Part shown: piece after piece, positions 1 through 64,000 of the stretch | Numbering within the stretch: position 1 is the first letter of the stretch | Layout: every line of letters begins with the position of its first letter | Assembly: GCF_025526975.1 (NCBI RefSeq) | Contig: NW_026515668.1 | Location: forward strand, 1,302,001 to 1,366,000 | Length of the DNA stretch: 64,000 nt | Direction of reading: 5' to 3' | DNA from: Fimicolochytrium jonesii | Taxonomy: Eukaryota | The notes under the pieces: model-generated | What the model saw: only the letters and a program-made list of their open reading frames with translations | Told to the model about the DNA's origin: nothing | The model's database searches: none | Position numbers and translations under genes: made by a program

Positions 1-194
1 CGGATCAGGGCCAAGGCGTGCGCCTGATGTCCCTGCCGGATGCACTGTTGTACTTGTCCCGAAGTGCGTCGCGGAGGCCCTCTCTGTTTTTCCAGATGGG
101 CACGATGGGCGCCAGGGGTTTGCCTGCGCGGGGTGGGCGGAGCCAGAGACGACTTGGCTACGAGCGCTAGCGCGGCGGGTGACGTTAACGCGGG

Positions 195-1274
195 TCACGC
201 ACCTTCTTTTTCATCCCCGTCTTTTTTAGCCCTGTGTTTTCTCTTCCCCCCATTTTTCTCCCCCTCAACAAACAGGGAGCCCACGTAGGTGTCCACAGCA
301 CGCCGGGCTGCGCGGGCGGTGTCGACGGGCTGCCCCATCAGGTCCCCCGCCACGATCCGCGCTGTGTCGTCGCAGTCCGTGACCAGGTAGCTGCGGCCTG
401 CGCTCCGAGAGGATGCAACGATGAGTCGGAGGGGCTCGCCGGCCAGTCTGCAGATCTCGACCAAGCTCTGGGCGGCTGTGATGAGCGCCCCCTCGGCGAC
501 GACGACGTCCGCGATGGTCGCCGATATGCTCCCCACGTCGTCGCGGAGCGCCCTCCTGTTGTCGGGGTCCAGCTGGTCGACCAACGCCCGCGCGAGGCTA
601 CGTTGTGCGCTGTGGCCAAGCAAGTTGGCGGTCCCGGGCCTAGCCTCCGCACCGGCAGCCTCCCTCATCCGCCCCATGTCGACGTCGGCCGTTTTCCGAG
701 CTTCCGCCATGTCCGCCATGCTCAATGACCTGAACCGATCAGCGGGGTCGCCCGCCCGTAGAAGCTGCAGCATTCGGTTGACCATTCTTGTCTTCTCTTG
801 CTGAAGGATGCGTTTGGCGGACTTTCCACTGCGCTTCTTGGGCGCGGCGCTCGCCCCCTCCTCCCCAGCCTCCTCCTCAGCGCGCCCCTCCTCCTCAGCG
901 CACCCCTCCTCCTCCGCGTCGCCCTCCTCCCCCCCTTCCTGCTCATGCTCGCTCCCCTCGTCGCCGACGGCAAGTAGCACGCTGGTGGCCATGTCCGCCA
1001 GCGCCTCCTCGCTCTCGACGTCAGAGTCGGAGCCATCAGCGGCCTTGTCGGCGGCCTCCGCCACCTTCGACCGGCGGGCCGGCATCTAGAAAAAGCAGTG
1101 GATATGCATGTGTCGTTAGCGCCCGCGCGCGGCAGTGCCATATATATGCCCGCTCCACACACCGCCCGCGGTAGCGCCTCCCCGCCCGCGCTATCGCATC
1201 CTTATGGCGAGTCTGTGGTGAGGCTATATATATATGCCAGCTGCACACCCCCATACCTCGCCGGCCGCTTCCAT
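195..1274 (-). CDS. Hypothetical protein (acidic N-terminal region, basic NLS-like tracts KKRSGKSAKR and GGKRKHRAKK)
   Basis: 296-aa ORF 195..1085. A probable short first exon MEAAGE (1274-1257) is joined in phase by an intron GTATGG...GCTAAC...TTTTCTAG (1256-1086). No recognisable domain. Confidence 0.55.
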
Positions 1275-1331
1275 GTTTGACCGGCTAGGGCCGGGCGCCT
1301 TTGCCGCCGCTTGGCTGCGAGTCTCCATCTT

Positions 1332-1396
1332 TGTGTGGGTGTGTGGGTGCGCGTGTGTGTGTGAGTGTGTGTGGGTGTGTGTGTGGGGGTGGGTGT
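1332..1396. repeat. Imperfect (GT)n microsatellite between divergent genes
   Basis: tgtgtgggtgtgtgggtgcgcgtgtgtgtgtgagtgtgtgtgggtgtgtgtgtggggg seen directly. Confidence 0.85.
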
Positions 1397-1701
1397 TTCT
1401 CCGCCTTCCAGAGCCGGCCGCACTTAGCTGCTTAGCCAATCCGCTGGAGGTGGCGCAGTCGCGGCGCAGCCGTGGCTTGCCGGTCACATGTCCACACTGC
1501 TGCTGTGATGATCGCCGCATCTCCAGGACCACACTGCCACACGAAACGTCAAGCGCTTGCAGCGGACGACAGCCCCCCGGCCAGCGCCTCCTTCCAGCTC
1601 AAGCCCGGCAACTCACACAGAGCACGCTCCGACAATGCTCAGCGCTGACGAGGTGAGTGGCCGCTGTGTAGCCGTGGGCGTCTCTGCCGGGTGTTGACCG
1701 C

Positions 1702-2129
1702 CTGATCCCGCAGCCCATGCTGAGCACGACCGCCGCTTGCGGGAGGTCGACCGGCATGGGGTGCGCTGTCTGGGCGTGTTTGCTATCCGCTGATCCCGCC
1801 GCCCATGCTGAGCACGACCGCCGCTTGCGGGAGGTCGACCGGCATGGGGTGCGCTGTCTGGGCGTGTTTGCTATCCGCTGATCCCGCAGCCCATGCTGAG
1901 CACGACCGCCGCTTGCGGGAGGTCGACCGGCATGGGGTGCGCTGTCTGGGCATGTTTGCTATCCGCTGATCCCGCAGCCCATGCTGAGCACGACCGCCGC
2001 TTGCGGGAGGTCGACCGGCATGGGGTGCGCTGTCTGGGCGTGCTTGCTATCCGCTGATCCCGCAGCCCATGCTGAGCACGACCGCCGCTTGCGGGAGGTC
2101 GACCGGCATGGGGTGCGCTGTCTGGGCAT
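1702..2129 (+). repeat. 88-bp tandem repeat, ~4.9 near-identical copies
   Basis: Unit ctgatcccgcagcccatgctgagcacgacc...gctatccg starts at 1702, 1790, 1878, 1966 and 2054. Confidence 0.95.
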
Positions 2130-2214
2130 TCTGCTGTGCCACGTCGATGGTCGCGATTGCGCGGGCTGAGCTGCTAACACCTTCCCCCTCCCCTTCCCCT
2201 CTACCGCGCCGCAG

Positions 2215-3513
2215 GCCACGCCACCCGTCCCACCCACCGCGGTCGAGGCTCTTCTGATGGGCATGGGCGAGAGCCGCGCCACAGCTATCTTCGGCGACAC
2301 GGTGGCCTTTTTGTATCCGCTGCTGGTAGACGCCGGCCTTGCCGCCCGGGACGCCAGCCTAGAAGACAAGGCAAAGGCGATTGGCCTTTTTTCAAAGAAG
2401 ATCAAGCAAGACAGCCCCACCCTTTGGGGTTGGTGGATCAATAGGCCAACGCGGTCCCGTCACCAGAAGAAGCGCGCCAAGCACCACATTGGGCTCCAGT
2501 CCGGCATCATTGCCGCAATCAGCGATGGCAGTCTTACCACGGCCGACTTCTCGGTGGACCCCCAGCCCTCCGCTAGCCGCCCGGCTGTTCACATCGTGGT
2601 GCCAACGCCCGCCTCGTGCGATGGCTGGGAGGGCGAGATGGCCTATGCGGGGTTTGGGAAGCGGCCGGCGAAGGCAAGGGGCCTGGATGGGCTTGAGCAA
2701 ATTGAACCCCGGGGGGGGGCCGACATCTACATCCGCGACGAGCACGGCGCCCTTGTGGCCACAATCTCGTACAATAGCGCGGGTCGTCGCGAGCATGACC
2801 TGCGGCTGGGGCTCATCGTCGAGTCCTGTGGATCCCGGCCGGCTCTGGTTCGATGGAAGGCTTCAAGGGGCACAATGCACGCCGCGGGGCTTCGTCGTGG
2901 CGTCAAGCACTCGGGATATGCCAGGGGGACGTCGCACTATTCAATGAAAGGAGGGGCTGACATGTCGGCAAAGAAGTTTCTCGTCGCCACGGAAAAGGCC
3001 TTCACCAAGCGACTGCTGCAGGAGCTCACCAAACGCAACCCCACCGCGGCGGCCTACCTGATGATGTCCATGCCAGAGGTGTACGGCCCACACTCCGATG
3101 AGTTCGCCCCGCTGTTCACCACGACCAACTACCAAGTGGTCGTTCACTCCGACCCGTCGGACGACGGCGTAGCCGGCAAGCTGAACCCGCACACAGGCCG
3201 CGCCGTATGGAAGCTGACCCCCAAGGAGGAGCTTCCGGAGGAGCTTCAGGCCCGCAAGCTATGCACGCAATGGGTGGCAGGCTATGCCGCCGCTCCGCCA
3301 ACCGTCGTCGGGGAGTGGATATTTGCGCTGCCAGAGCAAGGCTTCTACTTGGTGCTGCAGCCCAACTGCATGTGGACGTGGATGTCTGACAGGCTCCACG
3401 GAACGCCGGTGCTTGACGCGTCCGGCGGCAGTCGCCACACGGCTGTTGTGACGCTGCCCCTGGCGACGGCCGCGGCCATCCGGAAATACGGCCTCCCTGA
3501 TCAAGACGAATAG
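2215..3513 (+). CDS. TET/JBP-like 2-oxoglutarate-Fe(II) dioxygenase (main exon; 5' exon probably near 1635-1652)
   Basis: 418-aa ORF with GTMHAAGLR (resembles the GxMxxxGWR motif of fungal Tet-like proteins), HxD (HSD, 3145-3153), distal His in RLHGT (3397) and Arg in SRHTAVV (3433). A splice acceptor GCTAAC...CCGCAG ending at 2214 is in frame with the ORF; upstream donor GAG|GTGAGT at 1653. Confidence 0.7.
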   Translation, partial: ATPPVPPTAVEALLMGMGESRATAIFGDTVAFLYPLLVDAGLAARDASLEDKAKAIGLFSKKIKQDSPTLWGWWINRPTRSRHQKKRAKHHIGLQSGIIAAISDGSLTTADFSVDPQPSASRPAVHIVVPTPASCDGWEGEMAYAGFGKRPAKARGLDGLEQIEPRGGADIYIRDEHGALVATISYNSAGRREHDLRLGLIVESCGSRPALVRWKASRGTMHAAGLRRGVKHSGYARGTSHYSMKGGADMSAKKFLVATEKAFTKRLLQELTKRNPTAAAYLMMSMPEVYGPHSDEFAPLFTTTNYQVVVHSDPSDDGVAGKLNPHTGRAVWKLTPKEELPEELQARKLCTQWVAGYAAAPPTVVGEWIFALPEQGFYLVLQPNCMWTWMSDRLHGTPVLDASGGSRHTAVVTLPLATAAAIRKYGLPDQDE

Positions 3514-3820
3514 CCGCGCCACCCCCAGCAGCAGCGGCCCCCCCTCGTGCGTAGATGTGGACCTTGACTGCGTAGATTTTGTAGACCTTGCCTGCCTTGC
3601 CTGCGTAGATTTTGCAGACCTTGCCTGTGTAGAAAGGTCCCATCAATAGGCGAGTTTGGCGCGCAAGAGTCCGATGTGGCGAGGGGCTTGCTCCAGTAGC
3701 GCGGGCGAACGTGATGGACCGGACCTCGCTGCGAAGCTTCGGCGGCTGGAGGCCCGAGCTGCCCGTCCAGACCTTGCCCAGCGTGTCTCCGTCCTGCGGG
3801 CGCCACAATGACACGCACAC

Positions 3821-4360
3821 ACGTTAGCGCTGGACTCGTGACGTTAGCGCGGGCGTGGGCGCTAACGCCTGTGAGGCCGCGTTAGCGCGGGCGTGGGCGC
3901 TAACGCCTGTGAGGCCACGTTAGCGCGGGCGTGGGTGCTAACGCCTGTGGGGCCACGTTAGCACGGGCGTGGGTGCTAACGCCTGTGGGGCCACGTTAGC
4001 GCTGGCGTGGGTGCTAACGCCTGTGGGGCCACGTTAGCGCGGGCGTGGGTGCTAACGCCTGTGGGGTCACGTTAGCGTGGGCGTGGGTGCTAACGCCTGT
4101 GGGGCCACGTTAGCGCGGGCGTGGGTGCTAACGCCTGTGAGGCCACGTTAGCGCGGGCGTGGGTGCTAACGCCTGTGGGGCCACGTTAGCGCAGGCGTGG
4201 GTGCTAACGCCTGTGGGGCCACGTTAGCGCGGGCGTGGGTGCTAACGCCTGTGGGGCCACGTTAGCGCGGGCGTGGGTGCTAACGCCTGTGAGGCCACGT
4301 TAGCCCGGGCGTGGGTGCTAACGTCTGTGAGGCCACGTTAGCGCGGGCGTGGGTGCTAGC
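3821..4360 (+). repeat. 38-bp tandem array, 13 full copies plus partials, each with a 9-bp-stem hairpin
   Basis: Unit acgttagcgcgggcgtgggtgctaacgcctgtggggcc starts at 3841, 3879, 3917 ... 4297, with a partial copy at 4335. Internal inverted repeat cgttagcgc/gYgctaacg. Confidence 0.95.
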
Positions 4361-4654
4361 GCCGGCGTGGGTGCCACTCACCGTGCCCCGGGGCTCCGCG
4401 TCTGCAGGCCTCTACATGGACGTGAGCAGACAAGTTCCAGACCGCCAAGACCGAGCTCCTTCTTACAATTGCGCACAATTGCGCACACTTCCACCCTCGC
4501 ACATTCAAGGCAAACCCCCAGCCAATCTCTGAAAGCCTTCAGCACTTCGCAGGTAAGCGGGAGTCCAGGATCCTCCTCGAGAGCAGGCCCCTTGCTCGGC
4601 CCCCTTGATCTGACCACTTGCCTGCACAGCACAGCACAGCGCGGCACAGCCATC

Positions 4655-7519
4655 ATGTCATCACACCAGGCGCTCCAGGGGCACCTGTGGGGTGGCTTCT
4701 TTACGGGAGCAACCACACCACGGCGGAAGAGGAGGAAGGTTACTCCGGCTACCCCGCGGCTGCCCATAAATCTGCCAGCCGCTGTGCAGACACCTTTGCA
4801 ACCACCCCCGCGATTCGAGTTCCCACCTTCTGTCCATCGCCACTTGCCCCAAGCAATTGCAGACATGGTTAGCGAGAGCTCCGGCGATGAAGACGGGCAG
4901 CAGCAGCAGCAACAGCAGCGAGGGCTTTCGCCCGTGGACAGGGGTCTGCAGCGCCCACCGAACCTCCCCGCGCCCATCCCTTTCCGTTTTCCCAGCACAC
5001 CGGGTGGATCCCTGGTGTATGAACCCCCGCCACCACCACCAGCTCAACGACCCCGCCCGCAAACACATGCCAGCACCAAGGTTTCGCTTCACCGAATCAT
5101 CCAAAATCACAATCAAGTCCAAAGGGAGCGCCTGACAACGTTCATCGCCGATGTTCACGTCCTTGCGCGCCACACCACCTTCTTTATCAAGTACTACCTT
5201 GGTGAGTTTTTGAGGTACACTATACTGTATATTTCCCATAAAACAATGTCCTGACTGCTACATCTGCCCACCCCACCACAGCTGACCATCCTCTACACGA
5301 TTTCCCGGACATCACCGACAAGCACATCAGTGTGATGTTTGAGCTGCTCAACAATCCAGGCTACAATGGCAATCCGCTCATCGCGCAAGAGTTGCGTCCA
5401 TGGGTTCAAGACTACTGTAATGTTCACGGATTTGCCCCCATCCGCATGCGAAATTGCCAACAGACCGCAGCGTACACGGCTACGAGCATCCTCACAAACC
5501 TCAAAGTTAACGTACAAGAGCATTTCATGCAAATGTTTCTGCGCTACGTCAATGAGAGGCTTGGTTTGAAGCAAGTCGAACGGCATCTCCGGAGAGCGCA
5601 GCGGCGACACTATTATCGTCGTGTCTGTCAATTTACAAAGTACGCGACGTTTGAAGAGTACCCAACCGAAGAGGAGCTTGCACGCCTCACACGACTTGAG
5701 CAGACCGTCCTCGACGAGTTATGGGCTCTTTTTCCTCCCCAGGATGAGCCGCTTGCGTACAGCCTTGCGGTGGACGCAATGCCATATTTAGGTGAGTTAG
5801 TATATATCCGTCCCCCCCCTCCCCGCGGGTTCCGCTTTTGTCTAATCATGGTCCGCACCTGCCTCGCCTCATCACAGGTGCCTATTGTGAGCTCTCACGC
5901 CTCTATGAGCGCCGTGGAATGCGGCTGTTTTCCGCTATCCCGCTGCGCAAATCTTGAATCCAGTCATCTGTTCGGATCGACACAAAGATCCTAGGCACTC
6001 ATATCCTGGGCTTGAGCCAAAGTCGCATGGGGAAACTTACCGATGAACGCAAGCGGGAGCTGTGGGGGCAGTTTCTCAATGTGAATGTAAGTTAAGTCTG
6101 TATCCCTCTGCGCTTATTTCAATCACCTCGCTGAATGACGATTGGAGGACAAGGTCTTCAAGGATCGAAAGAAGCTTGGTCTCAAATTTGATGGGTCAAT
6201 CAGCACAAACGGGTATTCCGCTACCACCCACTTCAAGAAGCCAGGGCTCAAGTACGGCCATCGCGCTCGGAAGCGCAGCAAAGCCCAAATGCAGGAAGAA
6301 GTCAAGCAGCTGTATTTTGAGCACCACATCGCCGAACTAAGGGAGGCTCCAAACATCGTCTGCATTGATCCGGGCAAGCGTGACCTCTTGTTCTGTCGAG
6401 ACATCAAGAAGGAGCGGCCATTTCGGTGCGTTTCAGTTGATTACTACTGCCCTGCTGTCCCCGCTACCCCCCCCCCCCCCCCCCGTCTCCGCCCGCCAGC
6501 CCCCCGTCTCCACCCGCCAGCCCCCCGTCTCCACCAGCCAGCCCCCCGTCTCCACCCGCCAGCCCCCCGTCTCCGCCCGCCAGCCCCCCGTCTCCGCCAT
6601 CCCCGTTGCGGCGACATTCCGTTGCAGCGTCCTCACAATGCACCACCCCATATCAGATACACATCCAATCAACGGGCGGTCGAGACAAAGTCTCGGTACT
6701 TTCAAAGAGACATGAGAGAGCGAAAGATCAATGCCGGCATCGCTGAGATGGAATCACATATTCCATCGCACAAGAGCATGAACATCGAGGCGTTCTCAGC
6801 GTTCATCGTGGATTACGAACATGCGGGTATGATGTTCCACTTCAACTTTGATTTTCAACTTTGGTAATACATGGGCTGACATCTATATCCCAGATCCCGC
6901 CCTGGATGAGTTTTACCAGGATAAGGTTCACATAGCTCGCAGATTCAAGGCGTTCTCACTGCGGCAAAAGTCTGAGAGCAAGCTCATCAAGGACATGCGC
7001 CGCCTGTATGGAAAGCATTTTTCGGTCATCTTGGGTGATTGGAGCGACGCTGGAAAAACCATGCGCTTTCAGGAGTCATCAAAGACCAAAGGGTGAGTGA
7101 CCATCATTGTTTTTTATGTATTATAATACGCTCACTCATGGGGGGAAATCAGATTCCGCACACTCTTTGCAAGAAACAGCATTCCATGCTACTTGCTAGA
7201 TGAGTATCGAACGTCCTCCCTGTGCCCAGACTGCCACGGGCGTGTGAAGAAAAACATCCGACGCCGGCTGTCACCTCGGCCGTGGCAAGCTAGAAAGGGA
7301 AGAATGGAATACGTCCATGGATTGGTGGGTTGCCCCAACCCCGAATGTATCAACCAAGACTGGACGCCGTTTGAGATTCCTGGAAGACAACCACTACGAC
7401 TACGGATGAAAGTGCACAATCGGGACGTCCTAAGCACCAAGAATTTCCTCTCGATTGTGCGTTCGGTGGTGTTTGGCAATGGCCGCAGACCAGACGCATT
7501 CTCCCGTAACCGTAGGTAG
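4655..7519 (+). CDS. Fanzor1: Fanzor1 (eukaryotic TnpB-like RNA-guided RuvC nuclease), 7 exons, one in-frame TGA (possible pseudogene)
   Basis: Exons 4655-5201, 5282-5791, 5878-6086, 6148-6425, 6657-6826, 6894-7092 and 7153-7519 sum to 2280 nt in one frame. Motifs: FDGSISTNG, RuvC-I CIDPGKRDL (D at 6367), FRYTSNQR, ILGDWS, RuvC-II LDEYRTS (E at 7202), zinc finger CPDC...CPNPEC, RuvC-III HNRDVLSTKNF (D at 7424), N-terminal RRKRRKV NLS-like tract. TGA at 5955-5957. Confidence 0.88.
6467..6598 (+). repeat. Poly-C plus 21-bp tandem repeat (~5.7 copies) inside Fanzor intron 4
   Basis: ccccccgtctccRcccgccag repeated from 6479 to 6598. Confidence 0.9.
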
Positions 7520-7540
7520 TCTAGATTTCACCCCATCCCA

Positions 7541-7640
7541 TTTTCCGTGGGGGTTATCTGCCATCCACATCATTGTACCTCTGCCTGAGGCGTCGCCGAT
7601 GATGGCAACTTGTATTCCCAAACAACATTCCAGATCCAGC
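7541..7640 (+). ncRNA. Candidate Fanzor omegaRNA scaffold plus guide
   Basis: Immediately 3' of the Fanzor stop. Nested stems tggggg(7548-53)/ttccca(7615-20), tgccatc(7559-65)/gatggca(7601-07) and inner cctc/gagg. The position matches known Fanzor omegaRNA loci. Confidence 0.5.
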
Positions 7641-9121
7641 AAGCAGGACACTCCCCAGTTCGGGTATATTGGCAACCGCCGCCGTCAATGGGAAGGAAGT
7701 GGGTCAGAACGACGACGGCAGGACGGGTATCAGTCTCCTCACGACTTTCAGTGTCATCTTGTGAGCCATCTTGCGCTTTGTACCGTAACAGGGGAGAATA
7801 TGAGAATATTCCCACCTGGTGTACTCGACACTAGCTCGACAGTCTTTGATGGAGTCACACAGCGGTGGACCATCTCTTGACAGTGCGTCAAAATCCGTCT
7901 TGCTGGTTCTTACAGGTTGGCGAGATAACTCAACAGCGATGGAGAACCGACGCTCGAGCCTTAGAGAACTGCGTCCGCCGCCGCGCCTCACGATACAAAA
8001 ACCGAATGTCACTATAGAAATCCTGCACGGGTGTCCGTTGTGCTGGTATTCACAACGAATGACGAAGGCCCAAAGTGAATGAATCACAAATGACAGGACC
8101 GGAAGGAAAGGTCAAAATGAAATTCGTCGAAACAGGCCTTGGATTCTCTCTCGCTCAATAAGAGAAACAAAGTCTGGAATGCATCTGGCTGTATCTAGTG
8201 TCAGCAGAGATCATTCCTGTCGGGTGCGAACCGAAATCTCTTCAGAGCCTTTCTTTGATGAGCGCAGATCCTTCGACAACTTGGTAGACAACTTTGTATG
8301 TAGAATGGTTGCACCTTAGTGGTTCCGAAGTTTACTCCTGTATATTACATGGGCATTTTGTCCAAGGTGCCCCTTGCGGATAGCGGTGAGGCGGCGCTTC
8401 AACCTCTGAGTGAGCATTTGTGTGGAATTTTGTGCGCATCGGTGTACTGCCGAAAGCAGCCCGAAACATGCCCTGCACCCAGGCATCCCTCCCCACGAAA
8501 CATATACAGAGTAGGTCCCTGTGCCAGAGCGGAGTTTGAACCTTGATTGAAGGAAGCTCACATGATGAGGTCTCTCACGTTGACCGCAAGCTGGCTGACC
8601 ACGCAAAACAATTCGAAGCGCTGACCAAAACAATCCAGTGCGATCACCGCATGTGCCAAACCGACGTTCGTCCTGTCGGAAATGCGCCCACGCCTGTCGA
8701 GATACGGCGCCGTAAGCAAAAGGCCAAGCAAACAGGGCTTGCCTGTTGCTTCTGTGTTCCTGCCGCGTTCGATGATCGAATCCATCACGAGGCCCCACCG
8801 TTCACCTTCCTTCAACCACTGCGTAGTCAACTTTGCGAGTGGAGGTCCTGTTATCTCTCTGTGCATATCCTCTCTACGACATCCGGCACTTTGAAATCGA
8901 GTGTATCCTATCGTGAGGCCACCGCGCAATGGCGCATTAGGTATGTGTGTCAGTCGGGCATGTACTCGGAACTTTCGTCGGTGTCTTGGACTGTGGGAAA
9001 TTTACTTGGGAAAACCGGGCTCATAGATTTGTTGAAACCCTCAGTGGTATTCTCCTCGGACCCAACACCTCATATCATAGAAGCCACGAAACGGCGCAGT
9101 TTTGTAATATCTTCCGCAGCT

Positions 9122-10600
9122 ATGGTTCTAACACTCGCGAGTACTCGCAGCTCGCCCAGTCCTGTGGACTCGAGAGCGGCAAAGTATGAAAAGGCAGAGA
9201 CATCAGTAAAATACAGGACTTGGACCGCAACTTCGTCGCCGGCGAGAAGTTCACTTATGCGGCCGACTGCCTCCTCGGCGGCTAAAGTCACCGTTAAGGT
9301 GCCCACGACTCCGAAATCTGTCAGTTTCGCCACATCGCCTCGGACGCCTAGCCCCGCAGGCGCAGCCCAGATGTCCAGGGAAAGGAAGACGCTAGTCAAG
9401 AAGCCGTCCTTCGTACTGCCGGCGAAAGTCCACCTCCCCCAGCCACCCATTCCGCTGATGAGCCAATTCGCCGTGCCAAAGAAACCATTGGGCCCTCGAT
9501 TATCGATCGCCGCCGCCGCTGCCGCACCACTTGCGCAATATTCCCCGCCTAAGACCGCGGGATCGTCCTATGATATTACCACCAGCCCCAAAATCACCAC
9601 TGGCGGCCCTAAACATTCCGCCGCGAGACTACCTCGATCACCACCAAAGCAACCGGTCGTCAAAGTATCTCGCTATCCAGTCCCATCCCCACCCTCTTCG
9701 CCGCCTAGCGCAGTCAAAAGGGTATCAGCTTCAGCCCCCTCATCCCCTAACACAGGCATGCGAAGGCCTTCCATATCAGAGATGCGAGTCATCCCTGAAC
9801 CACCCGCCAAATGCGTCCGCTCCCTTTCATCCACCTCATCCCACGAACTCAGCAAAACATCCCGCTCCTCGTCGATCAGCACGGCAGTAACGTCGCCAGC
9901 AGCCGCCCGGAATGACATGTCGCCAACACCCAGGCCGATCACCGACTACGCACGTTACCTGCACCAGACCATCGAACGCGGCGAATCCATCTTGGAAAAC
10001 AACGAGATTGAATTGCTAGCGCTCGAGCGGAACCAGTACCGCGACTCGTTCCGCCGCGCCGATTGCGAGAGGAACGTGTTGCTCGAGTACATCATGGCCG
10101 AGCAGAACCCGAATCAGAAGGAGAGGCGGAACAACAGCAAGAACGCCGTCTCCGAAAAGGCGTTGGCCGATCTGCGTAAAGAACTCGCGGAGTCAAACAG
10201 CACCATCTCGATGCTCTCGCAAAAAGTCACCGAGCTGGGCGTGCAGGCGCGAAAGGACGCTACCACCATCGCCTCGCTTCGCAATGACTTGACCACCATC
10301 CGTTACGCTGAATGGGACTCTGGCGTTGAGCTGGAACAACATGCCACCGTCCAGTTGAAGCGGCGCGGATCGAGGTCTCCGTCAATGGCGAGGAAAGCGT
10401 CTGCGTCGGACGATGGGCCGGTACAGGTCACCGTCAGTCGGGGAAACAGCCCTTTGCTGTCGCGTAAGCTGACTCCCGAACCTGCGACGGAGAAGCCTCA
10501 GCCGAAACCTCAGGCTGAAATCATCGTGAAGGAAGAGAAGAATGACGATTGGGTCAGCTGCTGGGATTCCTCGGCTGCGTTTGCCCATCCTTTCATGTAG
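9122..10600 (+). CDS. Hypothetical Ser/Pro-rich protein with C-terminal coiled coil
   Basis: Long open frame (8543..10600) with likely ATG at 9122. Heptad-like region YLHQTIERGESILENNEIELLALERNQYRDSF... Confidence 0.65.
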   Translation: MVLTLASTRSSPSPVDSRAAKYEKAETSVKYRTWTATSSPARSSLMRPTASSAAKVTVKVPTTPKSVSFATSPRTPSPAGAAQMSRERKTLVKKPSFVLPAKVHLPQPPIPLMSQFAVPKKPLGPRLSIAAAAAAPLAQYSPPKTAGSSYDITTSPKITTGGPKHSAARLPRSPPKQPVVKVSRYPVPSPPSSPPSAVKRVSASAPSSPNTGMRRPSISEMRVIPEPPAKCVRSLSSTSSHELSKTSRSSSISTAVTSPAAARNDMSPTPRPITDYARYLHQTIERGESILENNEIELLALERNQYRDSFRRADCERNVLLEYIMAEQNPNQKERRNNSKNAVSEKALADLRKELAESNSTISMLSQKVTELGVQARKDATTIASLRNDLTTIRYAEWDSGVELEQHATVQLKRRGSRSPSMARKASASDDGPVQVTVSRGNSPLLSRKLTPEPATEKPQPKPQAEIIVKEEKNDDWVSCWDSSAAFAHPFM

Positions 10601-12490
10601 TCCTTGGAAACTGTTACATACACAGGGTGAGAAGACGGTCACAGTGTCGAATTATCACCAAACCCCGGTCTCACAACATCTGTTCTCTCAGGTTACCATA
10701 GCCGTGCCACCCCACCTGCCCCTCTTCATTCTCCGGACGTAATCACCAGCATCAGTCTTGGCCCTCTCAGCGCCCGTCATCGGCTACAAAATCAATCCTG
10801 GATCATAGGGGATCCACCTTTTTACTTCTGGAAGTGCAGTTTCCTTGTTTTGCTTTTTTGTTGAACAGGAGGCCTTACTCGAAAGGGCCTCATATCAATA
10901 CCCTCCCCTTACCCCTCAACGTATACTCCTTTACTTTTACTGTACTGATAGTGATACCAGGACCTCATAACGCACTGTTGTACTGACTACATCAATACAT
11001 AGCACTTTCTTTTTCTGTACTCTTGTGATAGCGTACATCATGGGGTTGGAGAATCATCAACTTCCCAGCAGCTGCAACTTTGTTCATAATACATTCAAGT
11101 CCTCAGAGGGAACGAACACTTGCTACACTGCGTGTTCCTTCAGATCGCTCAGGGATCCGGTGGGCATTAACGGGCAGTGAACCTCATCAAATTACTGGCT
11201 GGCCCTAGTTAGCTTCGCAACCTTCTCGGCTCTTTCCCGTGTCCACGGCCAGGCTCAAATCTCTAATACGCCGCGTCCGTTGTAGCCCGACAGTTCTTGC
11301 CCCATTCATCTTCCTCCCACTGAGTAATGAGAACATATATGATCACCCGACGTGGGTTTCGTTGGCACCATCTCGCGAGAGCCAATTGGCTTGTATCGAG
11401 GCCCACATCAAGGAAGTGAATTGTTTTGGAAGATCCTGAAGTAGGGTATGAGCAGCGTACCCCCATAGGGTCAGCTGAATGTACATGACGGGTGGCTGCT
11501 GCCACCACCAGTCTCGGTGCCGCTCAAGGGGTGTTAATCCCCTGCTACCACCCGCAAACAAGGGAAGTTGGGGCATTCGACCCAAACACGAGTCAAGGTT
11601 GATAATTGCGTGTCCACGTATTGATAGCATAGACTGTCAGTAAGGCTCAAGAGCCCTTCTCCTAAAGCGAGCAGCCTATACCGGGACAAGAAGTCGTCCC
11701 TTGTTCCATCCAAAGGTATCGTGGTCGCCGGTGTGGGGGTTGTCTGGAGGACATGTGAAAAGCACACTGTCCAGGCGGGAGATGGCGAGAATGGTGTGGT
11801 AATTGACCCACGGCCTGAGGATTCAACCTGCTTGGTAACCACCTTGACGTCCTTCAGCCCTGAAAAGCGGTCGGAATGATCGGTGAGAGTTCGGACGAGT
11901 AGGTCCAGCTGGTCGTTCGAGATGTGCACGCGGGTGTAGAGGTTTTGGAGGAAGTGGTTGGTCATTTCTGACAGACGGCAACCATGTTCCCTGAGCCATA
12001 CTGTCTGCTTGGTTGAAAGTGAGTGAAAAAAGCTCAAAGGGAAGATTCGGGGTGTTGAAGCCGGTCATAATGCTGTGGTCCCTCGGTTGACGTTCCAGGC
12101 GCTGACTTCCGAGCAGATGTCAAGGTCCAGTGGGTGGTATAATGTGATCATCGGGGCAGAGCAATGCCAGTCGCTCCCAAGTACTCGTCGTTCGATCCAT
12201 CGACCTCCGAAATCAGGTCGACCGTAGCGCCTGTGAGAATATAAGAATCAAGTGAAAGTCATTAGCACTACCGCTGGTAGTTGTACTGTAGTTGTCCTTC
12301 TTGTCTTTGCAACTGGCGGACGACGAGACTGTTGAAAGACAAAGAACGCGTCTTAATTCCCATCACGTGCTTTTGACTTAAACTCATGGCCCGCGTGTCG
12401 ACGGTATAGGGAATCTCGGCAAGGCATCCAGTGTTTGAAAGGCCTCTGGAAAGTCGACGAAGCAGACGACGTCGGGAACATATAGGCACG

Positions 12491-13891
12491 ATGAAAGTTA
12501 GTATCACACCCGCAACACCACAAGGAGCAGGAGCGAACGGATGGATGGACGACGGTCGAGGGGCGGCGTGCGTGCGCTGGCAATGGATGGATGCATGAGG
12601 GAGTGGCTGATGGATGGAAGTCGAATTGGTGCATGGAATGTGAATGTGGACAATGGCACGGAAAACCTACGACCGGCGCAACAACGAGGACTACCGAATG
12701 ACGGCAGAGCAAGGGACGTGACGACGTCGGCTATGGAGTGGGAGGCTGTAGCTTACCATGCAGATTGCATTTATGCTCAATTTGTGCAAACCGGCTGGGA
12801 CGTCGAATTGCATTGCCATAACGACGAGTGGGAGGACAGAGCCAGCTAGGTGGACGGAAGAAGGAGGGAGGGCTATGCCGAAACCGTGAACGCCGAGGGG
12901 ATACTATTGACCGTCGAGCGGAGACTGATCGTTTCAAATTCTCTTTGTTACCAATTTACAGTTGAACATTGCTTACCCCGCCCTGGGCACCCAGAAGACC
13001 ATCGAGGTCGACGATGAGCGCAAGTAGTGAGTATTCCTGTCGAATTACGCTCAAAGAGGATATTGGGAATCTGGAGCTGGGTGGTGGGAAAGTGTCGAGA
13101 AGGCATGTCGATCTGACGATTCGCCTTGTCCTTCGCTCAGCCGTATCTTCTACGAGAAGCGCATGTCGCAGGAGGTTAAGGGAGATGCCCTCGGTGACGA
13201 ATTCAAGGGTTACATCTTCAAGATTACCGGTGGAAACGACAAGCAGGGTTTCCCCATGAAGCAGGGTGTTCTTGAGGCCCGCCGTGTCCGTCTCCTTTTG
13301 TCTGCCGGCCACTCTTGCTACCGCCCCCGCCGTACCGGTGAGCGCAAGAGGAAGTCCGTCCGTGGATGCATTGTTGGCTCCGACATCGCCGCCCTTGCTT
13401 TGGTTGTCGTCAAGCAAGGTGACGCCGACATCCCTGGCTTGACCGACACTCAGGTGCCCAAGCGCCTTGGACCCAAGAGGGCCAGCAACATCCGCAAGAT
13501 GTTCAACCTCACCAAGGATGACGATGTCCGCAAGTACGTCATTCGCCGTGAGATCCCCGGCAAGGGCGACAAGAAGGGCTACACCAAGGCCCCCAAGATC
13601 CAAAGGCTGGTCACCCCCCGTACCATCCAGCGCAAGCGTCACCTGAAGGCCTTGAAGGTTCGCCAATCCGCGAAGGTTGCCGAGGTGAGTCAATGAAGGC
13701 CATAGAATGCCGTTGGATCTCTTGTTCAACTTGCGATAAACGACAGATGAGACTAAACAACGGTTTTTTAGGATGCCGCCGAATACGCGAAGATTCTCGC
13801 TCAACGTATCAAGGAGCGCAACACCAAGCGTCAAGAGCTCCACCAGAAGCGTCGTCTCTCCTCCACCCGCAAATCCACCACCCAGGCATAG
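12491..13891 (+). CDS. RPS6: 40S ribosomal protein S6 (eS6), 4 exons
   Basis: Exons 12491-12496 (MK), 12962-13026 (LNIAYP...DDERK), 13141-13684 ([10 protein letters not shown]...[14 protein letters not shown]...KRLGPKRAS) and 13772-13891 (…KRRLSS…). Confidence 0.97.
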
Positions 13892-15676
13892 ATTCGCGTC
13901 GTGACGCTTATACCGGTCATGATCATCGCATCTGTATTGGGGTTGTAAAAAATTCAATTTCTCTCTTCCATCCCTTTTGTCATCTTATTTTATCTTGGAA
14001 GGACACTCGACAGCATGCGGATTGGGGGATTCAGCAAACGCATCTTGTCGAAACGTTTCCAGCATTCAATATATCTATCTGACCCTTGAGGGCTTTCTGG
14101 ATTTGCTCACTGACGAGGACTGGGACTGATGGTTGGTAAAGGCGTGGAACAACAGGGGAAGCAGAAGGTGTGGAAGCTGCTCTATGTTGGAAAGGAATCC
14201 AAAGGCCAGACGTTGGATTGAGAGGGAGGAAGGGTATGTCCTGTGCAGGCTACAGTTTGATGACGCCCGCCATTAGAAACGACATTAAAACTCAGCAAGT
14301 CTTGCAAGGGGCAATATGCCAGATGGCAAGTCCCCGCCCGGTGCTGGGTTTTGCACTTGGCCGAAGTTGGAAGTCCGGCGAAGTCCTCCCGTTACTCAGC
14401 GCTCACATACAGTATGTACGTACGTTTGCGCAGTCGCGTCGCCAACCATCGCGACCGTCGCCAGGCAGCTGCTCAACTACCATCCCCCATCTTTGAACCC
14501 CCTGCGTCTCCATGCGTTCTGTGAATATGGACACAGACCCCCAACAATTGTAGAACATAATGTGCGCAAGAGGCTGCTCTTCACAACTGTCTTATTACTT
14601 TCTTTATTATTACAACAAAACAAACAAAAACACTAATCTAAGGAAACCTGAGCATCATCATTGTCGAATCCCGCAAACTCCTCATTGCTCTCCTCTGCTG
14701 TAACTCCAGAACGGCTTCATTCCTGCACGGTGATGTTACGGTGGTTAATGATGGCCTTCCATGTGTCACAGAACACATAAGTATCCCTCTCTTTTGCGGC
14801 GGCAGCAATAAGCCGTGCAGTGGCTTGAGAACAAGAATGACCTTCCTCAAGTCAGTTGGTGGTTCCTCAGTCCAAACTCTTCACCACCGAATCAGCGCAC
14901 CTGGTAGAGTAGAGGGTGGACAAAGCTTTCTCAAAGCGTACACGGAACTCTTACCTCTCCTAGTAGCACGTCTTCTGGGGCATGCACTTTTTTCCTGTCC
15001 TGCTTGGTAAAAGTCCGCAGTAAGTAGCTATTCAGCTGAACAGACAAGCTAGTGTTGCTCCCCATACCTGTTTTAGTTATCCCACAAACTTCCAGGTCTG
15101 TTGGTTGCGTCTGGCTTGGCCATTCACAAAAGGAACGCTGAAAGGCTGGAAAAAGGGAAGGCGAAGGAACCAGAAACAGAGACGCGCGGGCGTATGTGAG
15201 CGCTGAGTCCCGTTATGTCCGAACGTCCGAATGTACGGCGCTTACGTGTTAAGGACGAGGCACGCGTCAATCTCGCGTGCTCTGTTTCTCCACACGATCG
15301 AGGTGTCATCACGCCATTTGTTTGTTTACAGGTTTATGAGGTACATATGTATGGTACGCATGTTGAAATATGGCATTCAAAGTCCCGATATTATTGCAAA
15401 GATGTCTCGAAACACATTTAAGAAACAACGATTATACAAGTAGCACCAATGTCAAGAGTATTAAGAAATGTACATTCAGCGGCAGGCAGGTATATTGCTC
15501 GCTTAGGGATGTAAAAGGAAGGGGGTTCTTCGGCCGTGACGTTGGGTTTGAAGCAGATGTGATCCACCAAATCATTCACAGTCCAGACACTCAATCTATC
15601 CTTCCAAAAATGAAATGGGCGGTCACTTCGCGTAACAAATGTGCGAAAGTGGCAATCGTTTCCGGTGTCCATCAGC

Positions 15677-18600
15677 CTACGGCTGCTGGTTGGTGGTATT
15701 CGAAGGCGACGTCTGAGTATTCGGTGCAGTGACCGTAGAGGTGCCTGCCTCACCGCCTCGGTGTATAACCTTCGCCTGACTCGCCAGTGTATGAGCATGT
15801 GCCAGTCGCTCAAAGACATCCGCACCGGTCGGTCCACGCAGATTTGCGTTTGCATTGTTGGGATTCGACACAGAGGTGTTAAATGCCCATGCTGTCGACG
15901 GTGTCGGAGCGGACGATGGCGGTTGTGATGGGGCGGTGTGGGTGGTGTTGTAAGCGCTGTTGAATGCAGTGCGAAGGGCCTGGAAAGGCGCGCTGGAGGT
16001 GGGATTCATTGATGTGGTGGGATACGCCGGTGAAAGAGCTTGCAGCTCGTCCTGCTGTGGAGGTCTAGCAGCGTTCGCTTCGAAGCCTCGCCTGGGCTCC
16101 GGTGCCGGGTTTGTCTTTCGAGTGGGACTGATCATCGGAGGTGTTTGAACGCGTTTGGGCGGACTCGTACTCGGTACCCGCTGACGGTCACCTGCAGAAG
16201 CCCACCGTGGACTCCTCTCGCGGGGTTCTGAGATGGTTTCCGGTGCTCTCATGTGGTGAGCTCGTCGCTGGACTCCCGGAGGTAGGATCTCACGTGGCGA
16301 CGCGCTTGTGCTGCTGGAGCCAGATCCCGATCTTTGAGGGCTTTTCCCACCCGATGCCTTTGGCTTCAAGGTTCGATCGGGCGACGCAGGCTGGTCTCGC
16401 CCGCGCGAATCTCCGTCTCGCGATGAAACTTCCTCAGGGACGTTTCCCTCGTCGACAGGAGGTGAGCTCGCGGCCGCGTTTATGGAAGTCACCGTCGGTG
16501 ACCCTGACCTTGTGCTCCCCTTACTGTCAACATTCTTGGCGAGCCGTTTAGCGAGCTCGCCGCCTCCAATGAGAGCAAGGCGGTCCATGAAGCTCATGCT
16601 CTTGGTCACTGGTGCCGCTTGCGCCTCCTGGATGATGTTTGTAATTGCAGCTTTCTGTTCGGTGAGATGAAGTGTGTCAGGAGCCTTGATGTCACTGTCT
16701 GCGCGCTCACGAGCTGGTGCAACCTGAGGCATATCGTTTGAGACTTGCGCTCTATGAACCGTCACGGGAGGATTTGTCAAATTGATAGGGACGGGCTTCA
16801 TCGACTCTGCCACGACATCAATGCCCGCTTTCGGTTGAGCGGGCTCGCCTTTGTCGTCGTCATGCCAGGCTTGCTTCGTTTTCGATTCGGGCCGTGTTGG
16901 AGATGGCACAGCGCCGTCCCGAACAACCGCATTCTCCTTCTCGGCTTCTCTTTCTTCGAGCTTGGTATCGTTGCTTTGCTCAATAGCATCAGCTATCGCC
17001 TTTTTGAACTTACGCTCAGCTTCTTTCGATGCGAGTTTGAGCTCCGCCGTGATCCTCTCCTTGTCACTCAACCGCTGCTTCAGATCAGATTCCCTCGTTT
17101 CGCTTTCTTCGACCGCGAACCTCAACTTGACAATCTCATCAAGGTACAGCTCAACGACAGCTTCCAACTCGAACGGGTCAAACGTGCGCACAAGGTTGAG
17201 CGCATTCTCCCAGCCTAGGTCAGAGTTCCCAGGGCCAGCTGGGGACGCCATATCGTCTTGCTGTTGTGATCCTCCTTCCGCGCCAAGACGAGCAAGTCTC
17301 AGAGATTCTTCAGCTTCCACGATTTTGGCATTTACCGTCGCAATCTCTTGGTCGAGTTCACCGAGGCGACCATCCATGTACTGCCAAGCCTCAGGTTCGT
17401 AGCGACCCGTGCGGGCTTCTTCGGCTTTGACCACTTTTTCCCGCTCGTCAAGCAACTCTTTTTGTTCACCAGTCAGCTTAGCCATGGGAACTTGGAGGGC
17501 AGCCAGAAGAGCTTTTGCGCGTCGGACGGCCAGGCAAGACTCGAGTTCCTTGTCCAGCAATTCTTTCCGGAGGGCGGCGCGTACACTTAGCGACCCTTCC
17601 AGATCCAACTCGGAAAGCGTTTTTCCTTCTGGCGAGTTTCGCCCGGATGTTCGGCTGAGGCCAGTCGATGGTCTTTGTCGAAGAACACTCGCAGATGACC
17701 CTGGTCGCGTTACGGGCGCGGAGGTGACTTTCCAAGTGCCGTGATTTCCTTTGACGCGCTTTGGAGATGCGCTGCCGTTGGATGTCCCCGGTTTGGAGAT
17801 GCGTTGCGGCGTTGTGGTCCGTCTCAGGATTTTCATGACCGACTTTTTCTGACGGGTGTCATCGGTGCGGCGCTGCGACATGATCCTTTGCAGCTGGGAA
17901 ATGAAAATTTCGATTAACACCAGATCACAGCGTTCCGACTACAGACCAAAGCCCTCACTTGTATCTGGTTCTTATGCTCCATCGTCTTCAGCATATCCGC
18001 AGCCCGCTTCTGTTTCCTTATCAAATTCGCGATCTCTCTCTTGCTCTGCATTTCCAAAGACCTCGCCAGTTCTCTTTCCCGTCTCAGCTGCTTCACCATC
18101 CGCGCCTTCTCCGATTTCAAGCTGAGGACAGTGTCTTTCAGATTGCGCATAAGCCCCTCCTCCTTTCCGCGACGTTCATCACGCGATTTCGATGTTTCCG
18201 CCAGCCGTCGCTTGTAGCTATCGATCTGTCTTTCCAGTTCGCGCCGTTTGTCCTCATATCGTTGCTTGATGGCCAACGTGCCCTTCTTTTCGTCGCGCTT
18301 TCCTCCATCCTGCATTTTTTGCAATGCCAGATCCCGCTCGGACTTCGCTTGATGTAGTTCAGCTGTAAAATCGCGAAGTTTCTGATCGTACGAGGCTTTG
18401 AGTGATTCGTATTCTTGTTCTCGCATTTGCATGCGCGACATGATCTTCTCGTGGTCCTGGATGTCTGCTTGGATTTTTGCGATACATTGTAGAGCGTCCT
18501 CTTTGACCTTGTCCACCGCGCTTGCGGACCCGTCGTCTTCGCCTTCGTCAGTGACGGAGAAAAGCATTGACGGTTCTCGAACGAGGGACACCTTGGAACG

Positions 18601-21059
18601 AACCCCGTTTTAAGAACACATATCAAGGAATATGAGATTGATTGCGCAGTCACTTACTGCTCGTGGAACTCCGTAAACCTTTACGTTTGCAGAGTCTCCT
18701 TGGTCGTCTTGTGTTTCCTCGATGCCCGTTAACTATATCAAGTCTCTTTGAGTAAACAACACCGACGTAAATCAACAAACTCGATCACTCGATTACTCAC
18801 ATCTGTCGGAAGTGGATTCGCATTCAAAGCCTCCATTAGACGCTTCTCGCCCGCTGCTTCCACCACGTCATGTGCATCCACTTCGTTTGCGACCTCAAGC
18901 ACACCCTTGAACACAGGCTTCAACGGAATGTCAAACTCAACAGCGATCTCATCCGCCTCTGGCCCAATTTCTTCTGCGCTCCAGAGGCCACCTTCCGCAT
19001 TCCGACTAGGTGCAGCAAATGCGTTCTTGCCGCTTCGCGTCTTCCCGCTGAGCTTTGCAAGGACATCGTTGTACCAGTTGATGTTGTCCTCTGCTTCCGA
19101 AAGACGGAAGCGGTAGTCGGAGATGGTGCGCACGTAACTTTGAATGATGGGATGCGCGGCAACCAGGCTTCGATACGCTGCCTGAGTGGTGTGTCTGCTT
19201 CCTGGGATTGGCGATGATCCGCTGCTTGTGGATTCCACTTTGTCGGCGTTTTCTTTAGGAGGATCGCATACCTCCTGCGCCGTGTTGGCCGGTGCTCTAT
19301 CCTCAAGAACCCGTCGAAGTTTCGCCACCCCTGTATCGTCATCGTGATCTCCTTTACGCTTCTTGCTCGGAGCCAGGCTCTGGGTATAAGCCACGACGAC
19401 TTCATCTCTTCGGACGATGGCATCCGCCAACTCTTTCCCCAGCTCTCGACACCGGTCCTGCAGTCGAAAACATCGGAATTTCAACCGATCGTTCTCGAAT
19501 CGCATAGCGTCCCTTTCACGTCGCATGCCTTCGAGCTCTTCTTCTGTTTCACGGTTTTTTTGAATCCGCATCTGCGCCTCCCGATCGCGAATGCCGCCTG
19601 GCATGGAAATTTGTTGATTCTGCTGGTACCCAGCTGCTGCGAGGTCGCCAAAAGTGTCTGATCTTGCCATTTCGTTCCAAGTGGCTCCACCAGCCCGCAA
19701 TTGCGCCACTGTTGCTCGCAAGATTCGAATTTCTCTTTCCATAGCAACAAAGTTCGCTCCATTCGCGCCCCACTCTTGGTTGATGACCACTTTGTTCTTG
19801 ATGTTTCGAGCCCGGTTCGCATAATTTAGGGTATTGAGGGTCTCGGCATAATTGCTGCTACTCGGACTGACGCAGGCAAGCATAAGGGTCTGGCTGTTCC
19901 CACCAAGGCTGTCTTGCAGCATCCTGGTGAGTTTCGAGTCCCGGTATGGGACATGCTGATTGGCGGACCTTCGTGTGTCGTCGCCTAATGCTGAGATAAC
20001 GTTTCCAAGGGCGAGTAGACCTTGATTGATGGAGATTCCCTCCTTTTTTCGATCGCCTTCCGCGTTCGTGCGTTTCAATCGCTCGGACCCAGCCAAGTCG
20101 ACAAAGTGAAATTTCGAAACAAGGCTCTGTATTTCAGAGCTGACGTTCTCCATGGAGGTCGCGACCACACCTCCAGATAGTTCTCCGGTTTCGGGTATTG
20201 CATCTGCAGCGGAATCTGTTTCTGGAATTTGATCTACTTTTCGCTGCTGCCTCAGGATGACGCTGAAAATGGCATGACTTCTCGAGGACGAAGCATTCAT
20301 GTCGGTCGATCCGGTACTTCGGCACAGAGAGCCTTTCGCGAGCGCTTCCAGTAAGCCTTCAGGTGAGTTCACTGGGACCTCGCGGACCCCATACCACACA
20401 ATCCTGCCGCTGGAATCTTCACGAATGGATAATCCCGAATTGCCATCCTTGCTCCGCGGATTGAGGAGATCAACGAGCTCTTCGTTGTATAGTTCGAGAA
20501 ATGATACCAGCACCTCGTACTGAAATCCATCCCCCAACCTCGCCTGTTCTGCGGCTAATTTGTCGAAGAGGAAATAAATCGCTCTTGGAACTATGCCTTG
20601 GTCGAAGTTCTCACCGGCTGTCTCCATCCCGGTTCCCATGGAGTATGTTTTTCCAGATCCCGTCTTTTTGCATGATAGACATAAGAAGAAATAGATCAGC
20701 TGGGTTCAGCCACGTTGGGTGCGAGATCTTGTCCTCACCTGACCATACGCGAGGACCGTGGCATTGAATCCTTCCAAAAATCGCTCGACCAGCGGCTGAA
20801 CACATTCCCCATACACCTGCTCCTGCCTGCTCTCGGTATCAAACACATGGTCGAATGTGAAGGATTTCGCCTGTGCTGAGCTCGAGGAAGCGGTTGTGAG
20901 GCCCAAGGACTCTGCGACGCTGACGCTGTTGCCGGGCGCGATGGACACCTGAGGGACACCTGGCCCGTAGAAGGAGACGCATTGCTGTGCGCTTGCCAGT
21001 ACTTCCTTTGCGCTCAGCGGGCGGACTCTGAGAGCGACTTTCACGGACGTGGAGGCCAT
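15677..21059 (-). CDS. Kinesin motor protein, kinesin-4 (KIF4/KIF21)-like, multi-exon
   Basis: MASTSVKVALRVRPL, YGQ|TGSGKT split by an intron, SSRSHAIF, DLAGSER, HVPYRDSKLTRMLQDSLGGNS. Long coiled-coil exons follow (ORFs 17914..18591 and 15677..17920). Confidence 0.92.
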
Positions 21060-22254
21060 ATTTCCATTGTGTCGAAGACGGCGGGTTGTTTGCTGTGAAT
21101 CCTGTGATCGCAAAGAGTTGACGAAGCTTGTCCGATCTTCGAGCCGTCTTCAAGCCCAGATCCATGTGAGTCGTGACGCGTTCCTCTGTCCGGGCCGTTT
21201 GGCAAGTCCTCCCAAATTCGCAACGCGGAAAGACTGCCAACATCGCCGCTTCCCCGTTCCTGTACAATGCGAACGCTGGCCTCTGGCGCGCGGGTCGCAG
21301 TGCTGAGAGGCACGTTTCTTCGAGAAACTGAGTATTGCATCACGGGACTAGGACTGGCAACCCTTGAGCATGGACCGGCTCTCCAACGAGGGCTTCCGAG
21401 ACAGGAGAAGGAAGAAGTGCATGCCACGGTCGAGCGTGTTTTAGACCAGCTTGGTTCACCACAAACGGCGAATGCAGCGTGGAGAAAAGGAATTCTTACA
21501 AATAAATGACCGATGTTGGCCGGAAGGCTGCTACACCACAAAGTCAAGGAGCGGAACCGCAACGGAACTGGGTTGACAGGATGATAGGCGGGTTAAGTTG
21601 GATCATGAAGCTGGCCAAAGAAAAGCGAAGCAGATAGATCAGAATGCGACTTCCCATTCTCGGAAAAGATCTGGGCGCCGCAACCCTCAGATGTTCAGGG
21701 CGAGGAGCGCAAGTAGCGAGGACGCACATGCAGTGGAACAGCATTTTCAAGACTCAGACCGAGACACGACGGTGAAGAAACACCCTACTTCTTGTGCGCA
21801 AATTCTTGGAACGATATACGCCATTGGCCTTGTTTACGCATCTTGCCAACCTCGTTTCCTTGAGTCTCAATAAACTCTGGGCTAGTGTCTCACCAGGAAA
21901 TAAAGTGGGCAAGGTGCTCAAACGCAAAGGATGTCGCAAAGAGAGGTCAATGATCTCCACACCTCAATTTCCCGTTTGCTCTTGCTGGAAACATGGCATG
22001 TGTATATTTGTGCCGCCAGATTGCCGTATGCCACTTTCAATGTTGCATGCGAAATGCTCTTGTGCTTGCGTTTCAAGACCTATGGGCGTGATTAAAAGGA
22101 CGGGGCACACTTTCCCCCCTCCTGCTCAAGAATCTAGACTGGTGCAATGCCCACAAGTCTCCGATTGCAACCTTGCAATGTGAAGCGGCGACGCGTTCGA
22201 AATGAGGTAATCAACCAAAATTCAGCGAGAAAGAGTCATTGGTTGAGAGCACGG

Positions 22255-25200
22255 TCATATTGCAAGGGTTCGTAAACCCTCTACTACATCGTCCCCAACC
22301 CCAGAGTCAAGTGCAAGCCACCGGTCCCCCAATGCAACGTCCCTACCACCCAACATCTCACACTCTACAGCTTCCAGGCAGCTAGAGTACTCTAAAACTC
22401 TGTCTCTGAGCGCTTCTAGGCGCTTACGCTCTCGCATCACTTTCTGGCGAACTTCTTTGGGTCCCGTTCGTGGAAGAGGTTGCTGTTTTCGCGTTAGGAG
22501 TTTGTCCAGGACGTAGTGAACCCACTTCATGGGGTGGGAGTAGAAGTTAGAGATCTTGGTAGTTGCAGCATACGGGAGATAGATCTGATCTTACAAAAAT
22601 GTTCGTCTTGGGGAAGAATTGTCCCCACTCATCATTGACCTCGTCTTTCATCCATCGATATACGTCGAATTGGAGATCGCCGCCTCGCTTTCCCTTCCCA
22701 GGACCCTCAAATAACGATGGGTCGTCCATTGCCGTATATATACAATCTTCGCCTGCGTGAGAAAATAAGCGCAAGTTCACAGCCAACGAGGATGATCGCA
22801 CTGCTACCAACCTTCTACTCTGCCCCAGGTGTAGTCGATAATACAGACTTGAATCCCGTGACATGGGACCTTGAATTCGTGGTCTCGTATGGCTGCACTG
22901 TGCTCCATGTCTTCATCAGCAGTGATATCTCTGACAAGGACATTCCCCCAGTGCAAATCCCTGTGCTCAAATCGCAGCAGATGCTCCGCAGTCGCCAGAG
23001 CCGCCACCAGCTGTTGAACGATGCTTTTGCATTGCGATATCGTGAACGGTGGCGAATGCTCAAGGTCTTTACCACCGTCAGGGAGGACGATCAGAGCGTA
23101 TATTTGCTCTGCGGGCAAGTCGGAGGGGTGAATATTTTCGGAATCTTCAGTCCACGAGTCCCAGATGTCTGTCAGCCACTTCGGCCATGAGCCCTGAATT
23201 ACTCCGATCCTAAGGCGCATTTCCATCAGCATTTGCGAATCGCACGCAGGCATATTTGAGCACAGATACATACCCCAGACAATTTACGAACCCATCGATA
23301 ACCCCAACGCGTTGGGTCACTCGTATCTCTGTTACTACGTCTTCAACGGGCATCATGTCTTGCTCCTGCGCCGTCATTCCAGCCCCTTCTCGAAATGGTA
23401 TGATTTTGACTGCAGCAGGCATTGCATGCGAGCGGTACGTCAGAGAAAAGACAGATGAATATGTCGCTTCTCCAATCTTCCGATGGACATGGCTTCTTTC
23501 GAGGAAATCGTCGAATGATATTGACGATGTTTGCCCAGCGAGTTCCAATAGCGCTTGCAAGCCCCCCGGTTTCACCGCTTTCGCTTCACTCGTCGCCTCT
23601 GCCGACTCTATCAATGACTTGGTAGTAAGTGGCATAACCCAGTCCGTTTGGATATTTTCCGGCCGTGGAAGCAACAGTTCCTCCGGTGGCTGCATGGGTA
23701 GTTCCTGGCCTTCCTCACCCTCCGCTATTTTTGACTCCTCCGGCATCACTTGTTCGCCCATGGCGTCTTCCGCCTCTGAACTTGCGGCCGGTCCAAGCAA
23801 GTCCCGCACTTCATTCCATCCCTCGATTTCCGACTGCATCGACGCATTTGGCGTTATCTGGTCATCGGCGCCATCCTCCGCCTCCGATACCGTAGATAGT
23901 CCTTTCTGAGTCAAGTCCACCACTTCCTTCAATCCCACATCCTCCGATCCTCCCGACTCATCCGGTATGATTTGCGCATAGATGCCATCTTTCGCCGCCA
24001 ACTCTGCAGGGAATTCTCTTTCAACCAAGCCCATCGCTGAAGTGCTGTTCGATGACTTGTCGTCGAGAGGTGCATTGGTCAGCAGTGATAAATTTGTGCT
24101 GGAGTCTGCAGGTTCGCCGACATTGGGCTCTGACTCGGTGCCCAGTATCTCTATCCCGTCCTTCGCATGTGTATCGGGAACGTGGCATGCAGCGAACGTG
24201 GCACAAGGCTTGTCGCTCCCACCGATGTTAGCGTCCGCATGAGATGAGTACAATGCCGTGGCCACGTTTCCCAAATTTGCCCGAGATGGCGTTAAATCCG
24301 CGCTCGAGTTCATCTCATTCCGGACTGATTCGTCTTTGGAAACTGCGGGATTATTTTCCTCCTCCATCTCGGCCTCATCTGCTTCTATCGATATGTGGTT
24401 TCCCACAAGGGAGAGCACGTTCTTCCGTCTGGGACGTCGGGCCAGACGTTTTCCATCAGACTTCGGTAAGGGTTCAGCCATTGGAGGTGGAGGTTTGTCT
24501 TCTTCGCCACCCTTCAAGTTGATGGCGTTAGGCGGCACTGCTGGCGGACTTGGTGGAGCAGTTGCTGTCCCCAATCGATCACATTTCTCTCTGACGTCGG
24601 CTTCTGCTGCCAATGATATTTCTGGAGTTTCGCGGCGACATTGTTCCGTGTTCTGCGCTTGATCAAAGCCTTCCTCTACATCTCCCCCTGGATCGTCAAT
24701 ATTGAGCCCGCCTAGGCCATCAAAACGCTCAAGCTCCATACTCAAGCTCTCCAAGCATCGGGTCTCCTCGCCGGTTGTAAGCGAATATTTGGAAACCTCT
24801 AACAAAGACGGGTCCGGCTGCATCCCCACCATGCGCGCAATGGGGCTTATATCAAGCCCACCCTCAACCAGGAGGAAAGATCTCGGATTTTTGTCAGCAA
24901 AGGAAGTTTCGGTCGCGGTAGGTGTCCGGGAAGTCGTTGCGGTGGCCGTGCGGCGGGGTGAACGCGCGAACGATGCATCTGCCGTGCATCCAATGTTTAC
25001 GGAAAGATGGCCGGGTGAGGGGGGTTTCATGAGAGGGGTCGAGGCTTTCTTCTGCGGGGATGCTTTCCTCGTAGCGGCCCGTGGCCTTATGAAAGACTCA
25101 TCGCTACTGCTACTGGATTCCGACGAAGAAGACGAACTTGAACTGCTCGTGACTACCTTTCGCGCCGTACGCACAGGATGCTTTGCCCGTTTGCCAACCT

Positions 25201-25408
25201 CCGTCCCCGAAATAGCCGACCGCCTCGTTTTGGGACGGCCCGCAGGTTCTTCCCTGTCATCCACGGGACGTGACTTTTCCTTCTCAGCGACTTCTTCAAA
25301 TACCGCGTCAACGTCTTCGGCTGCGCGTTGCACGACTCGATGTGTCCGCTTCCCGTATGTTCGAATGGTCTTCCGAGCAGGGTTGAAACCAGGGTTGAAA
25401 GAGGACAT
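22255..25408 (-). CDS. Haspin-family Ser/Thr kinase, multi-exon
   Basis: N-terminal RTYGKR, long disordered region, KIGEATYSSVF, FEHRDLHWGNVLV, IIDYTWGR, GDLQFDVYRWM, PKTNIF|W. Confidence 0.92.
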
Positions 25409-26339
25409 TGGAGTAACGTCCAACTGAGCGACTATAGAGTCGCCTTGAGGAGGCTAGCGCATTCCAGTCTTTGCTGCGACGGCAGTCTTGCAAATGTGAA
25501 CCCATGTCTGGGAGTATTTGAGAACGCGTTCGTGGGGTGTCCGACATCGCTATTCGGCGGGTCCGTCCAGTCCCCCCGCCCTTTTCGCATTTCTATCGGT
25601 TGTGCCTTGCATTCATACCCCTTTCACTACCTCTCTTAGGTTTAGATTGGTGGAGGATGCCAGATATGAAGTCCTGCAATACTCCTCTCTGGTCCAATAC
25701 TGGAATACTGGAGCGCATTCCCGAAGAACTCAACTACCAGTATGGTTATGCCCATGTATTCGTCGACAAAGGAAGATTTGGAGGATTCACTATAAGTGGT
25801 CAAAAGGAGTTGTGCCGGATGCTACATGTAACAGTACTGTACAGTATGTACTTTACAGTACAACCCTAAATTTTGCCGTTGTGTTTGTCACGTCGCTGCT
25901 GTTATCGTATTCATATCTTTCCCGTGCAGAGGTCGTCATGACGAGACGTCCAAACAGTATCAGGGGGCGCAAATTCTAAACACGTCTTGCCATTGTGATA
26001 AACATGTGACCATTCATGCTGTTTCGACGCAAAACGGATGCGAAAACAACATCTTCTCACCCCAGATGCTGAAATAATGTTTTCCACGTCGTCAAAACGC
26101 AACATTCGCACATCTATTCAGCATGCGCCGGTACGTGCATTTCACACACGAAATGACATTGTATTCACATACGCAGGTGCGCTGGTCTTGCTCACACCGA
26201 AATGCCAATATCTATATGTATACACATGTATATACACGCGAAGAAACAGAGGCGAGCACCGCAAGCAGCCATGTTGCACAACTACCATAATCGATAACGC
26301 CAGTGCTCATCCCGCTTCACCCAACAACCCGCGGATGCA

Positions 26340-27597
26340 TCATTCCCCCTCAATACCCTCGAATCCCGATTTGCTGCCCTCATTCCCAGGAGAGATGTTG
26401 CGGCTGGTTCCCTCGTCGTCGTCCGAGTCCCCAGTTGTAACATCCTGATTCTCCGTGTATTGTTGACGTTTGTTCCGGAGGCATTCATCCATTATGGTCT
26501 GGCGCGCAGTGTCGTCCAGAGCGACGTATTTCTGGATGCCGCGAGTCATCGAAATCCAGAATTCTTTGGGTGCACGGCTCTTCTCGTTCATCCCAGCGGT
26601 TAGAGCCCTCTACACAAACCATCAGAGTGCAACGATTGACGAGTGAGGACATGACAGATATGTACGCAGACAACCAACTCATTGTTGCGAAGCCTTACCA
26701 TCATTGCAGCCCTCTGCACATGGTCTTCTGTGAGGACCTTAGCCCGAAAAAGGTTGGTCGCAAAGTCCTCCAGCTTGCCCTGGTTGACGGTGTTTGTCTT
26801 TGCGTCCCAGATAACCTTCTTTAGATCCGCTTTCACACGAGAGATGTTCACACTAGCTTCTTTTTTGACCAACGCACGGCGGGCGGGGATCTTGCCAGCA
26901 TCTTTAGAGACGCCCCATTGACGATCAAAGATTTTGTTCGTCAAAGCCTCTGCCTCATTAACAAAGCCGGAAATACAAGGATTGCGCACCATGCGCTTTG
27001 CCTCTTTGCGGATGTTAATCTACGTTGATAAGAAGGTGAAGTAAGAGGTTTGTCCGGTCATGACTGTCTTCGGCAATGAATGCACCCTGCATTCTTGAGG
27101 TATTTCCCAAACATCATTGACGAGGCGCTGGGCTTGCTTTGTGTGCTTTGTGTTGCTTTCGCCTAGGATGTACAGCTGCAATAACTGCTCGCCCAAACCT
27201 TTACTGGCAAAGCGTAGAGCCTTGTCCGAGAGGTCTGGGTCAAGGTTGGCACCACATACGACATTTGTCGCTTGTTGTACCGACAATGGAAATCCGAGCT
27301 TACTAAGTTAGCTGCGGGGGTGCGGCTGGCTGACTGCGGCGTGGAAGAGGAAGTGGCAGGGTGGTTGGCGAACAGGTTGGCGCCTGGAGACGAGCGCATG
27401 GGATGTAGGAGACGTGATCCAGATGTAGGAGGGTGGTTGGTTGTTCCAAGCCGGAGACGTTTATTGGAACCACTTGAGCTAGGCGACGCTACGGCCTGGC
27501 CAGACCGCTGTGACCCTCTCGAAGGAGTTTGATTGCCATCCCCGTTATCACCGGGGGCATTCGTAGTGTCTCCGAAATTGAACCCGAGTCCCTCCAT
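26340..27597 (-). CDS. Transposon accessory ORF2 (multi-exon hypothetical protein)
   Basis: Co-oriented ORF pieces 27597-27163, 27286-27020, 26992-26600 and 26591-26340 flanked by GT/AG-like signals, directly downstream of the transposase. Confidence 0.5.
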
Positions 27598-27953
27598 GGT
27601 GATTGAATGTAGTGCGTTGGAAAATGGAAGGAATCAGCAGAATGGCAACGCAGGTGAAGGTGAAATTTGCGAGCGTGAGAAGCTCAGCACGGACAAAACG
27701 TTCCGACATTTTTGCATTCCTCATTGTCGTGTCCGATTGAGCAAAGCAGTGATGCCTTCAAAAGAAAACGGCGGTGCTGTCGATGATTTTACAATTAGCC
27801 CCGTCAATAATGTGTCCAATGGGCGCAGAGTTACTCACGTAAGGCGCGTCCTTCCGGTGTTGCCTCCCCACTTGCGCTTGCACTCGCCTCCCCACTTGCC
27901 CCAGCGCTTGCACTCCCCCTATTCCGTCCTCCTTTCTGCCTCTTGCCCGTCGA

Positions 27954-30900
27954 CTACCCTTTCGATATCACTGAACCGCATTCACTTCCACTGTCTTGGG
28001 TCCTTTCCTGAGCATCGAGGAATTCCCTCAACTGCCGACGTCGAATCACTTCGCCGCACTTGCTTTCCAGGTCAACCTCCTCCTCCTGGTCCCAAGCATG
28101 TTCCTTCCAAATCAGAGGGGTTTTGAAGCAATATCGATTGAGCAGGTACTCGTCCGTTATACAGTGCCACACATGTGGCATGAGACTTTGAATTTTGGTC
28201 CTTCGACGTCGAACTGGCATCTCCTTGATGGTGCATGCATCGGTACATGCGTGCTGAACATTAACAACCGTGATACCCCCATGCAATCTGATGAGACTTG
28301 TGCGTGCTGTCCCTCGGATTACCGGACATTGGAGGATGACTGTGTTGCAGAGTACCTCATATTGTTGGACAATAGCAAAGCACCGGTTATCGACAGTCGT
28401 TGCACAGCGAAAGAATATCAAGAAGCGCACGACACCGCCATCTGGTAGCATTGCAAAGTCGCCTAATGAACATCAAGAGGAAGCCGTGACCAGTTGTTGA
28501 TACCGGTGTATTGTTGGGTCCTCGTAGTGCAGGGGACTCAATGCGTCAGGGATCTCGAACACCGGAGATGAAAGCTCAGAGAATCGCAAACTCTGCTCCT
28601 GTATTCGAATTCGCAGGGCGACTCCACTGGTTGGAAGATTCTCATCTCGATAGCCCATAAGCCGACAAACTTCGCGATTCTCCGCAAACAGCCATCGGAG
28701 GTCAGATCCAGCGGAAGTCCACTCTCTCCCTTTTCCAGCCCTCCAGCCAATATCCACCAGAGAAGACATGCCGGAGTGTTTGATACCGTGCAAACCTTTG
28801 TCCAATGTCCTTTGATGGCGATTGCCGATTGCTGTGCACGGAATGGCCCCGCATGATAGGATTGTATGCTTCAAATTTTTCGCTGGCGTACAAACGTGCG
28901 GGACCAAACCGTCGTATGCTTTCGGGGAAGTGTAAGATGATGTGGAACTTGTGCTTGTTGAAGAAATCGTCGTCGACGTCGCACATCCTAGCAATAGTGA
29001 CATGTATGCCCTGAGTGAGTGCGCGAAGGTATGTCTCCATATCCTCGATGCTTTCCGTGTAAATCATCGCCGTCAGCTCACTCATTGCCATCCATGCGTT
29101 GGTCCATTCGGGTGAGAGAAGATTTCGGCAAAGGAACGGCGCAACTTGGGCAATCGCGCGGAAATCCTTCCCAATCAGGCTGTGTGAGTACTGGATTAAC
29201 TGCTTGCTTTTGAATGTGGTATCAAGCCCCCTTGTAGCCATCGAGTCAAGCCGCGCTGCGAAAACTATCTTCTCTGGCCGCCTCGCCATGTGTTTGATGG
29301 TTGCCCGCCATAGCCACTTGACTGTTCCTAGGAGGATTGTATGGAGAGCTTCCACCGGACTATCCTCGTGCCCGTCGAAACCCACAAGATCAAACAACGG
29401 ATTCAGACCATACTGAGCGATATGGAGGGCTGCGTGCCTGTCGATGTCACTCAGCGGCAATTTTTGTGAGCGCATGGAGGTCAGCTTGGTAAGCAGGTTG
29501 GTGGCGTATGTGGACTTGACACCGTTCTCTCTCTGGTTGCGTTGTAGGGCGGTTACCCCCTGCGTCTTTGCGATGACGACCTGCTTGTCGAGTGTATCCT
29601 TTGTCTCCCTCCAACTCCTCGCCATACTAAGCTGGAGCAGTTGATGGAGGTCTCGGCATGTTTTGACATTTCCGCTGACCTTGCAGAATCAACAGAAGTG
29701 CGTACCATTCTTGATATCAATCATGGACGTGAGCTCGTTATGCATGGGGTTGTCACCTTCAACACAAAACGTGTAGCCAATAACGACAACTTCCTCCATA
29801 AGACGTGCATCGTAAGCCAGAACGCCTCGCTCAAGGCCGTTGCGGATATCATTGACAACGAGTTTTCCAATGTCCAACGGTGATGCGCAGTTGCTTGTGG
29901 CGATAAAATGTGTATTGTAGTCCATCTGGCAATATTTGAAAGGTAAGCCCGCTAGTTGGAAGCACCAGTTGTAATGGCAATTCCATTTTTTTGACCGATT
30001 GCCCGAGACGTCATCACAGTACAAGATGAGCGGGGTGATTATTACTCGCCTGTTCCCAATCACAATCTTCAGGTGATGTGGAGACAAGATGGAGGAGCGT
30101 TCATCATCTTCGTAGATCCTGCTTTTGTTCCGCCGTGAACTCTTGAATCCCACAAGCTCATGACCACCCAATTTCCGCTCTTCAAATTCAGGTGTGAGTT
30201 GCGAGGTCAGAGTCGCCACAGGTCTGAGTACTTCGATGTCAGTGATCCAATAACCGCTGACGTCAAGCCGCATCTTCTGTCCCTCCAACCACAGCTGCCC
30301 TTTGCGGGTGAAAAATCGCTTGATGTGAAGGAGGGTTCCATCTGCAGTTGCAAAGTCGCCAATGAAGTAGCTATTGCCGCCGTGCCGGACCATGGGCAAG
30401 CGCAGACAGGGGTCGGTTTTCCACCTCTGGCTGTGACACAGCTCTGATATGCCCGATTCCACATCTTCACTGAACGTGCGCAGGTGCCGCATCACTACTG
30501 GATTGGCAACATCTTGCATGACGGCACTGGTCACGCTGTTGATATGCACGCTGTCGCCTTCCTGTGTTGTCCCAACACGGCTCTGGCATCCGACCTTCAG
30601 CATTACGGCGTCGAGTTCTTTTTCCACCTGTCGGGATGGGAATGGGGTTAAGCCAATTCATCACGAGAATTCCAGCTGAACGATCGGGTCAGTGGTCGTG
30701 GTTACCTTTGCAATGCTCGGAAGTACAACGCCGAACTCCCGCGCCCACCACCATATTAGCTGCAGAAGCCCTTCCGAGATTGGATGTCTCGGGATGTTCA
30801 TTAAAAGGGCGCATAATGCTACCTGTAGGGGGTTAGACATTGTGAGCAACGGGCAATGCTACGACGGAGGGGGAGCAGAGTCGATGGTAAGGAGCTGGTC

Positions 30901-31430
30901 ACCCACCTTCTTGCTGCTAAAGGGATAATAATCTTCATTGCTGCCAAAATCGAGGTACGTTTCTGCGGCGCCATCCTCCCCTTGTTGGTTGATATCGATA
31001 TCTGAACCATAATCCGACGGGCATTCGTCATTGCCTGATGTGTCACTGTCGCTGATGGGTTCAACATAATCTCCATAACGTTCATTTTTGATTGCCTCAT
31101 CCTCATGACGGCGCATCTGTTCTCCCTCACTGACAATTTCATGATGATTGGCCAGCTCGGTTGCGTAGAACGGGTCAACATCCATGGCATTGCTGCTGCA
31201 GTCGTCTGTGAACATATCCTCAATTTTGGATGGGGGTCTGTGGGTGGCAACCTGCATTTGTGCGATAGCAAGTTCATGTTGAGTCGATGCAAGGTGGCGG
31301 CAGGTGTGGAACGGTCAATCGCTAACGCAGACGTTACAGGCCGTGCACAGCACTTTCTTGTGTCCAAACGGCTTCAGCAATATCCGGAACAAGTACCCAA
31401 CTGGAGCAGAATGGTTATCCCTGTGTGTAT
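27954..31430 (-). pseudogene. CMC/EnSpm-like transposase pseudogene with N-terminal C2H2-like zinc finger
   Basis: CTAC...HLASTQH; YPFSSKK; LILYCDDVSGNRSKKWNCH; GDNPMHNELTS; FC*FC; PVEALHTILLGTVK; KFHIILHFPESIRRFGPARLYASEKFEAYN; VNVQHAC. In-frame TGAs at 31315-17, 29689-91 and 28473-75, and a frameshift near 28745. Confidence 0.85.
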
Positions 31431-31470
31431 CTACCCTTGTGTTCGCAGCGGTGTAGAAAAAAACAAGGTC

Positions 31471-31610
31471 TTGTTGGATCTTGTTGGATTTTGTTGGATT
31501 TTGTTGGAATGGCGCATTTTCCCACGCCCACGCTTTGCCCATGGACTTTGTGACGAAGGGCACATTTTCCCACGCCCACGCTTTGCCCACGGACTTTGTG
31601 ACGAAGGCCG
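31471..31610. repeat. 10-bp x4 (ttgttggatN) plus 48-bp x2 direct repeats upstream of the transposase
   Basis: ttgttggatc ttgttggatt ttgttggatt ttgttggaat; cattttcccacgcccacgctttgcccaYggactttgtgacgaagg at 31515 and 31563. Confidence 0.9.
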
Positions 31611-32777
31611 CTCACAGCGGGACGTGCATTGGACATGAGGTTTTTCATCCTGGAGATATAAACCGTATGTGGAAAACATAACAGTGTGTTCATCCAAACG
31701 GCATGACAATGCATGTTCATACAGCGTTTGCATGGGCGGAATGTGGTTTCGATATGCAGAGGTTTGTGGAAAGGATATGTCAGTTTCGGAGATCTGGACG
31801 ATGTCATTACGTTATGCATTTGACGCGTTTCGACAGGCTAAAATGACATCGCGATGTTCATCCAGACAACGTGCGCCCAACATCGTGGTCATATGAAAAT
31901 TTAAATCACCCGTTTTTTGCACTGTTTTGGGTTATGGTTGTACTTTAATATCGTTTTTTGACGTGACGGCGATCGCCCTTGCGAAGTTGACACCGACGTC
32001 CAGAAGTCGGTTTACCGCCGGTTCATGGTGTGCATCCCTCCGAAGCTGAGGCACACAATTGTTACACATGGATCTCTCATCAACTTGGAGATCAAATTAA
32101 ATTCAGGTTACCGAACGACTTGGACGGAACCCTGGAATTTGACAAATCTGGCGGCGCGTGACCTATTCCGAGCGATGCCAAGGCAGGCTTTATCAGAAAA
32201 GCCCTAGGGAGGACCGCGCCAGGGGTGACTGTTTGGACATTGTGAAATTGAAGCACCGCCGTTCCGGGGCCCAACTCCGGCTGATAAACTTGTGGGCGGT
32301 GTGTGCCATCCACACGCTGGCGTGGTGTTACCAGCCCGTCTCCTATCGGGATGTCTTCTCGCGAGGCTTGCCCGCCGGCCGATTACCCGGCTCTAATGAA
32401 TTGTGCGGATATAAAAGCGATATGGATCTCCTCGCCGTCCCAAAGATATCCCCCTTTCCTTTCTTACATTCGCTTACGCTCGCCTACACCACAAACATCC
32501 GGGAACCTTTGAAACAACGCAAGCTGCCCCTTTTCAACCACTCTTTTCGTACTCAAATCTGAGTTTCCGCGATTAGCAGCCTGCTTCACGGACACCTGCC
32601 ACATCGGTTACTGGACGGCATAGAGCCAAGGACATCGAATACTTTCCTTCGAAGAAGATAAATACCTGCCGTGCTCCTCCTCGCATATATATATAGATCA
32701 GCAAATCGCAATCCCTCGTGGTTCGCACCGACCCTTCGTGCACTACGACTTCATCGTTAAAGCAAGTACCTTACAAC

Positions 32778-33041
32778 ATGCACACCCCCAACCCCACCCC
32801 GTCGATTGAGATCCCCCAACGCCAGAGGTCCATGTCTCTCTCGTCGATTACATCCGTGGGCTCCGCATCCGGCTCCCCACTCTCCGGCGCATCCCTCTTC
32901 GGATCCCTTAAGCGCTCATTCTTATCGACCGAGCCGGTCGCAGCCGCGAGCGCTGCACCAGCACCCGGACAGAAGAAGCTCCACAAACCACCAGTGGACA
33001 AGCTACCAACCGAGTACGGAGTCTGGGCCTCCATGCACTAG
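32778..33041 (+). CDS. Small Ser-rich hypothetical protein
   Basis: MHTPNPTPSIEIPQRQRSMSLSSITS... with C-ending codon bias and upstream TATA-like runs at 32658-32695. Confidence 0.5.
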   Translation: MHTPNPTPSIEIPQRQRSMSLSSITSVGSASGSPLSGASLFGSLKRSFLSTEPVAAASAAPAPGQKKLHKPPVDKLPTEYGVWASMH

Positions 33042-34056
33042 AGAAACTGAAGCGCAAGTAGATTAGTTCCGTCGGACGAAATGCTGTGAAAGAGAAATGT
33101 CGATCGACTTCGCTCCTGGGAGTTCACATTATTGGACGGAACTTTTGTACCATACCATATCCCTCCCGCTTTTTTCCCTTTCTTCTTCTCTGTACATATA
33201 TACCTTCATCTTCTCCGCCATACAATTGAATAAATGAAGTTAGTGTTTTGGGTAAAAATCTGCTTTCTGTCCTAGGTATTCGAAAAAACGTCTTGCCTTT
33301 TGTGGGAAAGCGCGTTTTGCTCTCGTGGCAGCCATCAATGCCCATTGCAAATGTCAAGGTCGGCTTTCCGCTGAACGGGCCTCCACCCACGGTGCAGTGT
33401 CTTACATGTGCCCGACTTACCTTCGAAGCGAAGGTGCTCACCGCAAATACAGGGGGACTTAAAGATCTGGAATGAAACCTCCAGCCATATGAAAAGCTCC
33501 CGCGCATAGTTAGATTGTTTGAGTCTTGCTTGCCAGCCTTGACAATAGCCTTCACACGATTCACTGTCGTTATTGCTAGCAGGGTGGCCAACGGAAGTTG
33601 GGATTGCCTGCATCCGTTTCAGTCTGGGCATCATGAAGTTCCTCGGGGTTGCAGCGACGAGTGAATATGGTAGGATGTCTGTCCTGCACGTGTAGGAAGA
33701 CCGGATGCGAGCAACTGAGAAACCTGTCCCACTCACTTTCCGGAAGTGACATGACGAGTTCTGCTATGGATATCCTTGGTCTGACTCTCCCGTATATCTC
33801 CACACAAAAAACCAGACGTCACGGACTTATATTGGGGGAGAAGAACAAAACGAAAAAGTGTGGGGTATTCCCGAACGTCACCGTGACATTCCGCATAGTG
33901 CGTAAGGTTTCTGGGGCACCGGCAGGTTGATATAAAAGGAAAGCACAGCGCCGGACTTCCTTCTTCTTCCCCTCACCGGCTTGCTTGTGAATATTAACAT
34001 CGCTACAACGTCGGAAACCCAAAATCCACAGCTCACACTCACTAACCACATCCAAA

Positions 34057-35386
34057 ATGTCCACCAAGATCAACATCCTCGTCACCACGGCTGAGTCCCG
34101 TACAGGTAAGTTGCGTTCGAGAACGGTGTTGGTACTGCCTGGGAAAAAGTTTCAGCCATGTCCACCTACTGAGTGCTTGGGTTTCTTGCCTGGTATACCA
34201 CAGCGGACGCCATTCTCGCCGAATTCAACCGCAAGTACCACAACCTTACCGACATGCACATGTGCGCGCAAATCTCGCCCAACGTCGAGACCAAAGAGCG
34301 CGAGTACGACAATGTCAAACTCATCACCTGCGACCCCGCCGAAGCCTCCTGCGAAGAACTATGCCAGGCCATGCAGAACATGGACACGGTCATCCTCATC
34401 CCGCCTGCCTCGGAGAACAAGGTTGAGGTCGCTAAGAAGCTCATGGACTGCGCCATGAAGTGTAATGTCAAGAACTGCGTCGTGCTCTCGGACTGTTGCG
34501 CTGAGCTGGCTCCGGATGCCAAGCAGTACCGCAAGTTTGTGGAGATTGAGAAGTATATCAAGGAAAAGTGCGGCAAGGGTAACTGCCACGTCGCTTTCGC
34601 CAGGTGAGTTGTTCTGGCATATCATGTTCTTTCGTCATTGCGACGTCTTCTAACACACATATTTTCATCGAACCGTCAAGATCCGGCCACTACATGCAGA
34701 ATCTGTTCTTGTACGCCAAGCAAATGAAAGAGAACGGATTCCTTGGTTTGCCCATGGGAAAGGGCAAATTCGGTATGCTAGTCTTCTACGCATTCGGCTG
34801 CATGAGTTTCATGCATTTCCTTATCTAATATGTCCTCATTTCCAGCGCCGGTCGACAACCGTGATGTGGCTATTGCGGTCCTCGCTCTTGCTACTAGTGG
34901 CAGCGAGATGTCTGACAAGTTCCGCGACAAGGTAAGCGTCATCGTCGTACCGTTCTGCGAAGCCTGACAAGGCTAACCTCACGTATACCCCAGACCTTCC
35001 ACCTCACCGGCACCGAGGTTGTTAGTGGCGAAGACATAGTGAATGCGGCTAAAGAAGCCGGCCTCGACCACAAACTGACCTTCAAGGATATTCCCGAAGA
35101 AGAGGCTAAAGAATACCTCAGGTACTTGTCTGCCCACCTTCTCAAGACGACGTCCGTATCTCGCTCAGATCAATCTCACCGCACATCCTTCCTCTCCCAC
35201 CTCCGCAGCCAAATCCCCCAAATGGACCCCTCGGAGGTTGAACTTATCCTCGAAGACTTCCGCCTCGTCCGCGAGGGCAAGCTGCAAAAGGCAACTTCTG
35301 ACCTCAAAGACCTGATCGTCGAGAAGCCGACCACTCTCTTCGACTTCTTCAAGGAGTACAAGGGTGATTTCATGAACCCCCAGTAA
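34057..35386 (+). CDS. NmrA-like NAD(P)-binding Rossmann protein, multi-exon
   Basis: MSTKINILVTTAESRTG|WYTTADAIL; MDTVILIPP; R|SGHYMQNLF; PVDNRDVAIAV; TFHLTGTEVVSGEDI; TSDLKDLIVEKPTTLFDFFKE. Confidence 0.75.
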
Positions 35387-36186
35387 AAACTTGAAAGGTC
35401 GAAAGCGTCTCGCATCTGGCGATAAGATTTGCCATTCTTTATTTTTGGTTTTCTTGGGGTCATGCGCCTTTTACGGTTTTCTGGATGTGATATCCGGCAT
35501 TTGGTCTTCTTTGCTGTGCCCTCTGTTCATCGGCGCAGCTGAGTATATCCGCTCTCCTCTTTTTGAAATTTTGGCAACCATTCTCCGAAAATATCAAATG
35601 TAACTTCGCACTGGTTGGCTTCAGATCCTTTTGTCTTTTCGTTGCTGGTCGGGGGTGCGGATCCTGACGGAATTCATGGCCTTTTACGCGCTGTCGAATT
35701 CCGCGCAACCCGTCACTCCGGGGAACTGTGGAGGATGAACTTTCCTTTACAACGAAACAACCATCGTGGCACAGATGTGGGAGGAAAGACGTTCTAGAAG
35801 CAAACATGCCTCATTTTAGCTGGTCTGCTCGGCTGCTGGCTTTTCTTACGATGCACATAAGATATGTAAACTAACGCATAAACCGGCTCAGTCCATCGAC
35901 AGGCCTCCCAACTGAAAACCCGAAACAGATGATTTCCAAAAAGAAAAGATGACTCGATTGTCCCAAAAAGGATAAGTCTACACTATGCTACGCGAGGAGA
36001 TGTGCTATATACAATGTTTACGCCGTGGGTGACGAGTCTAGTGTCTGTCTGTAAGAATCAATCCCCACAGGTCTGTTTATGCAAAACTCTCCGAGTGGGG
36101 GAACAACGCCGATGTCTCAACGCGCCGAGGTCATGATGACATCCCGGATGCCAAACTGTTGCGCCAAATCCGTGCGAGAAGCGTCT

Positions 36187-38258
36187 TCACCAAGGTCTAA
36201 ATTGCGGGCCGAACGCCTCTCGTTCTGAGACGGAAGCACTCAACGGGCCTAACCGATAATCTGCTGGTGACGCCTCGTCGACAATGGTCGTCAACGACGT
36301 ATTCGTGGTGCGGATGGTCATTGTCGGTGCGGTCCACGCCGGTGACGGGCTGCTTAAGAAAGCCTGTAGCGATGAATTTGGCGGCGAGCCGAGCGGAGAG
36401 TACTGTTCTCCAAGCGAGCGGACGGCAGGCGGCAGAGCAGCTCGGCCCAGCGGCGGCGATCCGCTGGAGGCGGATGTGGAGAGTACAGAGGACGACACGC
36501 CTGAGCTGTACGTGAATGTGGAGAGCGGAATATCGCGGGAACCACCACCGGTGACAACGGAGGACTTTGATGACGCTCGCGCCCGTGTGGGTGCGACGAG
36601 AAGGTCGACCGAGGAATTTGAGAGGGCTCCCGGGGGCGCTTGTGCGATTTCGGCGCTACGCTTTTGATCCTTCCAGTCCGTCACCATGTCTATCCAGTCT
36701 GGCAGTAATCTCCAACCCAGACTGAACGTGATGATGAAGCCCGGTGACGAAAGAATCAGTTCAGCGAGGAGACGACGCCAAAAGGCGGGAAAACGGAATC
36801 CCGTCTGCCGTGCGATGGAACGCCTGCATTCGGCACTGGCACGACCGAGAGTGAGCTGTGGTGACGAGATGAGCCGGTCGTAAACGCAGGTCAGAAGGTC
36901 GTCAAGGATCTTGTTTCCATCGTTGCGTCGCACCATATCGTTGATGTTTTCCAAATCCTTTTGGTACAGCAGAGCGTATGCCAGCACAAGGCCAATGACA
37001 ATGGTGGCAAAAACGACAAGTCGGATTTGCACAAACTGCACTCCCGCGAAGGATGGCTTATCACCTTCGGGAGTAGAAGTTTCCGAAGCGTCAGATATCC
37101 CCCTTCGTCGTCCGCTGGTGACGGGCTTTGGAATCTTGTCGGGAATTGAGCGCTCCCGGCGATGTCTAGTCTCTCCGATTTGTGGTTCCACTTGGGAATA
37201 TTCTTCGTTGGAAACCGGGGGATTGATTAACTCTCTATTACTGTCCATAGAGGGGCGAGGACTTCGTCGGAGGGCGCTGATCGCTTTCGGTAGGACATTT
37301 CTCCAGAGCCAGAAGGTTGTGGCTGTGTGCACACACCAAATGGAACAACCGATGACAAGGTATGGTGTCTGCACGATGTACTTTTCGTATTCCAAGTTCA
37401 CCGAGCAAAGACCCCGGCTGAGATATTGAACGGCTTGCATCTTTATTGCCAGGCCCACCAGGATTGTCGGTAAACCCCAGCTTATCAGATGCAGGATCCA
37501 ATGTCGACGCTTCATGGCTGCTGATGCCCAGACGACCTCCTGATTCGATTCAGAATGTTTTTGTCAGCTTCACAATGTTTTTGATAGACTCTGCAAGAGA
37601 CGACAGGATACCAACCAGATGAAGGTTCAAGATCAAAGCAAAGCACCAGCAGGTCGCAGCGACGGATAACCATACGATGCCTAGCCCCTGCACAGTACAT
37701 CTCGCATTGGAGTAGTCTGCCGAAGATACGCCGTCGGCCGAGCAGAACACGTTTTTCCCTTCATTCCCAAATATGTACGATGCAGACAAGCTCTGCCACA
37801 CGGTCACCAAGCCGCTGATGTACACAACGAAGATTCGTGGATGTTTCCGTTTTCCGGGCAATACGCAGTAGGACACGAAGACCACCAGAGCGCATAGCGT
37901 GGAAACCAGTCGAAGTACAGATATACCCACCGTAAGAGTGGACATGTTCTGGTGTGGGTATAGGTGGTCAGTGACAGGGCACGGAAGGCAGCATTTGCTG
38001 GTGGCGGAGCAGGCGGAGAGGTATGAATTGGTGTAGCCCGGGGGTATGGACAGTAATGGTGCAGGACAGGAAAGAGCAGTAGAGTTGTCAAACCCGGGTG
38101 GTAATGGCGGCGGTGGAACAGGTCCTGATGGAGACGAGGCATGTTAGACCGGACTCGATGTCGGACAACTCGTTTTGGCGCGACTCATCCTTACCCTGTG
38201 CAGTTGCAGAACCAGCTGTCAACAACCCGCCTACTACCAAGCCCCACCACGCACGCAT
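36187..38258 (-). CDS. 7TM GPCR, Frizzled/Smoothened-like or fungal CCLPCP-type receptor
   Basis: Signal peptide MRAWWGLVVGGLL, Cys-rich ectodomain ending CCLPCP, TM helices with LPGKRKHP, CTVQG, WCFALILNLHL, LHLISWGLP, QIRLVVFATIV. Confidence 0.75.
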
Positions 38259-39527
38259 AGGTGAGTACACAGCTGGCCCAGAATGTCAGTTTCGTTTGCG
38301 GTATGTATTCCTTCTGGGCGGGTGGTTTATGTCCCAGGAATGCACTCAGGAGTTGAGACGACTGGCGGCTTTTGTTATGCAAACGTCGTCGGCCGGAGAA
38401 AGACTGGCGAAACACAAAAAGCTCACAGCGTAAAATGGGGTCTCGCTTTGGAGGAGGCAGCGGTAATGCCTCTCTCTATCTATGTATATCTATGCGTGGG
38501 ACTGTGCCCTTGCTCTATTAGCTCGAAGAGTGCCTTCTGTCGGGGACCCTAGCATGCAGCCTTTTTTCCCAGCCCCGTTTTGCCTGTTGGGTGTTGGGTC
38601 GCCTGGGAATGAGCACCAATGGAATGGGCGGCCAGCCATATGTGGATAGTCAAGATGGTGTCACCAACCAGGAACTACCGCGCACGCGTCCACCTCAAAC
38701 AGCCGCGGCTCCTTACCTGTCCACTGGGCGTCGCAGCGCAGCCCCATTGGCCAAATCATATGGGGACATTGGGGAGTTGGAACCAACCGCTCTTTCGGCA
38801 TTTATTTCGAATTTCACCAAGAACGCGAAGTTGTGGACAGAGAATCTATTTCGTGTAACCCATGCGCCAAACTCTATTGCTGCACGCCGATGCCATGTGG
38901 GTGCCCACTGCGGGAATTGCGGGAATTGGCGAACACAAGCCTCGATGAAACAGGCTTTGGCGTACAGTCAGGGAATAAAAGCTATAGACCTCCTCTAATT
39001 CAAATCAATGTCGGTCCCTCACGTGAATTTGGCGTTGCGGCAGTCGCTGATTTATTTCAGGGGGGGTCCAGCTTTTAGTTCCGCTGACTGTACAGTACTG
39101 CCTTTAGTCTGAACAACACTCAGCGTACACCTTTCGAGAAGGACACGCGGCATGAAGTCTCTCATCAGCTTCTGGGAGGGTCATACGAATTGCGAATTGC
39201 GCGCCGCATCAGCAGTTGCGATACTTCTCTGTCCACAGCAGACGGCTCTCTCTGGGGGAACCTGACGAGAAAGGCTCATATGCAGCGACGACATATGTAG
39301 CAAGAGGGACAAACTTTGCTTTCTGAGCGAAGAATTCTTATTGTTTGGTATGCACATTGATTTCGTAAAGGTCATCCACAGAGTCTATATATCTTTCTAC
39401 AGATGGGAGGCTACTCTAAATCTACATCTTCCACGCCCCGTGTGAGGTTGGTGGAATGTGGGGGAATATTATTACAGTGCGAATTTTGGTCGCAATGGAA
39501 AGATACGGGTACGTAGGCATCTTGCGA

Positions 39528-40595
39528 TTACCAGTTGCACTTGAGGCTGTTGCACTCGGGACCCTTGGCGTTGGCCTTGTCCATGATGGACTTGCAGCGA
39601 GCGGACATACCCTCCTTGCTCACGCACGCGTTGAAGTCAGCCCACAGCTGCTGCTGCTGGGCCCAGCACTTGGGCTGCACATCCTGGCACCTGGGGGTGC
39701 CTCCGGGAGCCGGAGCCGGAGCAGCCGTTGGCTTGGGGACGGGAACGGGAGTGGGCTTGGTTGGAGGCACAGGGACCGCGGTGGGCTGGGTTGGGGGTTT
39801 GGCAGTGGGCTTGGGAGGGGGCACGGGGACAGCGGTGGGCTTGGTGGGAGGGGCGGGTGCAGAGCCGGACGCCTTGGCGATAGCGGGGCCAAAGGTGGGG
39901 TAGGAGTTGAATGGAGCGTAGACGTTGAAAAGGACTCCTGGGCTTTGGTAGGTGATAGCGCCCGGGAAGTCCACCTTGGGGGAGAAGTTGGCGTTTCCAG
40001 AGCCAGTGACGGTCAGCTCGGCGCAGTAGACGTACAGCTGGAGGCCGCGAGCGGGGTTCTGGGTAAAGAGGGTATCGGCCTCGTGGAGGGCGCCGATTTC
40101 GGCACGAAGGAGGTACTTGCCGCTGGGGAGGTTGGAGGGGAGAGTAACATCGAGAAGACCCTTGGTTTCGATGAGCCTCGATGTGCACCATTTGCCGTTG
40201 GGGTAGCCTTCCTCCTGGATCTTGAACCAGTCGGCGCCAGTAGGAACGCCGCCGTTCGCTGGCTGGGCTGCAAGGTAGATGTTGCAGGCACCCCAGTGGG
40301 AAGCAGCGATGATGTCGTCACCGGGGCGGTCGTGGCCGAAAATGAGACCAAGCTTGGAGCCGGCAGTGATCGGGCATCGCTGGGCGGCAGGCTGGGTGGG
40401 AGCGAAACCGCAGATCATGTTCTCGGATGTGAGATCCTTGATGGGGTAGTTCCTCTGACCGGTTGTCCACTGCGATGTGTGCCGCACGCAATCGCCATTT
40501 GCTCCTCCAGGCAACACAATGTGGTCGAGGTAGGTGTGGGCGAAGACTGACTGGGCGGCAGCCAGGAGCGATGCGGCGATAATTGCGACCTTCAT
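39528..40595 (-). CDS. AA9 lytic polysaccharide monooxygenase with P/T/K linker and C-terminal Cys-rich module
   Basis: Signal peptide followed by His1 (FA|HTY), DDIIAASHWG, WFKIQE, YLLRAEIGALH, QLYVYCA, FPGA. Confidence 0.92.
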   Translation of the reverse strand: MKVAIIAASLLAAAQSVFAHTYLDHIVLPGGANGDCVRHTSQWTTGQRNYPIKDLTSENMICGFAPTQPAAQRCPITAGSKLGLIFGHDRPGDDIIAASHWGACNIYLAAQPANGGVPTGADWFKIQEEGYPNGKWCTSRLIETKGLLDVTLPSNLPSGKYLLRAEIGALHEADTLFTQNPARGLQLYVYCAELTVTGSGNANFSPKVDFPGAITYQSPGVLFNVYAPFNSYPTFGPAIAKASGSAPAPPTKPTAVPVPPPKPTAKPPTQPTAVPVPPTKPTPVPVPKPTAAPAPAPGGTPRCQDVQPKCWAQQQQLWADFNACVSKEGMSARCKSIMDKANAKGPECNSLKCNW

Positions 40596-42594
40596 GGTGA
40601 TGATATTTCGTTGACGAGAAGGGAAGGGAAGGATTGTGTGGTGTAGAGAACAAGAGAGGGAACTGGCATCCCTTCCCAGCTTTTATAGGGTTCCAGGATG
40701 GCGCCGGAGAAAACGTTTCCGGTCAAGACGTCGATGCACGTAGGAAGAAGTCCCGACGCGTTCAGCGAAAACAATCATTTTGGGGTCCGTAGGCATGAAT
40801 CTGAGGTTTGCGCTATTTGTGCTGTTGGTTTCTGACGGCCAGTTTGCTGGCTACTTTGCACGGTCGAAGGTATCCCGCCCGGAACCTTCGTACGAGGAAC
40901 AAGCCCTCGTGGCTGCGGTGACGGCCCTACGGGTGCGTGCGAAAATCGAGTCTTGGCCGAGGATACATTGACGGTCAAACTTTTCGTTGCGATGGAAGCG
41001 GGGGACCAACCGGTGGCAACAACAGGCGCAGGCATCTCCATTGGTGCGCTGTTCGTGAGTTTTCAAAAGTTTTGATGGACTGTCGTTTCAGAAATGAAAT
41101 CTGCAAAACAATCTGTAAAAAAAAGGAGAATAAAAAGCATTCAAACGCGTCGAAAACGCGGTGCCAAACGCCGGGTACATCGTCCATACCGCCGGTTTGA
41201 ATAAATTTCGCTATCTGTCTGTCAATACGCGGGAGCACCGAGCGAAGGAAGGACGAATAGAAGTGGACATGTGCGGTAAACCTTGATCGCTTGCTAGATA
41301 CAGTACGTCCTCCGCTCCCTCGTGGTAGGTGCGACCGGACGTTTCGCCAACGTATCCCTGAGGCGATGAGGGCAGATGGCCATTTGATTGTAAATCTGGA
41401 GGAGGAAGCGGCCGTACGGAGCCGGTGACAGTGTTCACTGTTCCGAAGTGCTGCACCATTGGTAGTACTACGGCCATCAAAAGTTCATCACACCAGTGGG
41501 CCACCAGCTATGATTGGAAGTCCATGTGAACGCAGAGAGACCAAGACACATTGCAATGAGCAGCGCCGGCTGAACATACCCCCCAGTAGAAGTACGAGGA
41601 ACGGGATTCACGATTCACGGGCTTCCGGACTCAGTATTGCTGATACTATGCGTATTACCTGACGGATTATTTCTTTCGGTTCAGTTCACTGGCGCGGGAC
41701 CAACATGGAGTTTTTCTTCTTTTCTTCGGGTATCATCCAGATTCCACGCAAACGAGGCACCTAGCAAACGCGTCAAAAGTATCAAGCCTGTCTGTATCAA
41801 GCCAAACCAACGGCAGCACGAACGTTCTGCCACACACGTTGGATGACCTTAAGGTTATTTAACCGAACTGGGCGGTCCATCTTGTTGGCTACCCTGCGGG
41901 ATGAGCGGGCGAGACGAGGATCGCCACGATTTAAATATGGTTCGTCTTGCTTTTCCAAAGCATTGAATTGGGCGACAGCAATGGGATTGCGGTCTTCATA
42001 TAGAGAGGATTAGGCAGTGCATTCACTCTTTCCCCTCGAAAACAGCGGCATCAAACATCGGGGATCGAGAAGTCCGGAGTACAGAGTGGAGAATAGGACG
42101 TCGCCGGGCGGTCGAAAGCCCGAGACATATCTAGAACTCCGTGTTCCTCCATACCCACAAGAGGGTGTGCACGGTGTGAGAGTCGGTCGACATTATGCAC
42201 CTCATATACTATGCACGGGTATTTTGGCATCGGCATTATGCGCGTGGTATCGAGATCCATGGGTCTAATTTTGGAAAATGAGGGCCGAGTTTTGGCCTCA
42301 AATAACGCGCGGTGTGGATGGGACGCCACTGCTGATTGATTTGAACGGGGATCCGGCGCGCATTCGGAGCTTGTGGGAAAAGCCACTCTTGAACAAAAGC
42401 CATATACCAATACCGATCTTGCGTACGTTCAGATTCAGCACGCAACGGCAGCACGGACCTGAACAACCGAACGAAGTCCTACTGTAAAGGCAGTCTAAAC
42501 TCCCAGTTTCATTATCAGCTGACGACTTGCTACACCAGTTTTCGAGCATTTTCCCACGCATTCACGCTGCACATTACCCAACGACCAACTAAAA

Positions 42595-43714
42595 ATGGAG
42601 GAACAGCACACGGGGTTATCGGAATACGCTAGAGTGTTGCGGTCCCTATCAGTCAGCTCCAATGCATCGTACCAGCATCTTTCTCAAATAAGTGCCGAAA
42701 CCTCCGAGCCAGGTGTTGGAAGCCCAACACGGCAAGACAATGACTCCGGCTTCCAGTCCCTCTCTCCGAGTCAGAAGAGTCCAGGGAGGTTCGAGAATGG
42801 AATCTTACTGCGGCGGCCGTCTGACGCGCAATCGGTTGGCGATGATAGTGGTGAGTTGAGGGCTGTCGTAGAGGGCTGTCGTAGAGGGCTATCGTAGAGG
42901 GCACATATTGAATTATTATTGACGCAATGTGCTGTTGGCAGGTTTAGGATCGCCGCTCGAGCGCCGTCCATCGTTCGCAGTATCACGACGGCCGTCTGCA
43001 GTCTCGTCAATTTTGCCGACCTGGGAGCGGTCATCGCGCCCAGCATCTATTGCCTCTCGCCGACCATCTACGCTTTCCCTTACCATGGACGATATGCTCA
43101 AAGAGCTGGAAACGTTGAGTTCCAATGTTGCACCGGACTTGGCAATGAACGGCAACATAGCCCCCGCAAAAGTCGTGTCCCCAGACATGGATCCATCCGC
43201 GCAGCATCTTCCCGCCCTATCAATAAATCGCCAACCTTCGGCATCCGATACCCTACCTTCCCAGTCTCCTCCATCTCTCGTATCAGCGCCGATGTCATCC
43301 GGTGCACCGCTCTCCTCGTCGTCCTCGCTGAATAAAATCCCGACAGGCCGCACTTCCTACGTATCTCTGCAAACACCAAGCATGTTCTCCGTCTCATGGA
43401 AGCGAAGATATTTAGTCCTGGAACGATCGTCACTCTACCTGTTCCGCAGCGAGACGGCCACGCAAAAGGAGCTCAAAGACATGATGAAACTTACGAGCAA
43501 GTCATCCGTGCGAGTTTCAGAGCACGGGCTGTGGGTGTTGGAGATCTTCGGGAGTGCATCTATGCTATCGGACGCGATGGCTTCACCACAGTCTCCGGGG
43601 ACCGCGAAGACGATCAAATGCTGGGTTGTCAAATGCGAAGACAAGGACGATATGCTGGGGTGGCTCGGCGCTATTCGCGCGATTATCGCAGAATGCCCTA
43701 CGAAGGTTCTCTGA
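42595..43714 (+). CDS. PH-domain protein (2 exons)
   Basis: Intron 42851-42940 containing a 13-bp x3 repeat. C-terminal SWKRRYLVLERSSLYLF...CEDKDDMLGWLGAIR. Confidence 0.8.
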
Positions 43715-44379
43715 GAACTCCATTATGATGTACATACATACTTTTGGCACACGGTAGCAAGCATCCCGGCAGGCTTCTAACTCTTCGCCTTCACTTCAAC
43801 AACCCTATTAATGGAAGTTTCGACATGAAGGGATTGGGCAGCCGTTTCACCATGGATTTCTGGAGATGCAAATTCTGGAAGGACAACCCTTGCTTCTGGG
43901 GAAGCACTTCGGATTTCTGCGCTCAGCTTTACTTTAGCAATCGCATGAAGGGCGACGTCACACTATTTAGGAACCTCTCGCACTCCAGACATATATTTCC
44001 CCCTTGTCGCTCTGCTTCTCTTTGGTTGTGAACAGACCACCATACAGTAGCTAGATTATATGAAGCTACTATGATGCTACAGGTTGCGTTCAAGCGCATG
44101 GTAGAACTGTAGCTTTTTTCCCACTAGAGTTCCTATGTGAGGAAAGGCTGTTTTTCTGGAGACACGCTGTACAGCTGTCAGGATTCTGTCACTTCTGCCA
44201 AACCTCAATCACACATCACCGGACTCTCAAAGGGAACCTGCTCAACCCGGCTCAAACCTCGTCGATTCTTCTCCTACCTACTGAAGCACTGAACGCACTT
44301 GTCCGAAAGTAAACTGAAAGGCTGAGAGTTAGAGAGTGAGGAAGAGCGAGACGAGACAAAAGGACGGTGAAACGGGAAT

Positions 44380-47072
44380 ATGACCTCCTCATACGAGTCC
44401 GACGAGCATCCTTGGGATCGGAAGAGTACTCGGGACTCGCTAAATTCACTCAAAGCCCAATTTTCCCAAGCCCCAGACCTGGGATCTTCCATAATGGCCG
44501 CTGCCGTTAACAAGAGCTCAATTGTCTCAAATCCTTGGGACGCTCAGACTGAAGGTGAAGAAGCGCTTGACGGTATGTGAATCGGTGCTCAGTCCGTCGG
44601 GTTGCTCCCTCAGCATGCGTCTTATTCGCTGCTTTACAGAAGGATTAGGACCGAGGAGCCACATTGGGTCGTCTGGGAACGATGATCTACCTCCAAGCCG
44701 CGCCGCCTTGCCACCCAGCCTCTTCAACCAGCGTTCTCTCTTGGACAACACCCGGCCGCTGATATCCACCAGCGACAGCTCCATTTCCATCACGCAGCAG
44801 TTGAGCGCATCGTCGCTGGATTATGTCTCACCCTCGGATATACAGAGGTCCGCAGAGCCCGAGCCGGATCCGTGGTCTGCGACGATACCCAAATTGGACG
44901 AGGCTTTGAATGGACATCATTATGGCGTAGAACGGTCGCCCATTCGGACAACGGAGGAGCCAGTCGATGGGCCTGCCCATGCGGAGTATCACGGAGGACC
45001 ACATGGAGAGAGACAGCAGGGTACCGGTGAACGGGTTTCCCCACGGCGGCTGAGGGTGTCTTCGCTGGAGCGGGAAACCAGTGGGGAAACACTGTCGCCT
45101 AGGAACATCACTCGACCAGATGTCGAGCGCATCAAGGTGCGTCCAGTGGCGAAGTGTCTTGAAGGAGCACTGCTGCCTGACGTCTAATCCACCATACTGC
45201 AGATTTCGATCGCACCGGAGAAAGGAGGCTTTTTACTGAAGCATGTCAATTACATCTTACATGCACAAGTACTGAGAGGCCGTTTCTGCCCGTCTTACTC
45301 TTCACAACGTTGACTCACGCCCTGCTATATAGAATCGGCGAACAAGTGTACTTCGAAGATACTCCGATTTCCTATGGCTACTGGATATCCTTGTACGGAG
45401 ATACCCCTTTCGAGCAAGTAAGTGAATGCCCCATATCTGCTGTTTCGTGCGCAAAGCCTAACAGACTCGAAGTCCCAAGTGTAGGTTCCGCGAGAATCAA
45501 CGCCGCTTGAATATTGTATATTGATTGACAATGTCGCTTTTCGTATCACAATAGCTGCCACCAAAGAAGGTTGGAGGTAATAACGCGGCATCACGGTATA
45601 TGACCAGCGGGAGGGTTACGTTGCCCACATCTGAACGCATCTTACGTTTATCCAGCAGATCAGACTTTCCTAGAACGCAGGCGCCGCGCGTTATCTCGCT
45701 TCATAAATCTGGTTGCCAACCACCCGGTTTTTTCGGAGGATGAAGCAGTCACTGCCTTCCTGAGAGTCGAAATGGTGCGTCCGCTGAGTGACGGGTCTTG
45801 CGCAAACGCGTAAACTGCAAAGGAGGGGCATTGTTGGTAACGGTCTGGATTGCAGGATATTCACTCATATCGGAAGAAAGCGCCAGTGACAACAGAGGAG
45901 GAGACTTCGACCGGCGAAATTACGTCGGAAGAAAGGTCAAAGATACCCGCCGATCTGGCAGAGAGGATGATACAGTTCAAGGCGAATCTCGACTTCTTCA
46001 TCTGCCAATATAGAGACTTGGGCACTTTGACGGAGCGCATTGCTCGGCGCGAAGACGGTATTGTTTGGGCCCTTTCACGAAATTCACGAGTTCACTCCGT
46101 TGCTCACAATGGCATCTCGCGCAATGCTTTCAGATTCGGCGGTCGATATGATCCGCTGCAGCTTGATTCTCCAGTAAGTCGAGCGTTGGAGATCATAGCG
46201 CGTACTCTTGGCTAACTCTGACAATGTTGGTCCTCCAAGTAAACTCAATGAGAAATCAGATTGTACAGAAAAGTCCTGTTCCAATTGCAGGCGGTTGGGA
46301 TTCGGATACGATCATATCTCAAACGAGTTCCAGCGTGCTGGCCGCGTTATGGAAGACGAGGTGGGCTCGTCAGCTATCACAACACTGCGCCGTCAGGAGG
46401 AGATTGACTAACGTCTCCTCAGAGTCAATCGGTGTTAGATGGGCTTCTGGAGAATATCAAGACACATAGAGACCTGCTCATCGCATGCCAGGTTAGTACT
46501 CCTAGCACCTTCTAGGGACGGACCATACGTGAAAAGGGCCTCCGCTGAACATGCTTCGATCCCACTCAGGAATTGTTCTACCGCCAAGAACGAGCTTTAG
46601 CAATGCTAAATCCAGACGCATTGAAGAAGCGATTGGGGATGAACGAGGAAAAGCTGCGGAATACGGAAGGGAAGCCGAAAGAGGTTGAGAAGTTGCAAGC
46701 GACGATTGAAGCGGTATGCTGCACGAATGCATCCACTCCGCAGAATGGACCTGGGAAAGTGACGAATGAACATGGTGAACACAGGATCGCAAGGAGCTTG
46801 AACAGCAGGGAAAGCGCATGGATACGATTCGATACTGCACATGGCGGGAGATGTTGTATTACCATCAGCAGAAAGCGAATCTATCCCTCATGTTCCAGGA
46901 GTTCGTCAGCGAAAAGATTAGGCTGGCGTCTCACTATACCGAGGTATGTATGGGTCACTTTGGCTGGAACCAAGATATCTTGCCGTGAAAGTCAACCTTC
47001 CTCTTCTCTTAGATCTGGAAGACGTTGGCCGCGTCTGTTTTCGAGTTGCCTACAGCAGAATACAATCAATGA
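44380..47072 (+). CDS. MVP1: Sorting nexin Mvp1/SNX8 (PX-BAR), multi-exon
   Basis: APEKGGFLLKHVNYIL, VLRRYSDFLWLLDILVRRYPFR, LPPKK, FLERRRRALSRFINLVANHPV; helical BAR exons. Confidence 0.85.
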
Positions 47073-47519
47073 TTTCCAAGTCTTCTTTCCATGAAACCCT
47101 CATGTTCCGTCCGCAGCTTTGAGCGCGGATATCTTCAATTCCCTGGTATTCGGTAATTTTTGGATCATTGTATCCTAGCTAGCCAAGTGTAGGTATAACT
47201 CCTCTTCCCTCCGTTTCGATGTTCCATGCTCCCGTGCTGAGCTTTGCGGTACATACTTCTTCAAACCTCATCCCTGTCGCTCTATCTGTACATGTATGTA
47301 CTCGACTTGGGAGCACCAATAATGCACAATGTTTGTGGCTTACTATAGCGCTGCGTTTTCGAGAACGAGCCCCATCGAGACTCTGCTTTGATCGATGACG
47401 GCAATACTGCACACACACACCACCTCGCATATATATACACTATATACCCGCTCGATTTGGGCTAACCCTACCCCTACTCCTAAAAACATGTGCGACTGGT
47501 GTCGTTCTAGCGTTGTCGC

Positions 47520-49130
47520 TCAAGCATTTCCCAAACTTAAGCCCTCACACACGAGAGCCCTTTTCGGCTGACAGATCTTCACCAACTCCCTCAAAACACC
47601 CTCGCCATCCTTGCTAGGCGATCCTTTCCCTGTGATGACGTGTACCCTCTTCAAGACGGGCAACGTGAGGAAGACAAAATCCGTCATGACCCAGCGCGCT
47701 TCTCTCCACATGCAAGCCCTGCAAGTCGACGTGGACCGCTCCGCGTCCATCGCTGCGCCCATCTTGCCGGCGGCGTTTGTACTGTATGCTCGTCAGATGC
47801 TCGTAGATGTCTGCGGCCGCATTGTCGCGCGCCTTCTCCAGCGCATCCGAGACGACATGGGCACGGGCGAACGTGGCCTTCCAATCCGGATGGTCGGATT
47901 GTAGGAGGAGGGGAGCTGTTGCTGGAGCTGGCGGTGTTCCTCATTGAGCTTGCGGACGGGTTCGCGCGCCGCGTCGTATAGATGCGCTGCTTGTGGTCGT
48001 GCGACATACTTTTGGCGGCGGTGGTGCTCACCACGCCCACCATACTGAAGAGGATGGCGGTGACTTGTGCCAGGACAGATTCGTGCGCTGTCAAGAGGCT
48101 TGTGAGAAGACGACGACGGTCATCGCCGTCGGACTCGCTTAGGTGATGCGGAAGGTCCTTCAAAGCTGGTACGAGGTTGCGCTGGATCCTCACATTGGCC
48201 AAGGTAGTGACAAGCGAGTCGGGCAGGGCGGCGCGGCAGAGGACGTACGCAAATGGAAACTTCGACCGCTGTGTACTGTACATGTAGTGGTGTCCGATGC
48301 AAAGCTTGTCTTACACGCCTTGTGGAAGCAAGCGAGACACGGGCCACAACTGGCGTGCTTGCATGGCTAAATCGAGTAAATCGTTGCCAAGGTGAGCGTG
48401 GTGAACTCCACGCAGTAAGACAGATGGTGCAACCGTCATCCGCGAACACGGCGTCCTTTGCGACCCCCAGGGAGACGAGCTTTTCCGCCGGAGTGACCAT
48501 CAAATCGTTGTTCGTGGCCGGTTGCTTCTTCTTTCTCTTGCCGTTCTTCCTGCGCTGCGGCGCCGCTTGCATGGGGAGGGCGTACGACAGGCGAGCCTTC
48601 ACAAGCTTTGCTTGAGCTTTCATGTTCCGCAAATCATCTACAACATCCGGGAGAATCTCCTCAATGGGGAAGATGCCAGTGGCAAGCAGGTGTTCCAGGT
48701 CCTCCAGGGCAAAGTCAATGTCGGTTTCGGGCATACGCTTCTCACCGAGTGCGTGGCAGCACTTGATGCGCAAGCGGAGTATCGTTAACGTACAAAGGTA
48801 TGCTGCGCAGCAGGTCGTCGGCAGCTCTCGTGAGACAGCGTTTGGCAGGAAGGTATTCGTGACGGTCCATGAGATCGCGTGCTTGCCGCTTAAGCTCGTT
48901 GTACTCCAGTGGGTGGGAAGTCGGGGATGCCTCGAACGGCGCACAACATGCTAACCCGCTTCACGGCCATAGCGTTGACAAACCCGGTCGAGTCATCCGC
49001 TGTAAGTGTGGACGATGAGATGGACAAGCCTCCAATGGTGGCCATGACGGATGCGCTGGAGGCTTGTGACCATGTTGCCGTTGAGGGCACATTGCAATAT
49101 AAACATCGTTTCTGATTCAGGTCACGCTGC
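47520..49130 (-). pseudogene. Degraded RING-finger plus Smr-domain gene
   Basis: DDGCTICL (RING start) with later Cys/His in shifted frames. Smr-like VDLQGLHVE and VHVITGKGSPSKDGEGVL lie in different frames. Confidence 0.6.
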
Positions 49131-49289
49131 AAACGACGTCCTTACGTGAGTCGTTTCCATTTATGTATGTAGAGGCACGGTTATTGTAGCTTTCTATGGC
49201 CTACTAGTATGAATCCTGATGAAAGATCTTTGAAGCTCGGGGGCATGGCAGCACTCTCGTTGTGAATGGGTTGGAGACGTTACAAGCCA

Positions 49290-49742
49290 TATACTCCGTC
49301 TCACTCACAGTTGAGGGACCGAGATCGCGTAGCTATAAGGTAGCTTTTGGCATCTCGGTCCGACAAAATGTGAGATGATACGGCGTATAAGACGAAAGAG
49401 AGCGTCCGAGACCAACGAATGGAGGCCTGAATAGCGGGAGTGCGGACGCGACAGTAGAATGGCCCATATGCCTATACTCCGTCTCACTCACAGTTGAGGA
49501 ACCGAGATGCGTGGCCACAGGGTACCGTTGATGGAAACTCGGTTCGTCAAAATGTGAGATGATACGGCGTATATGGTCGAGGACCGACGAATTGAGGTTA
49601 AGGACGCGATCGCGAACGGTTGGATGGCCCTTACGAGCCTATACTCCGTCTCACTCACAGGTGAGGAACCGAGATCGCGTAGCTGGAAGGTAGCCACTGA
49701 TGGAATCTCGGTCCGTCAAAATGTGAGATGATACGGCGTATA
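49290..49742 (-). ncRNA. Cluster of three ~100-nt conserved hairpins (49290-49389, 49473-49573, 49640-49742); candidate small-RNA precursors
   Basis: Arms tatactccgtctcactcaca and tgtgagatgatacggcgtata are identical in all 3 copies, with inner stem accgag/ctcggt and variable loops and spacers. Minus-strand TATA box (cctataaatac) near 49943-49954. Confidence 0.45.
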
Positions 49743-51579
49743 TGCCTTGTACGGAACGGCGATGAAAGCGAGCGACGACAATGAAGACCGTGCAAGGTCG
49801 AATGGTGGCAAGTGAGGTAGCAAGTGGTAGTAGCCAGGCGACAACGGTCTTGGCGGAGTTCAGCTCCGGAGTAGGCGAGTGGCACAAGAAAGCGAAGCGA
49901 AGGGCGACTGAAGGAAAATCAGGAAGTGCGGACCCAAGATGCTGTATTTATAGGCCGCGAGAGTGAATGCGATCCGGCCTGAAGGGACCTCGGCGAAGCT
50001 GTGGTGTATGGGGCCCGGCCTGACCTAATTTCGCGAACAGTAAAGAAGGTAAGGCCCATGCCGTGCTTGGTCGATGTTTACGATATTAAGATGGAAGCGT
50101 AATCAAAAACAGGCGCAAGACTCTCACTTGAGAGAAGGTAAAGGAAGGGACACGCGACGGGGGCGGCACGCATCAACAGCAGCAGCAGTGAACCCGTTCA
50201 ATTAAAGCAAAGAAACGAATAAACCGTCGCAGCATATTACGCACGAACCCGCAGTCTTTGTCCTGTTGCTGGTGCTTTTTCCTACCCAGTGGCCCATATC
50301 GTTCTGGGCAATCAAGCGCAATCAACAAATGGCGCGCAACAAATGGCGGGAAAGACCCTTGACGCGTTGGGTAAGCAAGGACGCGTCCAAAAACCCCTTC
50401 GCAAACAGCTAATGACCGTAGAAAGAACGAAGGTTGTGGATCGACCGCACAGGTGTTGCAGCTTTTATCAATGGGTCTCTCCGGGTAAGCAAAAGAGCAG
50501 TCCTCTCACCAAAGTGCCGTGCGTGAGCTTCGACGTATGAGATTCCGAAGAAACCAGCGTACGTTCGACAATTCGATCTGCGAGGGTGTCTTTATCGTAG
50601 ACCTTCAGATGCGAACGAGGCATGAATGCGAACTACGGGGTACTTGTTGACTTTCTCAAGCAATACCGATTGACAGATGAACAACAGCTCAAGCAAAGAG
50701 CTGCATCCGAAAAGATTCGGCTATAGAAACACCTAAAGCGTTACGAGAAGGTGCTACGGTTGCCGTGAGGCCAACCTATCTACCCTGCAAGTGTCTGAGT
50801 CAATCGACAGCAAGAAGAATGAGGATCGGGAACGCTATACCGCGCATGGCTGCTCGCAAATGCAATCCTTCGGGGCAGACGTAGGGACGACAATGTAGGG
50901 AGGCATCAGTCAACCCTATTCAACGGCGAGAACCTGAATGAAATGGAATAGGGGGCGACTAGAAAGAGGTGAACGTTGACCGCTGCTTCCCGGGGACGGT
51001 CGGACACTCTTTGAAAGCACGAGCAACGCGGTCGGCAAGGTTCAAGCGCTGTGACGGGAGTCGAGGATTGGAGGACATCGCTCAATTTCAGTCCGGGTGG
51101 GATCCATGCCCCTCGGTTATCGTTCAGGTTGTTGGAATGTAAATAAGTCTGATGGGTTTGATGTTGCAAGTCCCTCTGCTCGTTGGTCAGCGAATGACGC
51201 CGCCACCCTAAAAAGGTTCGTCTTGAGATAGCTGAGTGATTGTGAAACTAACGAGACCATCGTAGAATAAGGGACAATGCATCACAGGGCTGGGACCGCT
51301 AAGCAGCGTTGCGACAGGTATGACTTCTGGAAACCATTTCAACACGCCGGACACAATGTAAGATATACCGCAACGGGGTGAAGGTGAAGCCGCTCGGGTA
51401 CCGACAAATACTCAGGCGGCTGCCTCGGTGTGTAGGTCCTAACCGTTTGATATGAATAGGATCAATGACGCTAAAAGGTCCTTCAAGCGAGCGTCCAGAT
51501 CCAGAGCTAGATCTTTAGACGTCCGAGATGTGAAAACGCGAAAGTGGCAGTGTACAGTATATGTAGCAGACTGTATGTA

Positions 51580-51706
51580 CAGCCAGGGAACATAAAGCTG
51601 TTCCCCCCGAAGGAATAAATCAGCGACTGCCGCAACGCCAAATTCACGTGAGTGACCGACATTGATTTCAATTAGAGGGGGGGCACAGCTTTATGTTCCC
51701 TGGCTG
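51580..51706. mobile_element. Tc1/mariner-type MITE with TA target-site duplication
   Basis: ta|cagccagggaacataaagctgt ... acagctttatgttccctggctg|ta: perfect 22-bp TIR extended by cccccc/gggggg. Confidence 0.75.
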
Positions 51707-51940
51707 TATATGTAGCGCCCACAGAGCGTGGCGAGGCCTCGAGTCAACGTCACCCCATCCCGAATGCCATTCCTCTCGAAGTTACCTTAGTCTCATAGAC
51801 TGCGTATACACTCACACTATATCCAACCTAATATTGAAGGTCGGCACATTAAGCTGCCCATCGCCCGTCGAGGTGCACCTGATCACAATTCCGGCCCTCT
51901 TTCGTACCACTCTCGCTCACTTCGCCAGCACAGCACCATC

Positions 51941-52540
51941 ATGGCCGGAATGAAAACCATAATAGGGCTCGCCTCGCTCCTGGCAGCCGGCATCCTCCTC
52001 ACCATCCTATCCTGCGCCCTCGACTCCAACTGGCTGCCGATACTCGTGCCCTTCATTTACCTCATCGCGCCTTTACCCAACATGCTGTGTCAGAGGATAG
52101 GGAGTGGGGGCGGGCGGGGCGATATCTGGAGTGACGCTTCGGAACACCGGTATGGAGATGCGGATTGGATGGGATAGCGCTGGTTGTGGGCGGCTGGGAC
52201 GTGGGGTTATCTGGCTGATACTGATGATCTGGGGTGCTATGTCTACAGAGGCGTTCTGGAAACGGGATACTTCATCACGAGCTTCATCAACGTATCGGGC
52301 GCTGGTGAGTGCATGGCAAGCTATTTTGATTGTGCGAGACACCACTCCGCAGTCTAGTGAGGTTCAGAATTCATCGAGACATGTCTTTCATTCATATTTT
52401 GCAGGGCTGCCTTACGTCCTCGCCCATGCGAATGTCATCACCCAACAAGCGATGGTGCTGTCCATCGCCGGCGGGCTGCTGGTGTACGGGACGATCCTTG
52501 GTTACATTCACTTTTTCATTACGGAAGAGCCATACATGTA
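51941..52540 (+). CDS. VPS55: Vacuolar protein sorting 55 (OB-RGRP family), 3 exons
   Basis: MAGMKTIIGLASLLAAGILLTILSCALDSNWLP...APLPN; ETGYFITSFINVSGA; LPYVLAHANVI...GGLLVYGTI. Confidence 0.93.
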
Positions 52541-52916
52541 GAGTCCTTCCACGCCATGCTCCAGTTGCGCAATGTGGCACATCGTTGATGTCCAGTTTTA
52601 TGTACATACGAGAAAATAGGGCATATTTGCCCGTCTGATGTGAAGATTGCTTGTTGACGATGTGAGGCAGACATGAGAGAAGGCTGCTTTGATGCAATAC
52701 GACAAGTGAGATAGGTGCAATACGACAAGTGAGATTTCTCATAAATAAGTGAAGCGAGCCATCGCTCGCTCCATAGGGATGACTATGATAATAGGTATCT
52801 TTCTACATTCTAACACAAAGACATATATATGGGGGAGATGGTAAATGAGGATGAAATATATGCAATAGGCCAGATCTCAACACAGAAGCAGAACTATGTA
52901 AATTACGCCGGAAATC

Positions 52917-53945
52917 TTAAGCTAGAGCAGCTCTTGCGATGGCTGGACGCGCGGTGGAGTGAGAGCAGATGGCGTCGATGAACTTTTGAACGTTGACCAA
53001 GGTCTTTTCGATTTTGAGCACTCGGTTCTTCTTGGTGCGGAGGTCTTCCGAGATGCAACCGTATTGCAGACAAGCGGCTACCAAGATCAACAAGCGATAT
53101 CCAGCCAGCGATACGGAGCGAACGTGATCGTAGTTGATGGTGTCTGGCGCCATCATGATGATCTCTTCGACGAATTTGATGTTTCGATGAGGAATGAAGT
53201 CCACATTCACTTGGAGATCCAGGAACCATCGCTTGAAATCATATTGTGACATATGCTTCTTGATGACTTTCCATGGCATGGGTTGCGGCCCTGCGCTCTG
53301 TGTAGAGCTCGATTTCCTGGATCCTGAGCTGCTGTCATTCGAAATGCCCTTTAGACGGAGCAGACATTCGCAGATCGTTCGGACCTCTTCGGGAGGGCTG
53401 GCGAACCAGATAGCTTCGCTCAGATCGCTAGGTGGGATCCTTCGCAAGAAGTCCTTGTAGTGTGCCAACCCATGTCGCTGTCCAACCTCGCTCTCGATGA
53501 GGGTTCGTTTGGCATCGATGGCGGCGATGGCAAGAGGCTCAATCTTTGCTTCGAAGCGAGCGACCAAGATAACATTGGCGAGATTTGCCCAGCGACGAGA
53601 AACTGTGCGCACAACGGAGAGAGCCGAGTCGGAAAGGTTGTCGAGCACGAGTAGGATGAGCTCGTTGGGTAGAGGAAAGCGGTCTTTCGTTGTTCGTGCG
53701 GGGGCAGGCGACTTTGAGGTTCCTACCGCTCGTGAGCTCAGCTTTTCGTGCAGCGCCGCGTTCGGGTACACCGACAGAGGTTTGAAAGACTTTGACGAAG
53801 ACGAAGGCTGGAGCTTCTTTGTGCTGACGGTTGGCGAGATTCTGCGAGTGGTACTGCTAGACCCGGAGACTGCCCGGTGTCCCCTCGCGAAATCCGACTT
53901 GGTAGCTGTGCTAGACGGAGACGCACTTATGGATGACGCGACCAT
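52917..53945 (-). CDS. F-box protein with dynein stalk/microtubule-binding-domain-like C-terminus
   Basis: F-box LPNELILLVLDNLSDSALSVVRTVSRRWANLA, then coiled coil, then SDLSEAIWFASPPEEVRTICECL...WKVIKKHM...INYDHVRSVSLAGYRLLILVAACLQY, then coiled coil. Confidence 0.75.
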   Translation of the reverse strand: MVASSISASPSSTATKSDFARGHRAVSGSSSTTRRISPTVSTKKLQPSSSSKSFKPLSVYPNAALHEKLSSRAVGTSKSPAPARTTKDRFPLPNELILLVLDNLSDSALSVVRTVSRRWANLANVILVARFEAKIEPLAIAAIDAKRTLIESEVGQRHGLAHYKDFLRRIPPSDLSEAIWFASPPEEVRTICECLLRLKGISNDSSSGSRKSSSTQSAGPQPMPWKVIKKHMSQYDFKRWFLDLQVNVDFIPHRNIKFVEEIIMMAPDTINYDHVRSVSLAGYRLLILVAACLQYGCISEDLRTKKNRVLKIEKTLVNVQKFIDAICSHSTARPAIARAALA

Positions 53946-55412
53946 GTTGGAGTCTATGAGAGAGTAGAAGCCGAAGAGTTGTAATAGGAGTTCCGGAAAG
54001 TATTGCTGCTTTTCCTGCGGTTTCTGTCGAACAACCACCAAGCTTATACGATTCCAAGATCCTTCCTTCACTGGGTGAATGCAGAAAGAAAGAAAATCAG
54101 CTCGCAGGATGGGAAGCGGTCATTATCGGCCGTTCAAGGTTCTTACCAAATGGCGTCGACCCTTTGACGTCACGGTCTCACTCCTGACATCCGATATGCT
54201 CTGTTTCGGGGATGACTTCCGACGATGCCTGGGTCGGATGTCGAGGACGTTTTCGTGCTGGTTTATCCGTCTTTTGAAACGGATGTGTTTGTTGACGCCA
54301 CCTCCGCTGTGCTTTCCCAAAAAAGGGCACAAGGAACTTCGTGAGGAGATCGAAAGCGCAGTCACGATGACTAATGACTTGACTCAGGACGGCCGATCGT
54401 CAAAATGGCCGTTTGACCGCCGGGAGCCGGGCCGACGGTAACCTTCTATAGGATAAAACACAGCACTCTAAAAGTGTGAGGCGCGGCCTGCCGTTTCTTA
54501 CCGTGTTGAATGTCGGAGGCAACAAGTTCGGCCTCTCCTGTCCCAAAGCTTCGTCTGATCACGGACGGCGCCATCGGATTTTGGCGGCTTCGCAAACGTC
54601 CATGGGATGAGTGGGATTCTATTACTGTTCCCTGTGCACGGGTGACGGTGAGGTCTATGTCATGGTTTCCATCGGAGCCTCATCTCAAAGGCTTTGTTGC
54701 GCGGGGAATTAATTGTGATGGAAGGCTTGAACGGGGAAGGGGGGGGAAGATCCTTCCCGTCCTCAGGCTGGAGTCGTCCTGAGTTGGTATATGCCCCAGG
54801 CCTTATGAGCATACGGTGAAGCAACGTATAACGTATGTGTGTACTGTACGTAGGTACGAATAAGCATAAATATGGTGTCCTCAACTTGCCGCCTGCCGTG
54901 TGTGTTCTATATGGGACGCCAAAGGAGGTTTAAAAAGGTCTGGACGCACCGCAGAACGGTAATCTTGAAATTCTGCAAAGCTTGGCGAACAGGCCGCACG
55001 GCTTACAAACACCCGAGGGCAGTCGAAGCTCTGCCAGCACACACTCATCACCTTGAGCTCTCGACCTCTCTGAACGTTGCTTCGCTCGTGTCCCATTACA
55101 CAACCCACGACGCAATTTGCAAACACCAGGTTCTGTAGGAATTCAAAGTGTCTCTCTACTTGTTGCAATACATTAGCGGGAAGTTATTGCTCGAGGGCCA
55201 CGGCAGCTAGCCGGGAACGTAGGCAGGCCCTCTGTCGGATATCCGAAGTTACAAACACTCTTCGTGTTAGCGGTGGAGTCGGGAGCGAGTAGTCGGTTGA
55301 GCAACATTTGGCGGAGAGCCAAGCACATCCGTATTTCGCAGTTCTCCACGGAGTACGGTAGAAGGTACAGCTCTCTCGCGGCGGGCTTCTCACGGAAACG
55401 TGTAGGTCGACT

Positions 55413-58039
55413 ATGCGAGAGACTCCCAATCCCGTCCGCTTTTCTCACGATTCTGCGGGAATTTCGATTTCCAACGCCCGTTCCGCTCAGTCACTCGATC
55501 AAGGACGTTCGGCATCTTCGAAACTCAGCAAACGGGGTCTGTCCTCCTCGCTGGAAGAATTTTCGGACCGTCAATCATCTCAAAAAAGGTCGGCGTCGTC
55601 GGAACGCTTCTTTGCAAGCTCGACCTTACTTGCCCAGCCGAATATCACACCAACTCGCCTTCAATCGACTCGGCCGGTGGACATGTCTGACACATCAATG
55701 GGAGTCGCTGTGCGCACAGATAAGGAGGATTGGGCGGAGAGCGATGATAAAGACCAACCAAGATTGCAGCCAGCGGACCGGTGGACACCAGCGGAAGAGG
55801 AGGCCCCTTCCGGATTGGCTCGGGGCGTCTCGGCATTGCGAAGCACATTAGCCCAACTGAAGCTGGGAATAGGTATTCGAGGGGATCACGAAAGTGAAGC
55901 GTCGTCAGTAACCAGCGTCACCACTTCGACTCCCCAATCGGACCAAGGGAGTCGACCGGAATCTCCCGGCTTCACCTTCGCGTCTAGCCCGGCCACAGAG
56001 CTCGCGAATTTTGGCGTCACTGGAATAACACCTGAGCAGTTCATTAGCGCGCTCGATGGAAAACAGACGGCAAACCACGCGGAAACAAACCCGTTCGGCA
56101 AAGATGCGCGAGTGTTGGCTGTCGATCTCAGATACGTGGCGGATTTTGGAAAGTGCCATGTTCGGGGATCTGTAAATGTCAACTTGCCGATGCTAGTACT
56201 GAAAAGACTACGACGTGGTACAGTTTCGAGCTTTCAAATCACCAATTTCCTCACAGGCCCCGATTCGAAGCAGTTATACGAGGAATGGAAGACGAATGGC
56301 GCTTTGGGGGAAGATGACAATACGCCAACCCAAGCGTCCGTACATGGCAGTACCGAGCGCAAAGGGCCTCCGACAGCTTCTGACCGCGTACTGATCATTT
56401 ATGATGACGAGATGCCAGAGGACAATCCCAATACCGAGGCTTGGGCATTGATCAGTATCCTTGCAAAGGGACTGGCGGAGGATGGGTTAGCCACAGGGGT
56501 GCGGAAAGGATCGCCTGCGGTAACCCCTCCAACGGCCACGCAATCGTTACCGAAGCAGACTACCATAGTATATCTACGAGGGGGATTTCGTGCATTGCAC
56601 TACATCCCGAGTGCAGCCGCCGTCGTGGAAGGAACCGATTCACATTTATCGCCTTCAATCAAAGGACATCCTGCCGACGAATCTCCCGCGCTCTCTGAAG
56701 CGCGACGGCCAGGGCGAGGAACCCAGACCTCGAGCCCTTTCCACGCCCCATCCCCTTCCACCATTTCCATAAGGACGAGTAATTTCAGGGACGATACAAT
56801 CTCGTCTCCTTCAGTATCAACAGCGCCTCAATTCAATGGAGAGCCGCATACCCCATCCACCTCGATACCCGGATTGCGACCGTCTGCTGCTTTATTACCT
56901 CGTCATCAGCAGTTACAACATGGTGGAGAACCACCTCAACAGCGGAAGAAGTCGGCTTTTAGCATCAACACTACAAAGCTGCAGCCGCAAGGTCGCTCCA
57001 GAGGCGTTTCATCGGCAGCGTCGCGAGGTATGAACCTTCAAACGATCAGCACGCCGACAGCAGCCGTCAGCAACAGTTTCAATTCAAACAGCAAGGCCGG
57101 TGCACAGCACGCTGGCCCGGGTGTTGATCATGGGGCGCCTCCGATGAGTGCCCATCCACTAAACGACAATCAAGATGGCGGGTCACGGTTCCCGGAGGTA
57201 CATTTCGAACCGCAAACCCCTCTGACAGCGCGAATAAACACGCATATGGTGCAGCGTAGCGAGCTGTCTCGGAGACGCTCAATGTCGGAGCCGCGCCGGT
57301 CGCTGACTTCCGGCCGCCGCACTAGTAGTAGTGCGGGCAGCGCTCTATCGTCGACCCATTCGTCAGATCACAACATGTCGCAGCTGTCTCCCGGCCCATC
57401 GACTTTGCCCACGCCAAGCGAACCGGTGTCTGTCATCCTTCCCCACTTGCTACTCGGGTCAGATGCGATCCCGCAAGCCCAGGATGGCATTGCCCAGTTA
57501 AAGTCGCTCGGTGTAACACATGTGTTGAATATGGCTGTGGAGGTTGAGAACAAAGTGATCGAAGCAAGCGGCGAATTCGAAGTCAAGTGGTGTCTTGCGG
57601 AAGATCACGCCGAACATGACATTGAGGGAACGATAAAGGAGGCCCTAGACTGGATAGGTAAGCGACAACCGTGTCCCATCTGTGTCCTTGTAGTAGTAGT
57701 CTAACTTTATCCCTTTGTCTATTTTTTACAGATGAAGCACATCGGGCGGACACGGAGAATGTCATCTTCGTACACTGCAAAGCCGGTCGCTCTCGATCGG
57801 CCACCACCGCCATCGCATACCTAGTAGTGCACGAACGCATGCGGTTAAGAGACGCATATGAAAAAGTCAAGCAGGCGCGACCGGGAGTCAGCCCCAATCT
57901 GGGCTTCATGCTTGCATTGCTCCGAATCGAGAAGGAGGTGCATGGGGAGAACACGGCGGCGGCTGCGCCCACTACGGACCACTCGAAAGCGCATAACGCG
58001 GAACCACGATCCCATTCGCACGGGGAATTAATGGCATGA
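55413..58039 (+). CDS. Rhodanese-domain dual-specificity (MAP kinase) phosphatase
   Basis: VDLR...HVRGSVNVNLPMLVLKRLRR, IIYD, YLRGGF. DSP domain ILPHLLLGS, GVTHVLNMA, intron 57658-57731, VHCKAGRSRSATTAIAYL, RPGVSPNLGFM. Confidence 0.9.
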
Positions 58040-58701
58040 CGTTGATCGTCGATGTCTGAGGAGCCCGTCCGAGTTCGGAGGGCATCTGGCCAGCACGGCG
58101 ACCCTACGACGAGCATCTGGAGGAGTAACCGGTGGCGTACCAGCGGGCTATCTGGTCAAATATGATGCACATCGCATAGGATATGATAGCACGTCAGCAG
58201 CTAAGGTTGCGCTGAGGAGGATGGCGGATATCACCATCATCGCAGCTCAACAACGGACGTCTCGAATGATCAGAATGGACGGTCGCTGGCCATAGTCGTC
58301 ATAGCGGGAAGCTGGTCGGGCACACCCAAGGAAGTGTTCCAAATATCGAAAATTTGTGGGATTTTGGATACCATCGTTACTATTTAACCTTTGCGTCTCA
58401 AAGGCATTTTTGACACATCCATAGTGCGTTATCTTTCGTCCCAATTTTGAACTGATTTCCAGATGTTACAATATACTACTGTTGCTTCTCTCCTGTAACT
58501 TTTACTCGGTGTGGAGGCCGGCGGTCTTCGAAAACGAAGTTGTGCGGCGACTCGGGGCGATGCAGTGAATGTCACGTGACTTGGTCAAAATCCAAATTGA
58601 ACAAAGTCGGCCAGCGACAGACGACAGCGAGGTGGACACCACACGGGCATTGTCGACATACGTTGATCACCCCCACGACCACCAGTCCCCGGTACACCAC
58701 A

Positions 58702-59509
58702 ATGTCCACTTTCCAAAAGGTAGGCGGAGAGTGCTTGCCGTTCGCCCACAGGAATCAGACAGAATTCTCGATAGCGGAATCGAAGTTGAGAGCTGCTTGT
58801 CGTTTGCCTGGGGCATTTGCTAATTTTCGGTCGGGCTTTACAGGAAGTCGTTATCGATGGCAAGGGCCACTTGCTCGGACGTTTGGCCTCTATTGTTGCC
58901 AAGCAGCTCCTGAACGGCCAGAAGATTGTCGTCGTCCGTGCTGAGGAAATCAACATTACCGGACCCTTCTTCCGTAACAAGTGTACGTGGGGTTCTATTG
59001 GAGGAGGAGGAGGAATTGAAGGGCTTTGCTTATGGAATGTTCTCCCTGAATTTACAGTGAAGTACATGGCTTTCTTGCGCAAGCGCTGTGTCGTCAACCC
59101 CAGCCGCGGTGTTTTCCATTTCCGCGCCCCCTCCCGTATCTTCTGGCGTACCGTTCGTGGAATGATCCCTCACAAGACGCCCCGCGGTGCCGCCGCCCTG
59201 GAGCGCCTGAAGGTCTTTGAGGGTGTCCCTCCTCCTTTCGACAAGAAGAAGCGTCTCGTCGTGCCTGCCGCTCTTCGTGTGCTCCGTCTCTCCCCCGGCC
59301 GCAAGTTCACCGTCTTGAAGCGCATTTCGACCGAGTTTGGCTGGAAGTACCAGGACGTTGTTGAGAGGTTGGAGGAGAAGCGTAAGACCAAGAGTCACGC
59401 TTACTACGAGAAGAAGAGGGCTCTGCTCCGCATCAAGGGACAGGCTGCCAAGAAGGTCGAGAAGGAGCTCGAGACCGTCCACAAGACTCTCGCCACCTAC
59501 GGTCACTAA
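58702..59509 (+). CDS. RPL16: 60S ribosomal protein L16/L13a (uL13), 3 exons
   Basis: [40 protein letters not shown]...[19 protein letters not shown]...[14 protein letters not shown]. Confidence 0.97.
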
Positions 59510-60251
59510 AACCACGGTGAATGGGAGTACGGCGTTCCGGAAAGGGCTTCGATCGGAAACGTGAAGCGTCCCTGGGGGAGAGCTAGTGCATATTCAGATT
59601 AGAGTATACGCGCTCAGTTTCAAATATTATGGCTTTTTCTCGACAGATGCCGCTGACTTTTCAATTGGACTTTGAGCATTGTTCACGTTTGCTGGAGGGA
59701 TTGAGAACCGGGCAGATCATGCTCCGCTGGTGGGATTGGGATGGGTGCATCGCGAGATGGACGATACCCCTCATGGGCACGGGTGGGGCGAGAAAGCTGC
59801 AGGCACTGTACCGCCGAGTATCCGGGAAGTTTTAGTGTAGCTTTCCGCATGAGACGGACGATACTCATCTGCCATGTTATGTGCGTGTAAGTATGGAATC
59901 TGCAGTGGAGCTATCGTGAAGCATACGACGCCGACGAATGCTAGAAGAAACTTTGATCGGTGGTCCAGATGTCTACTCTTTGGCAGCCTATTCTTCGAAA
60001 GGAAATTATGCAGAACTCTTCTTCTTTCGACTCTCGAGGTCATTCGCAATGATATTAGAGAATGCCAAGAATGCATCGACTATTTACACAGATGGATGGG
60101 CTGCAACAAAAACCCCTGTTTGGAGGACGTGAGGGGACAACAAGATGAAAAAGGATGGTTCTTGGCGACGGCGTTCAAGGGTTGGCGATCAACAGTGGAG
60201 GGCTTTGCGGGGGTTATGTTGAAGTTGCATTCTGCGGAGACGCGACCATTA

Positions 60252-63035
60252 TCAGCCTAAATGATCACTTGGACTAATCCGCAATTGGTGTGTACTCACA
60301 AGTGGCTCGATCGACTGGACATGGATAACATGCTCGCTCGCTTTCTCCTTCTCGGATGAGTGCGATTCATCATGAGGAGGCCGCCCTTGCGAAAGCACCC
60401 CACTGTCATCCCACCACCCCGCCACATCCTCAGTGTCTTCCTCCTCTGCATCATCAATGGCAAGCAATGGGAACATGCCCGATTGGCCTGTTCGAAGATT
60501 CTTGCCACGACACCACCCATCACGGTAGATCTTCTTTACCGCTACCGGGTCGTTCGGGAGGAGCTCAATCTCATCTGGCATGCGCGGCCAGTGGGGGTAC
60601 ACGACCTGGTAGGTGAGTGGCTGCTCGAAGGTGTACCCAGAGTAGCTACTTGACGCCTGCCCCTGGTTTCTGCCAACCGTTGAGTCGATCATTCCGGTGA
60701 TCGCATTGCTGATTGCTGTGTCCTGCGGTGGTCTGAGGCCTGTTGGCGATCGCTTTGATTCGCTTCTCTGCGGTACGGCCGAGCCTCCTTCAGGATCCCG
60801 GTCAATCCGTAGCCCGCCGATGTCCCCGACTTCGCGGGTCAAGTCAGAAAGATCCTCCGGGCGGTTCTCATTCATCGGGAAACTGGCTTCATTCCAAAAC
60901 CCAGGTCCGTGGTCGAAATTGAGTGGTGCAAGCAAGGGGATGACGACATTTCGCTCTGGGTTGACGAGCGTGGAGGAACTGTCGTAGTCTGGCGAACTGA
61001 TGTTCATTGTCGTTGCAACACCGCCCCCGTTTTTGCCACTGCGCTTCGTCTTGAAACGGAAGGCTTTTGCCTTGCCGGCCCTTCGCGCTTTTTTGGCTAG
61101 CCCGCGGTATATCCCTTTGAAATCCTCCTCTTTCCACACATAGACCACCATTCCGAAGAACGCCGCCCCTGCCAGGACCATGGAAGCAATAACTCCGAGT
61201 ATGATCGCTACGGTTTTGCTGGAGTTCATGGTCGTTGCTTCCGACTCTGCGACCGTTACGACGGTGTTGGGGGTTCCACTCGTTTGAGGCTGCCCGGCTT
61301 GCGATTGTGTGGTTGGCGGTTGAGCGGTTGGAGGTTGCGCGGTTGATGGTTGCGCGGTGGACGTCTGAGCGTTGGTGGCTAGCAGGCTGGTGGGAGCTGT
61401 CCACGCTGATTTCCGCGTGTCGAAGAAGAACATCTTCGTGTCGCTCGTTGACACTTGTGCTTGTCGTCGCGCAAGACGCCGGTGATTGTCCGAGAAATCA
61501 TCCCATTTCGCCGTAAGATCGTCCCATTTCGCAGCGAAACCGGTCGACACCCTTCCGTTTTTGACGCCATGCAGATAGCTACAATCAAGAACAAAATCAT
61601 GTCAGGTCCTTCCACAGCACTGAACACATACTGCAGAAGTCATACTCACTTGGGACGTGCCAGTGGCCAGTTTGTTATATCCGGTACGGGAGGATCCCGA
61701 TGCCCCGATGGGGGCAGTGCAGACCCGGACGGGACCGGTTCCCCTTTTGACACTGCAGGTGAGCTGGGCTGGGGGCTGTTTGGCACGGCTGTGGCCGTCG
61801 GGATCCTCGAAGGCACACTCGCCGTCGGCTCTGACGCCGGATCCTTCGAGCGGGATCGATTTGGTGGTCCGAGAGGACTCTTAAGGCCGAGAAGGCCCGA
61901 CGTAGAGTATCCGCCATGCACCATAAAGACATCGTTGACAAAGGCCGATGCCGCAAAACACCGTGGGCCGGGCCCCTCTTTCTTTGACTGCTCTACCACC
62001 GACCACTTCCATGTCGTTGTATCAAGGGTGTAGATAGCAGGATCGGAAGGAGGTAGGCCAGTGACACCATCGCATCCCCCATGTACCCAGACTGTCGTTC
62101 CATCCCCTCCCAATGCACACGACATTCCCCATCTCCCAAGCGGGCCGGTCCCAGTTACGCCCCTGACCGGTGCGAAGGTTTTGCTGGGATCCCTGGGATC
62201 GAACCGCCATAGTTGATGCGCAATAGGTGCCACAAGCGGCACCATCTCATCCCCTCCGATTAATAACGCTGTGTTGTCGGGCAGGGCAACGGCACATGCT
62301 CCCAGCATCTGAAGTGGCGCCAATTTTCCCTTCAGGGGTAAAGTGGACGCAGCTTTTGTACCTACGTCGTAGACGACTGTCTGAGCGGCGGAGAAAAGCC
62401 ATGGATTCGTGCATTGCAAGCAATCGATACCACCTGAGATACGTAGTAATTAGCAGACGATGAATGAATGAGGTCAATATCAAATGTCTTACCGATCAAG
62501 TACAGTGACTTGTTTAGTACAACAGACGTATGGAAAGCCCGACTAAACAGTCTATCCGCATTGTCCACAGTCGTCGCCACATCAGTCGTCGTATCGTAAA
62601 CCCATATCCCGTTCGTGGTCGGAGCATGGTTGTTCCCGTCATCCCTAAATCCTCCCGTACAGAACGCCCGCTTTTTGTCCTCGGTGGTGACACAATGTTG
62701 CCCGATGCTAGGAGTGTAGTGAGCGGAGAGCTGTGATATATTCATGTCCTGAGCTGACAGAAGCCATGTTCTCGTGTCTCCTCTGAACCTCGACTTGGAC
62801 TCATCTGTGAACACGTAGTAGAATTGAGTGGGCAATCCAATTGGCAACGTTGACCAGCACACTCACCTTGTGCACCAAGAGAAAGCGGAACGTTCTGATC
62901 GGTTCTGCCGCCCACAAACACGACTCCTTTGTCCGTCGCGAAGCTCGAGTGATGGGCTCGCCACGGAAGATCACTGCTCTGGGCAGCAGCCAAAGTCAAC
63001 AGTCCAGAGAAGGAGAAGAGCCATCCCTTGGCCAT
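60252..63035 (-). CDS. Type I membrane protein: signal peptide, Kelch repeats, TM helix, cytoplasmic SH3
   Basis: MAKGWLFSFSGLLTLAAAQ; Kelch motifs RAHHSS..VFVGG, RAFHTSVV..LYLIG, VWVHGG, FMVHGG; TM VAIILGVIASMVLAGAAFFGMVVYVW; SH3 DEIELLPND...DGWCRG...GMFP. Confidence 0.85.
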
Positions 63036-63562
63036 GGTTGGCACTGCATACATCTGTCGAGGAAACAGGACACTGTCGCTATTTTGCTTCTTACAGACAA
63101 AACTTTGAAACCTTCAAAATCTGCGAAACTACGGCCTCTAAGTACGCCAAGCACCGCGCGAAGTGCACGAGATATACGCCTTATACGTATGAGGGAAGCT
63201 ATAAGAATAGAAGACGCACGCCTGCAATGCACCAGCCCCAGACCCTTGCCGTCTGAGCAGGAGGGGGATGTGTTTAGATCGAGGAGCAGCAGAAGTGTGC
63301 CGTTGTTCACAGAGTTCCCGGAGCCGGAAGTGTGCAATGGCCAACTTCCAAGCCCTCCGCGGCGGACGGAGCGGCCATGCAGCGCCACTTTCGACGGCCA
63401 TCTTCCCCTGGACCCTGTCTCTCGTAAGCACACTGACGCGTCCTGAACATGCATGCATATCGCACACTTCGATACTCGACGAGGCTCTGGGATCGTGGTG
63501 TTATATTCGTTCAGCGCAGCCTGATCAGTGTCAGTCTACATCCAGGTCTACATCCTTACAAA

Positions 63563-63965
63563 ATGGCCGACCAACGCAAATCTGTCCGTGAAATAATGAC
63601 GCAGAGCATAGGTTTCTGTCCGAAAGGTGAGCGCCCGCAATCGTGCTTGCCTTCATCCGATTTCGCAGTCTCACACAGCTTCCTTGCTCCCATTGAGTTC
63701 AGATGCACTAGGCTGGCTCTACGCCGCACGAGGCTACTACAAAACCCGTGACTACCACTCCGTCATCGAATGCGTCACGCCAGCCCTCCGCAACGACAGG
63801 ACGAAACGAGAAGCGCAACATCTCCTTGCTTTTAGCTTTCTGAATACGGGGCAGCTGGAAGCCGCTGCTGGAGCATTCTTCAAAAGCATCAATAATGGAA
63901 ATGACACGGATTGGCAGCCGTTGGTTGAGCTGCTGATGGACAACGCTGGTCTGAAATTGACATGA
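63563..63965 (+). CDS. Small TPR-like protein (2 exons)
   Basis: MADQRKSVREIMTQSIGFCPK, intron GTGAGC...TTCAG, then DALGWLYAARGYY...AQHLLAFSFLNTGQLEAAAGAFFKSI. Confidence 0.65.
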
Positions 63966-64000
63966 GGGTGGGATGCATGGCTGGGTGCAAATCGACAAGC

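Follow-up and report, generated by a model that had tools for sequence, protein, structure and literature searches.

TET genes have been described as cargo of 11 lineages of fungal DNA transposons in Dikarya (Kojima 2025; PMC12730594). The TET-carrying lineages are Kyakuja, Dileera, Zisupton, hAT7, IS3EU, PHISTA, EnSpm, ESTA, Plavaka and Helitron1/2, and elements of the KDZ/Kyakuja type are reported to have CA..TG termini, no TIR and a 7-bp TSD (PMC12730594). Neither chytrids nor Fanzor are mentioned in the available main text of that paper, and its Table S1 contains no Fanzor or TnpB. The Fanzor of Spu-1, in turn, is found in a 2.1-kb element with a single ORF between inverted repeats of 30-33 bp (PMC3627910, PMC10432273), and the roles of the catalytic and TAM-contacting residues of this protein, SpuFz1, have been assigned (PMC10432273). 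Viral Mariner transposons (PGv-1 and Mariner-2_PGv, as well as Mariner-1_OLpv) carry an endonuclease together with a methyltransferase, or a Fanzor (PMC3627910). A pairing of TET with Fanzor was not found described in open full texts, with subscription journals, Repbase and most supplements outside this search. The accessible sections of PMC13565253, PMC10530073 (Jiang 2023) and PMC10711439 (Yoon 2023) contain no mention of a dioxygenase. Both words, Fanzor and TET, occur in 10.1101/2025.02.11.637652, PMC10288648 and PMC10806789.

The window analysed here is a stretch of 64,000 nt of Fimicolochytrium jonesii (GCF_025526975.1 NW_026515668.1:1302001-1366000). Its DNA is fungal, intron-rich and about 53% GC, with 65% GC at the left end. 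F. jonesii is a chytrid of the Spizellomycetales. All nine clusters with close paralogs of the TET ORF (from Met 2257) named F. jonesii proteins, as did all 13 clusters matching the last Fanzor exon, and the window's own two genes were present as identical cluster members (P0023 and P0052). The locus combines two known transposon cargoes, a TET/JBP-like dioxygenase gene and a Fanzor1 gene, and this combination is real, recurrent and apparently undescribed. The features are listed in Table 1.

Table 1. Features at the left end of the window, with positions counted from its first nucleotide.
Feature	Position	Strand	Basis
ORF1, gene of three predicted exons (1274-1257, 1085-203, 123-5) with an acidic N-terminus, 339 aa	5..1274	-	splice model by motif
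Short region between the divergent ORF1 and TET starts, containing (TG)n at 1332-1396	1275..1634	.	sequence, TRF
Predicted first TET coding exon, 6 codons	1635..1652	+	donor GTGAGT, phase-matched to the acceptor at 2214
Minisatellite, 88 bp x 4.8, in the predicted TET intron	1702..2127	+	TRF; paralog models have the same repeat
Main exon (432 codons) of the TET/JBP-like 2OG-Fe(II) dioxygenase	2215..3513	+	open frame after splice acceptor; fold search, alignment
Tandem repeat, 33 bp x 2, 3' of the TET stop	3562..3627	+	TRF
GC-rich minisatellite, 38 bp x 13.8	3841..4363	+	TRF
Predicted 5'-UTR intron of Fanzor	4553..4629	+	GTAAGC donor, CTGAC...CAG acceptor, by motif
Fanzor1 gene, seven exons, 759 codons	4655..7519	+	GT-AG introns; SpuFz1 match
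Fanzor exons	4655-5201, 5282-5791, 5878-6086, 6148-6425, 6657-6826, 6894-7092, 7153-7519	+	splice model
In-frame TGA, codon 379	5955..5957	+	exon translation; upstream of all RuvC motifs
Minisatellite, 21 bp x 5.6, Fanzor intron 4	6479..6595	+	TRF
Candidate omegaRNA scaffold and candidate right end	7510..7614	+	folding; analogy to Spu-1

The initial annotation had proposed a dioxygenase with the motif HxD...H...R and a TET/JBP fold, and both proposals were supported. The catalytic residues H297-x-D299, H381 and R393 (numbered from Met 2257) are intact in the open frame, and the annotated model of the locus begins with the same residues as the predicted first exon. No Pfam match was obtained with the TET ORF, the curated cut-offs of Tet_JBP and 2OG-FeII_Oxy_6 not being reached, and sequence and profile searches of the PDB gave unrelated weak matches only. 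A search for homologues among 1.8 billion representatives yielded 14 matches, two of which (P0070 and P0071) were excluded from the alignments as repeat-driven. The homologues align over GxMxxxGxR, NY...HxD and W...F...PE.G...W.W....HGT....R, and three distant ones match Tet_JBP (E 2.4e-5) or 2OG-FeII_Oxy_6, below the curated cut-offs. The AlphaFold model calculated from a single sequence was unusable (pLDDT 34); that calculated from a 12-sequence alignment had a mean pLDDT of 61 and a pTM of 0.67. With the latter, Foldseek ranks 1-15 were occupied exclusively by CMD1, CcTet and human TET2, ahead of FTO/AlkB (E 7e-7 to 1e-5 and TMq 0.44-0.55 over these ranks; CMD1 6.7e-7, CcTet 7.5e-7). The top match of TET in the ESM Atlas was at 0.96, with PF20515 on 15% of its members and a recognition value below the threshold of the tool.

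Eleven other TET models with 70-90% identity are present in F. jonesii, two of which keep all five key residues (R213, H297, D299, H381 and R393). The nearest outside relative was found in Powellomyces hirtus, with three near-identical copies that are 37% identical to the window's protein over 420 columns; remoter relatives occur in P. hirtus and Geranomyces. Since the P. hirtus copies keep the same five residues, the TET/JBP-fold protein is under long-term constraint; it is multi-copy in two genera. Among metagenome contigs, 245 pattern matches to TET relatives gave 0 confirmed cases, and none was found in viral contigs. The protein is predicted to oxidise methylated DNA bases, with 5mC as the presumed substrate. 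As F. jonesii DNA has been reported to contain 1.84% 6mA (PMC11258239) and CcTet to be active also on 6mA (PMC12730594), this base stays a possible substrate, and either 6mA or thymine may take the place of 5mC.

A co-oriented Fanzor1 about 1.1 kb downstream had also been proposed, and the gene was indeed found on the same strand, 1.14 kb 3' of TET. Its last exon matched SpuFz1 (8gkh) with an E value of 3e-28, and the encoded protein has 44% identity with the Fanzor of S. punctatus across 618 columns. It has a Pro-rich N-terminal extension of about 135 residues and a zinc ribbon. The residues D496, E655 and D729 of the rearranged RuvC domain align with D383, E541 and D606 of SpuFz1, the glutamate lying six residues before the C4 zinc ribbon. 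Of the TAM contacts, Q129, Q130 and Y345 (SpuFz1 numbering) are kept, while R96 and N133 are changed. As the TGA at codon 379 precedes all RuvC motifs, the window's copy is a pseudogene; most paralogs covering this site have Arg, consistent with a CpG transition. At least 48 other Fanzor models are present in F. jonesii, one of which, P0049 (761 aa), is full-length. The nearest relative outside the species was found in Gaertneriomyces (57%), and none of the 42 matches, with lengths of 418-1332 aa, came from Powellomyces or Geranomyces. Viral contigs yielded no Fanzor. Six metagenome loci carried a Fanzor, none of them with TET by profile, but as five of the six loci were shorter than 3.6 kb, this counts for little.

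The Fanzor stop codon is followed by a stem-loop (7522-7560), in the position where SpuFz1 has its omegaRNA. Folding z scores were -1.9 to -2.1 for 7505-7590 and 7520-7560 and -0.6 for a longer stretch, and the candidate omegaRNA region gave no Rfam match. By analogy, the guide of this RNA would correspond to the host flank. A match of one candidate guide with two mismatches at 27103 was dismissed as being at chance level. A candidate element end, ...TG followed by TA, is located at 7612, where the dinucleotide is too short to count. Helitrons (1 or 2) are marked by a RepHel gene and by a 3' hairpin before CTRR or ATIRs; no RepHel gene came into view, and a weak hairpin at 7590-7613 was no better than shuffled sequences (121 of 300 as good). 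A search of positions 1-4700 for an inverted counterpart of the 3' end (7500-7800) was negative, the best match being 13/16 and scattered. Two Fanzor models run at their 3' ends into different host genes, with CHZ and CUE domains, and Fanzor is therefore likely to be terminal, at the right end of the element.

ORF1, which like the in-frame TGA of Fanzor and the upstream TET exon is absent from the initial annotation, is transcribed divergently from TET. It had no match in Pfam, the PDB or the viral contigs, and its Atlas matches (0.92-0.93) were clusters from Basidiomycota that have no Pfam family in common; the automatic name of one is 'HMG box domain-containing'. ORF1 is probably an accessory gene of the element, and the short region upstream of it is probably a promoter common to ORF1 and TET. 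An HMG-like accessory gene beside TET is reportedly a feature of Kyakuja/KDZ elements in the work of Iyer et al. from 2009 and 2014. Assignment of the element to a KDZ/Kyakuja-like superfamily is a lead only, which we hold with slightly less than even confidence. No transposase was seen; this gene and the left end of the element would lie to the left of the window. A clue to a Crypton, the fusion of Fanzor P0099 to a tyrosine recombinase, was discarded, as it concerns one of about 57 models and is probably a nested DIRS-type insertion.

The two genes had been thought to lie in one compositionally distinct block, which was contradicted by a GC change point at 5061. The GC content is 0.65 to the left and 0.52 to the right of this point, the latter being the value of the host DNA. 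In non-coding DNA as far as 4630, GC ranges from 0.60 to 0.71, and in the Fanzor introns from 0.37 to 0.61; GC3 is 0.80 in ORF1, 0.77 in TET and 0.61 in Fanzor. Homology to the Gaertneriomyces Fanzor begins at 5066. Because GC drops where the Fanzor homology starts, a host-like Fanzor core seems to have been joined to a GC-rich element, although GC is also raised by the Pro-rich extension of Fanzor itself. An origin of the GC-rich block from an endogenous virus was not supported by the scans of viral contigs, and the genes of the block have introns.

The 38-bp array in the spacer had been described as a CpG-rich array of hairpins. The array is present, but its CpG o/e is 1.14 compared with 1.0 in host DNA, and the 9-bp stem of its unit folds no better than shuffled sequences (z -0.8, 64 of 300 as good). 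On this folding result the array was also rejected as a functional hairpin or as an RNA gene, Rfam giving chance miRNA matches only, and it showed no sign of a role. The stretch has five tandem arrays, this one included, and two of the five are intronic. The 38-bp array may itself be intronic, with a predicted acceptor at 4407 and candidate donors at 3547 and 3823. Its last unit also occurs upstream of another Fanzor copy, P0084, which matches from 4355.

Recurrence of TET with Fanzor as a unit was a check proposed in the initial annotation, and the pair does recur as far as protein records allow. DNA was read at the window locus only, and gene order at the other loci was proxied by the GenBank/RefSeq accession order of the protein models. 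Accession order tracks position, since the numbers of models from the same contig lie close together and those of the two genes in the window directly follow each other. The count compared 11 TET models with 48 Fanzor models, after P0032, P0060 and P0064 had been dropped as unrelated short proteins. Excluding the window's own pair, for seven of the 11 other TET models a Fanzor model was at most three accession numbers away (offsets +1, -2, +3, -1, +1, -2 and -2), compared with an expected 0.31 (P 4e-9). Including the window's locus, TET lies beside Fanzor at no fewer than eight places in the genome. Eight further Fanzor clusters without an accession were not counted. As three of these share a contig with TET P0024 and another one shares a contig with P0007, seven of 11 may be an underestimate. 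Had hypothetical proteins received their accessions separately from named ones, a higher null rate would apply (about 0.07 by our estimate), and the adjacency result would stand. The linkage of TET and Fanzor is well supported by these records.

Two unrelated repeat families could also have met by chance in TE-rich regions or have been carried along by segmental duplication. The pairs P0008/P0059 and P0025/P0061 are nearly identical and resemble a recent duplication. However, six further independent pairs lie on different contigs, and when the near-identical pair was merged, six of 10 TET models were still adjacent to Fanzor (P 1e-7). The 48 Fanzor models merge to 45 loci. They hence do not cluster among themselves, and a TE-rich island fails to account for the adjacency. 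This explanation is regarded as extremely improbable.

A TET model adjoins seven of the 45 other Fanzor loci and is absent at 38, the TET search having covered 229-732 aa. Two TET models have a common C-terminal extension that is absent from the window, and the spacer is therefore not uniform. The Fanzor tree (44 rows, last 166 columns, eight short models dropped) was star-like. The TET-adjacent copies required 5-6 label changes in bootstrap trees and formed one group in 0% of 200 such trees. A single clade of these copies was not rejected by the AU test (p 0.126), and the distances among them were a little smaller than in random sets (p 0.045). TET and Fanzor distances were not correlated across the eight pairs (rho -0.14, p 0.47; the gene models are noisy).

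Results of this kind bear on a nested insertion, in which an independent non-autonomous Fanzor element with 45 or more copies entered a TET transposon a single time, close to the end of the latter, the composite being amplified about a dozen times with Fanzor as a passenger with its own ends. The p 0.126 and p 0.045 pattern would also be expected from a single event of this type. The 38 loci without a TET model, the GC step, the lack of a Fanzor match in Powellomyces, which has TET copies, the unrejected monophyly and the slightly reduced mutual distances all argue for it. On balance, we consider this history somewhat unlikely.

The reading we favour, with moderate confidence, is that a Fanzor of the Spu-1 type was captured at the right end of a large DNA transposon carrying TET, where TET would act against silencing and Fanzor in restorative homing, with additive effects. 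The left end of the window would then hold the right side of a mobile unit present in many copies and likely to be a large DNA transposon, in which the Fanzor1 gene was likely captured later, at the 3' end. This reading draws on the recurrent adjacency, the star-like Fanzor tree in which the TET-adjacent copies do not group, the host genes at the 3' ends of two Fanzor models, the lack of a Spu-1-like inverted repeat pair around Fanzor within the window, and the CpG decay. Evidence against it includes the small share of Fanzor loci with TET, the AU result, the uncorrelated TET and Fanzor distances, the GC difference between the modules, the non-uniform spacer and the loss of key residues in most other TET models. 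TET and Fanzor would lie between common ends. TET would oxidise the silencing 5-methylcytosine that the host places on the element, and Fanzor would cut the vacated site, leading to repair by copy-back. The family would have spread in one burst, many Fanzor copies having since lost TET or being shorter derivatives. We infer the order of capture, the omegaRNA and homing. The two functions are most likely additive, without biochemical coupling.

The decay of the copies was inferred from proteins, with ambiguous routes split, using 169 distinct amino-acid differences in the 11 TET paralogs. CpG-transition changes in TET amounted to 0.35 per opportunity, compared with 0.06 for other C/G transitions, a 5.8-fold excess. 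In 11 Fanzor paralogs the corresponding values were 0.12 and 0.05. The window copy has 19 private changes in TET, three of them of the CpG type, and 25 in Fanzor, six of them of the CpG type. CpG-biased decay, as read from these protein models, is the pattern of methylated repeats, and in Spizellomyces 5mC is reported to be confined to transposons (PMC12695648). Because the copies decay in the way methylated repeats do, the anti-silencing job that had been proposed for TET is plausible. It gave the family no lasting protection, as the CpG decay is visible and only two of the 11 other TET models keep the five key residues.

A closer coupling of the two proteins was also considered, in which the Fanzor pathway needs a TET-made mark or demethylation, be it for transcription, for opening of the donor or for cleavage of modified targets, possibly with one spliced transcript from TET to Fanzor. 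The recurrent adjacency and the common strand in the window copy would fit such a system. A common GTGCGT donor 34 nt past the TET stop, used with the acceptor at 4407, could remove the whole spacer, but these splice sites are guesses by motif. SpuFz1 reads TAM bases directly (PMC10432273), so that base modification could matter. Against coupling, each partner is found without the other in the searches made. Since the insertion separates the TAM from the guide match (PMC13565253), the element is not a target of its own Fanzor, which acts on the empty site, and protection of the element by TET would be needless. Coupling of this kind is judged decidedly unlikely. For the same reason the proposal that the element marks itself against its own nuclease was left unsupported; most Fanzor loci have no adjacent TET model, and in these searches Powellomyces TET and Spizellomyces Fanzor each occur without the partner. 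It is also unlikely, if a little less so than coupling, that the two genes form one spliced unit in which TET removes or rewrites the methylation that the host places on the element and on its flanks and so enables Fanzor expression, cutting of the vacated site and copy-back in silenced chromatin. If true, this would be the first natural TET-plus-OMEGA homing machine.

The locus touches on the questions why eukaryotic transposons keep Fanzor and whether the TETs of fungal transposons undo silencing. In a chytrid that can be cultured, one family with about 50 copies holds both genes, with and without annotated TET and with CpG decay visible. As copies of both kinds coexist, a single genome allows methylation, expression and homing to be compared. 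The family also provides an intron-rich relative of SpuFz1 with altered TAM contacts, and it extends TET-carrying repeats to Chytridiomycota (Powellomycetaceae), a new fungal phylum for them.

In comparison with the viral Mariner elements, both kinds of element carry a nuclease and some have a DNA-modifying enzyme. In the viral elements, as described in the available text, modifier and Fanzor are in separate elements and a dioxygenase is absent (PMC3627910). With Spu-1 and SpuFz1 (PMC3627910, PMC10432273) the window's Fanzor shares the RuvC triad, the zinc ribbon, a copy number of dozens and a structured region 3' of the stop, in addition to the sequence identity given above. Unlike Spu-1, it has six coding introns, the long N-terminal extension, the TET neighbour, the nonsense codon and the changed R96 and N133 contacts, and within the window (1-4700 versus 7500-7800) no pair of inverted repeats flanks it. 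Like the TET-carrying transposons (PMC12730594), the locus has a multi-copy gene of the TET/JBP fold with HxD...H, whose nearest structures are CMD1, CcTet, TET2 and NgTET, and other accessory genes. It differs from them in its chytrid host and in the Fanzor adjoining TET, and the window is known without a transposase or element ends in view. By eye, its TET motifs resemble the PE type of that paper, but with HxD instead of HxE. The TET genes of Powellomyces hirtus and Geranomyces, which unlike the window are without a Fanzor among the 42 matches of 418-1332 aa, belong to the same clade as the window's gene, are likewise multi-copy, with three near-identical copies in P. hirtus, and share with it a repeat-derived N-terminus in the models.

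A motif resembling the start of the 38-bp unit, the repeat of the minisatellite between the TET and Fanzor genes, recurs in the introns of ORF1, the predicted gene divergent from TET, and in one of the two introns it overlaps the predicted branch site. This placement suggests that the array may have originated from a branch-site region. By splice motifs, a common-type donor at position 3547, which lies 34 nt beyond the stop codon of TET, could pair with a candidate acceptor at position 4407; splicing between these sites could produce a single transcript carrying both TET and Fanzor.

Three near-identical TET-like genes (P0065, P0076 and P0077), spread over two contigs, were present in Powellomyces hirtus. 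Their N-termini were repeat-derived, and the trio is a probable undescribed TET-carrying element. The TET models P0001 and P0006 share a C-terminal extension, which is not encoded within positions 1-9000 of the window; they are a TET subfamily with a spacer unlike that of the window.

The F. jonesii model P0099 combines a Fanzor fragment and a tyrosine recombinase (Phage_integrase, E 6e-4), probably as the result of a nested DIRS/Crypton-type insertion at a locus different from the window. Two metagenome Fanzor1 loci were 42-46% identical to the F. jonesii Fanzor protein and contained frame breaks; their contigs were too short for neighbour genes to be visible.

Within the window, the Ser/Pro-rich coiled-coil ORF had no match in Pfam, and the host ORF further right is presumably ribosomal protein S6-like. 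The two copies of the ~130-bp element with TA-bounded inverted ends resemble a Tc1/mariner-type MITE.

Coordinates of the features (window positions unless a contig is named)
Feature	Position	Strand	Basis or remark
Motif resembling start of 38-bp unit	179-194, 1110-1127, 3838-3855		two sites in ORF1 introns
Ser/Pro-rich coiled-coil ORF, host gene	8651-10600	+	to right of element
Presumed ribosomal protein S6-like ORF, host gene	13163-13696	+	to right of element
~130-bp element, inverted ends, TA-bounded, 2 copies	38963-39094, 51576-51708		85% identity between copies
Fanzor1 locus, metagenome	L001:181-1997		frame breaks; 42-46% identity to F. jonesii protein (range of the two loci)
Fanzor1 locus, metagenome	L002:8-2085		frame breaks; 42-46% identity to F. 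jonesii protein (range of the two loci)

What the first reader, a model, noticed from the sequence alone, without database searches (positions are those of the whole stretch)
4655..7519. Six-intron Fanzor1 invisible in the ORF track
Splicing six GT-AG introns gives one 760-codon frame with all three RuvC acidic residues (DPG, DEYRTS, NRD), a C4 zinc finger and an extended Pro-rich N-terminus with an NLS-like RRKRRKV. This is a candidate new eukaryotic RNA-guided nuclease. The best-characterised Fanzor1 (SpuFz1) is also from a chytrid.
Basis: partly seen in the sequence, partly recalled or inferred. Interest (0 to 1): 0.85.

Follow-up and report, generated by a model that had tools for sequence, protein, structure and literature searches.

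The report
Dead Fanzor1 copy beside TET-like gene
This is a six-intron gene for an RNA-guided DNA cutter (Fanzor1) in a chytrid fungus, but a stop codon halfway along breaks this copy; its family has dozens of copies, and several sit next to a gene predicted to erase DNA methylation, which suggests a jumping element that likely carries its own anti-silencing enzyme.

Summary
The six GT-AG introns are well supported: each junction scores best against a profile of outside homologues. The spliced product is a Fanzor1, 46% identical to SpuFz1, with the D-E-D triad, C4 zinc finger and NLS-like motif. But the 760-codon frame is not open. Codon 379 (5955-5957) is TGA where 17 of 18 paralogue models have Arg, so this copy is most likely a pseudogene, and the family shows strong CpG decay. 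It is one of 46 gene models found in Fimicolochytrium jonesii; 2 of the other 45 cover the whole core. The family lacks the TAM-anchoring arginine of other Fanzor1s, so its TAM probably differs. An omegaRNA-like first stem-loop follows the stop codon (tests mixed). The upstream gene is a multi-copy TET/JBP-like dioxygenase, also the direct neighbour of a Fanzor at 3 of 10 other loci. That points to a composite element, but its ends and transposase were not seen. No RNA data were available. Intron-bearing Fanzors are published, and this scan has noted others on other DNA. Verdict: a new variant of a known kind; not itself a candidate nuclease.

The parts
4655..7519 (+). Fanzor1 gene, 7 coding exons, broken by a nonsense codon
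   Evidence: 46% identity to SpuFz1 (P0056) over 604 aligned residues
5955..5957 (+). premature TGA at codon 379 (Arg in 17 and Gln in 1 of 18 paralogue models covering the site)
5202..5281 (+). intron 1 (80 nt, phase 1)
5792..5877 (+). intron 2 (86 nt, phase 1)
6087..6147 (+). intron 3 (61 nt, phase 0; unusual GAG acceptor; an alternative acceptor at 6153 scores 11.5 bits lower)
6426..6656 (+). intron 4 (231 nt, stop-free in frame, holds a 21-nt minisatellite at 6479-6595)
   Evidence: retention scores 705.3 against 724.7 bits
6827..6893 (+). intron 5 (67 nt, phase 1)
7093..7152 (+). intron 6 (60 nt, two in-frame stops if retained)
4721..4741 (+). NLS-like RRKRRKV in a 133-residue Pro/Gln-rich N-terminal extension
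   Evidence: KRRKV present in 14 of 45 paralogue models, most of the rest lack the N-terminus; function untested
6367..6369 (+). RuvC-I Asp496 (SpuFz1 D383)
7202..7204 (+). RuvC-II Glu655 (SpuFz1 E541)
7223..7348 (+). C4 zinc finger (C662, C665, C698, C703)
7424..7426 (+). RuvC-III Asp729 (SpuFz1 D606)
4553..4629 (+). predicted seventh intron in the 5' UTR (other acceptors end at 4634, 4639, 4649)
   Evidence: sequence; not tested further
7540..7568 (+). candidate omegaRNA 5' end and stem-loop 1
   Evidence: 14 of 19 identity to the published SpuFz1 omegaRNA 5' end, tied best of 127,964 positions; not recovered by a 3-sequence covariance model
7574..7668 (+). candidate stem 2 and element right end (alternative end at 7833)
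   Evidence: longest closing stem, 7 pairs; alternative hairpin; unresolved
3841..4363 (.). 38-nt tandem array, 13.8 copies, each unit with 7-bp inverted arms
1635..3513 (+). ORF-B, TET/JBP-like 2OG-Fe(II) dioxygenase (open frame 2170-3513; H-x-D at 3091-3099, His at 3397, Arg at 3433)
1702..2127 (.). 88-nt tandem array, 4.8 copies, in the 5' part of ORF-B
195..1085 (-). ORF-A, 296-aa open frame of no known family; membership of the element not shown

Best explanation
The locus is a six-intron Fanzor1 gene with a stop at codon 379, most likely a dead copy of a multi-copy chytrid transposon family whose intact members would cut DNA under omegaRNA guidance, and it probably belongs to a larger element that also carries a predicted TET/JBP-type DNA dioxygenase. 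Shown: exon structure by homology, the stop, family identity, copy number, CpG-type decay and the fold of the neighbour. Inferred steps: (1) a methylated CGA deaminated to TGA; (2) any protein from this copy would end at residue 378, without RuvC, and the message would probably be degraded; (3) intact copies such as P0038 would bind an omegaRNA made from the right end and cut TAM-flanked empty sites, favouring re-copying of the element, as proposed for TnpB and SpuFz1; (4) the TAM likely differs from CATA, because the REC-loop Arg and the N133 equivalent are changed; (5) the TET-like enzyme would oxidise 5mC on the element to counter silencing; (6) this copy may still supply an omegaRNA in trans, as ghost Spu-1 loci are proposed to do.
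For: Stop. Arg in 17 of 18 paralogue models and Gln (the opposite-strand CpG change) in 1. At 51 Arg-CGN sites, 100 of 113 departures among 45 paralogue models are Q, C, H or W; 37 of 51 sites vary, against 156 of 419 non-CpG sites (p=1.7e-6, relatedness not corrected). 5mC is confined to transposons in Spizellomyces (PMC12695648 passage). Family: exon pieces hit SpuFz1 8gkh at 1e-24 to 1e-28; P0038 hits SpuFz1 at 4.6e-149, PpFz1 at 2.4e-37 and GtFz1 at 2e-4; tree support 100 with the F. jonesii copies and with Gaertneriomyces P0055. TET-like neighbour: model pLDDT 74.9, pTM 0.78; the first 14 rows shown are CcTet, CMD1 and TET2 (best E 1.1e-7), ahead of FTO/AlkB. Linkage: 3 of 10 other ORF-B models have an accession directly next to a Fanzor model; chance about 4e-5.
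Against: The stop rests on one assembly, with no reads. 7 of 10 other ORF-B models have no Fanzor model next to them among the 42 of 46 whose accessions were seen, and most Fanzor models have no ORF-B neighbour. Accession order gives neither strand nor distance. In model P0100, ORF-B sequence lies inverted ahead of the Fanzor. No transposase, left end, TIR or TSD was found in the window. ORF-B itself hits no Pfam, PHROG or PDB sequence, and its relatives hit Tet families only below cut-off. The independent covariance model missed the omegaRNA candidate, and the 3' flank folds no better than shuffles except for the 46-nt hairpin (z -2.2).
Confidence: 0.8

Rival explanations
1. The gene is intact and the TGA is an assembly error or a heterozygous site.
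For: It is the only lesion in 760 codons; splice sites and catalytic residues are intact.
Against: It is exactly the CpG transition that dominates the family. Another copy has the complementary change at the same codon. Most paralogue models are truncated.
Confidence: 0.06
2. The stop is spliced out through a longer intron 2, as in the public gene model P0040 (718 aa), giving a shorter working enzyme.
For: P0040 is 100% identical to the spliced model apart from gaps of 39 and 2 residues, so such GT-AG sites exist.
Against: It deletes a conserved block that includes the equivalents of SpuFz1 R260 and R268, which contact nucleic acid. It scores 613.3 against 724.7 bits. This is the expected behaviour of a predictor avoiding a stop (inference).
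Confidence: 0.04
3. The TGA is recoded by read-through, editing or selenocysteine.
For: None found.
Against: Homologues have Arg (paralogues) or Leu (SpuFz1) there, not Trp or Cys. The genetic code of the host was not formally tested.
Confidence: 0.02
4. The TET-like gene and the two arrays form a separate transposon that has repeatedly landed next to, or recombined with, simple SPu-1-like Fanzor elements.
For: Most copies of each gene have no known partner. The inverted arrangement in P0100. GC steps from about 65% (1-5000) to about 52% within the Fanzor gene.
Against: Four loci with direct adjacency, counting the window. The two families diverge similarly (about 85-91% identity). Model P0006 shares the window's sequence from the end of the 38-nt array into the Fanzor gene.
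Confidence: 0.35
5. The whole family, not only this copy, is impaired as a nuclease because it lost the REC-loop arginine, and it persists passively or as an RNA-guided binder.
For: Arg or Lys at this column in 13 of 13 outside homologues covering it (12 Arg), against Gly in 15 of 16 paralogue models and in the window. R85A abolishes GtFz1 cleavage (PMC11423790 section 6).
Against: The triad and four Cys are kept wherever covered in most models. The loop is 5 residues shorter, so contacts may be rewired. One model (P0036) has Arg.
Confidence: 0.2

Closest known systems
SpuFz1 / SPu-1 element of Spizellomyces punctatus (PDB 8GKH; PMC10432273, PMC3627910)
   Same: 46% identity over 604 residues; D383/E541/D606, Q129, Q130, R291 and Y345 equivalents kept; C4 finger; multi-copy family with many partial copies; omegaRNA-like 5' end shortly after the stop codon.
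   Different: Six coding introns against a single ORF; 133-residue N-terminal extension; R96 to Gly in a shorter loop, N133 to Ala, N385 to Gly; premature stop in this copy; no 30-33-nt inverted repeat within the window; TET-like neighbour.
Intron-containing Fanzor1s: Chlamydomonas CRe-1/2/3 and CrFNuc (PMC3627910, PMC10530073)
   Same: Spliced Fanzor1 genes (5-10 exons) inside non-autonomous elements; up to about 9.6 introns/kb is reported for Fanzors, against 2.6 per kb of CDS here.
   Different: Those are Helitron2-linked and EST-supported; no Helitron ends or RNA support were shown here.
TET/JBP-carrying fungal DNA transposons (Kojima 2025, PMC12730594); CcTet (PDB 7VPN, 7W5P)
   Same: A multi-copy TET-fold dioxygenase with HxD..H..R in repeated DNA.
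   Different: Reported from rusts, mushrooms and Pezizomycetes with DDE or HUH transposases. The main text has no mention of Fanzor or chytrids. No transposase was found here.
Red-algal PAG3 2OG-oxygenase with Fanzor-encoding elements (bioRxiv 10.1101/2025.02.11.637652, section 8)
   Same: A 2OG oxygenase gene beside tandem arrays of inverted repeats, stated to occur also with uncharacterised Fanzor-encoding elements in Bangiophyceae.
   Different: PAG3 has a ParB-like domain and is not called TET/JBP. Its relation to ORF-B was not tested.

Membership tests
Fanzor1 | RuvC D-E-D triad aligned to SpuFz1 D383/E541/D606 | tested here: met
   D496, E655, D729; P0056 has the same length (638 aa) and visible N-terminal sequence as the published SpuFz1
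Fanzor1 | Rearranged RuvC-II Glu six residues before the zinc finger | tested here: met
   E655 then C662; criterion from PMC13565253 passage
Fanzor1 | C4 zinc finger (TNB domain) | tested here: met
Fanzor1 | Groups with Fanzor1, not Fanzor2 or TnpB | tested here: met
   PDB hits of P0038 at E<0.001 are only SpuFz1, PpFz1 and GtFz1; the quick tree puts it among chytrid-type rows with SpuFz1 (no Fanzor2 or TnpB rows were included)
Fanzor1 | Open full-length reading frame (for a working enzyme) | tested here: not met
   TGA at codon 379; met by models P0038 and P0039
Fanzor1 | REC-loop Arg anchoring the TAM duplex | tested here: not met
   Gly209 in the window and in 15 of 16 paralogue models. 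Conserved in the three solved structures but not a family-defining criterion.
Fanzor1 | omegaRNA scaffold at the 3' end with a 7-bp stem-loop 1 | tested here: inconclusive
   for: (post hoc); against; no Rfam match
Fanzor1 | RNA-guided, TAM-dependent DNA cleavage | not testable with these tools
   needs an assay
SPu-1-type element | About 2.1 kb, single intronless ORF, 30-33-nt terminal inverted repeats | tested here: not met
   six introns; no inverted repeat pairing the 3' flank with 1-4655; the left end may lie outside the window
TET/JBP dioxygenase (ORF-B) | Double-stranded beta-helix fold closest to TET/JBP | tested here: met
   Foldseek top rows CcTet, CMD1, TET2, NgTET1; TM 0.50-0.57, identity 8-16%; Atlas hits with Tet-like Pfam shares of 15-16%
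TET/JBP dioxygenase (ORF-B) | H-x-D, distal His and 2OG-binding Arg | tested here: met
   H308, D310, H410, R422, nearly invariant among relatives; role of the motif recalled
TET/JBP dioxygenase (ORF-B) | Pfam Tet_JBP or 2OG-FeII_Oxy_6 at cut-off | tested here: not met
   no hit for ORF-B; 3 of 11 relatives hit below cut-off, best E 2.4e-5
TET/JBP dioxygenase (ORF-B) | Oxidises 5mC, thymine or 6mA in DNA | not testable with these tools
   needs an assay
TET+ DNA transposon | Transposase and TET gene within one pair of ends | tested here: inconclusive
   no transposase in 1-8500; the element may extend beyond base 1; no genome held

The most novel reading that the evidence does not exclude
A chytrid transposon family carries both an RNA-guided Fanzor1 with a rewired or relaxed TAM (no REC-loop arginine) and its own TET/JBP enzyme, coupling RNA-guided homing with self-demethylation in one mobile cassette; the palindromic 38-nt arrays may be the dioxygenase's landing sites or inversion points.
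Probability: 0.4. Interest if true: 0.65.

Novelty: new variant of a known kind. Interest (0 to 1): 0.4.

Why it matters
The locus is not a new tool candidate, but it flags a family that I did not find in the Fanzor surveys I searched. Its natural full-length copies (P0038, P0039) are close enough to SpuFz1 to be tested directly. Their altered TAM-reading residues would show how Fanzor1 specificity changes. If the TET-like gene travels with the nuclease, the element would extend TET-bearing transposons to chytrids and make it testable whether transposon TET enzymes counter methylation-driven decay. It also shows how automatic gene models can hide a nonsense codon by lengthening an intron.

Tried and rejected
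No genome was held, so paralogue DNA, ends, TSD and TAM could not be read. No sequencing run was listed; this is no evidence either way. Pfam gave no Fanzor family above cut-off for the pieces or for full-length paralogues (best Cas12f1-like_TNB, E 0.032); the precomputed PF26935 label came without a name. The first fold of ORF-B, from 9 near-identical rows, failed (pLDDT 33.7) and was not used. Sequence searches of ORF-B against PDB and PHROGs found nothing. P0108 and P0109 were left out of alignment A6 as repeat-driven hits, and P0106 because it covers only the N-terminal part. The VIA structural searches did not complete. The covariance model from three metagenome loci did not find the window's stem-loop at E<=10. 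The descriptor that gave one hit in 128 kb was written after I had seen the window's sequence, so it counts little. Rfam was blank. Neither ORF-A nor ORF-B matched any of 24 fetched Fanzor loci. The viral scan with ORF-B gave one 18-residue match, dismissed. ORF-A is not in the collection as an exact sequence and has only unnamed, low-recognition Atlas hits. Retention of intron 4 or 6 was rejected. The tree is the quick version; the careful search did not finish. No complex was predicted and no binding is claimed.

Full report
Observation. The frame holds a second stop, TGA at 5955-5957, codon 379, visible directly in exon 3 as PLRKS*IQSS. It precedes all three catalytic residues.

Junctions. 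I built an HMM from 44 homologues outside Fimicolochytrium and scored every frame-keeping GT/GC-AG alternative within 60 nt of each site (13, 18, 22, 37, 26 and 20 forms, including retention of introns 4 and 6). Four junctions (1, 2, 4 and 6) align without a nearby gap to the intronless SpuFz1; junctions 3 and 5 fall in less conserved stretches. Intron 3 has a weak GAG acceptor. No RNA run was listed, so this is support by homology only.

Family. Exon pieces hit SpuFz1 first in the PDB. The spliced product, read with X at the stop, is 46% identical to SpuFz1 and 55% to a Gaertneriomyces protein. It sits with them in a quick tree of 32 rows, chosen from the longer hits. The host is a chytrid: public models named Fimicolochytrium jonesii include P0040, identical to this gene apart from two gaps, and P0052, identical to the upstream ORF over its catalytic part. 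P0040 avoids the stop by skipping 39 conserved residues and loses 111 bits.

Copies and decay. Searches returned 46 F. jonesii models, 45 besides the window's own. Three consecutive accession pairs are probably halves of one locus, and the search was not exhaustive. Two of 45 (P0038, P0039) cover the whole core with the triad and four cysteines. These are protein models whose DNA I could not see. At codon 379, 17 of 18 informative models have Arg and one has Gln. At Arg-CGN sites, 100 of 113 departures are those expected from CpG deamination. In Spizellomyces 5mC is confined to transposons (PMC12695648, passages). I infer that the stop arose by deamination of a methylated CGA.

TAM-reading residues. 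SpuFz1 reads CATA with R96, Q129, Q130, N133, R291 and Y345 (PMC10432273 section 10). Four are kept. N133 is Ala (20 of 21 models) and the R96 loop is five residues shorter with Gly (15 of 16 models; P0036 has Arg), whereas 12 of 13 outside homologues have Arg and one has Lys. The equivalent Arg is essential in GtFz1 (PMC11423790 section 6). The TAM is therefore probably different, or the family is weakened.

omegaRNA. Twenty bases after the stop codon, the window matches the first 19 bases of the published SpuFz1 omegaRNA at 14 positions, a score reached by 2 of 127,964 positions. By eye, three of the mismatches keep pairing in a 7-pair stem, and the loop resembles that of PpFz1 with one extra base. 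Of 19 metagenome loci, L002, L003/L004 and L006 show the same TCC-plus-hairpin start. Against this, a covariance model from those three loci missed the window's site, and my descriptor was post hoc. The right end is unresolved (7668 or 7833), and no matching left end lies in 1-4655.

Introns are lineage-specific. SpuFz1 is a single ORF (PMC3627910 and PMC10432273 passages). Close metagenome relatives carry GT-AG introns near residues 277 (L001-L005) and 697 (L002, L007), at none of the six positions here. Intron-bearing and NLS-bearing Fanzors are published (PMC10530073 passages; CRe-1/2/3).

Upstream neighbour. Bases 1-5000 are about 65% GC against about 52% elsewhere. They hold ORF-A, an 88-nt array, ORF-B and a 38-nt array. 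ORF-B has 10 further models in the same genome. A wider search gave 11 more distant hits; 3 of them touch Tet-like Pfam families below cut-off. With 12 rows the catalytic part folded well and matched CcTet, CMD1, TET2 and NgTET1 ahead of AlkB-type enzymes, at low identity and TM 0.50-0.57. The iron and 2OG ligands are intact in the window. Three of the 10 other copies have the accession next to a Fanzor model (KAI8819505/6, KAI8816264/5, KAI8823094/5; chance about 4e-5, assuming accessions follow gene order). Seven do not, and one model shows the ORF-B region inverted before a Fanzor. I put a single composite element at about 60% and two associated elements at about 35%.

Mechanism. Shown: a broken Fanzor1 gene and an intact TET-fold gene side by side in repeated DNA. 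Inferred from known systems: intact copies would cut empty donor sites and promote restoration of the element (review PMC13565253, passages), and the dioxygenase would counter methylation. Kojima offers the latter as speculation that has not been validated (PMC12730594 abstract and discussion part 1). No transposase was seen, so movement would need one in trans or beyond the window's edge.

What is in print. Fanzor plus Fimicolochytrium: 1 paper, where Fanzor occurs only in a reference. The genus is absent from 8 of 9 listed supplements of PMC10432273 (one was unreadable and a further PDF too large) and from 2 supplements of PMC10530073. TET, JBP, transposon and Fanzor together: 2 papers. PMC10288648 has no such link (passages). 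The Bostrychia preprint mentions a 2OG oxygenase with Fanzor-encoding elements in red algae (section 8; its supplements were not seen and may bear on novelty). Fanzor, dioxygenase and 'fungal transposon': 0 papers. Subscription papers, Repbase and Yoon et al. 2023 (recalled, not read) were not searched.

Verdict. The gene is a Fanzor1 by sequence but not a working one. The family is a new variant worth a modest follow-up for its TET-like partner and altered TAM loop. Interest 0.4.

Noticed in passing
window 27950-31400 (-): Several long, interrupted frames that resemble a Plavaka/KDZ-type transposase region (resemblance recalled; no Pfam hit for three pieces), with 10-nt and 48-nt tandem repeats at 31469-31607; no terminal inverted repeats found.
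   Followed up: partly
window 184, 1115 and 3841-4363: The palindromic core of the 38-nt unit recurs singly at 184 and 1115, either side of ORF-A, and nowhere else in the window. Inversion between such sites could explain the reversed ORF-B seen in model P0100 (speculation).
   Followed up: partly
window 5-1085 (-): ORF-A may have a 79-nt intron (124-202) and a short second exon ending at base 5, about 333 aa in all; acidic low-complexity N-terminus; no family found.
   Followed up: partly
window 6479-6595: A 21-nt minisatellite inflates intron 4 to 231 nt and reads as a stop-free proline repeat, which misled at least one paralogue model (P0006).
   Followed up: partly
window 5590-5600 (residue 286): A 5-residue deletion relative to 15 of 19 informative paralogue models, shared with 4 of them.
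   Followed up: partly
L006:3191-3245: A compact omegaRNA-like structure with the same loop as SpuFz1 overlaps the last codons of that Fanzor1 gene.
   Followed up: partly
L002:2814-2896 and L003:7948-8050: omegaRNA-like flanks end in ACTA as SpuFz1 does, but no matching left inverted repeat was found upstream.
   Followed up: partly
protein P0012: An F. jonesii model joins a tyrosine-recombinase-like region (Pfam Phage_integrase, E 5.6e-4, below cut-off) to a Fanzor fragment; it may be a nested insertion or a Crypton-like link.
   Followed up: no
window 39528-40682 (+): A secreted-looking protein with a Pro-rich linker resembling an AA9 lytic polysaccharide monooxygenase (recalled, not searched).
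   Followed up: no
window 13031-13696 (+), 18738-20705 (-), 58790-59509 (+): Ordinary host genes: ribosomal protein S6e, a kinesin motor and a large-subunit ribosomal protein (the last two recognised from memory).
   Followed up: no

What the first reader, a model, noticed from the sequence alone, without database searches (positions are those of the whole stretch)
7520..7645. Candidate omegaRNA and element right end
About 20 nt after the stop, a ~80-nt nested stem structure starts at ttttccg (7541): tggggg/ttccca, tgccatc/gatggca and cctc/gagg. Fanzor omegaRNA scaffolds end at the element boundary and the guide comes from the flank, so aacaacattccagatccagc (7621 onward) may contain the guide.
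Basis: inference. Interest (0 to 1): 0.75.

Follow-up and report, generated by a model that had tools for sequence, protein, structure and literature searches.

The report
Stretched Fanzor guide-RNA locus in chytrid
Behind a broken copy of an RNA-guided DNA-cutting gene (Fanzor) of a chytrid fungus lie the two conserved ends of what is likely its guide RNA, but about 240 bases apart, so the jumping element probably ends some 200 bases further on than first proposed and the fold first proposed is likely a misfold.

Summary
The 5' start of the omegaRNA is right: TTTTCC is followed by a local 7-bp hairpin (7547-7568) equivalent to SpuFz1 SL1, a module also found in 18 of 20 homologous loci with a usable 3' flank. 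The SpuFz1-type 3' module (linker, TGGTG/CACTA terminal stem) occurs instead at 7807-7833, with 20 nt identical to published ghost scaffolds (0 of 20,000 shuffles). The best right end is therefore A7833 with guide 7834-7848, giving a scaffold of about 294 nt whose poorly structured middle carries direct repeats that may be an insertion scar. Ends at 7614 or 7668 remain possible. No paralogous DNA, reads or small-RNA data were obtainable, so the boundary is inferred from homology, not observed.

The parts
4655..7519 (+). Fanzor1 gene of the SpuFz1 clade, 7 exons (4655-5201, 5282-5791, 5878-6086, 6148-6425, 6657-6826, 6894-7092, 7153-7519), 759 codons, premature TGA at 5955-5957; RuvC D496/E655/D729 and four zinc cysteines present
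   Evidence: E 3e-28 and 1e-25 to PDB 8gkh; 46% to SpuFz1 P0022 over 615 aligned residues; 91% to stop-free paralog P0093; 718 of 718 to P0095
7540..7546 (+). omegaRNA 5' leader; 7544-7546 correspond to SpuFz1 U5, C6, C7 (inferred by homology)
7547..7568 (+). SL1: 7 bp with one 3' bulge and loop TTATCTG (family loop TNNWCG plus one extra base)
   Evidence: CM built without the window ranks it 4th of 11 in 128 kb, E 5.3
7569..7806 (+).
   Evidence: (7580-7784: z +1.73)
7789..7818 (+). 12-bp hairpin with GAGA tetraloop directly before the terminal stem (overlaps the linker)
   Evidence: 7786-7833: z -3.75, stretch chosen by eye
7807..7833 (+). SpuFz1-type 3' module: linker TATTCCC, three extra bases, terminal stem 7817-7822/7828-7833 ending in CACTA; inferred right end of the element (TA included)
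7834..7848 (+). Predicted 15-nt guide from the flank (inferred)
   Evidence: by analogy with SpuFz1; not observed
7615..7629 (+). Alternative guide if the end is the TA at 7613-7614 (rival 1)
2257..3513 (+). Upstream 418-codon ORF with a TET/JBP-like HxD...H...R pattern, possibly cargo of the same element; the same stretch is joined to a Fanzor N-terminus in another gene model
   Evidence: P0068; Atlas lead only; no Pfam or PDB hit

Best explanation
The stretch after the Fanzor1 stop codon is likely an omegaRNA locus whose two SpuFz1-like modules, a 5' leader with hairpin SL1 (7540-7568) and a linker with terminal stem (7807-7833), lie about 240 bases apart, so the element probably ends at 7833 and its guide would be 7834-7848. 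Shown here: the gene, both modules, their similarity to SpuFz1 and ghost scaffolds, and the weak structure of the middle. Inferred mechanism: the RNA would be cut out of the element's 3' transcript. SL1 would dock on the RuvC/TNB surface and the terminal stem on WED/RuvC, with the middle looped out. The 15 flanking bases would direct cutting of the empty site after excision, and repair from the element-bearing chromatid would restore the element. This copy cannot make full-length nuclease by the exon model shared with its paralogs (TGA at 5955), so any activity would rely on protein from intact copies such as P0093. The middle most likely arose by an insertion or duplication into a scaffold of roughly 90-100 nt. 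Whether that is family-wide (long working scaffold) or private to this copy (damaged scaffold) is open; I put it near even.
For: Protein: SpuFz1 clade, catalytic triad intact. 5' module: same leader and loop as SpuFz1 scaffolds. Same 7 bp plus bulge as SpuFz1 ID16, with four pairs changed in sequence yet still pairing (by-eye comparison). Found 4-152 nt after the C-terminal match in 18 of 20 loci with usable 3' flank (union). Covariation on six homologs without the window: 79% of cells paired, score reached by 1 of 500 shuffles, higher than all six slid registers. 3' module: 7+7+6 nt identical to ghost scaffolds. Pattern expected 0.08 times in 128 kb and found once, here. 0 of 20,000 shuffles of the 400 nt after SL1 hold the full motif and 16 of 20,000 hold a shorter form. 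The three bases that SpuFz1 reads directly (C34, U35, G37) are matched by C7816, T7817, G7819, and the protein keeps K483, Q482 and K312 equivalents. The inferred ends of L004, L005 and L014 also read ACTA. Terminal stem pairing probability is 0.83-0.94 in the full-length fold. Long scaffolds exist: about 207 nt in L014, where a TIR marks the end, and a 229-nt RNA for a Batrachochytrium Fanzor1. The region beyond SL1 is reported as unconstrained.
Against: No paralogous DNA, empty site, reads or small RNA could be examined. The motif test used a 0-4 nt gap chosen after seeing the window, and the loose form of the motif is common (9,694 of 20,000 shuffles). The whole 294-nt RNA folds no better than shuffles (z +0.72), and unconstrained SL1 has probability only 0.03-0.09 in it because its G-rich arm pairs with the linker; forcing SL1 costs 1.4 kcal/mol. 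294 nt exceeds every Fanzor1 scaffold I saw. The CM hit on SL1 is not significant by itself (E 5.3), and that model missed L002, L019-21 and L027-28. A pair count that included the window on a MAFFT alignment was not above shuffles, because the window's loop is one base longer; the register slid by one scored 83%. No left TIR matches 7833 within 1-7500, whereas Spu-1 has 30-nt TIRs. A 7-mer inside the terminal loop recurs right after the proposed end (7824-7830 and 7835-7841), which is unexplained.
Confidence: 0.6

Rival explanations
1. Compact 75-nt scaffold as in SpuFz1: SL1, a 5-6-nt linker, an irregular second stem closing at the TA 7613-7614, and guide 7615-7629. The motif at 7807-7833 would be the remnant end of another, gene-less element lying in the flank.
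For: A TA falls at scaffold positions 74-75, exactly the SpuFz1 length. The end resembles the CTAGTA end of L019-L022 and L027. The sequence after about 7600 is unstructured, as a flank would be.
Against: Of C34, U35 and G37 only U35 is matched. The guide would pair with the SL1 5' arm. The 3' module has no SL1 of its own in front of it.
Confidence: 0.14
2. 129-nt scaffold closing with a 7-bp helix 7574-7580/7662-7668 (or 7612-7623/7658-7669), right end at TA 7667-7668, guide 7669-7683.
For: An equally long TA-ending helix occurs in 65 of 1,000 shuffles and 13 of 342 real tiles.
Against: The interior folds worse than shuffles (z +0.9). There is no sequence likeness to SpuFz1-clade ends, and several other 7-8-bp helices of the same quality exist.
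Confidence: 0.09
3. One reading: nested long-range stem 7548-7620, element end near 7620, guide from 7621.
For: It is the minimum-energy fold when the RNA is cut at 7620-7640. 7613-7620 is one copy of an 8-bp direct repeat.
Against: Not better than shuffles. It excludes the universally conserved SL1, leaves only a 3-bp terminal helix at 7620 once SL1 is formed, and vanishes with more flank.
Confidence: 0.05
4. The middle is a spliceosomal intron (about 7575-7791) whose removal would give a three-hairpin scaffold of 77 nt, in a gene that already carries six introns.
For: There is a CAG at 7789-7791 after a pyrimidine-rich tract. The middle-free form has the SpuFz1 length and folds into SL1, a hairpin and the terminal stem.
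Against: All six donors of the gene have G at +5; none of the three GT sites between 7569 and 7620 does. The middle-free fold is not significant (z -0.72).
Confidence: 0.04

Closest known systems
SpuFz1 omegaRNA and Spu-1/ghost elements of Spizellomyces punctatus (Saito et al. 2023, PMC10432273; PDB 8gkh)
   Same: Protein clade (46% identity), catalytic triad, TTTTCC leader about 20 nt after the stop, 7-bp SL1 with bulge, TTRTC loop start, linker AWTCCC, terminal stem TGGTG/CACTA ending in TA.
   Different: Six introns and an N-terminal extension of about 120 residues, against a single ORF. About 240 nt lie between SL1 and the linker, against none. The terminal stem has only a 5-nt loop instead of a 30-nt distal arm, and the SL1 loop is one base longer. 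No TIR within the window, so the element would exceed 7.8 kb against 2.1 kb. Two of six TAM-contact residues differ (R96 to G, N133 to A).
PpFz1 and GtFz1 omegaRNAs (Xu et al. 2024, PMC11423790)
   Same: 7-bp SL1; variable content between SL1 and the guide (one short stem in PpFz1, three stems in GtFz1).
   Different: Their RNAs are 75 and 150 nt; here about 310 nt with guide, and the middle shows no stable fold.
CrFNuc / CRe-1,2,3 of Chlamydomonas (Jiang et al. 2023, PMC10530073; Bao and Jurka 2013, PMC3627910)
   Same: Intron-containing, multicopy Fanzor1 with the guide RNA in the 3' untranslated region.
   Different: Those are Helitron2 elements of a green alga. No Helitron transposase, ATIR or other transposase was identified here.
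TET/JBP-carrying fungal DNA transposons (PMC12730594)
   Same: A TET/JBP-like ORF may ride next to the Fanzor (lead only).
   Different: Described from rusts, mushrooms and Pezizomycetes; that paper's main text has no occurrence of Fanzor or chytrid. The dioxygenase identity here is unconfirmed.

Membership tests
Fanzor1 (SpuFz1 clade) nuclease gene | RuvC D-E-D triad with DP(G/N) motif and E six residues before the zinc finger | tested here: met
   D496, E655, D729 align with SpuFz1 D383, E541, D606; N385 is G, the DPG form named in PMC10711439
Fanzor1 (SpuFz1 clade) nuclease gene | CCCC zinc finger | tested here: met
   CPDC and GCPNPEC
Fanzor1 (SpuFz1 clade) nuclease gene | Intact reading frame in this copy | tested here: not met
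   TGA at 5955 in exon 3; 10 of 11 paralogs that show the motif have Arg there; the annotated model P0095 skips the stop
Fanzor1 (SpuFz1 clade) nuclease gene | Multicopy mobile element | tested here: met
   63 distinct annotated gene models from one species, 39 reaching the native C-terminus; protein level only, and some loci may give two models
Fanzor1 omegaRNA | 5' TCC leader followed by 7-bp SL1 with TNNWCG-type loop, shortly after the stop | tested here: met
   loop has one extra base; CM alone not significant
Fanzor1 omegaRNA | Terminal double-stranded stem ending at the element boundary | tested here: inconclusive
   SpuFz1-like stem at 7817-7833, weaker candidates at 7614 and 7668; boundary itself not observed
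Fanzor1 omegaRNA | Conservation among copies drops at the scaffold end; variable 14-15-nt guide | not testable with these tools
   no genome, no runs listed, no read-through gene models
Fanzor1 omegaRNA | Expressed small RNA bound by the protein; guided DNA cleavage with a TAM | not testable with these tools
   needs small-RNA-seq, RNP pulldown, cleavage assay
Spu-1 element | About 30-nt TIRs with CA-TA at the left end, about 2.1 kb, single ORF | tested here: not met
   no left TIR for any candidate end in 1-4900 or 1-7500; six introns; homology with other copies extends upstream of 4355; a left end outside the window is not excluded
Helitron1 3' end | Subterminal hairpin 10-15 nt before CTRR, followed by T | tested here: inconclusive
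   hairpin 7789-7818 and CTAG 7831-7834 fit the spacing, but the next base is C and the hairpin is not GC-rich; CTRR end from PMC3627910, spacing and following T recalled
TET/JBP dioxygenase (upstream ORF) | HxD...H...R on a double-stranded beta-helix fold | tested here: inconclusive
   motif seen by eye; Atlas top hit 0.96 with PF20515 on 15% of members, recognition score below threshold; no Pfam or PDB hit; AlphaFold models unusable, pLDDT 34-35

The most novel reading that the evidence does not exclude
A high-copy chytrid Fanzor1 family uses a naturally interrupted guide RNA: SL1 and a minimal terminal hairpin plus guide, together only about 55 nt, are held by the protein while about 240 nt between them are looped out, trimmed or spliced away, and the element also carries a TET/JBP-like dioxygenase.
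Probability: 0.2. Interest if true: 0.72.

Novelty: new variant of a known kind. Interest (0 to 1): 0.42.

Why it matters
Fanzor1 with a 3' omegaRNA is a published system, so the basic call is ordinary. What this locus adds, if the 7833 end holds, is a natural test of how little of the scaffold matters: only SL1, a linker and a 6-bp terminal hairpin are kept from SpuFz1, close to the 52-nt trimmed scaffold engineered by Saito et al., and about 240 nt are tolerated between them. It also points to an apparently undescribed intron-rich family of at least several dozen copies with a probably different TAM, in which insertion sites could be read from one genome, and to a possible Fanzor plus TET/JBP cargo pairing.

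Tried and rejected
No whole genome is held. No sequencing run was listed, so no reads were laid; this is not evidence either way. Rfam: nothing relevant. Left TIR searches for ends from 7585 to 7760 and for 7833 were at background; a partial match at about 4429 was rejected because other copies continue upstream of it. I looked for gene models that read through the stop into the flank, to map the boundary at protein level: none among P0001-P0070 or P0071-P0111, none in a database search with the open frame 7434-7700 (16 candidates, none scoring), and no exact record of ORF 7455-7877. Viral-contig scans gave two distant Fanzor loci, nothing, and four short pattern matches, L031-L034; L031 matched the SL1 descriptor, but none of the four was checked for a Fanzor gene. 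Of 30 Fanzor loci fetched, 10 were left out of the 3' analysis because they were cut at the contig end or had no C-terminal match (L003, L007, L009, L015, L018, L023, L025, L026, L029, L030); L022 and L024 showed no SL1. The descriptor was written after seeing the window and several homologs, so its 8 hits in 128 kb are not an independent test. Middle-free forms folded in silico were not significant (z -0.7 to -1.7; 171 of 1,141 control joins as stable). A 12-of-13 match of 7634-7646 to the 3' part of PpFz1 RNAs was set aside as probable chance. Structure prediction of the upstream ORF failed twice, so no fold search was run. Earlier-findings look-ups by sequence and place were empty.

Full report
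Observation. Their nested pairing is the minimum-energy fold of 7540-7620, 7540-7629 and 7540-7640, but at about 4% of the ensemble and with z-scores of -0.82, -0.70 and +0.12. For 7500-7660 it is not the optimum and z is +0.46. When the folded stretch reaches 7668 or beyond, the outer helix has probability 0.04 or less. The pairing is possible but is what chance gives.

The gene. The last exon matches SpuFz1 (PDB 8gkh, E 3e-28) and PpFz1 (E 3e-10), and the RuvC-I region matches SpuFz1. Seven exons with GT-AG borders give 759 codons with one internal TGA at 5955. The product is 46% identical to SpuFz1 (P0022), 55% to a Gaertneriomyces protein (P0017), 91% to the stop-free P0093 and identical over 718 of 718 residues to P0095, which the source names an uncharacterized Fimicolochytrium jonesii protein. 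The catalytic D, E, D and four zinc cysteines are present. Of the SpuFz1 residues listed in PMC10432273 section 10, 7 of 17 SL1/5' contacts, 4 of 8 linker/stem contacts and 4 of 6 TAM contacts are identical. Searches returned 63 distinct gene models of this family from that species, 39 reaching the native C-terminus.

The 5' module. The published SpuFz1 scaffold (supplement of PMC10432273) begins with a TTTTCC leader, then a 7-bp hairpin, a 6-nt linker and a stem that closes on the last base before the guide. In the window the leader is followed by a local hairpin 7547-7568 with 7 bp and one bulge (z -2.10 alone). By eye, four of its pairs differ from SpuFz1 in sequence and still pair. I fetched 30 Fanzor loci, of which 20 have a usable 3' flank. 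A hairpin with the same kind of loop, in most cases after a TCC leader, lies 4-152 nt after the C-terminal match in 18 of those 20, about ten independent families. On six homologs without the window the helix covaries above 499 of 500 shuffles and above all slid registers (the tool warns that related sequences can inflate this). Two tests were weak. A covariance model from those six ranked the window's hairpin 4th of 11 in 128 kb, E 5.3, and missed several homologs. A pair count with the window in a MAFFT alignment was at shuffle level because of its one-base-longer loop. PMC11423790 reports SL1 as the constant part of three solved Fanzor1 RNPs.

The right end. In homologs whose end can be seen from flank divergence (L019-L021, L010-L013 and L017) or from a TIR (L014, L002), a helix of 6-9 bp closes at or within about two bases of the boundary, as PMC10711439 states for Fanzor1. 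At 7620 only 3 bp are available once SL1 is formed. TA at 7613-7614 gives the SpuFz1 length but only a 4-bp helix. TA at 7667-7668 gives a 7-bp helix of modest significance (65 of 1,000 shuffles). At 7807-7833 the window reads TATTCCC, three extra bases, TGGTGTA, four bases, ACACTA. The four ghost scaffolds in the supplement have these three words in the same order, with no gap after the first and a longer arm before the last. The pattern occurs once in 128 kb with 0.08 expected. In shuffles of the 400 nt after SL1 the full motif never appeared in 20,000 trials, a shorter form 16 times, and the loosest form in about half; the allowed gap was chosen after seeing the window. The three scaffold bases read directly by SpuFz1 (C34, U35, G37) are matched at 7816, 7817 and 7819, against one of three for the 7614 and 7668 models. 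I therefore place the end at A7833 and the guide at 7834-7848, with probability about 0.6.

The middle. 7580-7784 folds worse than 290 of 300 shuffles, and the whole 294-nt RNA is not unusually stable; in it the SL1 arm tends to pair with the linker instead. Exact repeats of 6 and 7 nt at period 205 and of 8 nt at period 194 flank the middle. A chained-repeat score as high was reached by 1 of 300 shuffles and 5 of 185 real tiles. This suggests an insertion or duplication into a scaffold of about 90-100 nt, similar to L004 (86 nt) and L005 (106 nt). An intron is unlikely for lack of a good donor. Without paralogous DNA I cannot tell whether the long form is the family norm.

Mechanism. Shown: gene, modules, similarity, broken frame. 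From the literature: omegaRNA extending 14-15 nt past the end, guided cleavage, and ghost RNAs working with protein made elsewhere (PMC10432273); restorative homing as the proposed role (PMC13565253). Inferred for this locus: expression, processing, looping out of the middle, use in trans, and the TAM.

Element context. No left TIR was found for any candidate end. Upstream lie a 38-nt array, a 418-codon ORF with a TET/JBP-like motif, an 88-nt array and a further ORF, all GC-rich. Gene model P0068 joins 2358-1619 on the minus strand to a Fanzor N-terminus, so this region is linked to the Fanzor in a second copy, in the other orientation. The transposase class is unknown.

Novelty and literature seen. 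PMC10432273: passages, section 10, supplements 4 (hits) and 5 (whole); 8 of 9 held files searched, one scanned PDF and one oversized PDF not seen. PMC11423790: passages and supplement hits. PMC10530073: passages and two supplements searched. PMC10711439, PMC3627910, PMC13533422, PMC12730594, PMC13565253: passages only. No description of this family was found in searches or in supplement searches. One preprint (PMC12247965) holds both words once each and was seen only as a listing; its journal version has no occurrence of Fanzor. Lists given by accession alone could hide these loci.

Noticed in passing
window 2257-3513 (+): 418-codon ORF with an HxD...H...R pattern; Atlas neighbours include 2OG-FeII_Oxy_6 and Tet_JBP clusters (lead only). 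Linked to a Fanzor N-terminus, inverted, in gene model P0068.
   Followed up: partly
window 195-1085 (-): 296-codon ORF without Pfam hit; Atlas neighbours are unnamed basidiomycete proteins.
   Followed up: partly
window 1702-2127 and 3841-4363: Tandem arrays of 88 nt x 4.8 and 38 nt x 13.8; the 38-nt unit has an internal inverted repeat and related copies at 179-194 and, inverted, at 1180-1202, which could mark inversion or subterminal repeats.
   Followed up: no
window 6426-6656: Intron 4 is inflated to 231 nt by a C run and a 21-nt repeat x 5.6; it stays in frame with the flanking exons.
   Followed up: no
window 4655-5010: N-terminal extension of about 120 residues absent from SpuFz1, proline-rich, with a basic RRKRRK stretch that looks like a nuclear localisation signal; 14 of 63 paralog models carry its start.
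   Followed up: no
window 7824-7841: CTCGACA occurs in the loop of the terminal hairpin and again one base after the proposed end, and a variant at 7876-7884; unexplained.
   Followed up: partly
window 7634-7646: 12-of-13 match to the 3' part of PpFz1 omegaRNA ID58. PpFz1 IDs 58 and 59 share 17 of 18 nt after their second stem, which suggests a fixed guide or a target-specific insertion in Parasitella. Probably chance for the window.
   Followed up: partly
L019 1453-1558, L020 2574-2679, L021 2860-2965, L027 2131-2221: Fanzor1 right ends where the terminal omegaRNA stem ends in CTAGTA; in L019-L021 it encloses a GC-rich hairpin, a layout resembling Helitron 3' ends (Helitron rule partly recalled).
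   Followed up: partly
L014 3542-7509 and L002 2444-6670: TIR-bounded Fanzor1 elements; L014 has a scaffold of about 207 nt that starts inside the coding sequence.
   Followed up: partly
P0043 residues 1-344: A gene model fuses what looks by eye like a tyrosine-recombinase domain to a Fanzor fragment, possibly a nested insertion.
   Followed up: no

Follow-up and report, generated by a model that had tools for sequence, protein, structure and literature searches.

A tandem triplet of hairpins with invariant arms in the chytrid Fimicolochytrium jonesii, a candidate microRNA-like locus

MicroRNA-like loci are poorly established in fungi overall. Of 1,727 loci reported in 41 fungal species, none of them a chytrid, a re-analysis confirmed 666 (Johnson et al. 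2022, PMC9757828). In the well-supported, top-tier hairpins described there, fewer than 20 nt separate the two strands of the duplex. The words 'cluster' and 'tandem' are absent from the main text of that paper, and its available passages mention mirtrons in fungi as unproven. The major milRNAs of Neurospora (milR-1 to -4) are Pol III products that show a preference for a 5' U (PMC3547838, available text). For chytrids, searches of open-licence main text in PMC and bioRxiv found no description of a microRNA-like locus; subscription papers or supplements may differ in this respect. Similarly, the available text of PMC13533422, PMC11258239 and PMC5751038 contains nothing on small RNAs of Fimicolochytrium.

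The processing machinery of these fungi has been surveyed in part. Of 19 chytrid assemblies, 14 had a detectable Dicer, as did three of four from Spizellomycetales, Fimicolochytrium not being among the rows searched (PMC12663654, Table S1); in Geranomyces variabilis, a relative, the same source reports no Dicer detected. Neither Drosha nor Pasha was found in Holomycota according to the available text of PMC6206976, the resource list of which includes Spizellomyces punctatus. Fimicolochytrium jonesii is a soil chytrid of the Spizellomycetales, and the locus described below is an array of three hairpins from its genome.

The hairpin array and its setting

The window, that is, the whole 64-kb stretch of DNA that was analysed, is a eukaryotic contig with introns. 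An AA9 monooxygenase encoded within it has its best matches in Powellomyces, Fimicolochytrium and Geranomyces, and an exon of the gene adjoining the array is 100% identical to the 474-aa protein P0036, the database label of which is Fimicolochytrium jonesii. The array itself is intergenic and lies outside coding sequence (Table 1). The annotated ATG of P0036, at 49045 on the minus strand, follows hairpin copy 1 by 245 nt. P0036 has no homologue but itself among 191 longer candidates; its Pfam match to Smr (E 0.067) is under the cut-off, and RING-like matches score at most 0.78 and provide a lead only. In addition, the window encodes a Fanzor1 homologue at about 4650-7520, 42 kb from the array, which matches SpuFz1 with E values of 3e-28 and 9e-16 and around which no clear terminal repeats were found.

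Each hairpin is bounded by two arms that do not vary between copies. These are arm A, TATACTCCGTCTCACTCACA, which starts at 49290, 49473 and 49640, and arm B, TGTGAGATGATACGGCGTATA, which starts at 49369, 49553 and 49722, so that the arms of copy 3 occupy 49722-49742 and 49640-49659. Both arms are present as three exact copies in the 64 kb, on neither strand of which was any further match found within four substitutions, and the two-arm pattern yields three matches where 0.02 are expected. Stability was assessed using dinucleotide shuffles: in all six copy/strand tests, none of 200 shuffles was as stable as the hairpin (z -5.0 to -7.7). The preliminary description of three tandem hairpins of about 100 nt with invariant arms of 20-21 nt is thereby borne out. 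When the 2,556 plus-strand windows of 100 nt are ordered by energy per G+C, those over the array occupy ranks 1-3, and the MFE per G+C of the hairpins is 0.79-1.06.

The stem comprises approximately 37 bp per arm. On the minus strand its outer part is unbranched and contains 18 pairs, a G.A and an A.G mismatch and one bulged U; structural comparison agrees with the earlier observation that the two mismatches and the bulge are the same in all three copies. Immediately above is a small internal loop, followed by a mid stem that brings each arm to about 37 nt, and the apex is a region of about 30 nt containing a short helix of 5 bp.

Table 1. Positions of the array, its flanking signals and the elements compared with it (numbering of the 64-kb window)
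Feature	Position	Strand	Details
Hairpin copy 1, 100 nt	49290..49389	minus	arms 49369-49389 and 49290-49309; MFE -47.4 kcal/mol, z -7.5
Hairpin copy 2, 101 nt	49473..49573	minus	arms 49553-49573 and 49473-49492; MFE -39.7 kcal/mol, z -5.4
Hairpin copy 3, 103 nt, first after the minus-strand TATA	49640..49742	minus	MFE -45.3 kcal/mol, z -6.5, 0/200 shuffles
Spacer between copies 1 and 2, 83 nt	49390..49472	minus	aligns to the other spacer
Spacer between copies 2 and 3, 66 nt	49574..49639	minus	19 of 64 aligned bases mismatched; indels besides
TATA box TATAAATA, likely core promoter of the putative array transcript	49945..49952	minus	203 nt before copy 3
Pyrimidine-rich leader free of ATG	49760..49940	minus	68.5% C+T
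Weaker TATAAACA (TATAAAC) facing the array from the opposite side	49098..49105	plus	downstream pyrimidine 0.55, 73rd percentile
AATAA and ATAAA, weak putative 3'-end signals	49160..49185	minus	motifs at 49185 and 49164
Inverted-repeat extension starting with TA, left end of array	49281..49289		possible remnant of a MITE terminus
Inverted-repeat extension ending in TA, right end of array	49743..49751		pairs with 49281-49289 at 8/9 bases
GU...AG segment, 124 nt, mirtron-shaped (alternative reading)	49370..49493	plus	z -2.9, 2/200 shuffles
GU...AG segment, 107 nt, same shape (alternative reading)	49554..49660	plus	z -2.7, 2/200 shuffles
MITE-like control pair	51575-51711 and 38963-39094		basis: short TA-flanked inverted repeats
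Neighbour gene P0036, 474 aa, multi-exon	47182..49045	minus	3' of the array on the same strand

Searches for a known identity were negative. An Rfam search, which had been proposed as a check, returned no match at gathering score and two chance-level matches (E 0.6-0.9), and this is consistent with the array not being a known structural RNA. A tRNA search of the array gave no match. Motifs of C/D and H/ACA snoRNAs, Y RNAs, Pol III A and B boxes and Sm-site or spliced-leader RNAs were compared by eye, and none fits all three copies.

Homologues were sought in collections of metagenomes, viral contigs and prokaryote genomes; as these are not fungal genome sets, the absence of the hairpin from all six loci returned (L001-L006) has little bearing on its conservation. 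The two-arm pattern had no match in metagenomes. A single-arm pattern had one match in metagenomes (L001) and four in viral contigs, all of them lacking the partner arm. Three of the four viral matches represent one homologous giant-virus gene; they agree at 19 of 20 bases and run antisense to the reading frame of that gene. This gene was considered as a target and rejected, as the viral total amounts to two independent matches, which is within a rough chance estimate made with an assumed collection size. A looser two-part pattern found one locus (L006), in which no arm complementarity was seen by eye, and the prokaryote genomes contained no match. The arm sequences do not appear in the main text of any paper searched.

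Divergence of the copies, promoter and strand

The two spacers had been described as diverged. They are, but they are also homologous and so were not acquired independently: they align with a local score of 43, which none of 1000 shuffles reaches, and 45 of the 64 aligned bases are identical while 19 differ, with several indels besides. For the remaining five of the six flank/spacer pairs, similarity is not significant (68-920 of 1000 shuffles). Because the two spacers are homologous, the array is best read as an old tandem triplication, the copies of which have diverged by approximately 30%.

Divergence is not evenly spread along the hairpin. Variable columns number 0/41 in the outer arms, 5/32 in the mid stem and 15/30 in the loop. 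Fisher tests of the arms give 3.6e-5 against the spacer, 1.7e-7 against the loop and 0.013 against the mid stem, all from three paralogous copies in one genome. In a permutation of run lengths, which needs no preset arm boundaries, the invariance of the arms was equalled in 59 of 200,000 trials. Furthermore, the mismatches and the bulge of the arms have been retained and not perfected into pairs. Because the arms are invariant while the homologous spacers and loops have diverged by about 30%, purifying selection is inferred to act on the arm sequence itself. The array is best described as a non-coding hairpin triplet that appears to be under selection.

The TATA box at 49952 probably drives transcription of the array on the minus strand; it is indeed found about 200 nt upstream of copy 3, as first described. 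The 100 nt that follow this box are 69% pyrimidine, placing them at the 99.2nd percentile and highest among the TATAAA sites of the window that have A/T at position 7, and the first ATG occurs 485 nt downstream. The window contains six TATAAA sites. Four of these have A/T at position 7, and all four precede pyrimidine-rich DNA (92nd-99th percentile); two of the four have, 92 and 126 nt downstream, the ATG of a long ORF. Minus-strand transcription is favoured because the TATA box and its pyrimidine tract resemble the ones that precede coding genes in the window.

Further indications of strand are mixed, among them a weaker plus-strand TATAAAC that faces the array (Table 1). The preliminary description had taken a single G-U pair in copy 3 as evidence for the minus strand. 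This pair exists, but it carries little weight, as the wobble pairs among the nine variable stem pairs are divided between four on the minus strand and two on the plus strand, and a further pair in the basal extension of copy 3 favours the plus strand. Covariation of the inner stem had also been proposed. A G-C / A-U / G-U series is present, with two of 38 pairs changing on both sides via a G-U intermediate on the minus strand, but this does not go beyond chance, being equalled by 236 of 500 shuffles. In a modelled full-length minus transcript, the arms pair across copies with a probability of 0.99 or more (-255.7 vs -231.4 kcal/mol), and in the modelled plus transcript the local hairpins are kept (0.95-0.97); long-range folding of this kind is unreliable, and the same arm duplex arises in either register.

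A predicted guide RNA and its rivals

The likeliest reading of the three hairpins is as precursors in a polycistronic microRNA-like locus, with a minus-strand transcript that Dicer would cut to one guide of about 21 nt. The probability of this reading is placed a little below one half, at roughly 0.48. A polycistron of miRNA or milRNA type was the original proposal and it stays the best reading, owing to the invariance of the arms and to the TATA box with its pyrimidine tract; the arguments once made for it from covariation and strand are weak.

Here, a Pol II-type precursor carrying all three hairpins would be transcribed from the TATA box at 49952. As neither Drosha nor Pasha was found in Holomycota (PMC6206976, available text), processing by Dicer alone is proposed, with Dicer cutting each hairpin to the same guide of about 21 nt, which would load on an Argonaute. 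The favoured register takes the invariant outer stem as the duplex, which would be freed by a cut on the loop side followed by trimming. If the overhangs are 2 nt, U is the first base of either strand of this duplex, and the terminal 4 bp have an energy of +1.4 kcal/mol at the end of the 5' arm vs -2.0 kcal/mol at the other. Because of its 5' U and weaker end, the 5' arm, UAUACGCCGUAUCAUCUCACA, is the predicted guide and the 3' arm the presumptive star.

A second register would place the cut about 11-13 bp above the base, so that the guide would begin at arm position 12, which is also a U. It would bring a GHG-like mismatch close to the site that Drosha uses in animals (PMC7668254, available text); since no Microprocessor was found in Holomycota (PMC6206976, available text), this is treated as a curiosity. 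Between the duplex strands lie 59-62 nt in the favoured register; in the second, the figure is about 37-40 nt, so that both exceed 20 nt. In either case, the effect of triplication would be a higher dose of a single guide. The target search that had been suggested for the arms was run within the 64-kb window, a small part of the genome: the best sites found for five candidate guides have penalty scores of 6.5-8.5, which 48-99 of 100 shuffles equal, and so are no better than those of shuffles.

Both arms are invariant including their unpaired bases, and this fits recognition by a protein equally well. The hairpins could instead serve as a conserved element, structural or protein-binding, that acts without being diced, an unlikely explanation that nevertheless has some claim to attention. 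It may take several forms, namely a 900-nt structured leader of P0036 transcribed from the same TATA box, a separate structured ncRNA, or a DNA palindrome bound by protein. The first of these draws on the position of P0036, which is on the same strand with its ATG shortly past copy 1. A leader of this kind would contain three hairpins of -40 to -47 kcal/mol as well as upstream ATGs at 49467, 49353, 49290 and 49246, and strong hairpins combined with upstream ATGs make a poor leader for ribosome scanning. For the structural forms in general, no Rfam family matches the array, and the invariant blocks (21 + 20 nt) have the size of a Dicer duplex.

A second explanation is that the array is a TA-flanked MITE of the Tc1/mariner type, tandemly triplicated and now decaying neutrally, with arms that are alike by chance or through gene conversion. 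The inverted repeat at the outer ends of the array does run seven bases further, to 27-28 bp, and stops at TA on both sides; copy 3 still retains part of this extension, whereas in copies 1 and 2 it has eroded. In addition, the window contains a second TA-flanked MITE-like pair with a similar end (TACAGCC vs TACAAGCC), which is assigned by its features to the Tc1/mariner type. Neutral decay, however, should strike the arms as it strikes the spacers, and this is rejected by the contrast between 0/41 and 19/64 variable columns. The eroded part of the array repeat is its outermost 7-9 bp, and the outermost bases of an inverted repeat are those that a transposase needs most. The arm mismatches have been preserved and not homogenised. 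The control pair shows the reverse of the array pattern, with differences at 16/66 columns of the inverted repeats and at 6/69 of the interior (p 0.019). A search with nhmmer found no further copies of the hairpin unit in the 64 kb. As a full account of the array, neutral decay of a MITE is accordingly quite improbable. What survives of the MITE alternative raised in the preliminary description is a plausible ancestor, with the TA-ended repeat of 27-28 bp in its favour, and not an explanation of the present pattern of conservation. The ancestral hairpin may derive from a TA-flanked MITE, and as a story of origin this is compatible with the microRNA-like reading.

Read on the plus strand, the array suggests a different route to a small RNA. 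A mirtron is an intron whose paired ends leave a 2-nt 3' AG overhang. On this model, the plus strand would give a spliced ncRNA in which each stretch of arm B, spacer and arm A is a mirtron intron, and Dicer would release the 21-nt 3' arm UAUACUCCGUCUCACUCACAG. Splicing of tandem, self-complementary GU...AG introns would replace Drosha and supply Dicer with a duplex bearing 2-nt overhangs. Both the plus-strand transcript and the tandem mirtron array that it would contain are held to be improbable, despite several points that agree with them. CTCACAG closes arm A and GTGAGA opens arm B in each of the three copies, and the invariance of arm A stops at the AG. The two segments, of 124 and 107 nt, are within the range (60-124 nt) and style of five host introns picked by eye, and for both of them the MFE and centroid structures pair the 5' GU and leave an AG overhang of exactly 2 nt. 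Upstream on the plus strand are a TATAAAC (49098) and a GTGAGT donor (49146).

The geometry required of a mirtron arises in a shuffled stem about 0.8% of the time by chance, but it was spotted after the fact as one of about ten motif ideas, which brings the figure nearer to 5-10%. Local hairpins of 37 bp would bury both splice sites. There are just two such introns, yet the terminal arms, which have no intron partner, are equally invariant. The intervening 'exons' of 59-62 nt are palindromes without an open frame in common, a clear CTRAY branch point is missing at the usual distance, and of the two predicted promoters the minus-strand one is the stronger. If this model were true, an early-diverging fungus would possess a microRNA pathway of transposon origin that is initiated by the spliceosome and arose independently of that in animals.

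A repeat-spacer guide-RNA array, the remaining alternative of the preliminary description and one that might consist of omegaRNA 'ghosts' for the Fanzor1 homologue encoded in the same window, is hardly credible: CATA, the TAM of SpuFz1, does precede two of the minus-strand copies, but such an array is unsupported because the spacers are paralogues of each other and not unrelated sequences, the hairpin profile has no match at the Fanzor locus, and the ghosts described are about 550 nt long with a 75-nt scaffold at one end, as against symmetric hairpins of 100 nt (PMC10432273, available text, for the TAM and the ghosts).

Comparison with known systems

For a zoosporic fungus, a hairpin that has been triplicated and whose 21-nt duplex shows signs of purifying selection on its sequence makes an exceptionally clean candidate. 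The array is a good candidate, as yet unproven, for a microRNA-like locus in a phylum where searches of the open-licence literature found none described. If it is real, hairpin-derived guide RNAs would extend to a fungal phylum that diverged early and has yielded no Microprocessor, and the locus would speak to the number of independent origins of microRNAs and to whether MITEs gave rise to them.

The structural and context criteria given in the available text of Johnson et al. 2022 (PMC9757828) describe a stable, unbranched hairpin that is neither a structural RNA nor coding sequence, and this is what the array presents when judged from its sequence. The same rules also ask for small RNAs of which more than 80% derive from the hairpin strand, for a location outside transposable elements, for conservation between genomes, and for a Dicer and an Argonaute that are present and required; as to the second, the 64 kb contain no other copy but the outer inverted repeat ends in TA, and as to the third, the arms are conserved among the paralogues. 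With fungal mi/milRNA loci the array shares an intergenic stem-loop, the lack of an Rfam match, an unbranched duplex, a predicted 5' U and an apparently lineage-specific sequence. It differs from the top-tier fungal hairpins in the distance between the duplex strands, which is 59-62 nt here in the favoured register and less than 20 nt in theirs (PMC9757828, available text). It also differs from the Neurospora milRNA loci, which are transcribed by Pol III (PMC3547838, available text), in having a putative promoter like those of the coding genes of the window.

Animal pri-miRNA clusters resemble the array in their stem, which is about 35 bp compared with approximately 37 bp here, in their single-stranded flanks and in their tandem paralogues (PMC7668254, available text). 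The array also contains, near its base, a triplet of C-G, G.A mismatch and C-G (3' strand G-A-G) like the mGHG of pri-miRNAs; the mismatch is 6-8 nt from the base depending on the choice of junction, compared with a canonical distance of 8 nt (positions 7-9) (PMC7668254, available text). The basal UG and the CNNC of animal pri-miRNAs were not seen by eye at their canonical places. To our knowledge, the lower stems of animal miRNA paralogues are usually not invariant in sequence.

In plant MIRNA hairpins that are processed from loop to base, the duplex is located at the base of the hairpin, and some MIRNA loci are derived from MITEs. The array is like these in its predicted basal duplex, its upper stem of 15-17 bp, its possible transposon ancestry and its putative TATA promoter, and it differs in that its host is a fungus. 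Mirtrons are matched by the plus-strand GU...AG segments of host intron length, by the 2-nt 3' AG overhang and by a 3' arm that starts with U; unlike them, the array has pairing that continues 15-17 bp into the would-be exons, and its loops would be 66-83 nt. Finally, at its outer ends the array has a short, TA-flanked inverted repeat like that of Tc1/mariner MITEs, from which it differs in that its copies stand in tandem, its spacers are homologous, and its inner arms are invariant while the termini have eroded.

Surroundings of the hairpin array

The uncharacterised gene of P0036, a 474-aa database protein, adjoins the hairpin array. The C-terminal part of the protein gives a weak Smr match, and a RING-like pattern of cysteines is found at its locus, scattered across reading frames whose splicing appears to differ in the database model. 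Among 191 longer candidates, no homologue of P0036 was found besides itself. Arm A, the invariant 20-nt outer arm of the hairpins, matched 19 of 20 bases in three viral-contig loci (L003, L004 and L005, around base 501). These loci represent one homologous giant-virus gene, and the match, which is antisense to the viral reading frame, was judged to be due to chance.

Features of the window by position
Feature	Position	Strand
GC-rich block	1-4400	
Fanzor1 homologue	about 4650-7520	+
21-nt tandem repeat	6479-6595	
ORF pieces (several, neighbouring)	28473-31373	-
TATAAAAG with pyrimidine tract	32410-33050	+
~135-nt element, two copies	38963-39094; 51575-51711	
AA9 lytic polysaccharide monooxygenase	39528-40595	-
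P0036 gene	47182-49045	-

TATA-box sites and transposon-like elements

The TATA-box sequence TATAAAAG lies 92 nt upstream of the AA9 gene, the product of which carries a Pro/Thr-rich linker and a C-terminal region containing Cys. At the plus-strand site, the first ATG is 368 nt downstream of TATAAAAG and starts an 87-aa ORF; this site may be a long leader or an unannotated non-coding exon.

The ~135-nt element is TA-flanked and MITE-like, with inverted repeats of 32–34 nt. Its copies are 85% identical, the interior being less diverged than the inverted repeats. The ORF pieces resemble the disrupted remains of a Plavaka-type DNA-transposon gene; the two pieces scanned gave no Pfam matches.

The Fanzor1 homologue

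The GC-rich block beside the Fanzor gene (~65% GC versus 52% in the rest of the window) contains TG repeats and tandem arrays of 88-nt (x4.8) and 38-nt (x13.8) units, and is possibly a mobile or subtelomeric element. The homologue itself matches Fanzor1 of Spizellomyces punctatus (SpuFz1) at E 3e-28 and 9e-16, and the 21-nt repeat lies inside its region. No clear terminal inverted repeats were found around it. Several GT-AG introns appear to interrupt the gene, in contrast to SpuFz1, for which an uninterrupted single ORF has been described.
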